The translations under genes were made by a program, and so were the position numbers. This document shows positions 1-44,072 of a stretch of DNA of 44,072 nucleotides, piece after piece (the stretch's first letter is position 1; every line of letters starts with the position of its first letter). Where the stretch lies: contig JAVCCJ010000061.1 of assembly GCA_030765585.1 (NCBI GenBank), positions 1-44,072 on the forward strand. The letters run 5' to 3'. Below the pieces are notes generated by a model. It had not been told where the DNA came from. It made no database searches and saw only the letters and a list, made by a program, of their open reading frames with translations. This DNA is from Candidatus Zapsychrus exili. Lineage in GTDB: Bacteria; Omnitrophota; Gorgyraeia; Zapsychrales; Zapsychraceae.

Positions 1-32
1 AACACTTTAAAATTATTTAATAATTCTTTTTT

Positions 33-136
33 CCTTCTCCCCTTTGGGGAGAAGACCTGTCTTTCTTTAGGAAGACAGAGATGAGGGGTAAGAATAAAAG
101 CCCCTCACCCTAACCCTCTCCCCAAAGTGGAGAGGG
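33..136. repeat. BoxC/REP-like composite palindromic element
   Basis: GC-rich island with several hairpins: CTTCTCCCC-TTT-GGGGAGAAG (34-54), CTGTCTT...AAGACAG (57-78), TGAGGGG...CCCCTCA and CCCTCTCC-CCAAAGT-GGAGAGGG (114-136). The CCCCTCACCCTAACCCTCTCCCC core matches the widespread boxC-type repeat. Confidence 0.75.
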
Positions 137-372
137 AAAATTTCTTTTTGAAATCAATCATTTCTTCTACTAATCTGTTACCAAAATAGTGAAGAATTAC
201 AGCGTAACTAGGACAATTACATAACTTAACACCAAATATCCAATATCTAAAACCTGTAATCTAACGCTCTAATCCCACAATATTTCTAATAAATAGAGGA
301 TTAGTAAGTTGATATCCCATAATATACTAATTAATGTAGGATAAATAGCTATCATAACCCAAATTTATACAT

Positions 373-405
373 AAAAAAGCCCCACACCGCGTAGGGTGCA
401 GGGCT
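373..405 (-). terminator. Rho-independent terminator of the FKBP gene
   Basis: Minus strand reads AGCCCTGCACC-CTACGC-GGTGTGGGGCT followed by a T-run, 25 nt after the stop at 430. Confidence 0.85.
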
Positions 406-429
406 AATTATTAAGTTAAATTCTAAATC

Positions 430-957
430 TTATTCAGCAGCTTTTTCAACATCTGTAACATCTATAACTTTAACATCAAACTCTAAAGTCTTGCCAGCTA
501 AAGGATGATTGTAATTTACAACAATAGATTCATCTTTTACTTCCCAAACAATACCTGCAAGGGCTGTATTATCAGAATTTTGTATTTGAATAACTGTTCC
601 TGGTTGTGGCTTATAAGCGTCTGGAAAAGCTATTTTTGGAACATCTTTAAATGACTCTGGAACTACTTGACCGTAAGCATCTTCAGGGGCAACAGTAATA
701 ACCTTTTCGTCTCCAATTTTTAAACCATCTAATTGTTTTTCTAATCCAGGAATAATCTGATTTGCTCCCTTAGTAAAAACTAAAGGCGCCTTTCCTACTG
801 TTGTCTCAACAACTTGATCATCAATTTTTAAAGTGTAATCAAACTTTATGCTTTTTCCATCTTCTACTTTAACAGCTTTTTTTGCTAAACAGTAAGAAGA
901 CCCAAGAACCAAAGAAAGAACTGTGGCTATTGCAATTACTTTTAAAGTTTTTGACAT
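430..957 (-). CDS. FKBP-type peptidyl-prolyl isomerase, SlyD/FkpB-like, with N-terminal signal peptide
   Basis: Motifs IIPGLEKQL.G..IG, V.PEDAYG and NHPLAGKTL.FDVKV, plus the IF insert. Hydrophobic N-terminus ending in CLA. AAGGAGG RBS upstream. Confidence 0.92.
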   Translation of the reverse strand: MSKTLKVIAIATVLSLVLGSSYCLAKKAVKVEDGKSIKFDYTLKIDDQVVETTVGKAPLVFTKGANQIIPGLEKQLDGLKIGDEKVITVAPEDAYGQVVPESFKDVPKIAFPDAYKPQPGTVIQIQNSDNTALAGIVWEVKDESIVVNYNHPLAGKTLEFDVKVIDVTDVEKAAE

Positions 958-1000
958 TCGATACCTCCTTGAAACAAACGATTAAAATTAATTTAATTAA

Positions 1001-1041
1001 TATGTTGTATAACATACACTTATTGATAAATTTTGTCAATA
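1001..1041 (-). promoter_or_regulatory. Putative sigma70 promoter of the FKBP gene overlapped by two imperfect palindromes
   Basis: TTGACA (1039-1034), 17 nt, TATGTT (1016-1011). Palindromes TATGTT-GTAT-AACATA (1001-1016) and TATTGATAAA-T-TTTGTCAATA (1021-1041). Confidence 0.45.
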
Positions 1042-1091
1042 GTTCATTAGGCAAAGAAATCTGTTTATTTTGAAGTTCTTGGGGAAAAATA

Positions 1092-1814
1092 CTATTTCTT
1101 AGGCTTTCTTTTAGCTTTTTCTCTGTAAAGAAGTTTCCAAGGATTTAGTTTAAGATCATTGCTTAATTCTTCTAAATTTTTAGAGGCTTGATTAAGATTT
1201 ACCACTATACTATCAATTGATTTTTCATTTGTCTTAAGACGCTCATCTACGCTTGCTGTTATAGAAGATACATTACCCATTGTCTCATTTACGCTCGACA
1301 CTATCTCGTCAATTGCATCCTTATTAACTTTAAGACGTTCGTTTATATTTTGCGATATCTCTTTTAACTGCACCGCGACCTCTTTTCCCTCTAAAAGAAG
1401 CTGTCCAAAATCTGATGGCTCCTCACCTACAATAAGCGTTCCGCTGGGCAAATAGTCTCCTCTTGCACCAGCTGACACAAGGCCGACATATTTTTCTCCC
1501 ATGAATCCTAAATTCTTAATATATGCTTTACTTCCCTTTCTAAGCTTTGCTTTTCCCTTTAAAAATAAAACTAATTCTATTTTAGTTACGTCCTCTTTAT
1601 CTTTTACAATCACATCTCTTACAATGCCTACCTCAAGACCATTAAACATAACAGGAGAATTTGTGCTTACTCCATCTACATTTTCAAACTCAACTCTAAC
1701 TATTGTTCCGGTCTTTGAAAAATTAAAGTTTCCCGTCCTTAGTGTTAATATCAACAAGGACGCAAAAACTGCAAAGGTCATTATTCCTATTTTTATTTCA
1801 TTATTAAATCTCAT
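1092..1814 (-). CDS. mlaD: MCE/MlaD lipid-transport subunit
   Basis: N-terminal TM anchor, MCE motif F.NVDG...SPVMFNGLEVG.V and GFMGEKYV, C-terminal coiled coil ending NPWKLL. GGAGG RBS. Confidence 0.92.
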   Translation of the reverse strand: MRFNNEIKIGIMTFAVFASLLILTLRTGNFNFSKTGTIVRVEFENVDGVSTNSPVMFNGLEVGIVRDVIVKDKEDVTKIELVLFLKGKAKLRKGSKAYIKNLGFMGEKYVGLVSAGARGDYLPSGTLIVGEEPSDFGQLLLEGKEVAVQLKEISQNINERLKVNKDAIDEIVSSVNETMGNVSSITASVDERLKTNEKSIDSIVVNLNQASKNLEELSNDLKLNPWKLLYREKAKRKPKK

Positions 1815-1834
1815 ATAAAAACCTCCTCCATTTA

Positions 1835-2611
1835 TTATTCTTTTACTTCATTTAAAAGAATCGGACCATCAATATTTCCATTAATAAATTGTTGAACTAT
1901 TTCGTTAGAAGAATTTCTTATTTGTTCTGTTGTTCCAACCTCTAAAAGCTCACCTTTATAAAGCATCGCAACCCTATCTGCGATACGAAAAACGCTTTCC
2001 ATGTTATGAGTCACAACAATCGAAGTAATTTTAAGTTTTTTAGTTAAATCAACGATAAGCTGATCAACAACAGCACAAACAACCGGATCTAATCCAGCTG
2101 TTGGCTCGTCGTAGAAAACAATATCTGGATCCATTGCAATTGCGCGCGCTAAGCCTACACGCTTTTTCATTCCTCCGGATATCTCGCTTGGCAAATAATC
2201 TTCAAATCCAGCTAAACCAACTAAATTTAATTTCATCTTAGATATCATACTTATTATTTTAGCATCAAGACCAGTATGTTCTTTTAGAGGCAAACTTACA
2301 TTTCCTTCTACCGTTAAAAAATCAAGAAGCGCTGCTGACTGAAAACACATTCCAAAACGCTTTCTGATTTGCTCTTTTTGCTCAACACTTAAGTCTATTA
2401 AACTCTTATCATTGAAAGATACGTTTCCCGAATCAAAGCCAATTACACCTGCCATTATTCTAAGCAATGTACTTTTACCGCTTCCTGACCCTCCCATAAT
2501 TACAAAGATCTCTCCCTGATGCACATCAAAATTTATATCCTCAAGCACAACTCTATCCTGAAAAGTCTTTTTTATATTTTTAACCGATATTACTGTTTTT
2601 TTATTTTCCAT
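1835..2611 (-). CDS. mlaF: MlaF-type ABC ATPase
   Basis: Walker A GGSGSGKS, signature ISGGMKKRVGLARA, Walker B FYDEPTAGLDP and H-loop VTH. Confidence 0.95.
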   Translation of the reverse strand: MENKKTVISVKNIKKTFQDRVVLEDINFDVHQGEIFVIMGGSGSGKSTLLRIMAGVIGFDSGNVSFNDKSLIDLSVEQKEQIRKRFGMCFQSAALLDFLTVEGNVSLPLKEHTGLDAKIISMISKMKLNLVGLAGFEDYLPSEISGGMKKRVGLARAIAMDPDIVFYDEPTAGLDPVVCAVVDQLIVDLTKKLKITSIVVTHNMESVFRIADRVAMLYKGELLEVGTTEQIRNSSNEIVQQFINGNIDGPILLNEVKE

Positions 2612-2617
2612 CCTAAT

Positions 2618-3442
2618 TTATACTCCCCAAAAGAAATAAATTCCTGTCATAAAACAATCTGCAACTATTACAAGAATAAAACTTGTTACAACGCTTACCG
2701 TTGTCGCACGTCCAACACCCACTGCACCACCCTTTGTTTTAAGCCCCTGATAAACTCCTACCATTGTAATAATGATTGCAAAAATAAATGCCTTAGACAA
2801 TCCAGTGTATATATCTTTAAGCGTTAAAAATTTCCACGTAATATTCATATAAAGACCTGGGTTTATCTTTAAACTAAATACTCCGACGACATATCCGCCA
2901 ATAATACCAGCGACATCTCCTATTACCGTAAGAAACGGAAGCATTATGAATAAAGCAACTAGCTTAGGCACAGCCAAATATCTAATAGGACTTATTGCCA
3001 TTGTATCTAACGCTTCAATCTGTTCATTTACCTTCATTGAACCTATCTCGGCAGTTATTGCAGCACCTATTCGTCCGGCAATAACAAGTGCTGTCAACAC
3101 AGGTCCTAACTCACGACAAATAGAAATTGTGACTAGACTTGCAACATAAATAACTCCGCCCATCTTTTCTAACTGGTGGGCAGACTGCATGGCTAATACC
3201 ATTCCAGTGAAAAATGTTACAAAGAAAACTATTAGGATTGACTGAAACCCCATAAAAACCATTTGGTCGAATGCCGAAGAAAAGTTTATGGGCTTCTTTT
3301 TGAAAGGACCTAAAAATATCCAGTAGATGGTTTCAAACAATAGCTTAGCAAAATCTACAAAAATTGTTATCCACGCCTTAACGCACTTTCCTATTATTTC
3401 AAAAAAATCTAACATCTTAGAAAGAAGTATTCTTATCATCAA
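2618..3442 (-). CDS. mlaE: MlaE-type ABC permease
   Basis: RELGPVLTALVIAGRIGAAITAEIGSMKVNEQIEAL and GGAVGVGRATT.SVV motifs. Confidence 0.95.
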   Translation of the reverse strand: MMIRILLSKMLDFFEIIGKCVKAWITIFVDFAKLLFETIYWIFLGPFKKKPINFSSAFDQMVFMGFQSILIVFFVTFFTGMVLAMQSAHQLEKMGGVIYVASLVTISICRELGPVLTALVIAGRIGAAITAEIGSMKVNEQIEALDTMAISPIRYLAVPKLVALFIMLPFLTVIGDVAGIIGGYVVGVFSLKINPGLYMNITWKFLTLKDIYTGLSKAFIFAIIITMVGVYQGLKTKGGAVGVGRATTVSVVTSFILVIVADCFMTGIYFFWGV

Positions 3443-3455
3443 ATTATTTCTATTA

Positions 3456-3839
3456 TTATTTATTAATATTTAATAATTCTGCTATTTTATCAAGAAGATC
3501 GTCGATAACAATAGGTTTTGTCAGGTAGGCATCAGCGCCCATTTCTTGACCTATTTTTAAATCATCTTCTTTATCTCTTGAAGTAAGAAAAATTATTGGC
3601 ATCTGACTATAATTTTCATTCGACTTAAGCAAGCGACAAAGATTATAACCATTTATTACAGGCATCATAACATCTAACACTGCAAGATCAGGTGATTGGT
3701 CTATTGCTATTTGAAGCCCTTCAGCCGCATCGTTTGCCGATATTACAGTGTAGCCATTATCCGCCAATCTTGCTTCAAGAAGCTTAGTAACAACGCAGTC
3801 ATCATCAACAACCAATATTGTTTTATCATTGTCACTCAT
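3456..3839 (-). CDS. Single-domain response regulator
   Basis: VVDDD, LDVMMP phosphoacceptor, T and KP motifs; no output domain. Ends 13 bp upstream of mlaE. Confidence 0.92.
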   Translation of the reverse strand: MSDNDKTILVVDDDCVVTKLLEARLADNGYTVISANDAAEGLQIAIDQSPDLAVLDVMMPVINGYNLCRLLKSNENYSQMPIIFLTSRDKEDDLKIGQEMGADAYLTKPIVIDDLLDKIAELLNINK

Positions 3840-3878
3840 AAAATTAGATTCTTTCCTGATTAAATTAAATGAAAGAAT

Positions 3879-3935
3879 GATTACACAGATTAAAAAAATG
3901 CAATCCGTGTAATCTTTTTTAAAATCAGTGTAATC
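3879..3935. repeat. GATTACACAGATT / AATCnGTGTAATC inverted repeat set
   Basis: GATTACACAGATT (3879-3891) is followed by two reverse-complement copies, AATCCGTGTAATC (3902-3914) and AATCAGTGTAATC (3923-3935). Confidence 0.75.
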
Positions 3936-3938
3936 GAA

Positions 3939-3973
3939 ATCATTGATGTATTTTTCAAAAACACATCAATGAT
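3939..3973 (-). repeat. Long AT-rich hairpin, possible terminator or operator
   Basis: ATCATTGATGTATTTTT-C-AAAAACACATCAATGAT; the single mismatch becomes a G-U pair on the minus-strand RNA. Confidence 0.6.
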
Positions 3974-4079
3974 CCTAAAATTATTTTACTCTTCTATCAG
4001 GCTAAAACAAGACAAAGATTATTAAATAATATTAAGATTAAAAATACTAATAAAGTATAAATTAAAATCTTAGGAAAGA

Positions 4080-4709
4080 TTATTCTAGGAGTTTACTCGC
4101 GTGGGTGGCTGCATCTATTATTTCATTTACAACTTTTACAGATTCCTCAATAATTTCTTTATCTGTTCTATTTTTTACTAAACCATCTTCAATATTATCT
4201 CTATAATTCTCACATTTATTAATCATTATTCCCAAAAGATTAGCTATATTATGCTTCATCTTTGAAAAGTTATCTTTGTCTTGAACATTTGGTTCATTTT
4301 GAGGATAACCGCTTTTTATGTATTCTTTACCTAAAACCTTACATAATGTTTCTTTAAGCGTTTTTAATGGTATTGGTTTAAGCAAAATCTCGCTCACATC
4401 GTATCTTGCGATATCTTCTCTTAAATTCTTGTTATCTATATCTCCTGTCATTACAATAAATTTTATATACTTATCATATTCTCTTACACCTGATAAAACA
4501 TCTATTCCGCTTATATCATTCATTATCAAATCCAATAAAACCACATCTGGTCTCATTCTTTTTATAAACTCTAAAGCTTGTTTTCCGTTTGTGGCTACAG
4601 CTACTTCGTATCCGCTTCTGCTTAAATTAGTTTTTAATATGTCGCATACATCTATTTCATCATCAACAACAAGTATTTTTTGCTTTTCATGATTCATAGT
4701 GAACTCCAT
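4080..4709 (-). CDS. Response regulator with C-terminal DHp (HisKA)-like helical hairpin and no ATPase domain
   Basis: Receiver motifs VVDDE, LLDLIM, MTG and KP. C-terminal ~65 aa with an H-box-like KHNIANLLGIM followed by two amphipathic helices. Confidence 0.85.
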   Translation of the reverse strand: MEFTMNHEKQKILVVDDEIDVCDILKTNLSRSGYEVAVATNGKQALEFIKRMRPDVVLLDLIMNDISGIDVLSGVREYDKYIKFIVMTGDIDNKNLREDIARYDVSEILLKPIPLKTLKETLCKVLGKEYIKSGYPQNEPNVQDKDNFSKMKHNIANLLGIMINKCENYRDNIEDGLVKNRTDKEIIEESVKVVNEIIDAATHASKLLE

Positions 4710-4833
4710 AAGGTTTTTATTTATAATATCAAATTATCATACCGACAAGATAATTTCAAGGTAAGTAGAGTATAATTTTCTCTTATTTAAATAAACTACT
4801 AAAATACTACATTTAAAAAAGCTCTGTTTTGTC

Positions 4834-5064
4834 TTAGCTCAAACATCCAGTAAGGGTCAATTCGTGCTGATCTGAAGCTTCAAATGATTCGGGAGATATG
4901 TATCTTTCAAAAGCTCCATACCTTTTTGTCACTTCAAACGCTTCTTCTTTTTTATCTTGTGACAAAAGAGTTATTATTTGACGTATATGCTTGCCCTTAT
5001 CTAAACTAACCATAACTTTTAAACTTCCTTTGTTTTTATCGCTCATTACAAGTAAAACTCTCAT
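4834..5064 (-). CDS. Hypothetical 76-aa protein
   Basis: Strong AAAGGAGG RBS and a near-consensus promoter directly upstream; no recognisable domain. Confidence 0.75.
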   Translation of the reverse strand: MRVLLVMSDKNKGSLKVMVSLDKGKHIRQIITLLSQDKKEEAFEVTKRYGAFERYISPESFEASDQHELTLTGCLS

Positions 5065-5099
5065 ATTTGGCGCCTCCTTTCTCTCCTTCTCTTAAAACA

Positions 5100-5128
5100 A
5101 GTATAAAACACTTTTGTGCGTTTGTCAA
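5100..5128 (-). promoter_or_regulatory. Sigma70 promoter of the 76-aa gene
   Basis: TTGACA (5128-5123), 17 nt, TATACT (5105-5100). Confidence 0.75.
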
Positions 5129-5203
5129 TATTTTATGTATATTACGCACATTATCACAACTTACTCTAACGCAGTCATTTACATACCTGCAACACATCTA
5201 TTA

Positions 5204-5219
5204 CGCAATAAATATGCCA
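5204..5219 (-). promoter_or_regulatory. Sigma54 (-24/-12) promoter-like site facing the 76-aa gene
   Basis: TGGCATATTTATTGCG has the exact GG-N10-GC spacing of the consensus TGGCACG-N4-TTGCW. Confidence 0.6.
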
Positions 5220-5244
5220 TTGTCTATAAATATGCACATTAATC

Positions 5245-5273
5245 TTGAATTTATTTAATTAACATTGTATAAT
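5245..5273 (+). promoter_or_regulatory. Sigma70 promoter giving a probable leaderless mRNA for the HTH-cupin gene
   Basis: TTGAAT (5245-5250), 17 nt, TATAAT (5268-5273), 6 nt, ATG (5280); no SD sequence. Confidence 0.7.
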
Positions 5274-5279
5274 CATATT

Positions 5280-5834
5280 ATGAAGCTTTATGAAAAAATA
5301 AATGAAACGCTAGCAAACCGAAGCTTAAAAATTATCAACCTACACAGAAAAATAGTTGATAGTTTTGGATCTGAAGCGATAAGCCACACAACTCTTTATA
5401 GAGCTTTAACTGGAAAATCAAGTCTTCGCGAATCTTCTATATTTCAAATAGCAACAGCACTTGAAATTAAAACATCAGAGCTTAAAAAGAACACTGAAGT
5501 TCAAGATAAATTTAGCATATTTGAATATAATGATAATGCCTATCTTGAGATATCAAATGATTTACTTGAATTCTTACCTGCTAAACTTGTTATTAAGCCT
5601 TTAGGTAGAACAGAAATCCTACAAGATCCGCAAGAAAAAGGTGAATTTTATAAATGGAGTTTTGGACTAAAAGGAGAGATTGTTTGTACTATAATATTTG
5701 ATGACAAAGCGGAGAAGCATACTATAGGCAAAAATGATACATTTACCTTTAACAGTACAAATAAACATTATTACGAAAATACAACAAATAAAACCGCATC
5801 AGCTATTGTTGTTCAAAATCCAAAGTATCTGTAG
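5280..5834 (+). CDS. XRE-like HTH plus cupin transcriptional regulator
   Basis: HTH-like ISHTTLYRALTG...IFQIATALEIKTSEL and C-terminal cupin GLKGEI...GKNDTFTFNSTNKHYYEN. ATG 5280 is preferred over TTG 5265, which overlaps the -10 box. Confidence 0.85.
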   Translation: MKLYEKINETLANRSLKIINLHRKIVDSFGSEAISHTTLYRALTGKSSLRESSIFQIATALEIKTSELKKNTEVQDKFSIFEYNDNAYLEISNDLLEFLPAKLVIKPLGRTEILQDPQEKGEFYKWSFGLKGEIVCTIIFDDKAEKHTIGKNDTFTFNSTNKHYYENTTNKTASAIVVQNPKYL

Positions 5835-6225
5835 ATTCTTTTCTAAGACTCAACTTTCCTTTACTCTCTAAAATTAATGCAACCTTCTCTTTAAGTACTT
5901 TAAGAGATATTGGTTTTGGCATATATTCTACTTCAAGATCGATTAATTTATTTGCCATCTCCGACGAATCCCACTTTGTTACAACTATTATTGCAATCGA
6001 CGCGTAAAGCTCTTTTGCTCGTTCTAAAACTTCTTGACCGCTTATCCCTGGCATAGTTATGTCTGATATCAAAATATCATATTCTTTTAACTCTAATTTT
6101 TCTATTGCCTTGTAACCGTTATCCGCATCTGCTATCTCACAAACTATTCTATTTGCAAGATATTCTCTTATATTTTCTCTATTTTCTTTCTCATCATCAA
6201 CAATAAGTATTTTTGCAATATTCAT
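5803..6225 (-). CDS. Single-domain response regulator
   Basis: IVDDE, ISDITMPG, VT and KP motifs; AGGAGG RBS. The 3' end overlaps the convergent HTH-cupin gene by 32 bp. Confidence 0.9.
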   Translation of the reverse strand: MNIAKILIVDDEKENRENIREYLANRIVCEIADADNGYKAIEKLELKEYDILISDITMPGISGQEVLERAKELYASIAIIVVTKWDSSEMANKLIDLEVEYMPKPISLKVLKEKVALILESKGKLSLRKESTDTLDFEQQ

Positions 6226-6250
6226 AGTCTCGCCTCCTATAATTAAAATT

Positions 6251-6637
6251 TTAGACTTCTTGTTTCTCTGTATTTAAAAGTCTTTTAACTTCTAAGCCCA
6301 CAGTTGACTCCAAATAGGTTATATTAATAGGCTTTTCAACATAGTCATCTGCCCCAAGAAGCATGGCTTCTTTTTTTACAGAATCTTCTGCCGCGCAAGT
6401 TATTATTATAACCTTAGATTCTTTGCTGACCTCTTTTATCCTTACAAGAGCCTCTATGCCATTCATTGTGCCCATTCTTATATCAAGTAAAATAATATCA
6501 GGTTTCTCTACTTGAGTAATTGCAATTCCATCATAAGCATTATAGGCCGTAAAGACCTCCAAGCCCCTTGAAACAAAAAAATCTTTTAAATGTTCTACCG
6601 TGTCTTTCTCGTCGTCAATTATCAATAATTTAATCAT
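6251..6637 (-). CDS. Single-domain response regulator
   Basis: IIDDE, LLDIRMG, IT and KP motifs. Confidence 0.92.
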   Translation of the reverse strand: MIKLLIIDDEKDTVEHLKDFFVSRGLEVFTAYNAYDGIAITQVEKPDIILLDIRMGTMNGIEALVRIKEVSKESKVIIITCAAEDSVKKEAMLLGADDYVEKPINITYLESTVGLEVKRLLNTEKQEV

Positions 6638-6657
6638 TTTTATCCAATCTCCTATTT

Positions 6658-6921
6658 TTATTGTTGCTCTATATCCTTATCAGGGTCAATGCTTTGATAT
6701 ATACACTTTTTAAGTGGTATCATAATTTTATCTGCGCTCATTGCATATCCTTCTATTTTCTTTAAAGATTCTTTTATTTTGTTTAATTCATCTTTTAAAT
6801 TCTCTTTTGAAACAGCATCAATATCAGTATTTTCTATCATATCTGCTACAACACTCGAACTTATCGTTATCTTATTATGCCAATTACCTATATCATGAAA
6901 CATATTTTTTATTGTTGTCAT
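6658..6921 (-). CDS. Stand-alone DHp (HisKA-like) protein, putative histidine phosphotransferase or kinase modulator
   Basis: FHDIGNWHNKITI H-box; ungapped manual alignment to the DHp of the 724-aa kinase gives 17/66 identities. AGGAGG RBS. Confidence 0.75.
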   Translation of the reverse strand: MTTIKNMFHDIGNWHNKITISSSVVADMIENTDIDAVSKENLKDELNKIKESLKKIEGYAMSADKIMIPLKKCIYQSIDPDKDIEQQ

Positions 6922-6933
6922 AACACCTCCTAT

Positions 6934-7302
6934 TTATCCATTAGCTGCATCTTTTATTATACATTTAATATCTTCTATTTTTATAGGCTTTGTAATAAAT
7001 TTATAAGCTCCGAAACTATTAGCTTCTTCTTCGTATTCATCCTTATATCCCGAAATAATTATAAATTTTGTATTAGGGAACGAACTCTTAACTTGTTTTA
7101 AAACTTCCATTCCACTCACTTCATCTGCTAGCTGTATATCCAAAAAAACTACGTCTGGTTTTTCTAAATTAATTATCTCTATCGCTTCTCTGCCTTTAGT
7201 TGTTGTTAATACATTATTAAAACCATTAAACTCAAAATAATCCTTTAACATATCTAAAATATCCACTTCGTCTTCTACCAACAATACTTTTAAATTCTCC
7301 AC
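6934..7302 (-). CDS. Single-domain response regulator
   Basis: LVEDE, FLDIQLAD, ISG and KP motifs; GTG start with an AAGGA RBS. Confidence 0.92.
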   Translation of the reverse strand: MENLKVLLVEDEVDILDMLKDYFEFNGFNNVLTTTKGREAIEIINLEKPDVVFLDIQLADEVSGMEVLKQVKSSFPNTKFIIISGYKDEYEEEANSFGAYKFITKPIKIEDIKCIIKDAANG

Positions 7303-7359
7303 TTATCATTCCTTTCAATTATTTACTACATCTTTTATTCTACATTTTAATTTTTACTC

Positions 7360-9477
7360 TTAAATCGCTCTAGGTAAAGTTATAGTAACTATTGTCCACT
7401 CTCCACTCTTAGAATCAACATTTAACGTACCTTTATTCGCCAATAATAGATGGTACACCATATTTATCCCCATACCAGTACCTTTCTTACTCCCTTTTGT
7501 CGTATAAAAAGGTACCAATACCTTGTCGAGCTCGTCTTTTGTCATGCCTATACCATTATCTTTTATTTCTATTTTTATAATATCACCCATTATTTCAGAC
7601 ATAATTATTATCTCTGGCTGATAGCCCTGGTTATTTTGGTTCTCTTTCTTTATTTCCATCGCATCACAACTATTATCAAGAGCATTATATACAATGTCTT
7701 GTAAGGTTGAATAGTTTGCCCAAATTTGATTGCTAGTATTATATTCTGTTATCAAATTATATTGCAACCTCGGATGTTTAACCGCAACTAAACTCATACT
7801 CGACTTTACTACTTCATCTAATGATATGCTTTGAGGAGCTATATCTGTCTTAGCGTAATTCTTTATTGCCTCTGTTATTTCAGTACCTCGCATGGCGCTT
7901 TTAGTCATTCTTTCTACATTCTCTCTAATCTCTTTTATTATTTCTTCAGAGACTTTCCCCTCTTTTATGTTGTCTAATAATTCCAATAAAGAGTCTCCAC
8001 CTAACGATATAACATTAAGCCTATTATACATTTGATGCGCTATGCCAGATCCAAGAGCGCCTAAAGAACGAAGTCTACTTTCATGAAACTGCTGCGCTAA
8101 ATCTTTTTTGCTTTCTTCGTAAAACACAGCATTTTCAATTGAAGTAGCTGCTTGTTTAGCTAAAATATCAAAAACAGTTAAATCATCTTCTGAATATATT
8201 TGCCTTGATTTCTTTTTGCCCATTGTTATTAAAGCTAGAACTCTCTTGTCAGAGAATATAGGCACAATAAGTTCGGCATCAATACTTATAAAAGAATCAA
8301 GAAAATCATTATTTATAATTTTCCCTTGCTGCTCGTACTTTCCTTTTAACTCTTCAATTATTATTGGATTTTGATTATTTATAAAATAATTTATTAGTTC
8401 TGAATCAGATTTTATCGACTTTATTTTTTTATCTGCTGTTGTTGCTCTAAGAGCATACGATTCCTCAACCTCATCAAATAAATATATAGAGCAGTGCTCA
8501 ATTTTTATAGACCTATACAATGTATGAATTATAAAATCCAACAAATGTTTAAGCTCTTTTATCTTAGCCATTCCTAAAGATGCACTTTTAAGTGTTTTTT
8601 GATATTGTTTTTGTTCTGATAAGATACGCGCTTCAGCCCGTCGCTGAAGGAATATATATAAATACGGGCCAGCGGTTGCTAAAACAGCCATGGTTAAAAC
8701 AGGAATAAGCCAAAGTCCTACTCCAAACAATTTAAACCCAACATAAAATGGTATTCCAAGAACTAAGGTATAGACTAGAATAAAAATCGTAGCTCGAGAT
8801 ATAACAAGCTTAATATCCATTAAACGCAATCTAATAATTGCATAAGCTATAATACATAGATGCACCGATACTAAAATATTACCAACCGGAGGTACTGGTA
8901 TATTAAACCAAAGGGGGAAATTAGTTATACCTCCAGACCAACCTATAATTGTAGCTATAAGAAGATATTTTATTTGCGTTCTATGCAAACCATCAGATAT
9001 CCTTAAATACCTTAATAGTAAATATACTGTTCGGAGAACTATAAAAAACCATATAGCTAAAAAATATCCAAAAAGATCGCCTGCATCAGGCCAATACTCA
9101 AAATAAAGCTTTTGGCTAACTCCTTTTATAAAATATCCAGTAAAGCATAGACACATAGAAACAACGCCAAATGCATACGCAAAATAAATTTCTACCTTTC
9201 TGTCTTTAGACAGTCTTAACATCGCATAGATATAGTGAAGATAACAAATAGGTATAAAAACTCCAGCTGCCATTAAAACTTTAGACCACAAAAAAGCATG
9301 GATATAATTATCCGATATTTGCCAAAAGAAATAAGCAATACTCCAAGCAGAAACACTTAAACAAAAAATCCCGTAAGTTATATTTGCAAGAGCCTTTTTA
9401 CTGCGAGAAAAAACAAATATTCCCAAAGAAAAGCTAGTAAATAAATTAATTAATGAACTTACTGCCCAAAAAGTCAT
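7360..9477 (-). CDS. Membrane sensor histidine kinase (HisKA_7TM-like sensor, GAF, DHp, HATPase)
   Basis: Multi-TM N-terminus, GAF ending LAKQAATSIENA, H-box AHQMYNRL, N-box NALDNSCDA, G1 DNGIGM, F-box PFYTTK and G2 GTGMG. Start moved from TTG 9492 to ATG 9477 by alignment with the paralogue (MTFWAVSSLIN vs MNFLALSGLVN). Confidence 0.92.
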   Translation of the reverse strand: MTFWAVSSLINLFTSFSLGIFVFSRSKKALANITYGIFCLSVSAWSIAYFFWQISDNYIHAFLWSKVLMAAGVFIPICYLHYIYAMLRLSKDRKVEIYFAYAFGVVSMCLCFTGYFIKGVSQKLYFEYWPDAGDLFGYFLAIWFFIVLRTVYLLLRYLRISDGLHRTQIKYLLIATIIGWSGGITNFPLWFNIPVPPVGNILVSVHLCIIAYAIIRLRLMDIKLVISRATIFILVYTLVLGIPFYVGFKLFGVGLWLIPVLTMAVLATAGPYLYIFLQRRAEARILSEQKQYQKTLKSASLGMAKIKELKHLLDFIIHTLYRSIKIEHCSIYLFDEVEESYALRATTADKKIKSIKSDSELINYFINNQNPIIIEELKGKYEQQGKIINNDFLDSFISIDAELIVPIFSDKRVLALITMGKKKSRQIYSEDDLTVFDILAKQAATSIENAVFYEESKKDLAQQFHESRLRSLGALGSGIAHQMYNRLNVISLGGDSLLELLDNIKEGKVSEEIIKEIRENVERMTKSAMRGTEITEAIKNYAKTDIAPQSISLDEVVKSSMSLVAVKHPRLQYNLITEYNTSNQIWANYSTLQDIVYNALDNSCDAMEIKKENQNNQGYQPEIIIMSEIMGDIIKIEIKDNGIGMTKDELDKVLVPFYTTKGSKKGTGMGINMVYHLLLANKGTLNVDSKSGEWTIVTITLPRAI

Positions 9478-9510
9478 ATGTCTAATATGCAAATTTTATT
9501 GTTTTATAAG

Positions 9511-11685
9511 TTAAGATTTTTCTATCTGTTCTTTTGTAGCTTTCGGTAATATTATTAAAACTCTAGTCCATTCATTATATTTTGAATCAATTTCCAATGT
9601 TCCCTTATTAGACTGCAAAAGTTGATATGCCATATTCATACCCATACCAGTCCCTTTCTGCGCACCTTTTGTGGTAAAGAAAGGGACTAGAACTTTTTCA
9701 AGCTCATCTTTTGTCATGCCTACACCATTGTCTTTTATTTCTATCTTTATTTTAGAACCCAAAAATTCTGACTTGATTTTTATAATAGGCTTATAATTTT
9801 CTAACAACAAATCACCTTCATTAATTTTCTTTGTTTTTATTTTCATCGCATCACAACTATTATCCAATGCATTATATATAACATCTTGCAGAGTAGAATA
9901 ATTAGCCCATATATAATCATCTGCTTTATAATCTTCTATAATTTCATATTCAAATCTTGGATGTTTGACCCTAACCAAAGACTCACTTGATTTTATTATT
10001 TTATCCAACGATATAGCTTGAGTGGCTATGTCTGTCCTTGCATAATTCTTTATTGCCTCTGTTATCTCAGTACCGCGCACAGCACTATTAGTCATTTTAT
10101 CCACATTCTTTTGAACCTGTTCAAACATTTTTAATAGCTCTTCTTTAGATGCGCTATCTTTGTTTATGCTAGATAACATGTCCAACAATACACTTCCTCC
10201 TAATGATATTACATTTAACCTATTATACATTTGATGAGCTATACCAGAACCAAGGGCCCCTAAAGACTTCAAACGACTTTCATGAAAACGCTGAGCTAAA
10301 TCTTTCTTACTCTCCTCATAAAACATGGCATTTTCTATAGCTAAAGCAGCTTGATTACCTAAAATAGAAAAAACCATAACATCATCATTGGAATATATTT
10401 GACCAGTCTTCTTCTTTCCTAACATTATTAAAGACAATACCTTGTCATTTACAAACAATGGTATTATTAGCTCAACATTGAGCTCTAACAATATACTCAA
10501 CAATTCCTTGCTTGCAGATGACTCATTATATTCATGTTTTCTCTTGAATTCTTCAACAACAAGAGTATCTTTTTGACTTTCTATATATTTTATTAAATCT
10601 GAATTTGACAAAATTTCTTTAATATTCTTGTTAACTCTCTCCCCTCTTGAGGCGCTTAAAACATAAGATTCTGTAATTGCATCCATCAAATAAACAGAAC
10701 AATATTCTATTCTTACAGACCTTGTTAATATGTGAACAATAAGCGATAATAAATGATTTAAATCTTTTATACTTGCCATGCCTACAGATGCTTGCTGAAG
10801 AGTTTGCTGATATTGTTTTTGCTCTGCAAGAAGTCTATTCTCAGCTCTACCTTGTAAAAATATATACATATAAGGTCCAATCGTAGCCAATACAGCCATT
10901 ATTGAAACTGGTAAAAGCCAAAGCCCCACACCAAACAACTTTAATCCTATTCCAAAAGGTACGCCAAGAACCAAAGTATATACTGAAACAAAAATTGTGG
11001 CACGAGACAATACTAATTTAATATCCAAAAGCCTATATTTAACGATAGAGTAACAAACAATGCCAACATATAAACTAATAAATATATTAAAGTGTGGGGG
11101 GAAATATATCTTATACCACATCGGCCAATTTGTAGCTCCGCCTATGAATCCAAAAATAGCCGAAATCAAGAAATATTTTATTTGTTCGTGTTTAAGGCCA
11201 ACCGTATTAAACAATCCCTTTAAAAGCAAATAGAATCCATATAAACATTGCCAAGACCAAAAAAGCAAATAGAAATGAAACGAAATATTAGGAATAGGCC
11301 AAAACCCAAGGTTATATCTTGGCTCTAGCTCAGAGAATAAAAAAGAGCTCAAGCTTAACAAAGCAAATACTATATTAACTAAATAATATATACGAATTTC
11401 AATTTTTTTATCTTTTAAAATATCAAGAAATGCAAAAATAAAATGCAGATAAGTAACATTAATAAAAATAATACCTAGTGTTAATGTTTTAAACCAAAAA
11501 AGTGCCTGTTCTGCATTGTCAGACAATTGCCAAAATAAATATCCTATGCTATATACGCAAACGCTTAAATTAAGATAAAAGAAAGTTTGATTCTTTATAT
11601 TCCGAGAATTTTTAGAAAATACTATTAGACCAGCAAAAAGACTTGCTGTAGCATTGACCAAGCCTGATAAAGCTAAAAAATTCAT
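9511..11685 (-). CDS. Membrane sensor histidine kinase, tandem paralogue of 7360-9477
   Basis: Same architecture and shared motifs: GGxTNxPxW in the membrane domain, AHQMYNRLNVISLGG, DNGVGM, PFFTTK and GTGMG. Confidence 0.93.
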   Translation of the reverse strand: MNFLALSGLVNATASLFAGLIVFSKNSRNIKNQTFFYLNLSVCVYSIGYLFWQLSDNAEQALFWFKTLTLGIIFINVTYLHFIFAFLDILKDKKIEIRIYYLVNIVFALLSLSSFLFSELEPRYNLGFWPIPNISFHFYLLFWSWQCLYGFYLLLKGLFNTVGLKHEQIKYFLISAIFGFIGGATNWPMWYKIYFPPHFNIFISLYVGIVCYSIVKYRLLDIKLVLSRATIFVSVYTLVLGVPFGIGLKLFGVGLWLLPVSIMAVLATIGPYMYIFLQGRAENRLLAEQKQYQQTLQQASVGMASIKDLNHLLSLIVHILTRSVRIEYCSVYLMDAITESYVLSASRGERVNKNIKEILSNSDLIKYIESQKDTLVVEEFKRKHEYNESSASKELLSILLELNVELIIPLFVNDKVLSLIMLGKKKTGQIYSNDDVMVFSILGNQAALAIENAMFYEESKKDLAQRFHESRLKSLGALGSGIAHQMYNRLNVISLGGSVLLDMLSSINKDSASKEELLKMFEQVQKNVDKMTNSAVRGTEITEAIKNYARTDIATQAISLDKIIKSSESLVRVKHPRFEYEIIEDYKADDYIWANYSTLQDVIYNALDNSCDAMKIKTKKINEGDLLLENYKPIIKIKSEFLGSKIKIEIKDNGVGMTKDELEKVLVPFFTTKGAQKGTGMGMNMAYQLLQSNKGTLEIDSKYNEWTRVLIILPKATKEQIEKS

Positions 11686-11688
11686 ATC

Positions 11689-13050
11689 CTAATCCTGCAT
11701 TCTCTTAATTTCATAGAAAACTATTTTGCCTGTTTTATCTAATGATGTTTTTATGTCCAGCTTATGTCCTAGGCCATACAATAGATTCAGCATGTACTCA
11801 TTATCTCTTGGAACAAACTCCCAATCGCAAAACCACATTGGTGGCAAAGGGGCGAATGGATCTTTCTTCTCGTCTTTTATGCTCAACAACAAAACTCCAT
11901 TCTTTGACAGCAGACTAATACAGAAATTAATAAAAACTTTTAGCAATCTATCTGGAAAATAGTCTATTAATCCAATGCTATATATAATATCTTTACTTCC
12001 GAATAATTCTAAATAATGCTTATTCTTTGCATTAAATTTAAGGACATTTTCTTTAAAATATTTAAACCTTACCTTTTTGTTTTTTATAGAATTCAATGTC
12101 TTTTTCGAAAATTTAATTGCTTCGTCATCAAAATCAACAAGCCCAAAAGAAATCTTACCTGAATATTTTACCCTCTTAGATTCTAGAATATCCTTTATTT
12201 CTCTACTAGGACCACATGCCAAATTTAATATATCTAAATTTTTTGCTTTTGAAGCATTTATTAGTTTTAAAAGAGAATTTCCCATAAAATCTTTACGTTT
12301 TCTAACAGCTTCAGCATATGGACTTTTTAAAAAATACCTATCAAAACATTCTCCAAACCCAGAAGATAATATTTCCTCATTATACACTATCTCTAGCATT
12401 CTATAATCCCCAGGATATCCTCTTGGCTTTTCGTAACCTCTGCGAACAATATTACTTCTATATGCCAAATATCCCGCACAAGCTCTAAAACATTTCTTGA
12501 TCTTTTTTATCAACAATTTATTTTTTAAATTTTTTGATAATTTATCAGCCTTCATTAAAATTTCATCAGTATATTTTGTTAATTGATCAACATTTCTTTT
12601 AGAAACTTTTTTCGCTCTTTTTATCCCTACAACAATGCTCTCTGCATTACTAATATATTCCTTTACATCATTCAGAAAAAATCTCTCTATTAATTTTATA
12701 ATTTTCTTATCACAAATATCTTTTATTATTGGATCTATGCTCTCATTAAGAAAAACTTCTCTCAATGCGTCCATATTATTTTTTTCTAATTTTACAAAAC
12801 ACACGCCATGCAAAACACCTTGTCTTTCTACAAGTTTTTTACTCCATAAAACTTTAAAATTAACTTTAAGATTCTTATTACCAGGCGCTTCTATGTAACA
12901 TTTTGCTTTCGAAGCTATGGATTGCTCAACAAGTATTTTCATACCGCTTTCGCTTATATCTATTATCTCTGCAACCACGTTTGGTGAAAATCTAATAGGA
13001 AGCGATACATTTATTCTGGGAACAACTCTTCTGTTTAAACTTATTTTCAA
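11689..13050 (-). CDS. PilZ domain fused to a PhcB-like class I SAM-dependent methyltransferase
   Basis: PilZ motifs RVVPR (RxxxR) and DISESG (DxSxxG). KPRGYPGDYRML motif recalled from PhcB-like proteins, SAM motif I LNLACGP, LVDFD and YSIGLIDYF. TTG start with a GGAGG RBS. Confidence 0.82.
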   Translation of the reverse strand: MKISLNRRVVPRINVSLPIRFSPNVVAEIIDISESGMKILVEQSIASKAKCYIEAPGNKNLKVNFKVLWSKKLVERQGVLHGVCFVKLEKNNMDALREVFLNESIDPIIKDICDKKIIKLIERFFLNDVKEYISNAESIVVGIKRAKKVSKRNVDQLTKYTDEILMKADKLSKNLKNKLLIKKIKKCFRACAGYLAYRSNIVRRGYEKPRGYPGDYRMLEIVYNEEILSSGFGECFDRYFLKSPYAEAVRKRKDFMGNSLLKLINASKAKNLDILNLACGPSREIKDILESKRVKYSGKISFGLVDFDDEAIKFSKKTLNSIKNKKVRFKYFKENVLKFNAKNKHYLELFGSKDIIYSIGLIDYFPDRLLKVFINFCISLLSKNGVLLLSIKDEKKDPFAPLPPMWFCDWEFVPRDNEYMLNLLYGLGHKLDIKTSLDKTGKIVFYEIKRMQD

Positions 13051-13317
13051 AACATACCTCCATTATTATTTATACAAAATAAACATTTTTATTTTTGATT
13101 TTAGCGTACACGAAACACGCTCGCAAATCGCTTAAATATAAGCAAAATGCTAAAAATATATCAATTTTAATAATTTTATGCTAAATATCGATACATAAGC
13201 AGTTTAGCAAACGCTAAGACGTTTGCAATGCTCTATTGATTTTTTTTCATTTTTTAGAAAAGTGCAGATTTTGAAGTTTCTTGAAGTGTTTGATTGATGG
13301 TCAGCTATCTTTAGAAA

Positions 13318-13749
13318 TTAGTCCCCCTGAAGGCCATAATCCATTATTTCGCCTGTGTTTCCATTAACTGTCACATAGAAAGGTATAGTTGGAATAAGCC
13401 CCCAAAGCAAACTGTAATCTTTGTCCTTAAAGTACACTATCCATCTTTTTTGTATATCACCTTTAAAGGTTAAACTAGGCCTGCCTGCTATAATTACATC
13501 TTGGCCATCTTTTTTCCATATATTCTTCTCTTCTATCTTAAATGGCTCTAGGCTTAAAAGCCTTCTTGCCAAACTCTTATCTAATATCAATTGGAGCGCT
13601 AGCAATATTGCTTCATCTTCATCAATGCCATCTGATGCATCAACATACTTTGCAGCTTCTCTTATTTCGCCATAGCTATAAGACTGATATTTAAATGTTG
13701 AGCAACCTACTAATAATATTGATATAAATATAATTATTACTTTTTTCAT
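13318..13749 (-). CDS. Putative lipoprotein with a PepSY-like C-terminal strand
   Basis: Signal peptide II with lipobox LLVG-C; C-terminal YVTVNGNTGEI. Confidence 0.75.
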   Translation of the reverse strand: MKKVIIIFISILLVGCSTFKYQSYSYGEIREAAKYVDASDGIDEDEAILLALQLILDKSLARRLLSLEPFKIEEKNIWKKDGQDVIIAGRPSLTFKGDIQKRWIVYFKDKDYSLLWGLIPTIPFYVTVNGNTGEIMDYGLQGD

Positions 13750-13790
13750 TTTGCCTTGTTTATTCTATCTACTAAATGTAGAATGTTTTT

Positions 13791-14411
13791 ATGACTATTA
13801 CACCTCAAACTACAGTAAGCAGCATTGAAGCTATCACCAGTTCAATAAGTACAGATCCTCATACTTACCGATGGTTTTATTTTCTCATATTTCAGCCTTC
13901 TTTAAAGAAAAAACTATGTTCAAAAGAAGATATAAACAAAATATATAAGAAATTAAAGAAAACTGTTCAAATACAAATGACGCTCTATATTTTTTCTATG
14001 CTTTTATTATGCTTTGCTTATGTTTCTAAACAATATTTATCTCTACTCACTCTTACCCTTTTTTTATATCCTCTAATAAAACTATATTTAGAAAAAAAGA
14101 GATGTGTGGTCGAGATTAGCAACCATATGCTAAGCCGCGATTTTGATACATCTGAAATTATTACAAAAACTCTTTATCAAATAACATCAATATACGGCAA
14201 GAAATATAAGATCCCTTGCTTGGTTGAAACAATTCATTTCTCAGATAATTTATGCAGAAAAGCTATTATTTTCACCTTTATCATTACTTGCTTTATTTAT
14301 CCATTCGACAGATTTTGGAAAATAATATTCTTTGTTTTATTTGTTTATTCCCTTATCTACCTTGTCACCAACACACATCTTGCATATAAATGCATAAAAC
14401 CAAAATTTTAA
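13791..14411 (+). CDS. Hypothetical membrane protein (~4 TM)
   Basis: 206-aa ORF with two pairs of hydrophobic segments; overlaps the convergent gene by 4 bp. Confidence 0.7.
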   Translation: MTITPQTTVSSIEAITSSISTDPHTYRWFYFLIFQPSLKKKLCSKEDINKIYKKLKKTVQIQMTLYIFSMLLLCFAYVSKQYLSLLTLTLFLYPLIKLYLEKKRCVVEISNHMLSRDFDTSEIITKTLYQITSIYGKKYKIPCLVETIHFSDNLCRKAIIFTFIITCFIYPFDRFWKIIFFVLFVYSLIYLVTNTHLAYKCIKPKF

Positions 14412-16327
14412 GAAGCCAGACTAAGAAAGATTCTTGCCGAAATATATACTATCGCCACCAAAGCAGCTATATTTCCAATTCGCGTAGCAGTCAAGAAAAG
14501 AACATTATTCACTACGTTATATAAATAAGACAACACGTACCTGTTCATATTTTTGTGCTTAAACACAATCTGTCCTAAAAAATAACTTCTCCAGTTAAGA
14601 TTCGTTATTCTATTTTCTCTTAACATATTATTGTAAAATGCTGAACCTGGAAGCGGAGTTATTAAAGAAACTGCCGTTACATCAGGTCTTAAATAAAAAC
14701 ACGATTTCCACAATTTAATCAAGTCTGAATATCTATCAGATTCAAAACCAAATATAAAATGAGCCTTTATATTGATTCCTGCCTTCCTAACTGCTTTTGT
14801 ATATTTTATATAATCATCTGCAAAATTAAACTTTCCTCCTTTAGCCTTTTCAAAAGAATCTCTAAATATCTCATAACCAAATAAAAGCATCTTACATCCG
14901 CTTTCTTTGGCTAAACGGATAGTATCTTCATCTTTTCCAATATCAATCGTACTTTGTGAAGCCCATTTAAGCTTCAAAGGCTTTAAAGCAGCAAATAATT
15001 CTTTTGCATAGGCAGGAGAGGAATAAATATTATTATCTAAAAATAAAAGAGACTTATATTTTGTTTTAATTCTTTTTGCAAACTCTATAACCTCATCAAT
15101 AGGCTTGTATCGTGGCTTTGATCCGCATAAAGAAGAGACAACGCAAAAGTCACAGCTAAACTTACATCCATGTACTGCCTCAAGACAATATCTTGCCTCC
15201 TCAATAGGAGCATTTAAAAGTTGCTGATGAACTTTCTTGTTAGATTCTTCCGACGGTCCACCAAAATATTTATCTTTTAAACAATCATTCTCATAATCCC
15301 TTATCACATCTTCCCAAACTCCTTCTGCCTCTCCAATTACTACACTATCGCAATACTCCAAAGCCTCGTCAGGCAGAAAAGTAACATGTGGCCCACCCAT
15401 AATAACCTTTGATCCTCGCGCCTTAAATCCCTTAGCAATGTTATACGCCTCATAAGCGTTAGACGTAAAGCACGTTATACATACCAGTTTGTCGCTATTA
15501 TAATACTGATCACGCCAAGTAACTTGAAGAAATCTACGTATCTTATAATCTTTTGGAGTTAAAGACTCTAGCACAAAGAAAGCTGGTGGATAAAAAAATA
15601 GTAAGGGAAACGCGATGCTATTTAAAATACCACCGTTTATTGGACTAACTAAATAAATCTCTTTTTTCGGATTAAACCTCTTTTTCAAATCATCATGCGC
15701 ATCTACCATTATATTTATAAAATATACAAATTCTAAAAGCTTAACATAAGTTAAAATAAAAAGTATAATCCTAAAGAAATAAAAATTCTTAATATGAAAT
15801 ACCTGCGGCAAATAGAACAAACACATATCTACCGTATAAATAGCAAGAATCGTTAAGAAAATCTTGAACCCTACAACTACTTTCTTTCTAGAAAGCCCCT
15901 CTTCTCTTAAATATTTACCTACAATAAAATTTGCCAACAAATACAAAACAACTACATTAAAATGAGCTCCTATAAAGAATGGCGACGGTAACATTTTAAT
16001 AGGAATCGTAATTGATAAAATTATATGCACAAACAAAGGAGCCAAAGTTAATAAGAAATAAAACCAAAAAAGTTTCCTAACATTAGTCTTACAACTTAAT
16101 ATCTTTGGTATAAACTCCTTTCTACTTGCGATATCAGCTAAAACACCATAAATTCCGCTTAATATAAAAACCTTTAAAATACTAAATAAAATAAGCACTA
16201 GCGCTGACATATTACTTTTAAATAAAAACATATATGTCGTATCAAGCATATACACACTAAATACAAAAATTAATATGCTATTTAAACTACCAAAGGATTT
16301 CTTTAAAATAAGATTATTACCTAACAT
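14408..16327 (-). CDS. Cobalamin-binding radical SAM enzyme with an N-terminal multi-TM domain
   Basis: First ~210 aa contain about 6 TM helices. B12-binding region ITCFTSNAYEAY...VIMGGPHVTFLPDEA...VVIGEAE, CxxxCxxC (CKFSCDFC), FLDNN, FIFG and TPLPGS motifs. Confidence 0.88.
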   Translation of the reverse strand: MLGNNLILKKSFGSLNSILIFVFSVYMLDTTYMFLFKSNMSALVLILFSILKVFILSGIYGVLADIASRKEFIPKILSCKTNVRKLFWFYFLLTLAPLFVHIILSITIPIKMLPSPFFIGAHFNVVVLYLLANFIVGKYLREEGLSRKKVVVGFKIFLTILAIYTVDMCLFYLPQVFHIKNFYFFRIILFILTYVKLLEFVYFINIMVDAHDDLKKRFNPKKEIYLVSPINGGILNSIAFPLLFFYPPAFFVLESLTPKDYKIRRFLQVTWRDQYYNSDKLVCITCFTSNAYEAYNIAKGFKARGSKVIMGGPHVTFLPDEALEYCDSVVIGEAEGVWEDVIRDYENDCLKDKYFGGPSEESNKKVHQQLLNAPIEEARYCLEAVHGCKFSCDFCVVSSLCGSKPRYKPIDEVIEFAKRIKTKYKSLLFLDNNIYSSPAYAKELFAALKPLKLKWASQSTIDIGKDEDTIRLAKESGCKMLLFGYEIFRDSFEKAKGGKFNFADDYIKYTKAVRKAGINIKAHFIFGFESDRYSDLIKLWKSCFYLRPDVTAVSLITPLPGSAFYNNMLRENRITNLNWRSYFLGQIVFKHKNMNRYVLSYLYNVVNNVLFLTATRIGNIAALVAIVYISARIFLSLAS

Positions 16328-16331
16328 AAAT

Positions 16332-16952
16332 TTATTCTAGACCTTGTTTATACTGTTCGTTGATTGTTTTATACTGCCCTTGGGTTAATAATTCTATTTG
16401 TTCGCGACGACTATCTTCAGTCTGCATCATTATTTGCTGTTGCTTAACAATTACATTCTTTAATGTGTCCTCAATAATTGCCCTAAAAATAGTCTCATTT
16501 ACAATTGGATGAATAATTGCATCAGCCTGAGCTTTGATATCTTTGTTAATTACAGATAAAGGCACTCTCTTGTCTTTTAATTGTTTATATTGATTAAGAC
16601 AATTTTGATACGCTTCTGCAATAATATTTAATATAGCTTCATTTCTTGTTGCTTGAATTACAATCTGTCCAAGAGCATAGCTTGCAAGCTCAGGGTTAAG
16701 CCCAATGTTTTGACTTGTTATTGCCTTCTGTAGAACTTCTTTTACCTTTTCTTCAAAAGCAAAATAAACTTCGTCCTGCACAAAATTACTTCTTTGATTA
16801 ATTGGATTAATTTTAAGCTGCATCTTTGGAGCAGATATTAAAGCTCCGGCTGAAGGCCCGCCAGACATCAAAACCCCAGAGTCTTGCGCAAATGTAATAG
16901 ACGAGATAATAATAGTTAAAATAATTAATATAAATATTAATAAATTTCTCAC
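16332..16952 (-). CDS. Hypothetical exported helical protein
   Basis: Sec signal ending in TFA-QD; tight 4-8 bp spacing with both neighbours. Confidence 0.75.
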   Translation of the reverse strand: MRNLLIFILIILTIIISSITFAQDSGVLMSGGPSAGALISAPKMQLKINPINQRSNFVQDEVYFAFEEKVKEVLQKAITSQNIGLNPELASYALGQIVIQATRNEAILNIIAEAYQNCLNQYKQLKDKRVPLSVINKDIKAQADAIIHPIVNETIFRAIIEDTLKNVIVKQQQIMMQTEDSRREQIELLTQGQYKTINEQYKQGLE

Positions 16953-16960
16953 AATTATTA

Positions 16961-17590
16961 TTATGAAACTTTTATATGTGTAGTCAAGGAAGGATTAAGA
17001 ATCTTGTCAGTTTTAATGAAGTCTTGAAGCTTGAAAGCTTTCTTGTCTAAAACAAGAGCTAGTATTTGCTCTATTTCATTTTTCTGATGAAGGTTAGGTA
17101 CAAACGTAGTACGAAATTGATACTTAATGCTAGAATTTTCTATTATGCTGATACTTTGTTTTATTCGAGCAAGATCAACATTACATCCAGCAAGCTTATT
17201 GTAATTTAGAAAACTTGCCTTTATGTCCATTGCAATAAAATTCAAAAGGCCTCGGTCTAATGCCTCTGTTATTACATCTGGATTGCTTCCATTCGTATCC
17301 AATTTAACTAAGAAACCTAAATCTTTTATTTTTTGTAAAAAAGGTATCAGATCGGATTGAATGGTGGGTTCACCACCGGTAACAACTACTGCCTGCAATT
17401 TGTCTACTCTACTTTTAAGAAATGTAAATACATCGTCTTCTAAAATAGTATCTCCAAATTGCTCTGACAAAACCAATTCTGGATTATGACAAAAAGGACA
17501 CCTAAAATTGCAGCCCTGCGTAAAAACAGTAGCTGCAATTTTGTTAGGATAATCAATTAAAGAGAGTTTTTGTAAACCACCTATGCGCAT
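16961..17590 (-). CDS. nrdG: Anaerobic ribonucleotide reductase activating enzyme
   Basis: SLIDYP...VFTQGCNFRCPFCHNP, TGGEPT and KLDTNG motifs; overlaps nrdD. Confidence 0.95.
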   Translation of the reverse strand: MRIGGLQKLSLIDYPNKIAATVFTQGCNFRCPFCHNPELVLSEQFGDTILEDDVFTFLKSRVDKLQAVVVTGGEPTIQSDLIPFLQKIKDLGFLVKLDTNGSNPDVITEALDRGLLNFIAMDIKASFLNYNKLAGCNVDLARIKQSISIIENSSIKYQFRTTFVPNLHQKNEIEQILALVLDKKAFKLQDFIKTDKILNPSLTTHIKVS

Positions 17591-19689
17591 AATTTATACG
17601 TTTTTCTTACCCTAAATTCTTCTTGCTTTCCTTTATTCCATTGCTGAACAGGGCGTAAGTATCCAACAACGCGAGAATAAACTTCACAAGTATTCTTACA
17701 TTTAGGACAGCTACTATGTTCTCCTGCAATATATCCACAGCTTGGACATACGCTAAAAGTAGGACTTATTGTAAAATAAGGCAAGTGATAATTAGAGCAA
17801 ACTGTCCTAATAAGCGACTTTAATGCCCCTACATCATCTATCTTCTCTCCGATAAATCCATGCAAGACAGTACCTCCTGTATACCTGGTCTGAAGTCCAT
17901 CCTGAAGATCTAAAACCTCAAAGATATCATCAGAATAATTTACGGGCAAATGAGTCGAGTTTGTGTAAAAAGGTTCTTTGCCTTTTTTGTACTCACTTTC
18001 ATTAGAGCATATAATATCTTTATACTGCTCCTTATCTAATTTTGCTAGTCGATAAGAAACGCCTTCGGCGGGAGTTGCCTCAAGATTATATATGTTTGAA
18101 GTCTCATCCTGATATTGTGCTAACGTATCGCGCATAAAATCAAGTACACGTTTAGAGAATTCTTGTCCTTCGTCTGATGCTATATTTTTACCCAAGAAAT
18201 TAAGACAAGCTTCATTCATTCCTATCAAACCAATTGTTGAAAAATGATTTTTCCAATACTGATTTGTTCTCTTTTTTATATTCCTTAAAAAGAATTTCAT
18301 ATAAGGATACAAATTCTCGTCGGTTAGTCTTTCCAATATTTTTCTTTTTATCTCAAGACTTTCTTTTGCAATTTCCATTTGATTTTCAACGCGCTTAAAA
18401 AAGTCTTCTTCATTTTCTGACAAATATCCTATCTTTGGCATATTAATAGTTGCAACACCAATTGAACCAGTTAAAGGAGATGATCCAAACAAACCTCCAC
18501 CTCGACTTCTTAGCTCCCTGTTATCAAGACGCAGTCTGCAACACATACTTCTAGCATCCTCTGGATCCATATCAGAATTAATAAAGTTAGAAAAATATGG
18601 AATACCGTATTTTGCTGTTACTTCCCACAACAAATCAAGATTTGGATTATCCCAATCAAAGTCTTTTATAATGTTATAAGTTGGAATTGGGAAAGTAAAT
18701 ACGCGTCCCTTCGCATCACCTTCAGACATTACCTCTAAAAATGCTTTATTAAACATATCCATTTCTGCCTGAAATTCTTTGTATGTTTCTTTTTGCAATT
18801 CACCACCTATCACAACGCTCTGGTCGGAAAAATACTGAGGCGGAGTTAAATCCATTGTAATATTTGTAAATGGTGTTTGAAAACCAACACGAGTTGGAAC
18901 ATTAATATTAAAAACAAAACCTTGCAATGCTTGCTTTAATTGCTTATAGGTAAGATTGTCATAACGAATAAAAGGTGCCAGCAGTGTATCAAAGTTCGAG
19001 AAAGCTTGTGCACCTGCTGCCTCACCCTGAAGCGTATAGAAAAAGTTTACAATTTGTCCTAACGCGCTTCTTAAATGTTTTCCTGGCTTAGACTCCATTT
19101 TTCCTTGAGCTCCTTGAAAACCACTGATAAGCAAATCGTGTAAATCCCATCCAACACAATAAACGCTAATAAGACCTAGATCATGAATATGGCAATCACC
19201 TTCTGCATGCGCATTCTTAATTCTAGGAGGATAAATTTTATTTAACCAATAAACTTTACTAATTTCAGATGATAAATATTGGTTCAAACCTTGAAGAGAA
19301 AAAGCCATATTGCTATTCTCATTTACCTTCCAATCTGCTCTTGTTAAATACTGATCAACTAAATCAACATTACTCTTAGATGTTATCTCTCTTATCTTTG
19401 TATGCTGATCACGATAAATAATATACGCTTTTGCTGTTTGTCTATATGGGGAAACCAAAAGAACTTCTTCTACTATATCTTGAACCTCTTCTACTGTTGG
19501 AACCTTGTCCTTAACCAATTGCTGAATTAAATTGACAACACGCATAGTAAGTTTTTGCGCTACTTCTTCTGAAAATTCATCTGTTGCCTGACCCGCCCTA
19601 AAAATAGCAGTAGCTATTTTCTGAGAATCAAAGTCTTCTGTAGAACCGTTTCTTTTGCAGATTTTGGTAAGGACTGAGGTGGTTTGCAT
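17581..19689 (-). CDS. nrdD: Class III anaerobic ribonucleoside-triphosphate reductase with ATP-cone
   Basis: N-terminal ATP-cone (KRNG...FD.QKI...VEEVQDIVE), YC and SMCCRL motifs, C-terminal CxxC..CxxC and glycyl-radical loop YSRVVGYLRPV. Confidence 0.97.
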   Translation of the reverse strand: MQTTSVLTKICKRNGSTEDFDSQKIATAIFRAGQATDEFSEEVAQKLTMRVVNLIQQLVKDKVPTVEEVQDIVEEVLLVSPYRQTAKAYIIYRDQHTKIREITSKSNVDLVDQYLTRADWKVNENSNMAFSLQGLNQYLSSEISKVYWLNKIYPPRIKNAHAEGDCHIHDLGLISVYCVGWDLHDLLISGFQGAQGKMESKPGKHLRSALGQIVNFFYTLQGEAAGAQAFSNFDTLLAPFIRYDNLTYKQLKQALQGFVFNINVPTRVGFQTPFTNITMDLTPPQYFSDQSVVIGGELQKETYKEFQAEMDMFNKAFLEVMSEGDAKGRVFTFPIPTYNIIKDFDWDNPNLDLLWEVTAKYGIPYFSNFINSDMDPEDARSMCCRLRLDNRELRSRGGGLFGSSPLTGSIGVATINMPKIGYLSENEEDFFKRVENQMEIAKESLEIKRKILERLTDENLYPYMKFFLRNIKKRTNQYWKNHFSTIGLIGMNEACLNFLGKNIASDEGQEFSKRVLDFMRDTLAQYQDETSNIYNLEATPAEGVSYRLAKLDKEQYKDIICSNESEYKKGKEPFYTNSTHLPVNYSDDIFEVLDLQDGLQTRYTGGTVLHGFIGEKIDDVGALKSLIRTVCSNYHLPYFTISPTFSVCPSCGYIAGEHSSCPKCKNTCEVYSRVVGYLRPVQQWNKGKQEEFRVRKTYKLCA

Positions 19690-19748
19690 GTGTGTTTCTC
19701 CTCTGATAAGAAATTAATGTTGAAGTTGAGTCTATAGTTGTAATGATA

Positions 19749-19776
19749 ATTATACACACAATATGTTGTGTGTCAA
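19749..19776 (-). promoter_or_regulatory. Sigma70 promoter of nrdD
   Basis: TTGACA (19776-19771), 16 nt, TATAAT (19754-19749). Confidence 0.8.
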
Positions 19777-19802
19777 TCAGAAACACATACTTTATATAGT
19801 GT
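19756..19802. promoter_or_regulatory. Tandem NrdR boxes
   Basis: ACACAATATGTTGTGT (19756-19771) and ATACTTTATATAGTGT (19787-19802) match acaCwAtATaTwGtgt and lie 31 bp apart; the first fills the promoter spacer. Confidence 0.88.
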
Positions 19803-19926
19803 ATGGTGAATTTTATGCAGAGATGCTTAATGCCTGTGGACAAAATTAACAATAACCCCAAAAACACCAAGTACCTTTGTTCAAAAAACCTTTGCCTTTT
19901 AAGCAAAATAAAAATATAATCAAACA

Positions 19927-21162
19927 ATGAAACGATATAAAATAATAAATACCTTATTTATTATTATCCTCCTAATTGGTATCTTAAGTAATTTTAAGTC
20001 ACCTAAAGAAATAATTTCTACAAATTCTTCAGATGCCTCGTCTTGCTCTCTAGTCTTTCCTGACGCTGATGAATTCATAAAAGAAACATCTAATCCGGCC
20101 TATTACAAAGCATACAAAATAAATCCAGAGACAAAAAGAAAAACTACAGCAGGAATTGTACTTTTAACAAAAGATACTGCCCCTGAAATCAAAGGCTATT
20201 CAGGGCCTATTAACATAGCAATAGGAATTAATTTAAATGGCGTTATCTCCAATGTAGCTATTGTATCTCACAGCGAAACGTCGTCTTATATTAAAGAAAT
20301 AAATAGTTTCTTAAGACAATTCAAGAATAAAAAAATAAAAGATTCATTTAAAATTGGAATCGACATTGATGCTATAAGCCGAGCAACAGTAACAAGCTCT
20401 GCCATTGCAAAGTCTGTGGCTGTAAGCATAAATAAGATATTTAACCTAAACGACGACCCTATCTTGACCGACGAGAGAATGAAAATAGATGAAATCGTAA
20501 TACCTCTGATATTATTTCTGCTAAGCATCTATGCTGTTATTTTAAAAAACAATAAATTACGACTGCTTTCTCTGTTTATAAGCTTTATCTATTTAGGTAT
20601 AATCAAAGCAAGCATGGTGTCTATCATACATATTGCAAATTTAAGCTTATTTAATCTGCCTAATTTTAATACAAGTATTCTTTGGTATTCGCTTATGACA
20701 CTAAATATTCTAACGCTTATCTTCTTTAAGAATGTTTATTGTCTAGGGGTTTGTCCTTTTGCAGCCGTAGAGAATGTAATAAGCAAAATAGCAAAATTTT
20801 TACATATCAAGCAGATGCATACATCGAGCAAAATTGATAAAAATGCGCGACTAATAAAATATGGTATTCTTCTTACATCCCTTATCATTGCTTTTTTATT
20901 TAAAAATTCTGATAATCTTAACTTCGAAGTGTTTATATTATTATTTACAAGAAATGCATCTTATCTAGGATGGGGCTTTGTTACAATCACCCTTATCGCT
21001 TGTGCTTTAAACTCAAGATTTTGGTGTAAATATTTCTGCCCTGTCGGAGCATTTAACAAAACAATACGAAGAATTATATCAGTTTCTTCTATTATGTCAT
21101 TCCTGCGCAGGCACGTAAAATCCCGTAGGGACCACGTCCCTTTACGGGCAGGAATCTCATGA
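19927..21162 (+). CDS. FMN-binding domain plus 4Fe-4S-binding membrane protein (NosR/NirI/YccM-like)
   Basis: KGYSGPI, HSET and IDAISRATVTS flavinylation-like motif; TM bundle with two CxxxCP motifs (CLGVCP, CKYFCP). Confidence 0.88.
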   Translation: MKRYKIINTLFIIILLIGILSNFKSPKEIISTNSSDASSCSLVFPDADEFIKETSNPAYYKAYKINPETKRKTTAGIVLLTKDTAPEIKGYSGPINIAIGINLNGVISNVAIVSHSETSSYIKEINSFLRQFKNKKIKDSFKIGIDIDAISRATVTSSAIAKSVAVSINKIFNLNDDPILTDERMKIDEIVIPLILFLLSIYAVILKNNKLRLLSLFISFIYLGIIKASMVSIIHIANLSLFNLPNFNTSILWYSLMTLNILTLIFFKNVYCLGVCPFAAVENVISKIAKFLHIKQMHTSSKIDKNARLIKYGILLTSLIIAFLFKNSDNLNFEVFILLFTRNASYLGWGFVTITLIACALNSRFWCKYFCPVGAFNKTIRRIISVSSIMSFLRRHVKSRRDHVPLRAGIS

Positions 21163-21212
21163 AAAACTAAAAACGGAAATCCCTGTCTCCGCTTCGCTCC
21201 ACAGGGATGACA
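21095..21212. repeat. GTCATTCC-type REP/RPE-like palindromic element with a nested 33-bp insert
   Basis: TGTCATTCCTG...CAGGGATGACA terminal inverted repeat; internal ATCCCTGT-ctccgcttcgctcc-ACAGGGAT hairpin; insert 21114-21146 flanked by GGCA repeats. Confidence 0.8.
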
Positions 21213-21219
21213 ACGATAT

Positions 21220-21441
21220 ATGAAAAATAAAAATAAAACATTCCTAATACTACTTATCTTGTCGTTAGCACTTCTACTTGCTACAATACTAGAAAATATG
21301 TTTACTCAGATGCCTGCTGCTCTACTGGATAAGAAAACTATCGCCATAGAAGCAGAAATTGATACATCAGAAATAAGAAATAAACTAAAAGAAGCTGGTA
21401 TAATCCCACATAATGCAAAATATTGGAGAAGGACAGACTAA
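21220..21441 (+). CDS. Small membrane-anchored protein ending in an AmrS N-terminus-like motif
   Basis: Basic N-terminus, one TM helix and C-terminal HNAKYWRR; TAATG stop/start overlap with amrS. Confidence 0.7.
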   Translation: MKNKNKTFLILLILSLALLLATILENMFTQMPAALLDKKTIAIEAEIDTSEIRNKLKEAGIIPHNAKYWRRTD

Positions 21442-22415
21442 TGAATACAGTTCAATGTGAACTATGCCCCAGAAGGTGTCGCCTTAAAAACGGAGAGCGT
21501 GGAAATTGTAGAGTAAGGATTAATCTAGACGGCGAACTTAAAAGTCTTGTATACGGCAATCCTTGTTCAATACATGTTGATCCTATCGAAAAGAAGCCTT
21601 TATATCATTTTCTTCCTACATCAACAGCACTATCAATTGCAACAGCAGGATGTAATCTGCACTGCAAATATTGTCAAAACTGGCAAATATCCCAAAGACC
21701 ACCTGAAGAATTACAAAACGAAAAACTTTCAACAAAAGACGTAGTAGACGCTGCCTTAAAAAATAACTGCAAAAGCATAGCCTATACTTATTCTGATCCA
21801 GTCGTATTTTATGAATACACACTTGAAACTTCAAAAGTAGCAAGACAATATAATATAAAAAATGTTCTAGTCACCGCTGCATACATAAATGAAAAACCTT
21901 TACTTGAACTTTGTAAATATACAGACGCTGCAAATATAGATTTAAAAGGTATTACTGAAGAATATTACAAAAATATGAGCGAAGCTACTTTAGCTCCCGT
22001 GCTTGCCGCAATTAAAATTATGCAAAAACAAGGTATTTGGATTGAACTTACTAATTTAATTGTGCCAACCTTTAATGATAATGAAAAGGATATAGCCAAT
22101 CTCTGTAAATGGATAATAGACAATGTGGGGCCAGATGTACCATTACACTTTTCTCGCTTTTGGCCAATGCACAAACTAAAAAATCTTTTTCCAACACCAG
22201 TTGAGACTTTAACCTTAGCACGAGATATAGCAAAACAGATTGGGATTAATCATGTCTACATAGGAAATGTTGGCGGAGAAGCTGGGAATGATACCCATTG
22301 CCCACAATGCAAGAAAACATTAATAAAAAGACGTGGGTATATGATACTTGAAAACAACATAACTAATAATCAATGTAAATTCTGTAAAAACAATATAGCT
22401 GGTATTTGGAACTAA
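21441..22415 (+). CDS. amrS: AmmeMemoRadiSam system radical SAM enzyme
   Basis: CELCPRRC...C.VR, DPIEKKPLYHFLP, GCNLHCKYCQNWQISQ, AYTYSDP, PLHFSRF.P, VYIGNV and CPQC..CKFC. ATG 21441 is preferred over TTG 21423. Confidence 0.93.
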   Translation: MNTVQCELCPRRCRLKNGERGNCRVRINLDGELKSLVYGNPCSIHVDPIEKKPLYHFLPTSTALSIATAGCNLHCKYCQNWQISQRPPEELQNEKLSTKDVVDAALKNNCKSIAYTYSDPVVFYEYTLETSKVARQYNIKNVLVTAAYINEKPLLELCKYTDAANIDLKGITEEYYKNMSEATLAPVLAAIKIMQKQGIWIELTNLIVPTFNDNEKDIANLCKWIIDNVGPDVPLHFSRFWPMHKLKNLFPTPVETLTLARDIAKQIGINHVYIGNVGGEAGNDTHCPQCKKTLIKRRGYMILENNITNNQCKFCKNNIAGIWN

Positions 22416-22425
22416 AGGAACTCTT

Positions 22426-22596
22426 ATGAACAATAAACAAATAACACGACGAAGCTTCTTAAAAATATTAGGCGGTGTCGTCTTATCATCCTTGTTGCTT
22501 CCCCTTAGCAAAACACTTCCATCATTTAGTGACACTAATAAAAAGAATTTAAAAGAAGCTAAATATTATAAAAGCAACGACAGCTTATTAGGATAA
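22426..22596 (+). CDS. 56-aa twin-arginine (Tat) signal peptide-bearing small protein, not in the ORF track
   Basis: Translated by hand: MNNKQITRRSFLKILGGVVLSSLLLPLSKTLPSFSDTNKKNLKEAKYYKSNDSLLG. Consensus TRRxFLK, AAGGA RBS, and it fills the gap between amrS and the next gene. Confidence 0.88.
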   Translation: MNNKQITRRSFLKILGGVVLSSLLLPLSKTLPSFSDTNKKNLKEAKYYKSNDSLLG

Positions 22597-22599
22597 AAT

Positions 22600-22935
22600 A
22601 TGCAATTTACAATAAAACTTATAATCACAATATCAATAATACTGTTCTGCTCTATCATAGGCAAAAAAATACCTACCCTATCTGGACTTATTGCAACCAT
22701 GCCTTTAACTGGTGCCATTGTTCTTATGTGGCTTTATTTTGACAACCCAGAAAATAAAACAATAGTACAGGGCTACACCAAAGGTGCAATCTGGGGGATT
22801 TTCCCAAGCATACTGTTTTTCATAACTGCATATTTCTGCTTCAAAAAACAAATACCTTTCAATATCACTATGATCTTAAGTTTTATAGTATGGATTATAG
22901 GAGCTTTCTTACATCAGCTATTTTTAAGAGGTTAA
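22600..22935 (+). CDS. DUF3147-like small 4-TM membrane protein
   Basis: KK.PTLSGLIATMPLT...WLY and G..PS..F motifs. Confidence 0.8.
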   Translation: MQFTIKLIITISIILFCSIIGKKIPTLSGLIATMPLTGAIVLMWLYFDNPENKTIVQGYTKGAIWGIFPSILFFITAYFCFKKQIPFNITMILSFIVWIIGAFLHQLFLRG

Positions 22936-22948
22936 AGCGGCGACCGCT

Positions 22949-25198
22949 TCACAACGAAGATCTAAAAAGAAGAATTAAAATCACGAAATTAATTAAAAAA
23001 CAAAATATTGCTATGCTACTTATACCTAAAATAGGTATCAAACACGTCGCTGTTACAATAGCACCCATCGCAGCACCCAACATATCAAAAGCATACAAAG
23101 TACCTGCAGACCTAGTATTTGAATAACGAGAACAGACCACATTACTACTAATTTCAAGGTCAGTCCCCAAATATACAGCTAAAGGATATTGCATACCTCC
23201 AATAAAACCTGCAATGATAGGTAAACTACTAAAAACAGTAGCAAAAATATGTGGGAAATTCTGTATAAATTCAACATCTCTAAATACAACAAAAAGCCAA
23301 GCAAGTAATAGTGGGTACAAACAAATACCTACTTGTATCATTTTATAAATCCTCAAAGCCTCTACCTTAGATATTTTATTGTCTAATATCTTATTTGCCC
23401 TAAAACTTCCTAGGACAAGACCAATCATAAAAAATGATATTATTAAGCCTATTTTATAATACGCATATCCGTAAAGCGCCTGAAAACTTAAAATAACTAT
23501 TATCTGAAATATAATCTCTGAGAATCCTGTTGTAAAAATAGATAAAGTAATCGGAGCTCTAGGTCTTCTTCTTATAAGAATAAGACCTATTCCTAACAAC
23601 AACGCAGGAAACAACAACAAATCCTTTAAACTTATATACTTTATTCTTTCTATAAAATTTCTAAATCCAGAATTAAAATGCGTCGAGAAAAGAACAATAT
23701 CATAAAGGTAGGCAATTGGTTTTGAATCCTTATTAATTGCACCCTTTACGCCTAAAGATCTATTAATATAAGAAACCCTATCTTCACTTAAGACAAACGG
23801 TAAATAATTCTCACTTACATATTTTGTTTCTATTTTTAATACTTCTAGTCTTCTCATTAGCTCTTCTGGATTTAAATCAAGAATAGCTCTTCTTTTACAT
23901 CCAAGAAATATATTTGTATCACCTGGCACTGATTTAACATCAACAAAAACCTCTCTTAAAGTTGAGTTTATTGACTGCAGGAACTCCTTAGCTTCTTTAT
24001 TTAAATAATTCTCTGAAGAAGATACGCTTAAAGTTATAATGCCCTCCTCTTTCAACGCCCTCGATGCTTCTCTAAAAAATTCAACCGTATAATATCTATT
24101 TATAAGGGCTGTATACGGATCAGATAAATTAATTATTATTACATCGTACTTGTCTTCACTTCTCTTAATAAAACGCCTTGCATCAGAATAAATAATATTA
24201 ACTCTTTTATTATCTAAAGACTTGAGGTTCTTTTCAGGCAAATACTTTCTTGAAATATCAATAATTGCTTTATCTAGCTCAACATAATCAATGTTTGCTT
24301 GCTTATATTTTAAAATTTCATCTGTGGAACCTGACAACCCACCTCCAACTAGCAAAACATTACGAGCGTAAGGATTTTGAAGCATAGAATAATGAACACT
24401 CTGTTCTGCAGTTAGCTCATCGCCTGTAGTAAAAGATAATAAACCATTTTCATATAAACTGTACTCTCCGTCTCTTTGGGTAAGCGCTATATTCCCATAA
24501 ACTGAATCTTCTATCCTTACAACATTTGTACCCTTAAACTGAATCTTTCGACTATATCTATCAGCCTTCCCCATAAAACTTAAAAGAACAACAGCCAATA
24601 CAAAAACAGCAACAAACATTGTCCTACTCTTCTTAAGAATTAATAAAATTACACATAAATTTATAATCCCTAAGATTACAGCCAGATACATAGAAGGTAC
24701 AAAATGTATTAGAACAAATGAAAAAATAATCCCTCCTGCTACAGCCCCAAGAGACTCCCACATATAAACGCCTGAAACACCAGAGAAGTTTTCATCTTCA
24801 CTGTATAACTTACATATAAGCACAAATAATCCGCCAAAAATAAATGTTAATGGCGCAAGCAAAAGAAATGCACCTATACTTATTGGAATAATTCCAATTA
24901 TCTCGCCTAATTGAAATCCCATTATCTGTTTAATACATCTGGCTAAGAATATCGTCGATGGTAATAGGAAGAATACATTTATCTGGAATACTGTGATGTA
25001 TTTTAAGGGATCTTTTATCTTCTTTGCAAAAATGCTAAAAACAAAACCTCCTATTGATATCCAAAAAAGCCAACTGGATAAAACAACAGCATAAGACGTT
25101 TCGTTTCCATAAAATGAAGTAATTAACTCACGCATAAGAACTATTTGCGCGATAATTGAGGTGAATCCTAAGATAAAGGCAAGGTATTTAGATTTCAT
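22949..25198 (-). CDS. Membrane-fused spermidine synthase-like (aminopropyltransferase/SAM-binding) protein
   Basis: TM domains flank DSVYGNI, VLLVGGG, VELD, DARRFI, YDVII.NLSDP and YYT.EFF. ATG 25198 is preferred because ATG 25213 lies inside the PFOR terminator stem. Confidence 0.88.
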   Translation of the reverse strand: MKSKYLAFILGFTSIIAQIVLMRELITSFYGNETSYAVVLSSWLFWISIGGFVFSIFAKKIKDPLKYITVFQINVFFLLPSTIFLARCIKQIMGFQLGEIIGIIPISIGAFLLLAPLTFIFGGLFVLICKLYSEDENFSGVSGVYMWESLGAVAGGIIFSFVLIHFVPSMYLAVILGIINLCVILLILKKSRTMFVAVFVLAVVLLSFMGKADRYSRKIQFKGTNVVRIEDSVYGNIALTQRDGEYSLYENGLLSFTTGDELTAEQSVHYSMLQNPYARNVLLVGGGLSGSTDEILKYKQANIDYVELDKAIIDISRKYLPEKNLKSLDNKRVNIIYSDARRFIKRSEDKYDVIIINLSDPYTALINRYYTVEFFREASRALKEEGIITLSVSSSENYLNKEAKEFLQSINSTLREVFVDVKSVPGDTNIFLGCKRRAILDLNPEELMRRLEVLKIETKYVSENYLPFVLSEDRVSYINRSLGVKGAINKDSKPIAYLYDIVLFSTHFNSGFRNFIERIKYISLKDLLLFPALLLGIGLILIRRRPRAPITLSIFTTGFSEIIFQIIVILSFQALYGYAYYKIGLIISFFMIGLVLGSFRANKILDNKISKVEALRIYKMIQVGICLYPLLLAWLFVVFRDVEFIQNFPHIFATVFSSLPIIAGFIGGMQYPLAVYLGTDLEISSNVVCSRYSNTRSAGTLYAFDMLGAAMGAIVTATCLIPILGISSIAIFCFLINFVILILLFRSSL

Positions 25199-25201
25199 AT
25201 G

Positions 25202-25256
25202 AAAAAACCTCATCCCACGCCAAAAGTAAACTTTACTTCAAACGTGGAATGAGGTC
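25202..25256 (-). terminator. Rho-independent terminator of the PFOR gene
   Basis: Minus strand reads ACCTCATTCCACGTTTGAAGTAAA-G-TTTACTTTTGGCGTGGGATGAGGT followed by a T-run. Confidence 0.82.
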
Positions 25257-25270
25257 AAATTGCTACTATA

Positions 25271-28200
25271 TTATTTTTCAAAGCTTTGTTGCATTGCTTT
25301 GTACTTCTTCCACTTAATGTCCGTATCTTGTTGGGCTAAATCTAACAACTTTTTCGCTCTTTCAGGATTTGCTTTTGTAAGCATCTTAAAACGAGTCTCG
25401 CCATAAGCAAAGTCTTCAAAAGAAATTGTAGGGTCTTTTGAATCAAGAATAAAAGGATTTTCTCCCTTAGCCAGCAAATCAGGATTATAACGGAATAATG
25501 GCCAATGTCCTGATTGAACTGCTTTCTTTTGTTCATTTAAGCCTTCTGTCATGTTGATACCATGAGCTATGCAATGACTATAGGCTAAAATAATCGATGG
25601 GCCATCATAAGCTTCAGCCTCAATAAAAGTTTTAACTGTATGGTTATCATTTGCACCAAGCGCAACTTGACCAACATATATATTACCATAACTAACTGAT
25701 ATCATAGCTAAGTCTTTCTTTCCTAACGGCTTTCCATCAGCAGCAAACTTAGCAACAGCACCACGAGGTGTTGCTTTAGAAGCTTGACCACCAGTATTTG
25801 AATAAACTTCTGTGTCCAGAACAAGAACATTTACGTTCCTGCCTGCTGCAAGCACGTGATCTAATCCACCATAACCAATGTCATATGCCCATCCGTCACC
25901 ACCAAAGATCCAAACGCTTTTCTTTGATAGCATATCAACTAAACTTAAAAGCTGCTTAGCATCAGATGAATCATTTCCTTTTAATTTTTCTTTTAAAACA
26001 TCTATTCTTTTTCTTTGCTCAAAGATTCCTGGTTCATCAGTTTGATCAGCCTCTAGTATTGACTTAGCTAAATCATCTCCAATATCTGAAGATAACTTTT
26101 TAACTAACTCTTCTGCAAATTCTTTTTGTTTATCAACGGTTAACCTAAATCCATAACCAAACTCTGCATTATCTTCAAATAATGAATTTGACCATGCAGG
26201 TCCACGACCATCTTTATTAGTTGCAAATGGAGTGGTAGGAAGATTTGCACCATATATAGAAGAACAACCCGTTGCGTTTGCAATAATCATTCTGTCACCA
26301 AACAACTGAGTTGCTAATTTTACATAAGGAGTCTCCCCACAACCAGCACAAGCCCCAGAGAACTCAAATAAAGGTTGAAGCGCCTGACAAGTTCTAACAG
26401 TTCCCTTAGTAACTAAATTTCTATCAATTTCTGGAATATCAACAAAGAAATCCCAATTTTTATTCTCTTCTTCTCTTAAAGGAGCTTGAAGAGTCATATT
26501 AATTGCTTTCTTACCTTCAACTTCTTTATTCTTTGCAGGGCAAACAAAAACGCAAGCGCCACAACCTGTGCAATCTGAAACAGATACTTGAAGCGTAAAT
26601 TGCTTACCTGCCCAATCTTTGTTCTTTGCCTCAACTGATTTGAATGTAGCAGGTGCATCTTTTAAACATTCCTTATCATAAACTTTCATTCTTATAACAG
26701 CATGAGGACATGCAACACTACATTTTCCACATTGAATACATGTATCAGAATCCCAAACAGGAGTAGTGAGCGCTATATTTCTTTTTTCCCATTTTGTTGT
26801 AGATAACGGAAATGTTCCATCTTCTGGCATAGCACTTACAGGTAAGTCGTCGCCTTCGCCTGCCATAATTTTTGCTGTAACTTTTTGTACAAATTCAGGA
26901 GCGTCGCTAGACACAACCGGTGGCTGCTCTATTGTGCTTGTTACTTCCAACGGAACCTCTACTTGATGTAAATGTGCAAGAGCTTGATCAACAGCATTAT
27001 AATTCTTCTCTACTATTTCATCGCCTTTCTTACTATATGCCTTCTTAATCGCACCTTTAATAGCTACAATAGCTTCGTCTTTTGGTAAAACACCTGATAT
27101 AGCAAAGAAACAAGTTTGCATAATTGTATTAATGCGAACACCCATTCCTGTTTTTTCAGCTACTTCATACCCGTCTATTACATAAAACTTAACTTTTTTA
27201 TCTATAATCTGTTGTTGCACAACTCTTGGAAGTTTACCCCAAGCTTCATCTTTTGAATCTTGCGTATTAAGCAAGAACACTCCACCTTCTTTTATGTTCT
27301 TTAACATGTCATATTTTTCTAGAAATACTGTTTGATGACATGCAATAAAATTAGCTTCTGTTATAAGGTAAGTTGAATGAATTGGATTAGGTCCAAAACG
27401 TAAATGCGAAACAGTAACTGATCCAGCTTTCTTAGAATCATATACAAAATAACCTTGCGCATTATTATCAGTTTCAGTACCTATAATCTTAATTGAGTTT
27501 TTATTAGCTCCAACTGTTCCATCAGACCCTAAACCATAAAAGATAGCTTGAACTCCATCTTTATCTTCTGTTTTGAAGCTTGGATCATAATCTATACTTG
27601 TATTAGTAACATCATCTACTATACCAACTGTAAAATGATTTTTAGGTTCATCTTTGCTAAGCTCATCTAAAACACCTTTTACCATAGCAGGTGTAAACTC
27701 TTTTGATGAAAGGCCGTAACGTCCCCCAACTACTTTTACATCTTTTAAGCCTTTTTTAGCTCCCACTTCATTAAATGCATTAATTATATCTAAATAAAGC
27801 GGTTCGCCTGATGCACCAGGTTCTTTTGTTCTATCTAAAACAGATAACTTCTTAACAGTTTTTGGAAGAGCATCAATAAATAAATCAACTGAAAATGGTC
27901 TATAAAGTCTTACTTTTAAAACACCAACCTTTTCACCTGAAGCAACCAAAGCTTCAACAGCTTCTTGAGCTGCCTCAGCACCTGATGTCATAAGAACAAC
28001 TACACGCTCTGCATCAGGGGCTCCAACATAATCAAATAAACAATATTGGCGACCAGTAAGTGCTGCAAATTTATCCATAGCTTTCTGAACTATAGAAGGC
28101 GCTGCATCATAATATTTATTAACCGTCTCTCTGCCTTGAAAAAACACGTCTGGGTTTTGAGCTGTTCCGCGGATAACTGGACGATCTGACGATAAAGCAC

Positions 28201-28816
28201 GATTACGATGCGCAAAAACTAATTCATCGTCTATCATAGATCTTATATCTTCCTCAGATAATTGCTCTATTTTAGAAACTTCGTGAGAAGAACGAAAACC
28301 ATCAAAGAAATGTAAGAAAGGAATTCTTGATTCTAATGTTGCAGTATGAGATATCATTGCCATATCCATAGCTTCCTGAACTGATGCAGATGCAAGCATA
28401 GCGAATCCTGTTGAACGAGCTGCCATAACATCTGAATGATCACCAAATATTGAAAGCGCCTGACAAGCTACCGAACGAGCCGAAACATGAAATACAGATG
28501 AAGTAAGTTCGCCTGCTATCTTAAACATATTTGGAATCATTAAAAGTAGACCTTGAGATGCTGTAAATGTAGTTGTAAGAGCCCCTGTTTGAAGTGCTCC
28601 GTGAACAGTACCAGCAGCTCCACCCTCAGACTGCATTTCCTGTACAAGAGGAACTGTTCCCCATATATTATTAACACCTTGTGCAGACCATGCGTCTGAC
28701 CATTCTCCCATCGGAGATGACGGTGTAATAGGATAAATAGCTATTACTTCGCTGACTTTATGTGCCACATATGAAGCAGCTTCATTTCCATCAATTGTTA
28801 CTTTTTTCCTAGTCAT
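25271..28816 (-). CDS. nifJ: Pyruvate:ferredoxin (flavodoxin) oxidoreductase, single-chain
   Basis: YPITPSS, QSEGGAAG, GLGSDGTVGANKN, two CxxCxxCxxxCP ferredoxin motifs, SGACAGCGETPY and GGDGWAYDIG. Confidence 0.98.
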   Translation of the reverse strand: MTRKKVTIDGNEAASYVAHKVSEVIAIYPITPSSPMGEWSDAWSAQGVNNIWGTVPLVQEMQSEGGAAGTVHGALQTGALTTTFTASQGLLLMIPNMFKIAGELTSSVFHVSARSVACQALSIFGDHSDVMAARSTGFAMLASASVQEAMDMAMISHTATLESRIPFLHFFDGFRSSHEVSKIEQLSEEDIRSMIDDELVFAHRNRALSSDRPVIRGTAQNPDVFFQGRETVNKYYDAAPSIVQKAMDKFAALTGRQYCLFDYVGAPDAERVVVLMTSGAEAAQEAVEALVASGEKVGVLKVRLYRPFSVDLFIDALPKTVKKLSVLDRTKEPGASGEPLYLDIINAFNEVGAKKGLKDVKVVGGRYGLSSKEFTPAMVKGVLDELSKDEPKNHFTVGIVDDVTNTSIDYDPSFKTEDKDGVQAIFYGLGSDGTVGANKNSIKIIGTETDNNAQGYFVYDSKKAGSVTVSHLRFGPNPIHSTYLITEANFIACHQTVFLEKYDMLKNIKEGGVFLLNTQDSKDEAWGKLPRVVQQQIIDKKVKFYVIDGYEVAEKTGMGVRINTIMQTCFFAISGVLPKDEAIVAIKGAIKKAYSKKGDEIVEKNYNAVDQALAHLHQVEVPLEVTSTIEQPPVVSSDAPEFVQKVTAKIMAGEGDDLPVSAMPEDGTFPLSTTKWEKRNIALTTPVWDSDTCIQCGKCSVACPHAVIRMKVYDKECLKDAPATFKSVEAKNKDWAGKQFTLQVSVSDCTGCGACVFVCPAKNKEVEGKKAINMTLQAPLREEENKNWDFFVDIPEIDRNLVTKGTVRTCQALQPLFEFSGACAGCGETPYVKLATQLFGDRMIIANATGCSSIYGANLPTTPFATNKDGRGPAWSNSLFEDNAEFGYGFRLTVDKQKEFAEELVKKLSSDIGDDLAKSILEADQTDEPGIFEQRKRIDVLKEKLKGNDSSDAKQLLSLVDMLSKKSVWIFGGDGWAYDIGYGGLDHVLAAGRNVNVLVLDTEVYSNTGGQASKATPRGAVAKFAADGKPLGKKDLAMISVSYGNIYVGQVALGANDNHTVKTFIEAEAYDGPSIILAYSHCIAHGINMTEGLNEQKKAVQSGHWPLFRYNPDLLAKGENPFILDSKDPTISFEDFAYGETRFKMLTKANPERAKKLLDLAQQDTDIKWKKYKAMQQSFEK

Positions 28817-28885
28817 GATTCTTTTTCCTTTCTAAAAATAGGTGCCTAGCACCTACCGATCAATAATTCCTCGATTAATGCTTTC

Positions 28886-28913
28886 ATTATACTTATTATT
28901 AATATTGCGTCAA
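28886..28913 (-). promoter_or_regulatory. Sigma70 promoter of nifJ
   Basis: TTGACG (28913-28908), 16 nt, TATAAT (28891-28886). Confidence 0.65.
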
Positions 28914-28952
28914 CAGAAACTAATTAAAAACATACCGCCAAAAACAGACTTT

Positions 28953-29705
28953 CTATATCTTTTTTATTGAATTCTTTGCTGCCCAACCCATTTTTCCATC
29001 AGCACGTTTTATTTTAAACCAAAATCCTTCATCTTTTAATATAAACACTTCCACCCCTTCTGAGAGTGAAAAATGAGTTGTAGCTGAGTCTAATGGCTCA
29101 AATTTTGCCTCTAAATCACTTACAACAATAGCCTTATTCCTTTCAGATGTAGATTTTGAGATAAGAATAGCTACATTAAAAACAAAAATAATCGCCAATA
29201 TAAGTGTTATCGTTGTTATTTTTCTCTTATTTAAATGTAAATACATGCCTAAAAATACAATTAAACCTGATAAAATGTAGAAAAATAATAATAATTTAGA
29301 TATCTCATCAAGACTTAAATTATCTTTATATCTATCAAGAATCTTTAAAAAAAGATTTCTTGGCAAGACATTAGCATTATTCTTAACAAAAGAATTTACA
29401 TATTTACAATTTGAATCTAGGTCACTATCTCTTGGCATAAGACGCTCTGCACGTCTATAATTAAGAATTGCTATGCCAACTTTTCCATCTTTAAAATAGC
29501 TATTTGCCAAATTATAATAAAGCGGACCACTTACAAATCCATCTTTAACTATAGATTCATATGTCTCTGCTGCTTCTTTATATTTACCTTGTTTATAAAA
29601 ATCCCCTGCCTGATAAAACATAGCGTTCTTGCCAGTCGCATTGCAAACATTTGAGACAATAAGAAAAACAAATACTGCAATTACAATAAATATGGACCTT
29701 CTCAT
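28953..29705 (-). CDS. batE: BatE-like TPR/SH3 membrane protein
   Basis: Signal peptide, TPR (YYNLANSYFK...AILNYRRAERLMPRD), 2 TM and C-terminal SH3b (WFKI...GW). Confidence 0.88.
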   Translation of the reverse strand: MRRSIFIVIAVFVFLIVSNVCNATGKNAMFYQAGDFYKQGKYKEAAETYESIVKDGFVSGPLYYNLANSYFKDGKVGIAILNYRRAERLMPRDSDLDSNCKYVNSFVKNNANVLPRNLFLKILDRYKDNLSLDEISKLLLFFYILSGLIVFLGMYLHLNKRKITTITLILAIIFVFNVAILISKSTSERNKAIVVSDLEAKFEPLDSATTHFSLSEGVEVFILKDEGFWFKIKRADGKMGWAAKNSIKKI

Positions 29706-31483
29706 CTGAAATTCCTTTCAAAATAATCTATTATTTCTTCGCACGCTTTGAGATTTCCCTTTACTAATTCTAAATCTTGATTGGCAGCAGCAAATCGTAC
29801 CTCATCGCATTCTTTGAATAATTTTTCCAACCTGTTTATCACGTTTTCATCTACACCTTTATCATTAAGTATCTTTTTTAAATCAGAAAAAGTCATACCT
29901 GCCGCTGAAATATGAAACTTATCTCCAAAATATTCTGTAATAGTCTTAAAAACACAATCATAGCATTCCAGAGTCTTCTGATCATTCATTTTCTTCTTTG
30001 CTTCTTTCATTAACTCTCTTGCCTTCTTTGGTGCTTGTGTGCGTCGTGCAAAAGCAATGTCTGTTTTAAATCTATTACGTCTTAAACGATATAACAAAAG
30101 CGCTATAAATATAATTGTTATTAAAACAAGAATAGATTTAAAACTAAAGCTTTCAGAGAATAAATAACCTACACTTAAAAATTTCCCAGGTTTACCTTTA
30201 ATATATATGATATCTCTTCCAAGATCCTCTACTGCTATTGCTCCTGATAATCGCGGCAAACCTACTATTCTAAATTCATCTCCTTCTTCTGAAGGCAAAA
30301 TAGTTAAATCAAACGGGCCACGAACAATACTCCTATATTGTTTCAAATTAGAATCAAAATAAGAAAACCTAGCAATTGGAATTTTAGTTGCATTTTCTGA
30401 CTTAGGAATTAATACCTGCTCTAGAATTTTAACATTTCTTTCTTGTCGTATTTGAGGATCATAGGTCTTAAAATTATCGTCATCTTTAAAGTAAGGCATA
30501 TTGATTGCCGAAAGATCACCCTGACCCGAGACTTTCATAATAATAGTAATAGGATCTCCTACCTTAACCATCCCTGGGCTTGCAACAACATCAAAATCAA
30601 ATTGACCAACACCGCCAGAGAAATCTTCAGGCTTTTCATCTCCTGGAAGAGGCAAAACATTTAAAACGTAACCTTCTGATCTTACCTCAACTGGCCTTTT
30701 TTCATAACGATCAAAAAAGCTACCAAAGAAACTATCAGAAGATGATCTTCTTTTTCCCTGATAAAGAATATTAAAACCTAAACGTGCAGGTCCAAACTCA
30801 AGTCTACCTTCTCTTATAGAATACATCTTTGTATTAAATTCAATCACATCAAAACGTATTCCATCTATAACTTGAGTATATTGATTAGGCTGTTTATAAT
30901 CTTCGAAAGTAAGCCCAAGACTATCAAATTTAGGAAACTCGATATCTCTTGCAGTAAATCCTTGTATATAAAGCTTAACCGTAACAGGAACTTTTTCATA
31001 TAAATATATATCACGCTTTGGTACATCTAAAGTAAGTAATATTTTATCTTCCAAACCTGTTTTCCCTGATGATTGCGAAGATTTTGGCACTTGCGCTTTG
31101 CTTGAATCAATAACCTCAATTTTAATAGACTCTGAAGTATAAATTTCTCCTTCAATTTTAATGGACATAGAAGGTATGGTAAATATACCAATCTCAGTCG
31201 GATATAAAGAATAGTTATGAGTAGTTATTTTAGAATAGTTTCCGTTAACTACAGTTACTTGGGTGGAAGGGCCTAAGTATCTTGATTGAAAACCATTGAT
31301 TTCTGGAAGTCCTAAAGCATCTGATGTCGCACCATTTAATGTCAAACTTAAAGTTACAACAGAATCAAGCGTTGTTTTATTTCTGTCTACTGTGACCTCA
31401 AAACTTATGTCTTGCGCCAAGCAAACAACTGCCGAAAAAACAACTATCAAAAAGATTAAAATTTTATTTACATTTTTTGTCAT
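29702..31483 (-). CDS. batD: BatD oxygen-tolerance protein
   Basis: Signal peptide, S..V.VVNG, G.FTIP, F.GGVGQF and F.YFD motifs; position in the Bat operon. Start uncertain (31483 or 31522). Confidence 0.88.
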   Translation of the reverse strand: MTKNVNKILIFLIVVFSAVVCLAQDISFEVTVDRNKTTLDSVVTLSLTLNGATSDALGLPEINGFQSRYLGPSTQVTVVNGNYSKITTHNYSLYPTEIGIFTIPSMSIKIEGEIYTSESIKIEVIDSSKAQVPKSSQSSGKTGLEDKILLTLDVPKRDIYLYEKVPVTVKLYIQGFTARDIEFPKFDSLGLTFEDYKQPNQYTQVIDGIRFDVIEFNTKMYSIREGRLEFGPARLGFNILYQGKRRSSSDSFFGSFFDRYEKRPVEVRSEGYVLNVLPLPGDEKPEDFSGGVGQFDFDVVASPGMVKVGDPITIIMKVSGQGDLSAINMPYFKDDDNFKTYDPQIRQERNVKILEQVLIPKSENATKIPIARFSYFDSNLKQYRSIVRGPFDLTILPSEEGDEFRIVGLPRLSGAIAVEDLGRDIIYIKGKPGKFLSVGYLFSESFSFKSILVLITIIFIALLLYRLRRNRFKTDIAFARRTQAPKKARELMKEAKKKMNDQKTLECYDCVFKTITEYFGDKFHISAAGMTFSDLKKILNDKGVDENVINRLEKLFKECDEVRFAAANQDLELVKGNLKACEEIIDYFERNFR

Positions 31484-31505
31484 AATAGAACTAATTTTAT
31501 AATTT

Positions 31506-32420
31506 TTACCAATCTTTTTCAACTTCTATATATTTAATATTCTGAGGTATTAAATTAAGCAACCCCTTTGACTCTTCATTTTGCTGATAATTCTTAAGCA
31601 ACATCTCTGCTTCTTTTTCTGTCATCTCATTTGCACTTCCTTGGGCTGATTTTTCTTGCGACTGTTTTTGTCTTTCATCTTCATCTTGTTTGCTAGAACT
31701 TTGACCTTCTTCTTTCTCTTGATTTTCCTGCTCCTGTTCTTGACCTTCCTTGTTTTCACTCTCCTGCTCTTGTTGCTTTTTATTTTCTTCTTCGCCTTGT
31801 TCTTTATTCTTATCCTGATCTTCGCTTTGCTGCTGATTCTCTTGATTGCCTTCTTTATTTTCCTGCTCTTGTTTTTGTTGATCTTTTTGATTCTCAGAAT
31901 TCTCTTTATTCTGCTCTTTATTTTGCTGCTGTTGATTCTGTCTTTGCTGTTTCTCGACTAATCTCTCTAGCTCTTTTTTAACAAATTCATAATTATGCTT
32001 TGCATCCTCATCTTTTTCATCAATCTCAAACGATTTTTCATACGAGACCAAAGACTCCTTTAGCTTTGCAATAGCAGGCTCTATCTCTTTATCTTCTTTT
32101 GACAATCCAGACTTATACAAAGTATTTCCTAAATTATAAAGCGCTTGTCGCTTTAGAACATCCTCATCTGATAAGAGCGTTTGTTGAAAATACTTTACAG
32201 CCTCATCATATTTTTCTTGTCTGTAGTTTGCATTACCAAGATTAAAATTAACAACAGATGAATTAGAATCTTTCTCTAAAGCCTTATTATACACCTCCAC
32301 TGATGCCTTATAATCACCTTGTCCATAAAGTTCATTACCCTGTTTCACATCACCTGCAACTGATGCAAAAACTTTAGAAACCATAAACACAAAAATAATA
32401 ACAATAAATGTTTTTCTCAT
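31506..32420 (-). CDS. batC: BatC-like TPR protein with a Q/E/N-rich linker
   Basis: GNELY, FNLGNANY, YNLGN and DAKHNYE motifs; low-complexity linker; C-terminal KDW. Confidence 0.9.
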   Translation of the reverse strand: MRKTFIVIIFVFMVSKVFASVAGDVKQGNELYGQGDYKASVEVYNKALEKDSNSSVVNFNLGNANYRQEKYDEAVKYFQQTLLSDEDVLKRQALYNLGNTLYKSGLSKEDKEIEPAIAKLKESLVSYEKSFEIDEKDEDAKHNYEFVKKELERLVEKQQRQNQQQQNKEQNKENSENQKDQQKQEQENKEGNQENQQQSEDQDKNKEQGEEENKKQQEQESENKEGQEQEQENQEKEEGQSSSKQDEDERQKQSQEKSAQGSANEMTEKEAEMLLKNYQQNEESKGLLNLIPQNIKYIEVEKDW

Positions 32421-33418
32421 TTCCTAACGCCTATACCTATCAATGTTTCCCAACATAAAAATATCAATGCTATTAATAATGGAATTTGAAAACGATCAAA
32501 ATATCTTTTTTCCATAGTACTTTTTATTTCATGCTTCTCCATTGTAACAAGTCTTTGATCGTATATTAAATCTAAACCAAAACGTGCACCAGATGCATGA
32601 ACATATGTTCCGTCAGTCAATAAAGAGACTTCTTGTAAAATATTTTCATTTAATCTAGACTTAACAAAATTGCCTTGCTTATCTTTTAGAAATTCATAAT
32701 TACCCTGATTATTTCTAATTCGAATAAGCTCTCCATCTTTTGTACCTATTCCAATACAAAATATTTTAATACCTTGTTTTTGAGCTTCGCGAGCAGCATC
32801 AGCCACATTACCTTCAAAATCCTCTCCATCGGTAATAATTATCATTGCCTTATATTTGCCTTGAGCACTCTTATATGTCGCTATCCCTTCTTTAATAGCA
32901 GCAGCCAAAGACGTTCCTCCCTGAGGTATTGTTTCTGGACTTATATCGTCTAGGCTTAAAAGAAAACCGTGATAATCGACCGTAAATGGACACACCAAGA
33001 ATGACCCACCGGCAAACGCTATTAATCCTATTCTGTCGCCATGAAGTTTCTTAATCAAATCCTTTACAGCTAATTTAGAACGCCCCAATCTATTTGGTTT
33101 TACATCATCGGTTAACATACTTTTTGAAGTATCAATTGCAACCAAAATATCTAGCCCTTCTCCTTTTATTTCCTGCCATTTAAAACCCCATTGAGGACGC
33201 ATAAGCGCAAAGATAGAAAATAATAAAACTATTGATATAAAAATAATTCTCTTCTTTTCTTTTTTCTTTTGTAAATTTGGTGCAATTTCATCTAGAAGAT
33301 GTTTCTCAACAAACATCTCCCTCAAAGACTGTTTCTTTTTATTCATTAAACTTAAAAAAACAATCACAGGCACAATTGCCCAAATAAAATAAAATATATT
33401 CCAATTTGCAAATTTCAT
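32417..33418 (-). CDS. batB: BatB vWA-domain protein
   Basis: RPQWG, MIDAS DTSKSM, PNRL, ITDGED and SRLNE..L motifs. Confidence 0.92.
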   Translation of the reverse strand: MKFANWNIFYFIWAIVPVIVFLSLMNKKKQSLREMFVEKHLLDEIAPNLQKKKEKKRIIFISIVLLFSIFALMRPQWGFKWQEIKGEGLDILVAIDTSKSMLTDDVKPNRLGRSKLAVKDLIKKLHGDRIGLIAFAGGSFLVCPFTVDYHGFLLSLDDISPETIPQGGTSLAAAIKEGIATYKSAQGKYKAMIIITDGEDFEGNVADAAREAQKQGIKIFCIGIGTKDGELIRIRNNQGNYEFLKDKQGNFVKSRLNENILQEVSLLTDGTYVHASGARFGLDLIYDQRLVTMEKHEIKSTMEKRYFDRFQIPLLIALIFLCWETLIGIGVRK

Positions 33419-33420
33419 AG

Positions 33421-34419
33421 TTATGGTATTTGTAAAAATATAGTGTTTATCAAAATTAATTCTATAAAAAGCAAAGCAAGGGCCGCCAATAGAAAATATC
33501 CAAAAAGTTGCTTATATTCTCTATATCCTGTCTCCTCTATTTCTGTCTTCTCTAACTTATCTATTTCTTTATAAATTTCTCTTAAAGATTCAGTATCAGT
33601 TGCCCTAAAATATTGCCCTTCTGTTATATCTGCAATTTCCTTTAAAGTTTTCTCATCTAAATCAACTCGTACTTGCCTATATACTTTTCTACCAAAGAGA
33701 TCTCGGGTTGGAAACGGAGCCAAACCATTAGTACCTGCTCCAATGGTGTATATTTTAACTCCCAACGGTTTTGCAGCCTCTGCTGCTTTTAAAGGCTCAA
33801 CCTTACCTGCATTATTAACGCCGTCTGTTAAAAGAATTATTATTTTGCTTTTAGCTTGCGACTGATCAAGACGGCTTAAAGATGATGCTATAGAAGAACC
33901 TATTGCCGTGCCATCTTCCTTTATAAGACCTAATTCGATTCTCTCTAAATGACTTATAAGCCAATCGTAATCTGTAGTCAAAGGACATACCGTATACGCT
34001 TGACCTGCAAATACAACTATTCCTATTCTATCTGCGGTTCTTTTTAAAACAAATTCTTTAACTACGTCTTTTACTATGTTTAATCTATTAGTTCTTTTAC
34101 CTCTTAACTCAAAGTCTTCAGCTGCCATAGAACCGGACGCATCTACGGCTAATATTATATCTATCCCCTCTGTTGTTATTTCTGTTTTCTCTAAAACTTG
34201 ACGAGGACCTGCCAAGGCAACTAAAAATAATCCTAAAATAAACAAGCGCAAGAAAATCAAATTATTGCTTATCTTTGTTTTCCAATTCTTCTTTATTCCA
34301 ACAAGCAATGTCTTAGACGGAAATCTAAAACTAGGAAGCACGCTTCTTTTGCTAATTAAATAAATAGCTATAAGCACAATTGGGGCTAGAAATAAAATCC
34401 AAATGCTACTAAATGACAT
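33421..34419 (-). CDS. batA: BatA vWA-domain protein
   Basis: GIDI.LAVDASGSM.AEDF, DGTAIG, LLTDGVNNAG and YFRATD motifs. Confidence 0.93.
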   Translation of the reverse strand: MSFSSIWILFLAPIVLIAIYLISKRSVLPSFRFPSKTLLVGIKKNWKTKISNNLIFLRLFILGLFLVALAGPRQVLEKTEITTEGIDIILAVDASGSMAAEDFELRGKRTNRLNIVKDVVKEFVLKRTADRIGIVVFAGQAYTVCPLTTDYDWLISHLERIELGLIKEDGTAIGSSIASSLSRLDQSQAKSKIIILLTDGVNNAGKVEPLKAAEAAKPLGVKIYTIGAGTNGLAPFPTRDLFGRKVYRQVRVDLDEKTLKEIADITEGQYFRATDTESLREIYKEIDKLEKTEIEETGYREYKQLFGYFLLAALALLFIELILINTIFLQIP

Positions 34420-34426
34420 AATTTTC

Positions 34427-34521
34427 CTGACTATTGACTGCTGACTAATAACTACTGACTACTGACTAACCACCTTTAAAAGCTTTTGGTCAATTGTCGC
34501 TAGTCAATGGTCTTTGGTCTG
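34427..34521. repeat. Inverted pair of heptamer tandem arrays (CTGACTA-type)
   Basis: Six units (ctgacta ttgactg ctgacta ataacta ctgacta ctgacta, 34427-34468) face five degenerate reverse units (tggtcaa ttgtcgc tagtcaa tggtctt tggtctg, 34487-34521). Confidence 0.8.
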
Positions 34522-35029
34522 TTGTGGTTTCCTTTATAAATTTCTCTGCTAATAATGCTCCGCTATGTATTTCTTTCGCTGTTGGATCATATTTAGCAAA
34601 TTTAACCATATCTGACATATTTAAGAAATCTTTTAACAGCTCTTTATGCCCTTCTTCTAACTTATTTGATCTTTTTATATGCTCTAAAAACTCAGGAGTC
34701 GTCATTTCAGGTGCGCGAAGAGAGAATCTGTCCTCTATATATCGTCTTACAATTAAAGATAGTTCAAAATAATACTCTTTAACCATATCAGAAGACGGAA
34801 GATTTTTATCTATCAAAACTTTTAAACTTTCTAGGGCTATTTCCCAAGGTAATTTTATTATCTCTGGCTCTTGCTTCTTACCCCTATTGTTTAGGAAATA
34901 TCTTAAAATAATCACACATGCTATCAAAACAAATACAACAATCGCAATAATTACCAAAATATGGTTCTCTGGCAAATATACCGGAGGCTTTATGTCTCTT
35001 AGGCCTTCCTGTAAACCATTACTATTCAT
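34490..35029 (-). CDS. DUF4381-like Bat-operon membrane protein
   Basis: LRDIKPP, TM helix, YY.ELS.IVRRYIE.RF...EMTT.EF and D.VKFAK motifs. Confidence 0.85.
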   Translation of the reverse strand: MNSNGLQEGLRDIKPPVYLPENHILVIIAIVVFVLIACVIILRYFLNNRGKKQEPEIIKLPWEIALESLKVLIDKNLPSSDMVKEYYFELSLIVRRYIEDRFSLRAPEMTTPEFLEHIKRSNKLEEGHKELLKDFLNMSDMVKFAKYDPTAKEIHSGALLAEKFIKETTTDQRPLTSDN

Positions 35030-35035
35030 AACCTT

Positions 35036-35950
35036 TTATCCTCTTGAAATTCTTTTACGTCTTTGTTGAAAAAACTTAATTAATGCTTTCTCGTAAGGCA
35101 CATCTGTTGATACATCTATATGGTCTACTCCTGAAGAGCGAAACAAAAGATCGCGACTCTCAAACAGTGCCTTTGATGCCTGTTTAAAATATCTTTGAGA
35201 TTGTTTATCCGAGGAGTCAACAAACTTTAATTCACCTGTCTCTGCATCTTGAAAGTGTATCAATCCCAGCTTAGGCAATTCATTTTCTTTTGGATCATTA
35301 AGCGTAATAGCAATTAAATCATGTTTACGATTTGCAATGGACATTGCTTTCTTAAAACCAAACGAAACATTAAAATCGCCTTTCTGTTCTGTTTCCATAA
35401 AATCAGATACTAGAAAAGAGACTGTCTTTCTCGTTGTTACTTTATTTAAATAATCTAATGCAAGCGAGATATCAGTGCCGTTTGACTCTGGTTTAAAATA
35501 AAGGATTTCTCTAATTACGCGAAGAACGTGAGCAGTTCCTTTTCTTGGAGGGATAAACTTCTCAATTTTATCAGTAAATATTATAAGACCTACTTTATCA
35601 TTATTTCGTATAGCTGCAAAAGCAAGAACGCCTGCAATTTCTGCAGCAATAGTACTCTTTAATTGATTTGTAGTTGAAAACTTAAGAGACATGGACGCAT
35701 CGACTAAAATCATAACACTTAGCTCACGCTCCTCGACAAATTTCTTTATATAAGGCTTGCCAGTGCGTGCAGTTACATTCCAATCAATAAATCTTATATC
35801 ATCGCCATGATTATATTCACGCACCTCATCAAACTCCATACCTTGGCCCTTAAAGACACTGTGGTATTGGCCTGCGAACATATCGGTTACCATTCGATTC
35901 GTGGTAATCTCAATTTGACGGATTTTTTTAAAAATTTCTTTTGGAAGCAT
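35036..35950 (-). CDS. DUF58 family vWA-like protein
   Basis: G.YHS.FKGQGMEFDEVREY..GDDIR.IDWNVTAR and EEREL motifs. Confidence 0.93.
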   Translation of the reverse strand: MLPKEIFKKIRQIEITTNRMVTDMFAGQYHSVFKGQGMEFDEVREYNHGDDIRFIDWNVTARTGKPYIKKFVEERELSVMILVDASMSLKFSTTNQLKSTIAAEIAGVLAFAAIRNNDKVGLIIFTDKIEKFIPPRKGTAHVLRVIREILYFKPESNGTDISLALDYLNKVTTRKTVSFLVSDFMETEQKGDFNVSFGFKKAMSIANRKHDLIAITLNDPKENELPKLGLIHFQDAETGELKFVDSSDKQSQRYFKQASKALFESRDLLFRSSGVDHIDVSTDVPYEKALIKFFQQRRKRISRG

Positions 35951-35957
35951 ATTAAAT

Positions 35958-36021
35958 AAGGTAAAAGGTAAAATTTAAAAGGCAAAAATTTTTTCCCTTT
36001 ACCCTTTATCTTTTTACTTTT
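35958..36021. repeat. Inverted pair of heptamer tandem arrays (AAGGTAA-type)
   Basis: aaggtaa aaggtaa aatttaa aaggcaa followed by ttccctt taccctt tatcttt ttacttt. Confidence 0.7.
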
Positions 36022-36023
36022 GT

Positions 36024-37019
36024 TTATGGAACTTGGACTTCATCAAAAATTCTTTGGATTATATCTTCTGAGGTTTTTTCTTCAGCTTCGGCTTCATAAC
36101 TTACTATAATTCTATGACGCAAAACATCTAATCCTATAGTTTTTACATCTTGAGGGGTTACATAACCTCTGCCTTGAATAAAAGCATATGCTTTTGCAGC
36201 TAATGCTAAATTAATTGTAGCCCTCGGAGATGCTCCATTTTGTATAAGACCACTTAAATCTTCTAGCTTATACTTTTCAGGGCTTCTTGTGGCTTCAACT
36301 AAATCAACAATATAATTTTCAATCTTTTCATCCATATATACTTCATTAACAACACCTCTTGCTTTTAGTATATCTTCTGGATTTATAACTTGGTTGACAG
36401 TCAAATCATTGCTAGTGTTAGACATTCTTCTAAGAATTTTTAACTCTTCTTCTTTTGTTGGGTAAGTAATTCTTACCTTTAACATAAAACGGTCAACTTG
36501 TGCTTCAGGCAAAGGATAAGTTCCCTCTTGTTCAATAGGATTCTGAGTCGCCATAACCAGAAATGGATCCTCTAATTTTAAGGTCTCTTCTCCAATTGTC
36601 ACTTGTCTCTCTTGCATGGCCTCAAGCAAAGCACTTTGAACTTTGGCTGGTGCACGATTAATCTCGTCGGCAAGTATCATATTCGAAAATATTGGTCCTT
36701 TTTTAATATTAAATTTTCCACTACTTTGATCATAAATAAGCGTTCCTGTTAAATCAGCTGGTAACATATCAGGTGTAAATTGAATTCTTTGAAAACCTGT
36801 CTGTATTGCAGATGCTAAGGTTTTAACTGCTGTTGTTTTTGCCAGACCTGGAACACCTTCAATTAAAACATGTCCGTTGGCAAGTAATCCAACCATAAGG
36901 CGCTCTAAAAGATATTTCTGACCAACAATAACCTTTTGCATTTCCATAAAAAGAGCTTCAATAAAAGCACTTTCTTTTTTTACTTTTTCATTTATTACTG
37001 TTATTCCTGCATCTGACAT
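36024..37019 (-). CDS. moxR: MoxR family AAA+ ATPase
   Basis: EGVPGLAKT, RIQFTPDMLPAD, DEINRAPAKVQSALLEAMQE and NPIEQEGTYPLPEAQVDRF motifs. Confidence 0.96.
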   Translation of the reverse strand: MSDAGITVINEKVKKESAFIEALFMEMQKVIVGQKYLLERLMVGLLANGHVLIEGVPGLAKTTAVKTLASAIQTGFQRIQFTPDMLPADLTGTLIYDQSSGKFNIKKGPIFSNMILADEINRAPAKVQSALLEAMQERQVTIGEETLKLEDPFLVMATQNPIEQEGTYPLPEAQVDRFMLKVRITYPTKEEELKILRRMSNTSNDLTVNQVINPEDILKARGVVNEVYMDEKIENYIVDLVEATRSPEKYKLEDLSGLIQNGASPRATINLALAAKAYAFIQGRGYVTPQDVKTIGLDVLRHRIIVSYEAEAEEKTSEDIIQRIFDEVQVP

Positions 37020-37062
37020 ATTGTTTCCTCCTTTTTAAAGTGGTATCGCCTAAAAAACAGGC

Positions 37063-37189
37063 TAGTGGTAAAGTGGTATAGAGGTAAGAAAGAGCTAATC
37101 AAAAAAACATTCTTTATTAATTTTTATTTTTTTGTTTGTTCAATTTTCTTATTTCTCTACCACTTTATCACTTTACCTCTCTACCTCTT
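37063..37189. repeat. Inverted pair of octamer tandem arrays (AAGTGGTA-type)
   Basis: tagtggta aagtggta tagaggta (37063-37086) and taccactt tatcactt tacctctc tacctctt (37158-37189). Confidence 0.8.
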
Positions 37190-37194
37190 TGCAA

Positions 37195-38940
37195 TTATAC
37201 ATTCCTTAAAACAGCACCTGTATCTGCGCTTGTTACAAGATGCGAATAGCGAGCAAGCCATCCACCTTTTACTTTAGATTTAAACGGCTTTTGCGCCTTT
37301 AAACGCTTGGCTATCTCTGCTTTAGACAATTTAACATTTAGTTTACTTTTATGAACATCTATTTCAATTATGTCGCCATTTTTAACAATGCCTATCTCAC
37401 CACCTGCTGCTGCCTCTGGTGCAACGTGTCCAATACAAAGACCTCTTGTTCCACCTGAAAAACATCCGTCAGTAATAAGAGCTGCTTTTATACCTGCTCC
37501 TCTAATGGCAGCCGTTGGTGATAACATCTCTTGCATTCCAGGACCACCCTTTGGTCCTTCATAGCGAATAACAACAACATCTCCATCTTTTACTTGTGCC
37601 TTTAATATTCCTGCCAAAGCATCTTCTTGTGACTCGAATATTTTTGCAGGTCCACTAAACGTCATCATATCGCTATCTACTCCGCTTGTTTTAACAACAG
37701 AACCTTTTTTCGCTATATTTCCAAAAAGGATTGCAAGCCCGCCTTCAGCGTTAAATGCTTTGTTTACAGGACGTATTATATCTCCATCGGCAACAGGAGA
37801 TTTACTTACATAATTACCTAATTTTCCATAAACAGTTTTTGCGCTTAGATTAAGCGGTGCTTTTTTGCCCTTTGCAACTGCCTTTAATATAGCGCCCATT
37901 CCTCCAACCTTATGAACATCTTCAATATGTACATCTGGTCGTGAAGGAGAAATCTTTGCAACATTTGCAGTTAATCTTGATATTTGCTCAATCCTTTTAA
38001 GATCATATTTAATACCTGCTTCATGGGCTAAAGCTAAAACGTGTAGCACAGTATTAGTTGATCCGCCCATTGCCATATCAAGAATAAAGGCATTATCTAT
38101 TGAGTCTTTTGTCAAAATATCTAACGGACGAATGTCTTTCTTTAAAAGTATAATCAATTGTCGTGCAGCTTGTTTTACTAAATCTATTCTTTTAGGATTT
38201 ATCTGAAATTGTTGGAAAACGCCTTTTTTTCTTTTTGTTGCGGTAATTGTTCCATTGCCAGGAAGTGCAAAGCCTAATACCTCACCTAAACAGTTCATAG
38301 AGTTTGCAGTAAACATACCAGCACAACTTCCATAACCAGGACAAGACGTTTCTGTTACCTTATTTAGATCTTTTCTACTTAATTTTCCAACACTGTGCTG
38401 ACCAACACCTTCAAATACAGATATAAGATCGCTCTTGTTGCAACCTGCGAGCATAGGTCCACCGCTAACATAGATTGAAGGAATATTAATTCGAACCATT
38501 GCGTTATACATCGCAGGCACGATTTTATCACAATTACCAATTCCTATCCAAGCATCAGCTGGATGTGCTCCAATAATAGTTTCTATTTGGTCAGTTATAA
38601 GCTCGCGTGACGCAAGTGAGTATTTCATTCCGAAATGTCCCATTGCAATACCATCACATATAGCACCACCAATGTTTGTATACCAAACATTTACACCAGA
38701 GGCCTCTAGCTCTCGCTTTACATATTCACCTAAAATATGCAAATGGGCATGACCTGGAATTTGCGTTGTATAAGAATTAACTATTGTGACAAAAGATTTA
38801 TTTAAATCTTTGATTTTTTTTATAACACCCTCTGCCATCATCAAAGAAACACTTGGAAGCATGTGAGGACCTGACCTAAAAACACCACTTCCGTTTTTAC
38901 GTACATCTTCTATACCTTTATTTACAGCTACTTTAGACAT
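37195..38940 (-). CDS. ilvD: Dihydroxy-acid dehydratase
   Basis: [58 protein letters not shown](C)FSG and GHVAPEAA motifs. Confidence 0.96.
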
Positions 38941-38950
38941 ATCAATCTCC

Positions 38951-39035
38951 TAAATGAGCTCCAAGCTTACGGAACAAAGTGAACGTAAGTTTGGTGAGCG
39001 AATTTATCCCGACTTTATAAAATAAATGTCAGGAT
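38951..39035. repeat. Double-hairpin element in the ilvD 5' region
   Basis: Long bulged stem TAAATGAGCTC-CAAGCTTACG...CGTAAGTTTG-GTGAGCGAATTTA, followed by TATCCCGAC...GTCAGGATA. Confidence 0.7.
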
Positions 39036-39119
39036 ATAACAAATAATATTTATATTACTAATTAAGCTAATATTTTATCAAGAATTTAAAATATTGCAAG
39101 TGAAGGGTTTGTGGAGTTT

Positions 39120-39350
39120 TTATTTGTCTGGAACCGGATCATACCCTGACGTCCCACCGGGCCGACATCGCCAAATACGTTTAACACTTAAAACAAATCC
39201 ACGAAAAATTCCGTGTTTTTTAATAGCTTCTATTGCATATTCTGAACATGTGGGGTCGTGCCTGCAACTGTCTACAAGGAAAGGAGAAAGACAAAGCCTG
39301 TATAGCTTGATTAAAAAAATAATAAATTGTGAGAAAAGTCTTTTTAACAT
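39120..39350 (-). CDS. yidD: Membrane protein insertion efficiency factor YidD
   Basis: Y...LSP....CR..PTCSEYA.EAI.KHG..RG......RI.RC.P....GYDPVP. ATG 39350 is preferred because 39380 lies in a repeat array. Confidence 0.93.
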   Translation of the reverse strand: MLKRLFSQFIIFLIKLYRLCLSPFLVDSCRHDPTCSEYAIEAIKKHGIFRGFVLSVKRIWRCRPGGTSGYDPVPDK

Positions 39351-39370
39351 AAAGCCTATAGCAGGAGATC

Positions 39371-39482
39371 CAAATGTCAAATATCAAATATCAAATAAAT
39401 GTCAAAACTCAAATACCAAATCAATAATTTGGATTTTGTAATTTGAATTTTATTTGAAATTTGGATTTTGGATTTTGTCATT
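39371..39482. repeat. Inverted pair of heptamer tandem arrays (CAAATAT / ATTTTGG-type)
   Basis: caaatgt caaatat caaatat caaataaatgt caaaact caaatac caaat, then tttgga ttttgtaa tttgaa ... tttgga ttttgga ttttgtcatt. Confidence 0.85.
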
Positions 39483-39487
39483 ACAAT

Positions 39488-41128
39488 CTATCCTATTGAC
39501 AATCCAATTAATGCTGGATTAACAAGCAAAACAATACCTAAAAGAAGCATTATGGCGCCACCAATAAACTTAATTATTTCCATATGTCTTTGCGTTATTT
39601 GTCTGGCACGAAAAGTATAAATAAGCACTGAAATAATAACCAAAAGCGGCATAACATACACAAAATTATAAAGAGCTAAATATCCATAATAGCCAAGCGT
39701 ATTATCCAATCCTTTACCTGATAATATTCCAGTATAAATTATAGGAAAGCCTGCAGTGCACGGAAGCTCAACTAGCGATGCAAGTGAGGCCAATGCTATT
39801 GAAGATGATATTAAAAGTGGCATCGATCCATTTTGTATTACTTCTTTCATTGCGCCTATTTTTCTCATCAAAGGTCCTTTTTGACTATCTGGTATAGTCA
39901 AGCTTATTCCTTTTTTAAAGAAAAACAAATCTTTACAATTAATAATACCGGCTGCAATCGCAATTAATCCAATTGTAATTCTTAGTGGTTTAATAAAACT
40001 TATATAATTAAAAACATTAAGCCAGGCTGCCATAAAAAGAAAATAAAATACATAGACAGTTGCAACAAAACTTAATGCAACCGCAAAAAGTCTTTTTCTT
40101 GATGATGTTGTTGCAATTAAAATAGCTAAAAGACATGTTAAAACAAACATATTGCACGGGTTAAATCCGTCGACTAAAGCAATCAGGAATGTAAATATAG
40201 GAAGCGGTATTTTATATCCAGCATTCTCTAAGAAGTCCGGTGATATATTCTTTGCAGCAATAAAAAATATTGTAAGAGCGACAAAGGTAATTGAAACAAT
40301 AATAACATCTCTTAATCTTTTCTTTAAATCAAACGCCAAGCGTGCGCCTTTTGATGTCTTCTCAACTCTAAATAGTGTAAAAGCAAAACCAAAAAGAATT
40401 AATGATACTATTATCCAAAACATTGCGCCCTGCATAAAAGATGTTTTGTTCTTTACTATTTGCGGAGCCCCACCATTCCATTGAAGCCTCCATCCTCCTA
40501 TTTTAACTGCATGGCCAAAATTTATGCTTGAACCAGAAATTGGGACTGGCATCGGAGTCGCTACTTTAAAATCTATACCTTCAAGTGCATCTGCAATATC
40601 AAGCTCTGTTAAGACCTGTTTTAGTGCTTTATTGTCGCCGCCTTCTCCAGACAACAATACTCTATTTTTTGTCCAAATGTTTATCTTGCCATCAAGTGCA
40701 GCAATATCTAGCTCATCAAAACTTATTGATTTTCCGTTTGGCAGAGGAAAATCATTCTTATCCATTAACTCAATTATTTTATCTGTACCTATAACTCTAG
40801 TTGCTCCAACAGCGAAAACTTTTTTACTAAACGTAATAAAAGGAACTCCTGCACCACGTCCCGGGAAATACGTCTTAAAGTATTTATCTTTTACTTCTTT
40901 ATTCTCTTCTCTTGCCTTATAAATCTCATATTCAAAAATTATAAGATCAGGATATTTAGCAGTAAACTCTGTAAAAAGGATTGGATCTGCAACTGCGCAA
41001 TTATGACATCCTATTCCAGATAAATATACTGCGCAAACAGGCCCCTTATCCTTCGCACTGACATCAGCAGCAAGAACACTAAATAAAATTAAAAACAAAA
41101 TGAATATTTTTCTTATATTAATTCTCAA
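39488..41128 (-). CDS. Thioredoxin-like CxxC domain fused to a CcdA/DsbD-like TM domain
   Basis: Signal peptide, CHNC with a later GVPF cis-Pro, and membrane DGFNPC and ELPCTAG motifs. TTG start with an AAGGAG RBS. Confidence 0.85.
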   Translation of the reverse strand: MRINIRKIFILFLILFSVLAADVSAKDKGPVCAVYLSGIGCHNCAVADPILFTEFTAKYPDLIIFEYEIYKAREENKEVKDKYFKTYFPGRGAGVPFITFSKKVFAVGATRVIGTDKIIELMDKNDFPLPNGKSISFDELDIAALDGKINIWTKNRVLLSGEGGDNKALKQVLTELDIADALEGIDFKVATPMPVPISGSSINFGHAVKIGGWRLQWNGGAPQIVKNKTSFMQGAMFWIIVSLILFGFAFTLFRVEKTSKGARLAFDLKKRLRDVIIVSITFVALTIFFIAAKNISPDFLENAGYKIPLPIFTFLIALVDGFNPCNMFVLTCLLAILIATTSSRKRLFAVALSFVATVYVFYFLFMAAWLNVFNYISFIKPLRITIGLIAIAAGIINCKDLFFFKKGISLTIPDSQKGPLMRKIGAMKEVIQNGSMPLLISSSIALASLASLVELPCTAGFPIIYTGILSGKGLDNTLGYYGYLALYNFVYVMPLLVIISVLIYTFRARQITQRHMEIIKFIGGAIMLLLGIVLLVNPALIGLSIG

Positions 41129-41329
41129 TTACTTGGCTCCTTAAATAAATAAACTTTATTCAATATTAGCACACTTTCTACAATCATCCAAAGCTCTAAT
41201 GCAAAAACAATCGCACCTACAACAAAAAGTAACCAATTAGAAGACGCAGAAATGTATTCCTACGCCCTTACAACATATAAAATAATAAGTTGCAAAAAAT
41301 CTTCACTTTTTTCTAAGAAACTTTAGGGC

Positions 41330-42100
41330 TTAAGTTTTTCTACGGCTAGATATGTTACGCATAACACATTGTGCAGTAACTACTTCTTCATCTTTTATTA
41401 GCGGATTTGAATTTATTTCCACATAAAAAGGATTTTTATCTTTTGGCTTAAAAAGTAACTCTATTGCTTCATCTTTTCCATTTAAAAATGTTCTTTCGAG
41501 CATTTTATACGCCAAACTTAACTCTTCTTTATTTGTAAAAATCTTAGAAATATTTTCACTCTCAATTTCTTCTTCAGTATACTCTCCAAATTCTTTTATC
41601 GCTGGGCTACAATAGTGAATTGTTCCATCAATTGATATACGCATTACAACATCTCTTAACTCCTCAATAAGTTGCCTATATTTTTTCTCGCTTTCTGCTA
41701 TTTTATTTCCAAGTCTATGACGCTCAATAACATAATATATTGCGCGCATTAAAAGCTTCTCGCTGATTTGACCTTTTATAATATAATCCTGCGCACCTTC
41801 TTTAATAGATTTTATAGCAGTTGTTTCATCATCAATTCCTGTTAATACAATAATAGGTACACCTGGCGCATATAAATGAACTTTCTTAAAAGTGTCTAGC
41901 CCTACGCTATCCGGAAGATTTAAATCCAAGATAATAACATCAATTTCATCTGTATATAAGGAACTTAGTCCTTCTGAAAGAGTTTTGGCTAAAATGATAT
42001 CTAATTCCTTATTGCTTTCTTTAGATATCATAGCTTGTATAAGTTTAGCGTCGGTAGGATTATCTTCAACCAATAAACAACTAAGAGTTTTATTTTCCAT
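41330..42100 (-). CDS. Receiver plus PAS protein without output domain
   Basis: LVEDN, LDLNLPDS.G, LTG and GAQDYIIK motifs; the PAS/PAC domain ends at VMRNISSRRK followed by a stop. Confidence 0.9.
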   Translation of the reverse strand: MENKTLSCLLVEDNPTDAKLIQAMISKESNKELDIILAKTLSEGLSSLYTDEIDVIILDLNLPDSVGLDTFKKVHLYAPGVPIIVLTGIDDETTAIKSIKEGAQDYIIKGQISEKLLMRAIYYVIERHRLGNKIAESEKKYRQLIEELRDVVMRISIDGTIHYCSPAIKEFGEYTEEEIESENISKIFTNKEELSLAYKMLERTFLNGKDEAIELLFKPKDKNPFYVEINSNPLIKDEEVVTAQCVMRNISSRRKT

Positions 42101-42135
42101 AATATTTACCTTTCTAACAATAATATTACCAAAAT

Positions 42136-43947
42136 TTATACTTTACTGCGAGCATATTCGAGAAATTTATCTACTGCCAATGGCCTGCTTAAATAGTATC
42201 CTTGAACCTGGTCACATCCCTGAAAACGCAAATATGCTAACTGTTCTTCGTTTTCTACGCCTTCTGCTATAACTTTTAAATCCAAATCATGTGCCATAGA
42301 TATAATAGCTTTTATTAGGGCAGCTGTTTGTGTATCTTCTAATATATCTTTTACAAAAGATTTATCTATTTTTAACGTACTAAAAGGAAACTGTCTTACA
42401 TAATTTAAAGAAGAATATCCAATACCAAAATCATCTATAGATATTTTAACTCCCATCTTATTAAAATAATTAAGTGTCTCATTTGTTTTATCAATATTTT
42501 CTATCAATAGCCCTTCAGTTATTTCCAAATCTAAACATTCTGCAGATAATCTATTTTTACTAAGCGCTTTTGATACGCCTTCCACCAAATCTCCGCCTTT
42601 AAACTGACGAGAAGAGACATTAACAGCTATTTTTAAAGGTCTCTTTAATTTGTTTTGCCAATCTTTCATTTGGGCACAAGCAGTATCTAATACCCATTGT
42701 CCAATAGGAATAATTAATCCTGTTTCTTCTGCCAATGGTATAAAAGATACTGGTGGCATACTACCAAGCTTAACATTATTCCATCGCAATAAAGCTTCAG
42801 CACCTAGAAGTTTTCCAGAAGATATTTCAATTACTGGTTGGTATTCTAAAAACAGCTCTTTTCTTTCTAATGCATGACGAAGCTGAGATTCGATCTCTAC
42901 TCTTCTATTAGAAAGCTCATTCATCTGAGAAGTAAAAAACTGCGATGTATTTCTAGATATTTCCTTTGCCCTATACATCGCTGTATCAGAATTTCTTAAA
43001 AGAACATTTGGATCGTTCCCATCATCAGGATAAATCGTTATACCAATACTCGCTGTTATAAAAATCTCATGACGATCTAACATAAATGGATTATTAAATA
43101 TAGTTAAAATCTTTTTAGCAACAATTTCTGCCTGAATAACTGTATTTAAATCAGATAAAATCACAAGAAATTCATCCCCTCCTAAACGCGCAATGGTATC
43201 ACTATCTCGTATAACAGATTTAAGACGTCTAGAAGCCTCCAAAAGAAGCATATCTCCTAAAGAATGTCCTAAGGTATCATTTATATGTTTAAATTGATCT
43301 AAGTCAACAAACATAACCGCAACAATATTCTTCAAACGCTTTGCTCTTATTAAAGCCTGTGACAAACGGTCAATGGCTAAAACCCTATTAGGCAAATCAG
43401 TCAATGTGTCAAAATTTGCCTGATGCTCTAAACGCTTCTCATATTCTTTTTTAGCAGTAACATCTTCTTTTACTATTAAAGAATGAGTAATAACCCCTAC
43501 TGAATCTTTTATAGGAGTTACAGTAACATGTTCCCAAAGCATTTCTCCATTTTTCTTTGTTGCACACAGTTCTCCAGACCATTCTCCATCTGAATAAACT
43601 TTCTTCCAAATATTTTTATATTGTTTATCTGAAATATGCTCTGATTTTAATATATCAACACTCTCTCCTATTACATCCTTTGCAGTATATCCTGTTACTT
43701 CTATAAACTTAGAATTTATATATTCGATAATGCCTTCTGTATTAGAAATTACAACAGATGCTGGTGATTGTTCAACAGCCATAGATAATCTGCGATTTAC
43801 ATCCTCAGAACTCTTGCGTTTTGAAATATCTAACGCAGAAAAAATAGCCCCTTTAGAGAGATCTTCTCTCTCAATAGCAGAAGCACTTAACCAAATATCA
43901 AAAACTTTTCCATCTTTTCTTATCCATTTAGTTTCAACCGAGCCTGT
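42136..43947 (-). pseudogene. PAS-GGDEF-EAL c-di-GMP enzyme, 5'-truncated (intact ORF 42136-43782)
   Basis: RLGGDEF with RxxD I-site (RDSD), EALLRW and DDFGIGYSSL. The frame stays open upstream of Met 43782, encoding half a PAS domain (GSVETKWIRKDGKVFDIWLSASAI...SALDISKRK) with no start codon, up to TGA at 43957-43959. Confidence 0.8.
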
Positions 43948-44072
43948 TGTTAATGCTCACTAATTCGGTAACTCTTTTGGTATAATAATACAGCTAAAGG
44001 AGACCTAATGGTTTACAATCAACAAGTCCTTATTAAACGATGGATACCGATTCTTCAAGAGTACGAAAAGTG
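43948..44072 (+). mobile_element. Probable left end of an insertion sequence (IS481-like?), runs off the window
   Basis: PAS-coding sense ends at a TGT-starting junction (TGTTAATGCTCAC), followed by an oppositely oriented extended -10 (TGGTATAAT), an RBS and an ORF. Confidence 0.55.
44008..44072 (+). CDS. 5' fragment of an ORF (MVYNQQVLIKRWIPILQEYEK...), possible transposase
   Basis: AAAGGAGA RBS, ATG 44008, open to the window end; only 21 codons are visible. Confidence 0.55.
   Translation, partial: MVYNQQVLIKRWIPILQEYEK

Follow-up and report, generated by a model that had tools for sequence, protein, structure and literature searches.

A candidate Phc-like signal synthase-receptor locus with a PilZ domain and a putative multi-step phosphorelay in an uncultured bacterium

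In the Rpf/DSF system of Xanthomonas, the signal is fatty-acid-derived, the synthase RpfF is a crotonase, the membrane kinase is RpfC, and the output is hydrolysis of c-di-GMP by the HD-GYP protein RpfG (REC-HD-GYP). Multi-step phosphorelays that employ a DHp-only or HPt protein include Spo0F-Spo0B-Spo0A of Bacillus, in which Spo0B is homologous to the kinase DHp domain, and the path from LuxN, LuxQ and CqsS to LuxU in Vibrio. The Phc system, phcB-phcS-phcR-phcQ with PhcA, is known from Ralstonia, Cupriavidus and Paraburkholderia. As described in PMC10576176 and PMC7154725, PhcB synthesises methyl 3-hydroxy fatty acid signals, and its product is a diffusible signal sensed by the adjacent kinase. 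The locus considered here lies in a window, i.e. the whole stretch of DNA analysed, of 44,072 nucleotides from an uncultured salt-lake bacterium whose relatives are labelled Omnitrophota. The genes described in a first-pass annotation were all recovered where it had placed them, by ORF listing and Pfam, and are as follows.

11689-13050, minus strand: PilZ-helical-methyltransferase protein, 453 aa (ORF listing and Pfam)
9511-11685, minus strand: histidine kinase 1, 724 aa, with 7TM sensor, GAF, DHp and CA domain
7360-9492, minus strand: histidine kinase 2, 705 aa (probable ATG start at 9477; 710 aa if read from TTG)
6934-7302, minus strand: REC122, single-domain receiver, 122 aa (Pfam Response_reg, 83.3 bits)
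6658-6921, minus strand: mini-DHp His protein, 87 aa, no Pfam match
6251-6637, minus strand: REC128, single-domain receiver, 128 aa (Pfam, 92.3 bits)
5803-6225, minus strand: REC140, single-domain receiver, 140 aa (Pfam, 81.4 bits)
5265-5834, plus strand: HTH(XRE)-cupin regulator, 189 aa (Cupin_2, 25.2 bits, and homologues)
4834-5064, minus strand: 76-aa ORF without family match
4080-4709, minus strand: REC-DHp, REC plus an 84-aa His-containing tail, 209 aa (Pfam REC, 81.8 bits)
3879-3914, minus strand: terminator-like hairpin with a 14-bp stem, 3' of the REC-DHp gene
3456-3839, minus strand: REC127, 127 aa, doubtful cluster member

In the ORF listing, the genes from the methyltransferase to REC140 are separated by gaps of only 3, 18, 57, 12, 20 and 25 bp, and the convergent HTH-cupin gene runs 32 bp into the end of REC140. 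Inclusion of the 76-aa gene in the system is unsupported, as it has no match in Pfam or NCBIfam and no relative in 79 related genome loci. The same applies to the term 'island' in the sense of a mobile element; the GC content of the cluster (0.29-0.32) is only slightly below that found elsewhere (0.32-0.36), and mobility genes were not seen among the ORFs scanned. At the distal end, REC127 is set apart from REC-DHp by a 240-bp gap containing the terminator-like hairpin (3914-3879) and lies just 13 bp from mlaE, and it therefore probably heads an mlaE-mlaF-mlaD operon; terminator-like sites overall are not enriched (7 found versus 4.4 expected). Contig C63, rather than the signalling cluster, holds RECs that are the nearest paralogues of REC127. 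Thus, while there are indeed five receiver genes, and the positions of the Asp acceptor, Thr/Ser and Lys are kept in all five as read from the translations, the cluster itself probably has four, REC127 being counted with mla.

The first gene encodes an N-terminal PilZ domain (residues 7-98, 12757-13032; Pfam 31.6 bits versus a cut-off of 22.5) whose two c-di-GMP-binding motifs, RxxxR (R8-R12) and DxSxxG (D31-G36), are intact in the translation. Both motifs are also found in 104 of the 120 best homologues and are lost in variants of the methyltransferase fused to a REC domain. The genome as a whole yields eight GGDEF and 11 PilZ matches. Matches to class I methyltransferase families in Pfam are weak and all below cut-off (Methyltransf_31, 19.5; Methyltransf_20, 18.8; Methyltransf_12, 19.7), PF12147 scoring 18.8 for the 453-aa protein against a cut-off of 21 and finding nothing in a six-frame search of the genome. 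Profile-profile comparison (hhalign) aligns the methyltransferase domain with the PhcB group at 99.6-99.7% (E 6e-24 and 3.7e-26, the latter over 223 columns), with approximately 25% identity over 223-229 columns. This homology is confined to the catalytic part in the C-terminal ~230 residues (194-426, 11773-12471); the N-terminal 200 residues bear no sequence similarity to the PhcB group (E 0.13-0.83). With the methyltransferase as query, tblastn matched, at E 1e-12, a gene on a Paraburkholderia plasmid, which stands first in a phcBSRQ-like row of methyltransferase, kinase and two response regulators. The product of that gene is 64-92% identical to the best 120 proteins listed, among which those named by organism are from Burkholderiales and many carry the KEGG name of PhcB, 'EF 3-hydroxypalmitic acid methyl ester biosynthesis protein'; one is called 'Regulatory protein', as is the phcB product of GMI1000 in PMC6989110. 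The AF2 model of the 453-aa protein (pLDDT 86.8) consists of a beta-barrel (13-85), helices (90-266) and a Rossmann fold (271-450). A profile search of the PDB gave nothing better than E 6.8e-5, and the best PDB neighbours in Foldseek are small-molecule C- and O-methyltransferases, with CheR absent among the 40 matches listed (ranks to 50). The assignment to the PhcB type, rather than to the protein or RNA methyltransferases, is upheld by the tblastn match, the KEGG-named relatives and the hhalign result, and the protein is, judging from its sequence, most likely a PhcB-like, SAM-dependent methyltransferase that acts on a small molecule. In related genomes, ACP and ketosynthase genes each occur in 12 of 79 loci, and at least one of ACP, ketosynthase, dehydratase (FabA) or thioesterase in 17 of 79, which suggests that the product is small and acyl-derived; in relative L018, a REC-ketosynthase fusion lies directly upstream of ACP and the methyltransferase. 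At the locus itself, Pfam revealed no ACP, ketosynthase or thioesterase gene, and the genome has a single ACP gene.

The next two genes encode kinases that were said to be twins, a description borne out by their shared architecture. Kinase 1 matches HisKA_7TM (40.7 bits; 11020-11652), GAF_3 (29.2 bits; about 10330-10764) and HATPase_c (58 bits), with His484 of the DHp domain placed by kinase alignment, and kinase 2 likewise combines HisKA_7TM (50.4 bits), GAF and HATPase_c. The start of kinase 2 is probably the ATG at 9477, giving 705 aa; this codon aligns with Met1 of kinase 1. The paralogues are 54% identical overall, i.e. 38% in the 7TM, 47% in the GAF, 74% in the DHp and 65% in the CA region, and the genome contains no other HisKA_7TM gene. 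Their 7TM sensors have hardly any periplasmic part. The pairing of enzyme and kinase was surveyed for 82 methyltransferase genes in the 79 related loci, 78 of the genes being assessable. A 7TM kinase follows in 60 of the 82, at a spacing of -11 to +74 bp, and a hybrid kinase in another eight, such that a histidine kinase is directly next in 68 of the 78 assessable cases; of the remainder, four lie at contig ends and ten have no kinase within 400 bp. The predicted co-conservation of methyltransferase and 7TM kinase is therefore evident beyond this genome. Such tight pairing would also be expected of an enzyme that modifies the kinase.

Along those lines, the methyltransferase might act on a protein, namely the adjacent kinase or a receiver, in a CheR/CheB-like adaptation with PilZ or REC as the regulatory input. 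Besides the pairing, this would fit the variants in which a REC, reminiscent of the receiver of CheB, replaces a working PilZ, the weak, sub-cut-off CheR match of the PhcB-like plasmid protein (E 0.0011), the CheR annotation of a distant Deinococcus plasmid homologue and the presence of protein N-terminal methyltransferases lower in the Foldseek list. However, the top structural neighbours are small-molecule enzymes, the acyl-related genes recur in the 17 loci, and the enzyme is homologous to a methyl 3-hydroxy fatty acid signal synthase, as PhcB is described in the cited portions of PMC10576176 and PMC7154725, all of which makes protein methylation highly improbable.

Downstream of the kinases, the 87-aa protein bears a His (His9) within FHDIGNWHNKI. 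Its family has 100 representatives at E<=1e-3, with the His kept by 94% of the 88 short members and invariant across 36 aligned mini proteins, and those 36 match the kinase DHp domain with the two His residues aligned (hhalign, 97.3%, E 2.2e-11); the mini domain also occurs fused to a REC on either side. By this homology, the protein consists of a kinase-type DHp domain standing alone and is a candidate for His phosphotransfer. The expectation that its neighbourhood would be conserved has been borne out, as the order kinase-REC-mini-REC is present in 21 of 25 metagenome loci, with the other four ending at contig edges, and also in L036 and L039. In 23 of the 25, the mini-DHp gene is immediately preceded by a REC gene, the other two loci being cut by the contig start, and a REC or REC-REC gene comes after it. 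Of nine mini-DHp loci with room upstream, just three have the methyltransferase, a point that counts against the Phc-like reading. In the predicted complex of two mini copies with REC122, whose acceptor is Asp55 in 'FLDIQL', the score was 0.46 versus 0.01 for the best of three controls, the runs sharing at least 92% of their contacts, with a partner pLDDT of at least 81. Of 157 solved complexes, 116 pass the mark applied, as do 2 of 215 mismatches; at scores of 0.60 or lower, however, only 18 of those solved complexes pass, together with both mismatches. Moreover, the pass may reflect memorisation by the model, since REC-DHp complexes have already been solved, and the modelling thus lends weak support to a mini-REC122 complex. 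The second His-containing helical module that had been proposed is the REC-DHp tail. With its His in 'MKHNIANLL', it is conserved in L010, matched in L123 and found by phmmer to resemble the DHp of five kinases; its hhalign match to kinase DHp, although His-aligned, is weak (40%, E 3e-4). That weak match, the weak support from the complex prediction and the probable loss of REC127 to another operon would suit a scenario in which the synthase-kinase pair is real and the receivers and DHp proteins are unrelated single-domain regulators, either unwired to the kinases or with inert His residues. Such a scenario is improbable given the gene order in the metagenome loci, L036 and L039, the invariant His, the REC fusions of the mini domain and the acceptor residues kept in all five receivers.

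As for output, the cluster had been called output-less, its receivers being described as without DNA-binding domains. The term should be softened in view of the conserved HTH-cupin protein that it contains and of a REC + GAF-HD-GYP module elsewhere in the genome. Cupin_2 in the 189-aa protein is just below its cut-off (25.2 versus 27.2 bits) and the HTH is visible only via homologues, those in L036 and L010 matching HTH_3 and Cupin_2; relatives occupy the same distal convergent position in 12 of 79 genome loci and in 4 of the 25 from metagenomes. The REC + GAF-HD-GYP module, in-cluster in relatives, is on contig C49 in this genome, directly 3' of plsX-fabH-fabD, where the GAF-HD-GYP gene has an in-frame TAA. 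HD-GYP genes are present in 15 of 51 loci having at least 5 kb downstream; they are not enriched beside PilZ-bearing enzymes (3/17 versus 12/34), so a c-di-GMP feedback loop is without backing from co-variation. The locations of that module and of the cluster itself, which adjoins REC127-mlaE-mlaF-mlaD and hence phospholipid transport, also bear on another interpretation, i.e. that a methylated lipid or metabolite serves the cell's own envelope or metabolism while the 7TM kinases, with so little periplasmic part, monitor the state of the membrane in a homeostasis loop rather than in quorum sensing. Lipid enzymes that neighbour the cluster in relatives agree with this as well. Yet the Mla neighbourhood is not conserved, MlaE and MlaD matches being absent from the 79 loci, and PhcB, the closest characterised relative, makes a diffusible signal for the adjacent kinase in the cited portions of PMC10576176 and PMC7154725. 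Furthermore, in mini-DHp loci the slot before the 7TM kinase may hold a methyltransferase, a Methyltransf_20-aminotransferase fusion, KAS-ACP-thioesterase, an acyl reductase or an aldehyde dehydrogenase. The relay is constant while the lipid enzyme varies, and signal-receptor pairs typically show such variation in the enzyme ahead of an unchanging receptor and relay. Overall, homeostasis appears rather unlikely.

The cluster is fairly likely to encode a signal synthase and its receptors in a Phc-like arrangement, with c-di-GMP as an input and a multi-step phosphorelay downstream. In such a system, an acyl-derived acid from fatty-acid synthesis would most likely be methylated by the 453-aa enzyme, with c-di-GMP acting through the PilZ domain to control, positively or negatively, the methyltransferase. 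The product, or two related molecules, would presumably be released, diffuse and be detected in the membrane by the 7TM-GAF kinases, whose sensors have diverged. The kinases would then autophosphorylate on the conserved His, and phosphate may pass first to REC122, next to the mini-DHp protein at its His9, and on to REC128 and/or REC140, with the REC-DHp protein putatively adding another step or a branch. The output probably does not run through a DNA-binding response regulator of the classical type; candidates are the HTH-cupin protein and REC + GAF-HD-GYP, the latter of which, as a c-di-GMP phosphodiesterase, could couple the signal back to c-di-GMP.

The layout was thought to lack a characterised precedent, and no description of the cluster was found in the literature searched; it does, however, recur widely in uncultured bacteria. 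The PrsK-type (XrtA/PEP-CTERM) kinases of TIGR02916 have the same architecture of multi-pass membrane sensor, GAF and kinase. That model is matched over its full length (residues 22-707 to positions 12-679), but scores of 74.6 and 65.7 bits versus a cut-off of 300 led to rejection of a PrsK-type identity. Compared with Phc, whose experimentally studied members are from Burkholderiales only, the methyltransferase domain is homologous, including KPxGYxGDY before SAM motif I, and the enzyme gene likewise has a membrane histidine kinase directly after it, with receiver genes coming next. The transmitter parts of the kinases are related (21% identity, E 2e-20), and the enzymes are similar in length, with AF2 models sharing the order of six strands, helical region and Rossmann fold, the model of the PhcB group being of low confidence (pLDDT 66.7). 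In contrast to Phc, the c-di-GMP motifs are intact in PilZ here and lacking in the PhcB group, the sensor here combines HisKA_7TM with GAF and does not resemble (E 0.18) the short PhcS-type membrane domain (weak MASE8 match only), and there are two putative receptors and extra DHp-only candidates for phosphotransfer; neither a PhcR-type receiver-kinase nor a LysR PhcA-type gene is among the Pfam matches of the cluster. The likeness to Rpf/DSF lies in the REC + GAF-HD-GYP or REC-HD-GYP genes after the kinase in relatives (15/51 loci). The differences are that the synthase here is a methyltransferase, that the HD-GYP module is on another contig, with its in-frame stop, and that c-di-GMP would also be an input, via PilZ. 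Relative to known phosphorelays, the cluster has no terminal DNA-binding regulator found so far, and its transfer protein is of 87 residues, without a CA-like domain, in a small family without a Pfam model. Yet that protein, like Spo0B, is homologous to the kinase DHp domain, and, as in those relays, a small His protein is flanked by single-domain receivers and several receptors may feed one relay.

The gene cluster on this contig is probably a Phc-like system of synthase and receptors, in which c-di-GMP would act on the synthase as an input and the signal would pass through a multi-step phosphorelay. The genome that contains it, of which the window is contig C99, measures 2.04 Mb and is 96 % complete, and in a protein search the nearest relatives of the window's proteins carry the label Omnitrophota. 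The stretch is present in three public runs, all of them DNA from salt-lake metagenomes, with none on record as RNA. The gene map of the first-pass annotation agrees almost gene for gene with the ORF list and the Pfam matches, which give the following features.

Features of the cluster and its border (receivers are named by length in aa)
11689-13050, minus strand: PilZ-methyltransferase of 453 aa (ORF list and Pfam)
next, minus strand: two HisKA_7TM-GAF-HATPase kinases of 724 aa and 710 aa, the latter 705 aa from the ATG aligned with the other kinase's start (Pfam)
next, minus strand: REC122, then an 87-aa protein without a family, then REC128, then REC140 (ORF list and Pfam)
overlapping the end of REC140, convergent: gene of 189 aa, with a cupin match just below the cut-off
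beyond the 189-aa gene: REC-DHp, a receiver with an 84-aa His-containing tail (Pfam)
13 bp from mlaE: REC127, with a 240-bp gap and a terminator-like hairpin on its cluster side

From the methyltransferase to REC140, the minus-strand genes are separated by gaps of 3 to 57 bp, and homologues of the 189-aa gene in two related loci (L036 and L010) match HTH_3 and Cupin_2. All five receivers that had been counted are present, but REC127 is assigned to the mla operon, on account of the hairpin-bearing gap, its closeness to mlaE and the position of its closest paralogues on another contig, C63. A phospholipid-transport operon, mlaE-mlaF-mlaD, apparently begins with this single-domain receiver (1092-3839); Mla genes are conserved neighbours of the methyltransferase in none of 79 related loci. 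The 76-aa ORF listed in the first-pass annotation also exists, but support for it as a gene of the system is lacking, as it has no relatives in those 79 loci. Two further ORFs considered as conserved parts, one of 143 aa with a lipoprotein-like signal (13318-13749) and one of 206 aa in the membrane (13791-14411), likewise have none; together with another ORF of 206 aa (16332-16952), which also lacks relatives in related loci, they flank the cluster, and these three and an ORF of 546 aa (39488-41128) match no Pfam family. The term 'island', taken to mean a mobile element, is without support. A promoter scan performed at chance level (68 found, 69.3 expected), and no operon starts were drawn from it. 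Elsewhere in the window, 29702-37019 holds a Bat-type aerotolerance operon, comprising genes for a MoxR AAA ATPase, a DUF58 protein, two VWA/BatA-like proteins, a TPR protein and a BatD-like protein.

For the 453-aa enzyme, the generic Pfam methyltransferase families all fall below their cut-offs and an NCBIfam search gives no match; a PDB search with the single sequence returned only chance thioredoxin matches, and a PDB profile search returned two weak generic methyltransferase matches. When 5.8 billion proteins were searched, 327 relatives emerged from 8000 scored candidates, with 46 % identity for the best of them; almost all are PilZ-methyltransferases of about 450 aa from uncultured bacteria, a few have a REC domain in front, and one carries the PhcB KEGG name, assigned by JGI. 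The PhcB family was reached through a plasmid search, in which the enzyme matches a gene of Paraburkholderia graminis (E 1e-12) that comes first in a series of methyltransferase (468 aa), kinase (445 aa) and two response regulators. Between this plasmid methyltransferase and the 120 best listed proteins, identity is 64-92 %; many of these proteins bear the PhcB KEGG name, and the organisms named for them are Paraburkholderia, Cupriavidus, Massilia and other Burkholderiales. The comparison proteins are thus this Paraburkholderia-centred group, not Ralstonia PhcB itself, and against them the alignment of the window enzyme's family scores 99.6 % in hhalign for the single Paraburkholderia protein (E 6.3e-24, 229 columns) and 99.7 % for 18 proteins of the group (E 3.7e-26, 223 columns, window residues 194-426). 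The profile search against PhcB called for in the first-pass annotation has therefore recovered a homologous catalytic part. With regard to membership in PhcB (KEGG K19620-type), the homologous SAM methyltransferase domain is present, as is the family-specific stretch ahead of SAM motif I, KPxGYxGDY, which is shared with the PhcB group. Pfam family PF12147 was rejected as a direct link to PhcB, the enzyme being below the Pfam cut-off and a six-frame search of the genome being without a match; among control genomes E. coli alone matched, and a literature search found no paper mentioning the family.

The N-terminal 200 or so residues of the enzyme have no sequence similarity to the PhcB group (hhalign E 0.13-0.83). 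AF2 models of the two have six strands, four long helices and a Rossmann fold in equal order, and this N-terminal likeness is only suggestive, because the PhcB-group model is weak (pLDDT 66.7, with 55-65 at the N-terminus). The account of what PhcB does is taken from PMC10576176, PMC7154725 and PMC13220807, and an adaptive phcB mutation, R22C, has been reported (PMC6989110). Residue R22 lies outside the methyltransferase domain, in a predicted N-terminal strand region, and is invariant in the 18-sequence alignment; the region that contains it may be a degenerate PilZ-like barrel. In the window enzyme, PilZ (PF07238) is matched at residues 7-98 (31.6 bits, cut-off 22.5), with a six-strand barrel at residues 13-85 of the AF2 model and with both motifs intact in the translation, RxxxR as R8-R12 and DxSxxG as D31-S33-G36. 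These motifs are kept in 104 of the 120 best homologues of the window family, and they are absent from the PhcB group and from all four REC-fused variants checked. The whole genome has 8 GGDEF and 11 PilZ matches. At 41330-43782, 28 kb from the PilZ-methyltransferase, a REC-PAS gene (256 aa) adjoins a PAS-GGDEF-EAL gene (548 aa), forming a c-di-GMP turnover pair.

Co-conservation of the methyltransferase with a 7TM kinase, proposed as a check in the first-pass annotation, is borne out across phyla. A scan of one genome per species gave 306 confirmed relatives, from which 79 loci were kept, and these come from Omnitrophota, Thermodesulfobacteriota, Spirochaetota/Leptospiraceae, Nitrospirota, Margulisiibacteriota, Elusimicrobiota and others. 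A 7TM kinase begins at -11 to +74 bp after the methyltransferase gene in 60 of 82 cases in these loci and a hybrid kinase is next in 8 more; a contig end cuts 4, and the other 10 have no kinase within 400 bp. Put otherwise, the kinase directly follows the enzyme gene in 68 of 78 assessable cases, as it does after a 3-bp gap in the window. The methyltransferase gene is patchy in the window's phylum (77 of 401 genomes searched) and, within its own family, occurs in 3 of 14 genomes besides this one. A 639-aa B12-binding radical SAM protein is encoded at 14408-16327; its best NCBIfam matches are lipid-modifying (HpnJ, ladderane-type), all far below their cut-offs, it has four weak paralogues in the genome, and 5 of the 79 loci (L008, L033, L034, L050 and L070) have relatives of it close to the methyltransferase-kinase pair.

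The neighbours of the pair bear on what the enzyme modifies. ACP genes are found in 12 of the 79 loci, ketosynthase genes in 12, and any of ACP, KAS, FabA or thioesterase in 17, with KR, ACP, FabA and KAS beside the methyltransferase in L070, L076, L073 and L053. A complete Omnitrophota chromosome (CP070807.1; L018, 4178-7378) encodes a REC-ketosynthase fusion of 536 aa, then an ACP, then a PhcB-like methyltransferase, an arrangement suggesting that phosphorylation directly controls an enzyme that builds acyl chains. The best PDB neighbours of the window enzyme in Foldseek are small-molecule C- and O-methyltransferases. It is therefore very improbable that the enzyme is CheR-like and modifies the kinase, since the homology to PhcB, the acyl-synthesis neighbours and the structural neighbours all speak against that role. 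The window locus has no ACP, KAS, FabA or thioesterase genes, and the only ACP gene of the genome lies inside the housekeeping fab cluster, so that the enzyme would need general fatty-acid synthesis as its source; PhcB, too, is thought to draw on general fatty-acid synthesis. The main rival to a synthase-receptor system leaves the parts unchanged and has them form an internal lipid-homeostasis loop, which we consider unlikely.

On the synthase-receptor reading, the receptors would be the two cluster kinases, which account for all HisKA_7TM genes of the genome (PF16927; 50.4 and 40.7 bits, cut-off 28.6) and whose boxes are intact in translation and alignment (AHQMYNRL as the H box, DNGxGM and GTGMG). 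They are 54 % identical overall, 38 % in the 7TM part and 74 % in the DHp part, with identical H boxes, a pattern of sequence identity that would fit two receptors of differing specificity feeding one pathway. The transmitter is related to that of a PhcS-like kinase (E 2e-20), and the membrane part has no similarity to that of the PhcS-like kinase of locus L081 (E 0.18). Membership in PrsK (TIGR02916) was rejected; the layout is alike, but the scores are 74.6 and 65.7 bits against an equivalog cut-off of 300.

Downstream of the kinases, the acceptor Asp is retained in all five receivers, as are the Thr/Ser and Lys positions, according to the translation. Relatives of the 87-aa protein in L036 and L039 share the conserved motif FHxxxNxxNK with it, and among 1.84 billion representatives searched, 100 relatives reached E<=1e-3, 88 of them of at most 110 aa; the His is conserved in 94 % of these 88, and REC-mini, mini-REC and tandem forms occur in the family. 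In alignments that place His on His, the family matches the DHp domain of the 7TM kinases at 97.3 % with 36 sequences (E 2.2e-11) and at 93.5 % with 3 (E 2.3e-7). The tail of REC-DHp matches the kinase DHp weakly (40 %, E 3e-4); the tail and its His are conserved in L010, and the tail is matched in L123. Prediction of a complex of two 87-aa copies with REC122 scores 0.46 (best of three controls 0.01), with runs agreeing in at least 92 % of contacts and partner pLDDT at least 81, and gives weak support, as 116 of 157 solved complexes passed the mark and so did 2 of 215 mismatches, but only 18 of the 157, and both mismatches, did so at <=0.60. The pass may moreover reflect likeness or memory alone, because REC-DHp complexes have already been solved.

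A metagenome scan with a three-sequence alignment of the 87-aa protein gave 25 loci. Directly upstream of the mini gene, 23 have a REC gene and 2 are truncated by the contig start; a kinase precedes that REC in 21 (4 are cut), and REC or REC-REC genes lie downstream; an unnamed gene of about 98 aa comes next in 16, followed by an ACP gene in 8, and a convergent HTH-cupin gene stands at the far end in 4. Nine loci have room upstream of the kinase, where a methyltransferase is found in 3, KAS-ACP in 3, and in the remainder an acyl-thioester-reductase-type enzyme, an aldehyde dehydrogenase or, after a STAS-PilZ gene, a Methyltransf_20-aminotransferase fusion. As these upstream enzymes differ, receptor and relay appear to be constant, with an enzyme slot that varies among lipid-type enzymes. 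The fusion (L126, 3307-6529) has 678 aa, with Methyltransf_20 (88.9 bits) joined to a class I/II aminotransferase, and is directly followed by a 7TM kinase and a REC-mini-REC relay; we take its aminotransferase fold family to include the CqsA/LqsA autoinducer synthases. The unnamed family of the gene of about 98 aa, with members of about 90-120 aa that start MANPLPNE and have a conserved HHIxNxLxxINLIxG, occurs in L036 (5965-6261), in L010 (4292-4660) and in 16 of the 25 metagenome loci, directly before the ACP gene within the relay, and is absent from the window. Its H-box-like HHIxNxL was considered as the sign of a second DHp and rejected, the match not being significant (E 0.006).

No cluster receiver carries an output domain in Pfam. 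Of 51 loci with 5 kb or more downstream, 15 have a GAF-HD-GYP or REC-HD-GYP gene after the receivers; such genes are not enriched beside PilZ-bearing enzymes (3 of 17 vs 12 of 34). In this genome a comparable module lies on contig C49 (8123-10851), directly after plsX-fabH-fabD, resembling the REC, GAF-HD-GYP and cupin genes inside the clusters of relatives; its receiver, REC119, and REC128 are the nearest paralogues of REC122.

Module on contig C49
8123-8482: receiver (REC)
8486-9106: GAF
9107-9109: in-frame TAA between GAF and HD_5
9110-9673: HD_5/HD-GYP
next, convergent: ORF of 99 aa
10195-10851, minus strand, convergent: HTH_3-Cupin_2 gene

It is possible, and here we are tentative, that these loci represent a widespread and undescribed class of communication system, in which a lipid-like autoinducer synthase is switched directly by c-di-GMP, 7TM kinases read the signal, an 87-residue DHp-only protein relays it and, in many relatives, HD-GYP proteins feed back on c-di-GMP. 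If true, such a class would link an intracellular second messenger and an extracellular signal in a closed loop, and would be the first circuit of quorum-sensing type in Omnitrophota-like bacteria with small genomes. If the synthase-receptor reading holds, a cell-to-cell signal would be produced under direct control of the second messenger's state, 7TM-GAF kinases, as a new receptor family, would gain a ligand class, and an unnamed phosphotransfer protein family of 87 residues would gain a role. In the searchable literature, judged mostly by listings and in one paper by a term search that returned no mention of PhcB, neither a PilZ-PhcB fusion nor the cluster layout was found to be described. 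Novel in this window are the twin kinases, the family of DHp-only proteins in its conserved setting, REC-DHp, and an HD-GYP module split off from the cluster.

The Rpf, Spo0 and Lux systems serve as comparisons, and the Phc operon (phcBSRQ with phcA) is compared part by part. Phc signalling controls virulence in Ralstonia and its relatives and, to our knowledge, is known only from them; the PhcB type of synthase now turns up in remote, uncultured phyla, where a membrane kinase almost always accompanies it. Common to both is an enzyme gene directly followed by that of a membrane sensor kinase. In contrast to the Phc operon, the sensor of the cluster is of the HisKA_7TM and GAF type, not PhcS-type, its receivers are all single-domain or REC-DHp, with none of the PhcR type that has a kinase-like output, and no LysR regulator (PhcA-type) was matched among the window genes scanned. 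Finally, the window enzyme belongs to a type fused to a putative c-di-GMP sensor, PilZ, which the characterized PhcB enzymes lack.

Follow-up and report, generated by a model that had tools for sequence, protein, structure and literature searches.

The gene at positions 6,658 to 6,921 of the window, the 44,072-nucleotide stretch of the Candidatus Zapsychrus exili contig analysed here, encodes a conserved kinase-derived helical hairpin with a near-invariant histidine, an asparagine four residues beyond it (H+4) and no catalytic or pseudo-catalytic domain. With a probability of roughly 55%, this protein, F1, is a homodimeric histidine phosphotransferase made of a DHp only, Spo0B- or ChpT-like but lacking the ATPase-like domain. 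Among the three roles offered in the preliminary description, phosphotransferase is the best supported, its activity being predicted, followed by phosphatase or phosphate sink. What that description missed is that F1 is one of three HxxxN families, all devoid of a catalytic domain, in a conserved cassette. New here are a variant DHp-type phosphotransfer protein and its cassette, in which as many as three families of kinase-less hairpins occur, each with a putative function. The features of the locus are collected in Table 1.

Table 1. Features of the F1 cassette in the window (positions of the whole stretch)
Feature	Coordinates	Strand	Properties and proposed role	Basis
F1	6658..6921	-	Stand-alone DHp-like protein, 87 aa	Alignment, homologues, AF2, profile comparison
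F1 His9 codon	6895-6897	-
F1 Asn13 codon	6883-6885	-
F1 ribosome-binding site	6926..6931	-	AGGAGG, 4 nt before ATG	Sequence
REC-U	6934..7302	-	Single-domain receiver; Asp55, Ser-Gly-Tyr FATGUY-like motif, Lys105; probably takes phosphate from the kinase and passes it to F1
REC-A	6251..6637	-	Single-domain receiver; intact D/T/K, T+1 Cys; candidate acceptor
REC-B	5803..6225	-	Single-domain receiver; intact D/T/K, T+1 Lys, T+2 Trp; candidate acceptor
Kinase 2	7360..9492	-	HisKA_7TM-GAF-DHp-HATPase_c; H-box HQxxNR without proline	Domain scan, sequence
Kinase 1	9511..11685	-	HisKA_7TM-GAF-DHp (His484)-HATPase_c; partner in the earlier F1 comparison	Domain scan, alignment
PilZ-methyltransferase fusion	11689..13050	-	PilZ plus methyltransferase-like protein; in related cassettes it again precedes the kinase
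Cupin regulator	5265..5834	+	Regulator-like protein, C-terminal cupin (weak Cupin_2 match); recurrent on the opposite strand; candidate output
76-aa protein	4834..5064	-	No known family; cassette-recurrent
REC-F3	4080..4709	-	Receiver with a CA-less DHp-like hairpin fused to its C-terminus (F3; His153, Asn157)

A DHp-like hairpin related to the neighbouring kinases

As first described, F1 has a ribosome-binding site of its own and lies between two receiver genes. It follows REC-U by 12 nt and precedes REC-A by 20 nt, and its start methionine is common to its homologues. A promoter scan gave results at chance level (63 versus 56.2 +/- 8.7). The 17 identities over 66 gap-free positions reported earlier between F1 and the DHp of a neighbouring kinase were reproduced exactly; the alignment spans F1 residues 8-73 and the DHp of kinase 1, a protein of 724 aa, and has a BLOSUM62 score of 72. 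None of 150 shuffles, which could be placed without gaps over 66 residues wherever they fitted the kinase best, reached these values; the highest were 16 identities and a score of 42 (mean score 12.5, sd 7.4). Kinase 1 is also the best non-self match of F1 in its own genome (E 0.004), the family HMM also finds 7TM-GAF kinases, matching them in the DHp, and a profile-profile comparison of the F1 family with four related kinase DHp regions returned a probability of 94.8 and E of 5e-8 over 73 columns. At the DNA level 94 of 198 positions are identical (47%), with 27, 43 and 24 matches at codon positions 1, 2 and 3, respectively; an identity this low and highest at codon position 2 indicates an old divergence of F1 and kinase and not a recent copy.

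AlphaFold2 (AF2) predicts the expected helical hairpin for F1, with helices at residues 4-31 and 39-77 and a pLDDT of 94.6. Only about ten residues follow helix 2 in the 87-aa protein, and no degenerate CA-like domain is present at the C-terminus. A natural F1 tandem (P0014) is predicted to fold as a four-helix bundle (pTM 0.78), the dimer architecture expected of a DHp. The H-box of the window copy, H-D-I-G-N, matches the HisKA pattern H-E/D-x-x-T/N. At E up to 1, F1 has no match to Pfam HisKA (PF00512), nor do the flanking kinases, and HisKA is absent among the 25 Pfam families listed, out of 77, for 38 F1 members. The Pfam families SPOB_a, HPTransfase and Hpt (PF01627) gave no match to F1 either. 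Scans of Pfam, NCBIfam and PDB sequences returned noise only, the best solved-structure match (E 0.036) being a designed protein. When the hairpin and the tandem were searched by fold, generic coiled coils and designed bundles came up, with no DHp among the matches listed; the best match of the tandem is 6EGC, a single-chain version of a designed hairpin dimer (Z 17.6, rmsd 2.1, 143 aligned residues).

The window copy carries Trp at H+5 and a second His at H+6 (W14-H15, 6877-6882 on the minus strand), in what is normally a buried position. Across 103 distinct F1 sequences, H+6 is His in 54 and Leu in 36, and Pro is not among the commonest residues at H+5. W14-H15 may give the dimer axis a core that is polar or binds metal.

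Conservation of the active-site residues

A phmmer search with F1 over 1.84 billion representatives returned 43 matches at E up to 0.001, mostly of 76-126 aa. Alignment A1 comprises 38 of these; the five left out are two tandems, a fragment, a fusion to a receiver and a repeat protein matched falsely. His9 and likewise Asn13 are invariant in all 38. When phmmer and locus-derived sequences are pooled, the histidine is found in 101 of the 103 distinct sequences, the exceptions being one truncated sequence and one Ala in a second adjacent copy, while Asn occurs at H+4 in 98 and at H+7 in 89. Since the 34 metagenome loci in the pool were retrieved with a pattern requiring His and Asn, they are not independent evidence of conservation, for which the phmmer and genome-HMM sets are the main support. 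The conservation peaks of the family are F-1, H, N+4 and N+7, clustered around the histidine. Of the shared identities listed earlier, His, N+4 and N+7 are thus family-conserved, but 'SV' and 'DM' are not family consensus, the corresponding residues being G+14 in 76/103 and E+18 in 53/103.

The same pattern bears on a competing account in which F1 specialises in removing phosphate from receivers, as a phosphatase or a sink. As a dimer, the DHp would dock on a phosphorylated receiver, where Asn13 would drain the phosphate with His9 serving as base or transient acceptor. This is the main rival, though a minority reading. The isolated DHp of EnvZ has phosphatase activity, a point in its favor. 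In HisKA kinases H+1 is needed for autokinase activity and N(H+4) is reported as needed for phosphatase activity (PMC3510030). With N+4 as the phosphatase residue, the F1 pattern fits a phosphatase equally well: a retained N+4 beside a variable H+1, acidic in 51/103 and non-acidic in 52/103, is the signature of phosphatase kept and kinase lost. The variable H+1 also counts toward the phosphotransferase, an argument weakened by the related parent kinases, which carry Gln there in 20 of 33. RedE provides a precedent, accepting phosphate from one receiver and dephosphorylating another, and a model for a mixed version (PMC2755868). On the other side, the histidine of F1 is kept more strictly than the asparagine, whereas the available text on RedE describes a phosphatase that needs no His in vitro (PMC2755868). 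Furthermore, a reversible phosphotransferase conserves both residues too, and receivers of distinct classes flank F1 on both sides.

Selection and distribution

Purifying selection is evident in the 11 closest F1 pairs, where dN/dS is 0.07-0.19 (dS 0.16-0.96). In all 53 pairs with 0.05<dS<1.5 the ratio is below 1, with a median of 0.46 and the distant pairs near saturation; values of 0.36-0.57 for distant pairs, including every pair with the window copy, were disregarded on that account. The window F1 has no close relative, and the selection was measured on other family members. These data, together with homologues that are intact and full-length, speak against a decaying kinase fragment, one of three outcomes that the preliminary description had named as fatal to its reading; the other two, lack of a predicted helical hairpin and of a conserved His, did not occur either. 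A functionless fragment of a duplicated kinase could explain the patchy distribution given below and would suit a window copy that has no close relative, yet the low ratios in the closest pairs, an intact family of uniform length, conserved synteny and a single tree group (SH-aLRT 94 in a quick tree) make such decay very improbable and, for the F1 family, effectively refute it.

F1 belongs to a family of stand-alone proteins of about 85 aa, probably from Omnitrophota, a phylum assignment made because the nearest Atlas clusters, unnamed proteins of 85-86 aa, are labelled Candidatus Omnitrophota on few recorded members. Atlas look-alikes labelled Bdellovibrionota and Thermomicrobiota were also seen. 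The F1 HMM matched 32 of 301 genomes of the phylum at E up to 1e-5, many of these being kinase matches, as well as 44 of 401 genomes in the class and 17 of 168 in the order, some again kinase matches, so the distribution is patchy. A word-indexed homologue search with the single F1 protein found only itself. A search for longer forms found none, which is weak evidence, fusions having turned up by other routes.

The cassette and its kinases

In its fullest form the cassette consists of a 7TM-GAF kinase, REC-U, F1, REC-D, F2, REC-A and REC-B, with the cupin regulator on the opposite strand, the 76-aa protein and REC-F3. The window holds this form minus REC-D and F2. Neighbours were counted for 64 distinct stand-alone F1 matches, related genomes among them not being independent. 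A receiver lies directly upstream of F1 in 44 of the 61 loci with an upstream gene in view, directly downstream in 43 of 58 stand-alone loci, and on at least one side in 48 of the 55 loci with both sides known. A kinase gene occurs at most three genes upstream in 39/61. In some lineages the partner encoded downstream is a REC-GAF-HD-GYP protein, and one locus continues with genes for a pilus/type II secretion ATPase and a PilC-like protein. The genome of the window has 30 receiver matches and one Hpt match (on contig C91), with no Hpt match at the F1 locus.

F1 copies lacking an adjacent receiver make up the remaining 7 of 55 loci with both sides known (for example L012, L105, L110, L112 and L115). 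In L105, L110, L112 and L115, F1-like genes stand without a two-component neighbour between genes that read, by sequence, as flavodoxin-like and CutA/DsbD-like. Another copy (L015:168-422) is beside a relaxase/helicase-like gene, named in the same way, and this suggests that it may be carried on a mobile element. In many genomes the genes for the 76-aa protein and the cupin regulator-like protein are found again, head to head with the cassette, and both are possible cassette outputs; the Atlas had no usable match for the 76-aa protein.

The two kinases of the window, which Pfam HisKA does not detect, have an atypical H-box with His-Gln and no Pro at H+5. A further reading casts F1 as the DHp portion of a split kinase. 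It would receive phosphate in trans from a catalytic domain, either free-standing or that of kinase 1 or 2, and then donate it to receivers. Split HisKA/HATPase kinases have been proposed (PMC3591291), and the window F1 shares their H-D-x-x-N motif. Against such an arrangement, which is improbable, no free-standing HATPase gene lies beside F1 in the loci inspected, and the H+1 residue is non-acidic in about half of the family. In the genome of the window, which is 96% complete and fragmented, two short HATPase_c frames stand at contig ends, and a third matches only partially, within a frame of 60 codons.

Origin of the hairpins

Statements on groups rest on a quick tree of 80 columns. In this tree F1 forms its single group among the proline-less HQxxNR kinases (SH-aLRT 84), while the F3 group (98) joins kinases with an HEIGNPLNI H-box (93). 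The HMMs divide in the same way: above 15 bits, the F3 HMM matches 9/9 HEIGNPLNI kinases and 0/29 proline-less ones, and the F1 HMM matches 15/29 proline-less and 1/9 HEIGNPLNI kinases. Sequence relationships of this kind suggest that the catalytic domain was lost separately at least twice, F3 apparently deriving from a kinase clade other than that of F1.

The tree is also informative about the dominant-negative role, in which F1 would be an inhibitory or modulating heterodimer partner of the neighbouring kinases. RetS/GacS heterodimers are the model for such a role. As F1 groups with the HQxxNR kinase type that adjoins it in the window, dimer-core compatibility is conceivable. Nevertheless, the window F1 clusters with other F1s and apart from its neighbour kinases, and over 34 kinase-F1 pairs the first helix of F1 has a mean BLOSUM62 score of 49 against other F1s versus 11 against its own neighbour kinase. 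F1 is kept beside HEIGNP-type kinases of another clade in 10 of the 34, an inhibitor would have no need of an invariant His, and the existence of single-chain F1-F1 tandems indicates self-pairing. Because F1 is conserved independently of the adjacent kinase type, and does not track it across these pairs or in the quick tree, heterodimerization is quite improbable, and this part of the preliminary description is disfavoured. At the receiver-facing positions F1 scores 14.2 against other F1s and 0.4 against its own neighbour kinase. Mimicry by F1 of specificity residues in the kinase next to it was considered and rejected; that kinase scored above other kinases only slightly (23/34) and far below the F1-F1 scores.

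Receivers around F1

The phospho-accepting Asp is kept in 90 of 90 distinct locus receivers and in all five receivers of the window. Two classes differ next to the conserved Thr: the REC-U class has a small T+1 residue in 44/45 and an aromatic T+2 in 41/45, and the REC-D class has a bulky T+1 (Trp, Tyr or Arg) in 21/22. T+1 controls access to the receiver phosphorylation site (PMC8510515). The REC-U pattern resembles the FATGUY motif described for relay intermediates, the meaning of which the authors leave unresolved in the available text (PMC9981736), but it is also near the common receiver consensus.

A predicted complex of two F1 chains with REC-U scored 0.55 versus 0.00 for the best control, with contact agreement between runs of at least 91% and partner pLDDT of at least 83; no interface was returned. 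Of 157 solved pairs, 116 attain the mark for this score, as do 2 of 215 mismatched pairs, but those that attain it at 0.60 or below are only 18 of the 157 solved pairs and both mismatches. The model lends slight support to binding of F1 to its upstream receiver, and the pass may be due to likeness to solved DHp-receiver complexes.

Further hairpins without a catalytic domain

F2 is a second stand-alone HxxxN hairpin family of about 88 aa with an extra N-terminal helix, in which His32 and Asn36 are invariant (22/22). Some members stand alone, others form single-chain tandems in which one half is degenerate, and F2 is also found joined to PAS-GGDEF-HD-GYP (examples are L064:8679-8951, L120:3956-4450 and L118:3189-5981). 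F2 matches were found in 27 of 168 genomes of the order and none in the genome of the window. The F3 hairpin retains His and N+4 in 18 of 19 matches, the exception being a truncated piece, and neither the F2 nor the F3 hairpin has a Pfam match. Two short F3-like pieces without an intact His motif are present elsewhere in the genome of the window (C94:8800-8958 and C54:11554-11766 of G000), adjoining a replication-initiator-like gene and a PAS protein gene, and by sequence they look like decayed copies.

Tandems bear on the role of the histidine. In all ten single-chain F2 tandems with both halves aligned, the N-terminal half is without HxxxN, the His itself being lost in five, and the C-terminal half keeps the motif, a pattern suggesting that HxxxN acts in catalysis and not in structure. 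Similarly, the F1 tandems P0014 and P0015 keep His in one half only. Fusions of F1 to a receiver are also found (P0035, L016, L057, L058, L060 and L133). Collectively, the conservation peaks, the motif loss in tandems and the intact receiver classes suggest that the F1 histidine is catalytic and faces a receiver.

Proposed phosphorelay and relation to known systems

In the phosphotransferase model, two F1 chains would form the four-helix bundle, the 7TM-GAF kinases would phosphorylate REC-U, and phosphorylated REC-U would hand its phosphate to His9. From there the phosphate would pass to downstream receivers, probably reversibly as in Spo0B. The acceptors could be REC-A and/or REC-B in the window, and REC-D, REC-REC or REC-GAF-HD-GYP proteins in relatives. 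Judging by the neighbouring genes, the final output may be c-di-GMP turnover, the cupin regulator or pilus genes. Gene order in the cassette does not establish pathway order. A more extended scheme, speculative and on balance doubtful, is a single His-Asp chain of unusual length running from the kinase through REC-U, F1, REC-D, F2 and REC-A/B to REC-F3, in which the independently derived hairpins would each serve their own receiver class, the bulky T+1 of REC-D might admit only CA-less partners, and the single-chain tandems would be HPt-like monomers with one active His.

The closest parallels are Spo0B of Bacillus and ChpT of Caulobacter and Brucella, both dimeric and of the DHp type. Like them, F1 is a kinase-derived His hairpin placed between receivers and devoid of ATP-binding activity. 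A C-terminal domain persists in Spo0B. In ChpT the CA domain has degenerated but is still present (PMC9981736), whereas the 87-aa F1 is hairpin only. Since F1 lacks the C-terminal CA-like domain of Spo0B, ChpT, PhyT and RedE, it would act like these families without being a member of them. The KinA-Spo0F-Spo0B-Spo0A logic likewise uses a single-domain intermediate receiver (PMC5898713, PMC9981736). In the RedCDEF four-component system of Myxococcus xanthus, an operon contains a kinase, a receiver, a kinase-like His protein and a stand-alone receiver, as in the F1 cassette, and RedE accepts phosphate from a receiver and, according to the available text, cannot autophosphorylate (PMC2755868). 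The difference is that RedE is a kinase-like protein with phosphatase activity on RedF, whereas F1 is hairpin-only and its cassette can contain as many as three modules of that kind. In the alphaproteobacterial stress response, PhyT/PhyK-type proteins with SdrG/MrrA present a phosphotransferase from a degenerated kinase fed by a FATGUY single-domain receiver (PMC5898713); these differ from F1 in being of the HWE/HisKA_2 (HRxxN) type, membrane-anchored and in retaining a degenerate ATPase domain.

HPt proteins (PF01627) are, like F1, small all-helical His carriers between receivers. The single-chain F1 and F2 tandems converge on their one-chain four-helix bundle with one active His, but F1 has no Hpt match and its ancestry is a kinase DHp. 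P2CS files HisKA without HATPase or receiver as a phosphotransfer protein (PMC2716373; a HisKA-only bin is also used in PMC4618731 and PMC9953108), and 1556 of 42417 HisKA proteins (3.66%) are without HATPase (PMC3591291). Unlike F1, the P2CS 'HisKA phosphotransfer proteins' are a computational bin that needs a match to the HisKA profile; as HisKA is absent among the families listed for the F1 members, the families described here are invisible to it. A 2026 preprint that introduces new HisKA-like profiles deals, in its available text, with HATPase-retaining proteins only and leaves Omnitrophota unmentioned (10.64898/2026.02.27.708494). In a literature search that covered few subscription papers, neither a description of the F1-F3 families nor a characterised hairpin-only phosphotransferase was found.

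Implications

If the phosphotransferase reading of F1 is true, a bare DHp hairpin suffices for a natural phosphorelay step. It would complete a series running from kinase through pseudo-kinase (ChpT, PhyT, RedE) and hairpin only to single-chain bundle, and it would open a direct way to test what the residual CA-like domain does in Spo0B and ChpT. Two-component censuses based on Pfam HisKA or Hpt would then overlook whole relay layers. Small, soluble and easily expressed, F1-type proteins may provide minimal relay parts and a means of studying signalling in a phylum that is largely uncultured.

Follow-up and report, generated by a model that had tools for sequence, protein, structure and literature searches.

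The AMMECR1 and MEMO1 parts of the AmmeMemoRadiSam system have human homologues, and radical SAM chemistry is regarded as cytoplasmic. The system (AmrS, TIGR04337; AmrA/AMMECR1, TIGR04335; AmrB/Memo, TIGR04336) was described by Balaji and Aravind (2007, PMC2034487), and in the excerpts of that paper used here RNA base modification was suggested from gene context and a radical was suggested on the AmrA Cys. Hitchhiker export through the Tat pathway, with the hydrogenase small subunit, formate dehydrogenase and Tat heterodimers as described cases, is treated in the sections used of PMC10924467. NapH-like flavinylated systems of extracytosolic electron transfer, whose FMN-binding domains are extracytosolic and whose described partners are reductases and oxidases, are treated in those used of PMC8238504 (Meheust et al. 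2021), in the main text of which the term "radical SAM" is absent. A split or exported AmrS was described nowhere in the open-access literature searched (the gene-cluster table of PMC8238504, which may list such loci, lay outside the search), and no paper on a periplasmic radical SAM enzyme was found in the open-access literature.

Here, a 44,072-nt stretch of DNA from Candidatus Zapsychrus exili (hereafter, the window) was analysed. Like the described AmmeMemoRadiSam systems, it encodes an AmrS that passes TIGR04337, and the genome encodes AmrA and AmrB as one fusion. Unlike them, the window AmrS is without its first segment, copies of which come from two small genes, its associations include an FMN/Fe-S carrier and a membrane protein of SpeE type, and its partners bear export leaders. 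Judged by its genes, the window system appears to be a variant of the known AmmeMemoRadiSam system with an unusual proposed export mechanism.

Organization of the amrS locus

The amrS gene (positions 21441 to 22415, forward strand) encodes an AmrS-type radical SAM enzyme of 324 aa without leader and first segment. The ORF begins with MNTVQCELCP, the first CxxC following five residues on, and its product scored 383 bits against TIGR04337 (curated cut-off, 220); residue 3 aligned to profile position 11, so that about 10 profile positions are absent at the N-terminus. The cysteines form three clusters (C6/C9/C13/C23; the CxxxCxxC motif, C71/C75/C78; and C287/C290/C312/C315), and the first seven of them were kept in all AmrS groups. 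This enzyme was the sole AmrS match in the whole genome (G000); its closest named homologues belonged to Candidatus Omnitrophota, and nearly all of the top ~120 homologues were 322-341 aa long. Its structure was predicted with a pLDDT of 94.8, and the closest solved fold to the core was that of the PFL-activating enzyme (PFL-AE, PDB 3cb8; E 1.8e-14, 15% identity), no solved AmrS structure being found by sequence search. Unlike PFL-AE, AmrS has extra Cys-rich N- and C-terminal domains, and it scored far below the PFL-AE cut-off.

The ORF upstream of amrS (21220 to 21441, forward strand) encodes a protein of 73 aa, hereafter the dock, with one TM segment (approximately residues 7-25), a linker, a helix and a G-x-x-P-x-N-A-K-Y-W tail; it ends in PHNAKYWRRTD, and its stop codon overlaps the ATG of amrS (TAATG). 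The ORF downstream (22426 to 22596, forward strand), which has its own ribosome-binding-like AAGGA, encodes a Tat peptide of 56 aa, hereafter the escort, with a TRRSFLK signal (TAT_signal, E 0.005, below cut-off), a hydrophobic region, KEAKYY and a C-terminal LLG, the C-terminal end reading LKEAKYYKSNDSLLG. The start of AmrS, both small ORFs, their tails and the TAATG overlap had been reported in a sequence-only reading of the window and were all confirmed. Family searches with both small proteins returned nothing above any cut-off.

That reading had also named a (K/H)EAx(Y/F)(Y/W) segment just before the first CxxC of AmrS proteins, which proved true of the leader-bearing AmrS clade, whose members carry a Sec or Tat leader and this segment ahead of the first CxxC. 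Over 109 aligned N-termini of that clade, chosen for an aromatic pair at matching distance from the Cys, the motif columns were K/H/R, E (78), A (108), x, Y/F and Y/W. Among the loci collected from the 144 of 301 phylum genomes with an AmrS match at E 1e-105 or better, nearly all the non-short ones showed a leader followed by (K/H)EAx(Y/F)(Y/W)xKL and then, after a turn, the VxC that holds the first cysteine. When a profile of the 109 N-termini was run against 7545 ORF tails of the genome (background mean -12.5, sd 4.9), the escort ORF ranked first with 13.8 bits and the dock ORF joint second with 11.5 bits, tied with an unrelated 44-aa ORF. By profile-profile comparison, the dock tail matched the N-terminus of fused AmrS at E 0.0004 (probability 35%), and the escort tail matched the N-terminal segment of fused AmrS at E 0.0018, both over 14-17 columns, a length at which low probabilities are expected; the two tails matched each other at E 1e-5. 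On these comparisons, the segment that AmrS should carry before its first CxxC is missing from the enzyme and found in the neighbouring ORFs, and the leader and first segment, in cis in relatives, are encoded here as two separate small proteins.

Conservation of the split

A search for the three-gene arrangement in other genomes had been proposed, and 17 relatives of 17 genera were obtained among 41 genomes searched (AmrS 58-69% identical). AmrS was short and the Tat gene was present in 17 of 17, and the upstream motif was present in 16; the locus of the remaining relative lies 286 nt from a contig end. Across 64 loci, the motif and the first Cys codon were separated by between 20 and 226 nt, and each of the three frames was represented (40/18/6). 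The sequence-only reading had named two findings that would speak against it, namely an extra base near 21425 fusing the 73-aa ORF to AmrS and a Tat peptide not conserved beside amrS. The peptide is conserved there, and a contig from run X2 (another sample and study than X1; contig depth, 2.7) spans 21241-21662 with no mismatches and no gaps. At the level of sequence, the split was judged real and conserved.

Distribution of split and fused AmrS

Of 242 distinct AmrS, 239 were classed, as short (109), with leader and motif (119), or with motif and without leader (11). The short AmrS, tallied by hand with the labels of 13 loci set by hand from the tails, comprised 59 with both small genes, 25 whose Tat peptide has no motif (type B), 8 with a motif-bearing Tat peptide and no adjacent dock, 8 with the dock only, 3 with neither, and 6 cut by a contig end. 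The counts omit L255, which lies at a contig edge, L062 and L202, which have an internal stop and a body of <250 aa, the second AmrS of L162, and duplicates by identical body (e.g. L141 = L079). A free Tat peptide followed 92 of the 104 short AmrS with enough downstream DNA (hand tally) and none of the 122 AmrS carrying their own motif. Natural fusions included Sec leader, motif and AmrS; Tat leader, motif and AmrS; and carrier, TM, motif and AmrS (773 aa, L019). The named records belonged to Omnitrophota, Gammaproteobacteria (Sedimenticola, Chromatiaceae), Elusimicrobia, Lentisphaerae/Victivallales, Planctomycetes and Zixiibacteriota. In a FastTree phylogeny of 239 rows, which did not decide between split and fused ancestry, the short forms fell into three or four groups, and the window AmrS lay inside a 61-row group of short forms (support 97).

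Two of the 8 dock-only loci had Tat signal and motif fused to an AmrBA-like ORF. At L127 and L092, the Tat signal and motif run in frame into an AmrBA-like ORF after amrS (597 and 553 aa), which is either a true fusion or a lost stop. Five genomes in which the locus is dock-only or bare were searched for an escort at other sites, which gave weak matches only (E at least 0.09, with a weak query), one of which was a dock-like gene in G187, and the others looked like chance. In L098, L133, L135 and L136 (Zixiibacteriota and relatives), a short AmrS whose C-terminal tail is longer is accompanied by the dock only, the escort being sought and not found; TatC was present in the tested genomes of this group. 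At L084, L095, L100 and other type-B loci, the short AmrS is followed by a second, motif-less Tat-peptide family (YPG..k.l...gkW.G), which occurs in Lentisphaerae, Planctomycetes and others.

TatC was found in the genomes of all 29 short Omnitrophota loci and of 22 of the 24 Tat-fused loci; the count was 17 of 89 for Sec-fused loci and 0 of 3 for carrier-fused ones. Rows in this comparison are loci with non-independent kin, and a single Sec label was subsequently reassigned to Tat; the baseline was 153 of 301 genomes overall. In the order to which the window belongs, TatC was missing from a single family (0 of 4), in which the carrier fusion takes the place of the split. Genome G000 encodes TatC, two TatA/B proteins and ApbE. 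In L162 (G236:C29), G257, G107, G137 and G079, tatC lies within a few kb of a Tat-led amrS, and G236 has two Tat-led amrS in tandem. A large AmrS clade bears Sec-type leaders (e.g. L046, L049, L140, L149), with TatC not found for 72 of 89 loci. Sec-led AmrS in TatC-negative genomes implies Fe-S loading outside the cytoplasm, or another route, and since loading outside would be possible, the need for Tat is weakened.

The Tat peptide and its modelled complex with AmrS

A twin-arginine-type signal was present in 87 of 88 Tat peptides (RRx[FL] in 73, RK/KR-type in 14), and 83 of the 88 ended in [LWIM]xG. As in Tat hitchhiker export, the partner has a twin-arginine signal and AmrS has none, the signal HMM matches being below cut-off. 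The 25 type-B peptides are without the motif, yet the C-terminal (L/W)xG is kept, and strand donation is therefore not required for the escort function. In two crude scans, passed by 6 of 7545 and 12 of 6084 ORFs and in which the choice of start codon could hide others, the escort was the only ORF of the genome with a canonical S/T-R-R-x-F-L-K signal, and it is possibly the only Tat substrate of this cell. When the Tat peptide was searched in the Atlas, the clusters matched at 0.92-0.93 were unnamed and those of Tat-signal type scored 0.90 or less; both serve as leads only. The small Tat peptides near formate dehydrogenase (TIGR02811) and the gamma subunit of FAD-glucose dehydrogenase are presumably analogous to the escort; TIGR02811 gave no match to it, and no paper on the latter analogy was found.

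A complex of AmrS with Tat-peptide residues 25-56 was modelled with a score of 0.86, the best of 3 controls scoring 0.00; the mark applied lets through 116 of 157 solved pairs and 2 of 215 mismatched ones, rates that are approximate for the alignments used here. Contact agreement between runs was at least 79%, and partner pLDDT was at least 56. Peptide residues 42-52 contacted AmrS residues 2-8, 26-39, 124-128 and 150-156, with the Tyr pair at AmrS 4-8 and K43-A45 at 33-35, which is the place expected for the cis segment; the C-terminal LLG lay outside the confidently placed residues. When a naturally fused AmrS was modelled, the segment was ordered within the fold (pLDDT 97, residues 11-20), with a bridge at R-E and a strand that starts at the second Tyr and directly precedes the strand with the first Cys, their pairing being deduced from secondary structure. 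In the complex model, KEAKYY of the Tat peptide, the partner modelled, lay on the N-terminal strand of AmrS, the position that had been proposed for AKYY/W. The pair are halves of a split gene, and because the model can have learnt fused AmrS from sequences, the pass shows likeness more than binding.

Short and fused AmrS differed in H74 (94% vs 5%) and D119 (76% vs 3%), both of which are near the cluster in short AmrS, and F22 and Y34 were lost in the short forms; residue 34 falls inside the modelled peptide site.

The dock and the membrane electron carrier

Upstream of the dock lies a gene for a NosR/NapH-like membrane electron carrier (19927 to 21162, forward strand; Pfam FMN_bind and Fer4_5), with an N-terminal TM segment, an FMN-binding domain (DAISRAT at 148), more TM segments and two CxxxCP motifs; matches to the NosR, RnfG and NapH families were below cut-off. 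The features of NapH-like flavinylated systems were present, namely an FMN-binding domain, PF12801, TM segments and ApbE in the genome, the flavinylation motif being the variant SRAT. A carrier homologue was found in 24 of 28 long-flank loci with both small genes, and in many relatives the dock is fused to the C-terminus of the carrier. At L016, L018 and L037, the motif ends a protein consisting of one N-terminal TM segment and an FMN-binding domain with no further TM, and because such FMN-binding domains are extracytosolic in the sections used of PMC8238504, the dock motif would face outward. At type-B loci, the dock motif ends a giant SpeE/carrier protein, or follows it directly, in 14 of the 17 cases that retain at least 4.6 kb of downstream DNA. 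When the dock was sought in 5 escort-only genomes, it was found only in G244, at the carrier gene and ~5 kb from amrS; the matches inspected in G067, G089, G143 and G071 were unrelated proteins. These gene arrangements refine the sequence-only reading, in that the upstream motif appears to belong with the FMN/Fe-S carrier as an outward-facing dock, and a dock facing outward can meet only AmrS that is already exported.

A palindromic genomic repeat with 27 other blastn matches in the genome (21095 to 21160, noted also as 21095-21215; no strand) occupies the end of the carrier gene and is not part of the system. The window carrier is without the C-terminal ferredoxin-type Cys motifs present in L002, L005, L008 and others, and the repeat may have truncated it.

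Partners and neighbouring genes

AmrA and AmrB had been noted as missing from the window, and this was confirmed: the only matches in the genome were in one 504-aa AmrB-AmrA fusion on contig C69, not adjacent to amrS, which carries a Sec-like leader. AmrA/AmrB adjoin amrS at 17 of 28 and 20 of 25 loci of relatives, and a hydrophobic leader was present on AmrB(A) in 28 of 29 cases found beside a short AmrS, as in G000. In L032:1408-2922, the AmrA half keeps the conserved RGCIG Gly-Cys motif. As AmrS has a fold like that of PFL-AE, its activation target could be AmrA, which is speculation.

Downstream of the escort, a DUF3147/GlpM-like 4-TM protein (22600 to 22935, forward strand) is a local passenger, with a homologue at 0 of 108 other loci searched. 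The convergent gene that follows (22949 to 25213, reverse strand) encodes a membrane spermidine-synthase-like, SAM-binding protein, a recurrent neighbour of the leader-bearing AmrS clade; homologues occurred at 22 of 28 dock-and-escort and 18 of 25 type-B loci, at all 7 Tat-fused loci and at 10 of the 24 Sec-fused ones. This SpeE-like protein is a candidate for supplying SAM outside. Elsewhere in the window (14408-19689, reverse strand), nrdD-nrdG is followed downstream by two genes, one for a B12-binding radical SAM protein of 639 aa and an unannotated one of 206 aa.

Discussion

The proposal of the sequence-only reading that AmrS receives its segment in trans is supported, and AmrS is most likely exported piggy-back by the Tat peptide; the co-occurrence of the genes, the TatC link, the natural fusions and the complex model all speak in favour. 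The companion proposal, that the two small genes are interchangeable adaptors of which AmrS uses either one, probably does not hold, and sequential roles as escort and then dock fit. We consider it somewhat probable that a split AmrS is exported under Tat escort and then docked beside the carrier. Signal-less AmrS would be made, and its Fe-S/metal sites loaded, in the cytoplasm. The Tat peptide would then bind AmrS by placing KEAKYY in the vacant N-terminal site, with its C-terminal (L/W)xG probably serving as a second grip, and AmrS would be carried through Tat as a hitchhiker. At the outer face, AmrS would bind the identical segment shown by the 73-aa membrane protein, and since this dock belongs with the FMN/Fe-S carrier, AmrS would be held beside its reductant. 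The exported enzyme would work with the separately encoded, Sec-exported AmrB-AmrA. The order most likely runs, as we infer, from escort to dock, with the donated segment being swapped. More tentatively, the locus may hold an outer-face radical SAM enzyme powered by a transmembrane flavin/Fe-S wire, with a relay of the segment from escort to dock not described for Tat.

Donor-strand complementation and exchange are familiar from chaperone-usher pili, in which an incomplete fold is completed by a segment of an escort and then by that of a partner. The putative exchange at the present locus differs from it in concerning unrelated proteins and an unrelated fold, Tat instead of Sec, and an enzyme instead of a polymer. 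As with the Tat hitchhikers in the sections used of PMC10924467, an Fe-S protein without a signal is proposed to cross together with a partner bearing the twin arginines; unlike in those cases, the partner is a 56-aa peptide with no cofactor domain, made of part of the fold of the passenger itself, and the same part would be offered outside by a second protein. With the NapH-like systems, to the extent covered by the sections used of PMC8238504, the locus shares an FMN-binding domain and PF12801 membrane protein, ApbE, and a modular pairing with outer-face enzymes.

It is unlikely that the two small proteins are either/or adaptors, or that the Tat peptide is a permanent anchor and the TM protein binds a second pool of AmrS with no handover. 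Both tails do match one segment, in some genomes with the Tat peptide the dock was not found, and no AxA site was evident by eye after the hydrophobic region of the peptide, as a permanent anchor would have it; however, an outward dock that tracks the carrier needs prior export, and where the Tat peptides are motif-less (type B), the dock is the only motif found. The peptides were also suggested to be substrates of AmrS, the Tat peptide being modified, for example, at its C-terminal Gly. The closest fold, 3cb8, is indeed a glycyl-radical activase with a peptide, nearly all Tat peptides keep the terminal glycine, and short AmrS have residues of their own near the cluster. This idea is nevertheless quite improbable, because the motif is the enzyme's own segment and because a RiPP precursor or glycyl-radical substrate would be present throughout the family, whereas no fused AmrS has an adjacent peptide (0 of 122) despite the same cysteines and partners; the peptide was, in addition, modelled on the N-terminal domain, with the position of the unplaced LLG being uncertain. 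Very unlikely, too, is an AmrS that stays in the cytoplasm, tethered by the TM protein to the inner face near the Fe-S sites of the carrier, with the Tat peptide as a regulator or sink: it would accord with the cytoplasmic synthesis of SAM, with the accepted location of radical SAM enzymes and with the dock-only loci, but not with the outward fused dock, the leaders on AmrBA and the leaders on the fused AmrS of the clade. Finally, although one extra base in the window would fuse the frames, a sequencing error joining the 73-aa ORF and amrS was ruled out, and a pseudogene or programmed frameshift (recoding) rejected as highly improbable, on the evidence of the X2 contig and the conserved split with its variable spacing and frame, as well as the nearly uniform length of the ~120 homologues.

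If AmrS is indeed escorted through Tat and docked at the outer face, this location would argue, as do the export leaders on its partners, against an RNA substrate and the suggested RNA modification for this clade, and would point to envelope substrates. A portable escort of this minimal kind, serving an Fe-S enzyme without a signal, would, if true, be new to the biology of Tat and might be put to use in the export of folded metalloenzymes. The split form also offers a handle on the AmmeMemoRadiSam system, in the form of a 56-aa gene and two arginines.

Follow-up and report, generated by a model that had tools for sequence, protein, structure and literature searches.

Why would a bacterium encode, directly behind the gene of a radical SAM enzyme, a separate peptide of only 56 residues with a twin-arginine (Tat) signal? 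This question is raised by a locus of Candidatus Zapsychrus exili, which we analyzed within the window, i.e., the whole stretch of 44,072 nucleotides of contig JAVCCJ010000061.1. The original prediction regarded the peptide as either a carrier for the radical SAM enzyme AmrS or a RiPP-like, radical-SAM-modified exported product. As judged from sequence comparisons, the peptide is most likely the split-off N-terminus of an exported AmrS, consisting of a Tat signal, a linker, and the first beta-strand of the enzyme. We propose that its role is probably that of a Tat hitchhiker escort, which would stay uncleaved, bring AmrS out of the cytoplasm, and bind the enzyme by strand complementation. The relevant features, by position in the window, are as follows.

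19927..21162, forward strand: NapH/NosR-like membrane protein with an FMN-binding domain and 4Fe-4S motifs (PF04205, PF12801, flavinylation motif); candidate electron donor.
21220..21441, forward strand: 73-aa protein with a single transmembrane segment (TM) and a second copy of the strand motif at its end (matrix score 19.9 bits); candidate outward-facing dock.
21441..22415, forward strand: leaderless AmrS radical SAM enzyme (TIGR04337, 383 bits against a cut-off of 220).
22426..22596, forward strand: 56-aa putative Tat leader detached from AmrS, followed by the first strand of the enzyme; probable escort acting as an uncleaved signal anchor.
22444..22464, forward strand: twin-arginine motif T-R-R-S-F-L-K, residues 7-13.
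22549..22578, forward strand: putative donor strand, residues 42-51, corresponding to the in-cis first strand of AmrS (matrix score 15.1 bits; modelled contacts).
22585..22593, forward strand: conserved terminal L-x-G (G in 150/150 and L at -3 in 143/150 of the best 150 homologues).
22949..25213, reverse strand: protein with a membrane domain and a spermidine-synthase-like (SAM-binding) domain; conserved neighbor of the AmrS clade (52/80 loci).

The 56-aa ORF starts 10 nt after the amrS stop codon, and AAGGA is located 6 nt ahead of its ATG. As originally predicted, the translation contained a Tat consensus (TRRSFLK) and a hydrophobic stretch (residues 11-25, mean KD 2.15); the curated Tat models scored it below their cut-offs, with 17.3 bits for PF10518 (cut-off 22.7) and 11.7 bits for TIGR01409 (cut-off 16.7). 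Pattern scans of the genome for the Tat motif matched 6 of 6742 ORFs and gave 26 matches over 7650 frames, among which, by eye, only the 56-aa peptide combined the full consensus with an h-region. Comparison of coding sequences indicated that the ORF is a real gene under purifying selection: pN was lower than pS in 12/12 hand-picked pairs of peptide genes, with the clearest difference in the last 14 codons.

A profile of 17 homologues matched at least 178 clusters at 50% identity, and the best 150 of the 178, with lengths of 46-92 aa, were matched through to their ends. Homologues with a conserved tail, on which the original prediction depended, were thus found, and the tail was kept across these 150 clusters; A-x-[YFHW]-[YFW] was located 7-9 residues from the C-terminus in all of them. 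The predicted YY pair is present in the window peptide (Y47-Y48) but is not fixed in the family, where the first aromatic residue was Y in 76, F in 53, and H in 21 of the 150. The twin-arginine position was occupied by RR in 119, RK in 19, and other residues in 12 of the same 150, with the F of the motif invariant. The C-terminal Gly was likewise as claimed (G56), and Gly ended 150/150 of the best homologues compared with 41/1178 genome ORFs of at least 200 aa, a count that is partly circular because the search profile was built from Gly-ending rows. Leu at -3 was observed in 143/150, and the background of [LWMIF]xG ends was 14/1178 genome ORFs. Homologues at six loci (L085, L086, L100, L108, L111, and L133) lacked the terminal L-x-G. 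This terminus is strongly conserved and is unaccounted for by the escort proposal. Mimicry of the host tmRNA degradation tag by L-x-G was also considered and rejected, as the ARAGORN-predicted tag has a different end. Each genome carried one copy of the peptide.

Comparison of 142 family members with curated HMMs (E up to 0.1) gave matches to TIGR01409 for 59, NF038009 for 33, and TIGR02811 for 26. Like the 56-aa family, TIGR02811 (formate dehydrogenase region TAT target) and NF038009 are made up of small proteins that combine a Tat motif with a short conserved tail. However, in the 8 members inspected the matches fell mainly on the signal region, and the best scores were far below the cut-offs (15.8 of 48.45 bits for TIGR02811 and 22.2 of 100 bits for NF038009); over the 142 members, the best E-values were 1.4e-6 and 1.2e-4, respectively. 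The tail and the gene context also differ from those of the two families, and no named family in this comparison covered the 56-aa peptide family.

The origin of the tail became apparent from the adjacent enzyme. In ordinary AmrS, an [AG]-x-aromatic-aromatic strand lies ~13 residues ahead of the first CxxC. The AmrS of the window, which is the sole copy in the genome and whose close relatives were mostly Omnitrophota records, matched TIGR04337 only from profile position 11 onward. Its ATG overlaps the stop codon of the preceding ORF (TAATG), and translation could alternatively start from a TTG at 21423. A strand matrix built solely from 39 in-cis AmrS segments (43 loci examined) gave 15.1 bits for the 56-aa peptide and 19.9 bits for the tail of the upstream 73-aa ORF. 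The former score was equalled by 0/1404 genome C-termini and 0/3000 shuffles, and 122/150 homologues scored above the shuffled 99th percentile. Profile-profile alignment placed the motif in the same register, weakly, with probabilities of 4.6% against AmrS and 20.7% against the dock family. When a fused AmrS was modelled with AF2 (pLDDT 96.8), strand E10-13 formed a hairpin with E16-19 before the first CxxC; in the model of the leaderless AmrS, the partner strand ahead of CxxC was reduced to two residues. These comparisons identify the tail motif L-K-E-A-x-Y-Y as the own first strand of AmrS, which is missing from the adjacent enzyme. The original prediction had overlooked both this correspondence of EAxYY and the second copy at the end of the 73-aa protein just upstream.

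The distribution of the peptide followed that of the leaderless enzyme. Eighteen of 41 close relatives encoded an AmrS without a leader (that of the window included; 58-69% identity for the others), and all 18 carried the full-length peptide just downstream of amrS (E 4.2e-13 or better); the remaining 23 gave partial signal matches or none. This layout recurred across Omnitrophota, Elusimicrobiota, and Gammaproteobacteria. When 301 genomes of the phylum were searched with the peptide profile, 41 matches were obtained: 25 were stand-alone peptides, 11 fell on the N-terminus of AmrS itself (E 7.8e-10 to 6.7e-5), and 5 were others. At the 11 AmrS loci, the Tat leader, linker, strand, and enzyme lay in one frame, and no separate peptide of the 56-aa type was found in the genomes with fused leaders.

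Next, we analyzed the occurrence of the Tat translocase, of which the Z. exili genome encodes TatA and TatC. As tatC was found in 37/41 close relatives, this set was uninformative, and the test was repeated on the 301 genomes. There, tatC was found in 25/25 peptide genomes, 11/11 genomes with Tat-fused AmrS, and 0/30 genomes whose AmrS carried a Sec- or TM-type leader, against a background of 153/301; the 30 were the top matches to one TM-fused query and form a biased set. We claim no statistic for this pattern because of that bias and because the genomes are kin. In 5/11 Tat-fused cases, tatC was inside the retrieved locus. Among further or overlapping TM-fused cases, neither TatA nor TatC was found in genomes G006, G036, and G042. 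One exception to the pairing of peptide and tatC was G024, an 87% complete genome in which the peptide was present and TatA/TatC were not found. Of the 30 Sec/TM loci, 28 had an RR-less hydrophobic leader together with an in-cis strand, and the cluster motif was intact in 28/28 scored. Therefore, Tat export of folded AmrS is not obligatory for the clade. In 27 loci of the Omnitrophota phylum (L201-L227), AmrS had a Sec-type signal and an in-cis strand and tatC was not found; if these enzymes are exported, loading of their iron-sulfur cluster must take place outside the cytoplasm.

In a quick tree of 117 AmrS rows, built after a pattern filter had dropped 12 rows and 11 duplicates or fragments had been set aside, fused-leader and leaderless forms fell into one 82-row group with support of 90, below the starred level. 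Five label changes were needed within it, and fission or fusion therefore occurred more than once. In two genomes the peptide was unlinked from amrS (L133:1486-1677 and L136:720-896); at the latter locus it directly preceded a lipoprotein-like amrB-A fusion. In L228:1939-4902 (G447), tatC abuts a Tat-fused amrS that is overlapped by a second Tat-leader AmrS-like gene, the two being tandem paralogues. A second family of small Tat proteins, with a Y-P-G motif, was observed after leaderless AmrS in Lentisphaerota, Planctomycetota, and others (L063, L065, L068, L069, L072-L076, L078, L079, L081-L084, L087, L088, L090, L092, L097, and L107). Its terminal W-x-G was present in 18/18 aligned members (21 seen), its tail looked similar, on visual inspection, to the C-terminal extension of long-form AmrS, and no upstream dock was seen at these loci. 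Profile comparison detected only the RR motif in common between it and the 56-aa family.

We then modelled AmrS together with residues 27-56 of the peptide. The complex scored 0.83 (three runs: 0.01, 0.83, and 0.87), compared with 0.00 for the best control; the score mark is one reached by 116/157 solved complexes and 2/215 mismatches. Split-gene halves tend to pass such scoring, and likeness to in-cis forms may drive the 0.83. The runs agreed in at least 68% of contacts, and the pLDDT of the partner was 35-61. Confident contacts involved peptide residues 39 and 42-51 and AmrS residues 2-8, 26-39, 124-128, and 150-156, in the in-cis register. As modelled, residues 42-51 would complete the N-terminal beta-hairpin of AmrS. 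The contacts lie on the N-terminal domain and not at the cluster cysteines 71-78; the terminal L-L-G is outside the confident contacts and gives no evidence either way. The strict pairing with leaderless AmrS, the fused Tat-leader forms, the co-occurrence with tatC, and this model together support the earlier suggestion of a carrier for AmrS.

The surrounding genes were examined for partners of AmrS. The dock motif was present in 17/18 close loci, on a small membrane protein or at the C-terminus of the NapH-like protein, and in relatives the NapH-like protein is fused to the dock or to AmrS. Among 80 related loci, many of them incomplete, 52 contained the membrane/spermidine-synthase-like gene, 38 amrB-A, and 30 the NapH-like gene; the spermidine-synthase-like protein may handle SAM or SAM by-products. 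A DUF3147 membrane protein (22600-22935, 3 nt after the peptide stop) was considered as a part of the system and dropped, as it occurred in 0/80 related loci. According to PMC8238504, ApbE-flavinylated FMN domains and NapH-like proteins are parts of extracytosolic electron transfer. The Z. exili genome encodes ApbE as well as an AmrB-AmrA fusion, at whose N-terminus a Sec-like signal was read by eye.

Several gene fusions were seen in the same survey. A NapH-like domain, TM, strand, and AmrS form one ORF in L020:145-2472 (775-aa frame), and membrane/spermidine-synthase-like and NapH-like proteins are fused in L062:184-3726 and L109:55-3753 (1181 and 1233 aa, respectively). Triple AmrB-AmrA-AmrS fusions of ~830 aa occurred in L174-L195 and L197 (Bacteroidales family sample), L239:820-3252, and L240:1012-3504, the last of which starts with a hydrophobic signal-like segment. 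Elsewhere in the window, 28953-37019 holds an ordinary Bat-type cluster (BatA and BatB vWA proteins, a BatC-like TPR protein, and an AAA ATPase). The stretch 14408-19689 encodes an NrdD anaerobic ribonucleotide reductase and an NrdG-type activase, followed by a 206-aa protein of no assigned family and a 639-aa B12-binding-like radical SAM protein that scored below all cut-offs.

In our proposal, the peptide would bind cluster-loaded AmrS in the cytoplasm, after which TatA/TatC would export the two together, as a hitchhiker complex, across the inner membrane, where the peptide would remain as an uncleaved anchor. Outside, AmrS would act with the signal-bearing AmrB-AmrA fusion, and the flavinylated NapH-like protein would supply its electrons. 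At the outer face, the 73-aa dock might present its copy of this strand and either take over AmrS or hold a second copy; this hand-off is the weakest step of the proposal. A fuller scheme, which we put forward as tentative and on balance doubtful, is periplasmic delivery of AmrS by donor-strand complementation, in which the escort lends its strand, strand exchange passes AmrS to the dock beside the flavinylated donor, and the timing of escort release or clearance may depend on L-x-G; in Omnitrophota lacking tatC, a Sec-type leader would be used and the cluster loaded outside the cytoplasm.

Alternatively, the peptide may bind AmrS by its strand and keep it tethered at TatC or on the cytoplasmic side of the membrane, with no translocation, a reading we consider unlikely. 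It draws on the cleavage site, which is mostly lost in stand-alone peptides: in pattern tests, strict AxA was found in 8/150 and a loose site in 28/150, compared with 8/11 and 11/11 of the Tat-fused AmrS leaders, respectively. Release of a mature peptide of ~25-30 residues, as originally predicted, is doubtful on the same counts, and the escort probably stays in the membrane. On the other hand, the loose AxA-like sites retained by all 11 Tat-fused forms argue against a mere tether, as do RR or RK in 138/150 homologues with an invariant F and the signal on AmrB-A. The position of the dock points the same way, since in L017 and L019 no TM separates the motif from the preceding FMN domain, and an odd number of TMs comes before it in L005, L038, L042, L054, and L020 by simple hydropathy (L067 had 5 predicted TMs, L052 had none from the first Met, and the L095 reference was unusable); the charge bias around the TMs of stand-alone docks, however, was mixed in several of 16 cases, which favors the tether. 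So does the literature, where no paper was found with phrases for an exported radical SAM enzyme, and we know of no SAM supply outside the cytoplasm. The Sec/TM-leader AmrS of genomes without tatC, if exported, is hard to square with cytoplasmic cluster loading; this is a real puzzle for the escort and the tether alike.

The peptide could also be a RiPP- or glycyl-radical-like substrate, with AmrS gripping EAxYY and abstracting H at or near the terminal Gly before Tat exports the product. The conserved terminal Gly, the W-x-G end of the unrelated second Tat-peptide family, and their rarity among genome ORFs would fit this reading, as would the nearest solved relative of AmrS by sequence and fold, the PFL-activating enzyme with its peptide substrate (3cb8, TM 0.60); no solved AmrS structure was found by sequence search. 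Moreover, PMC7159879 predicts that a Memo-Ammecr1-related radical SAM enzyme modifies a peptide in FtsH ternary systems. We nevertheless regard a substrate role as quite improbable. The strand is a structural element of the same chain in ordinary AmrS, no such peptide occurs in genomes with fused leaders, six homologues do without the terminal L-x-G, and the confident model contacts are away from the cluster cysteines. Furthermore, Pfam (E up to 1) detected just PF04055 Radical_SAM and PF13353 Fer4_12 on the window AmrS, and no SPASM domain. The peptide is single-copy and mostly lacks a cleavage site, and the locus shows no releasable core and no cluster peptidase or exporter, its flanking genes being annotated otherwise. 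The RiPP-like modified exported peptide of the original prediction is unlikely on these grounds. That the ORF is mere gene debris, either a relic of a Tat-amrS rearrangement or part of a frameshifted amrS that truly starts at the 73-aa ORF, is highly improbable: the TAATG overlap and the likeness of the three pieces to one fused gene suggest it, but the peptide gene is under purifying selection, the arrangement is kept in Omnitrophota, Elusimicrobiota, and Gammaproteobacteria, and a frameshift or pseudogene was rejected, with a programmed shift or single error being unlikely because the spacing between the upstream stop and the first CxxC ranges from 1 to 49 nt and takes all frames.

We know of no reaction for the AmmeMemoRadiSam trio, the bacterial relatives of human AMMECR1 and MEMO1. 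The window locus resembles this system in that its AmrS is a clear TIGR04337 member, AmrB-A is encoded in the genome, and the peptide motif corresponds to the N-terminal strand of the family. The system comprises AmrS, AmrA/AMMECR1, and AmrB/Memo. In the window locus, the leader and first strand appear as a separate downstream gene, the upstream membrane protein ends in a second copy of the strand, AmrB-A bears an export signal, and a flavinylated NapH-like protein is among the partners. No description of this split arrangement was found in searches of the literature on AmmeMemoRadiSam, on AMMECR1 with radical SAM and Memo, or on radical SAM and Tat; Burroughs et al. 2019 may treat secreted Memo-AMMECR1 systems. 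PaoABC is reportedly counted among the Tat hitchhiker pairs. Other pairs are subunits of NiFe hydrogenase and formate dehydrogenase (PMC10924467) and, as a further case, the small subunit of FAD glucose dehydrogenase (PMC9727119). As in those pairs, the twin-arginine signal is confined to one chain, with which a signal-less, cofactor-bearing partner is, here by prediction, co-exported. Unlike them, the escort has no domain of its own, its ~10 predicted binding residues are the excised strand of the cargo, and what is exported would be a radical SAM enzyme. Differences from PFL-AE and the radical-SAM RiPP maturases are that no SPASM domain was found on AmrS and that, in the model, the peptide touches the N-terminal domain and not the active site.

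The AmmeMemoRadiSam trio was described as uncharacterized, with RNA base modification suggested, in PMC2034487. An exported version of AmrS would argue for a substrate in the envelope. The escort proposal would also account for a possible need to co-express the 56-aa gene if leaderless AmrS is to behave in vitro. If true, Tat hitchhiking would take a minimal new form here, with a ten-residue strand serving a folded iron-sulfur enzyme as its detachable export tag, and the three-way switch among Tat-fused, Tat-split, and Sec-fused AmrS, the last with no tatC found, opens periplasmic radical-SAM chemistry, SAM supply, and cluster loading to testing.
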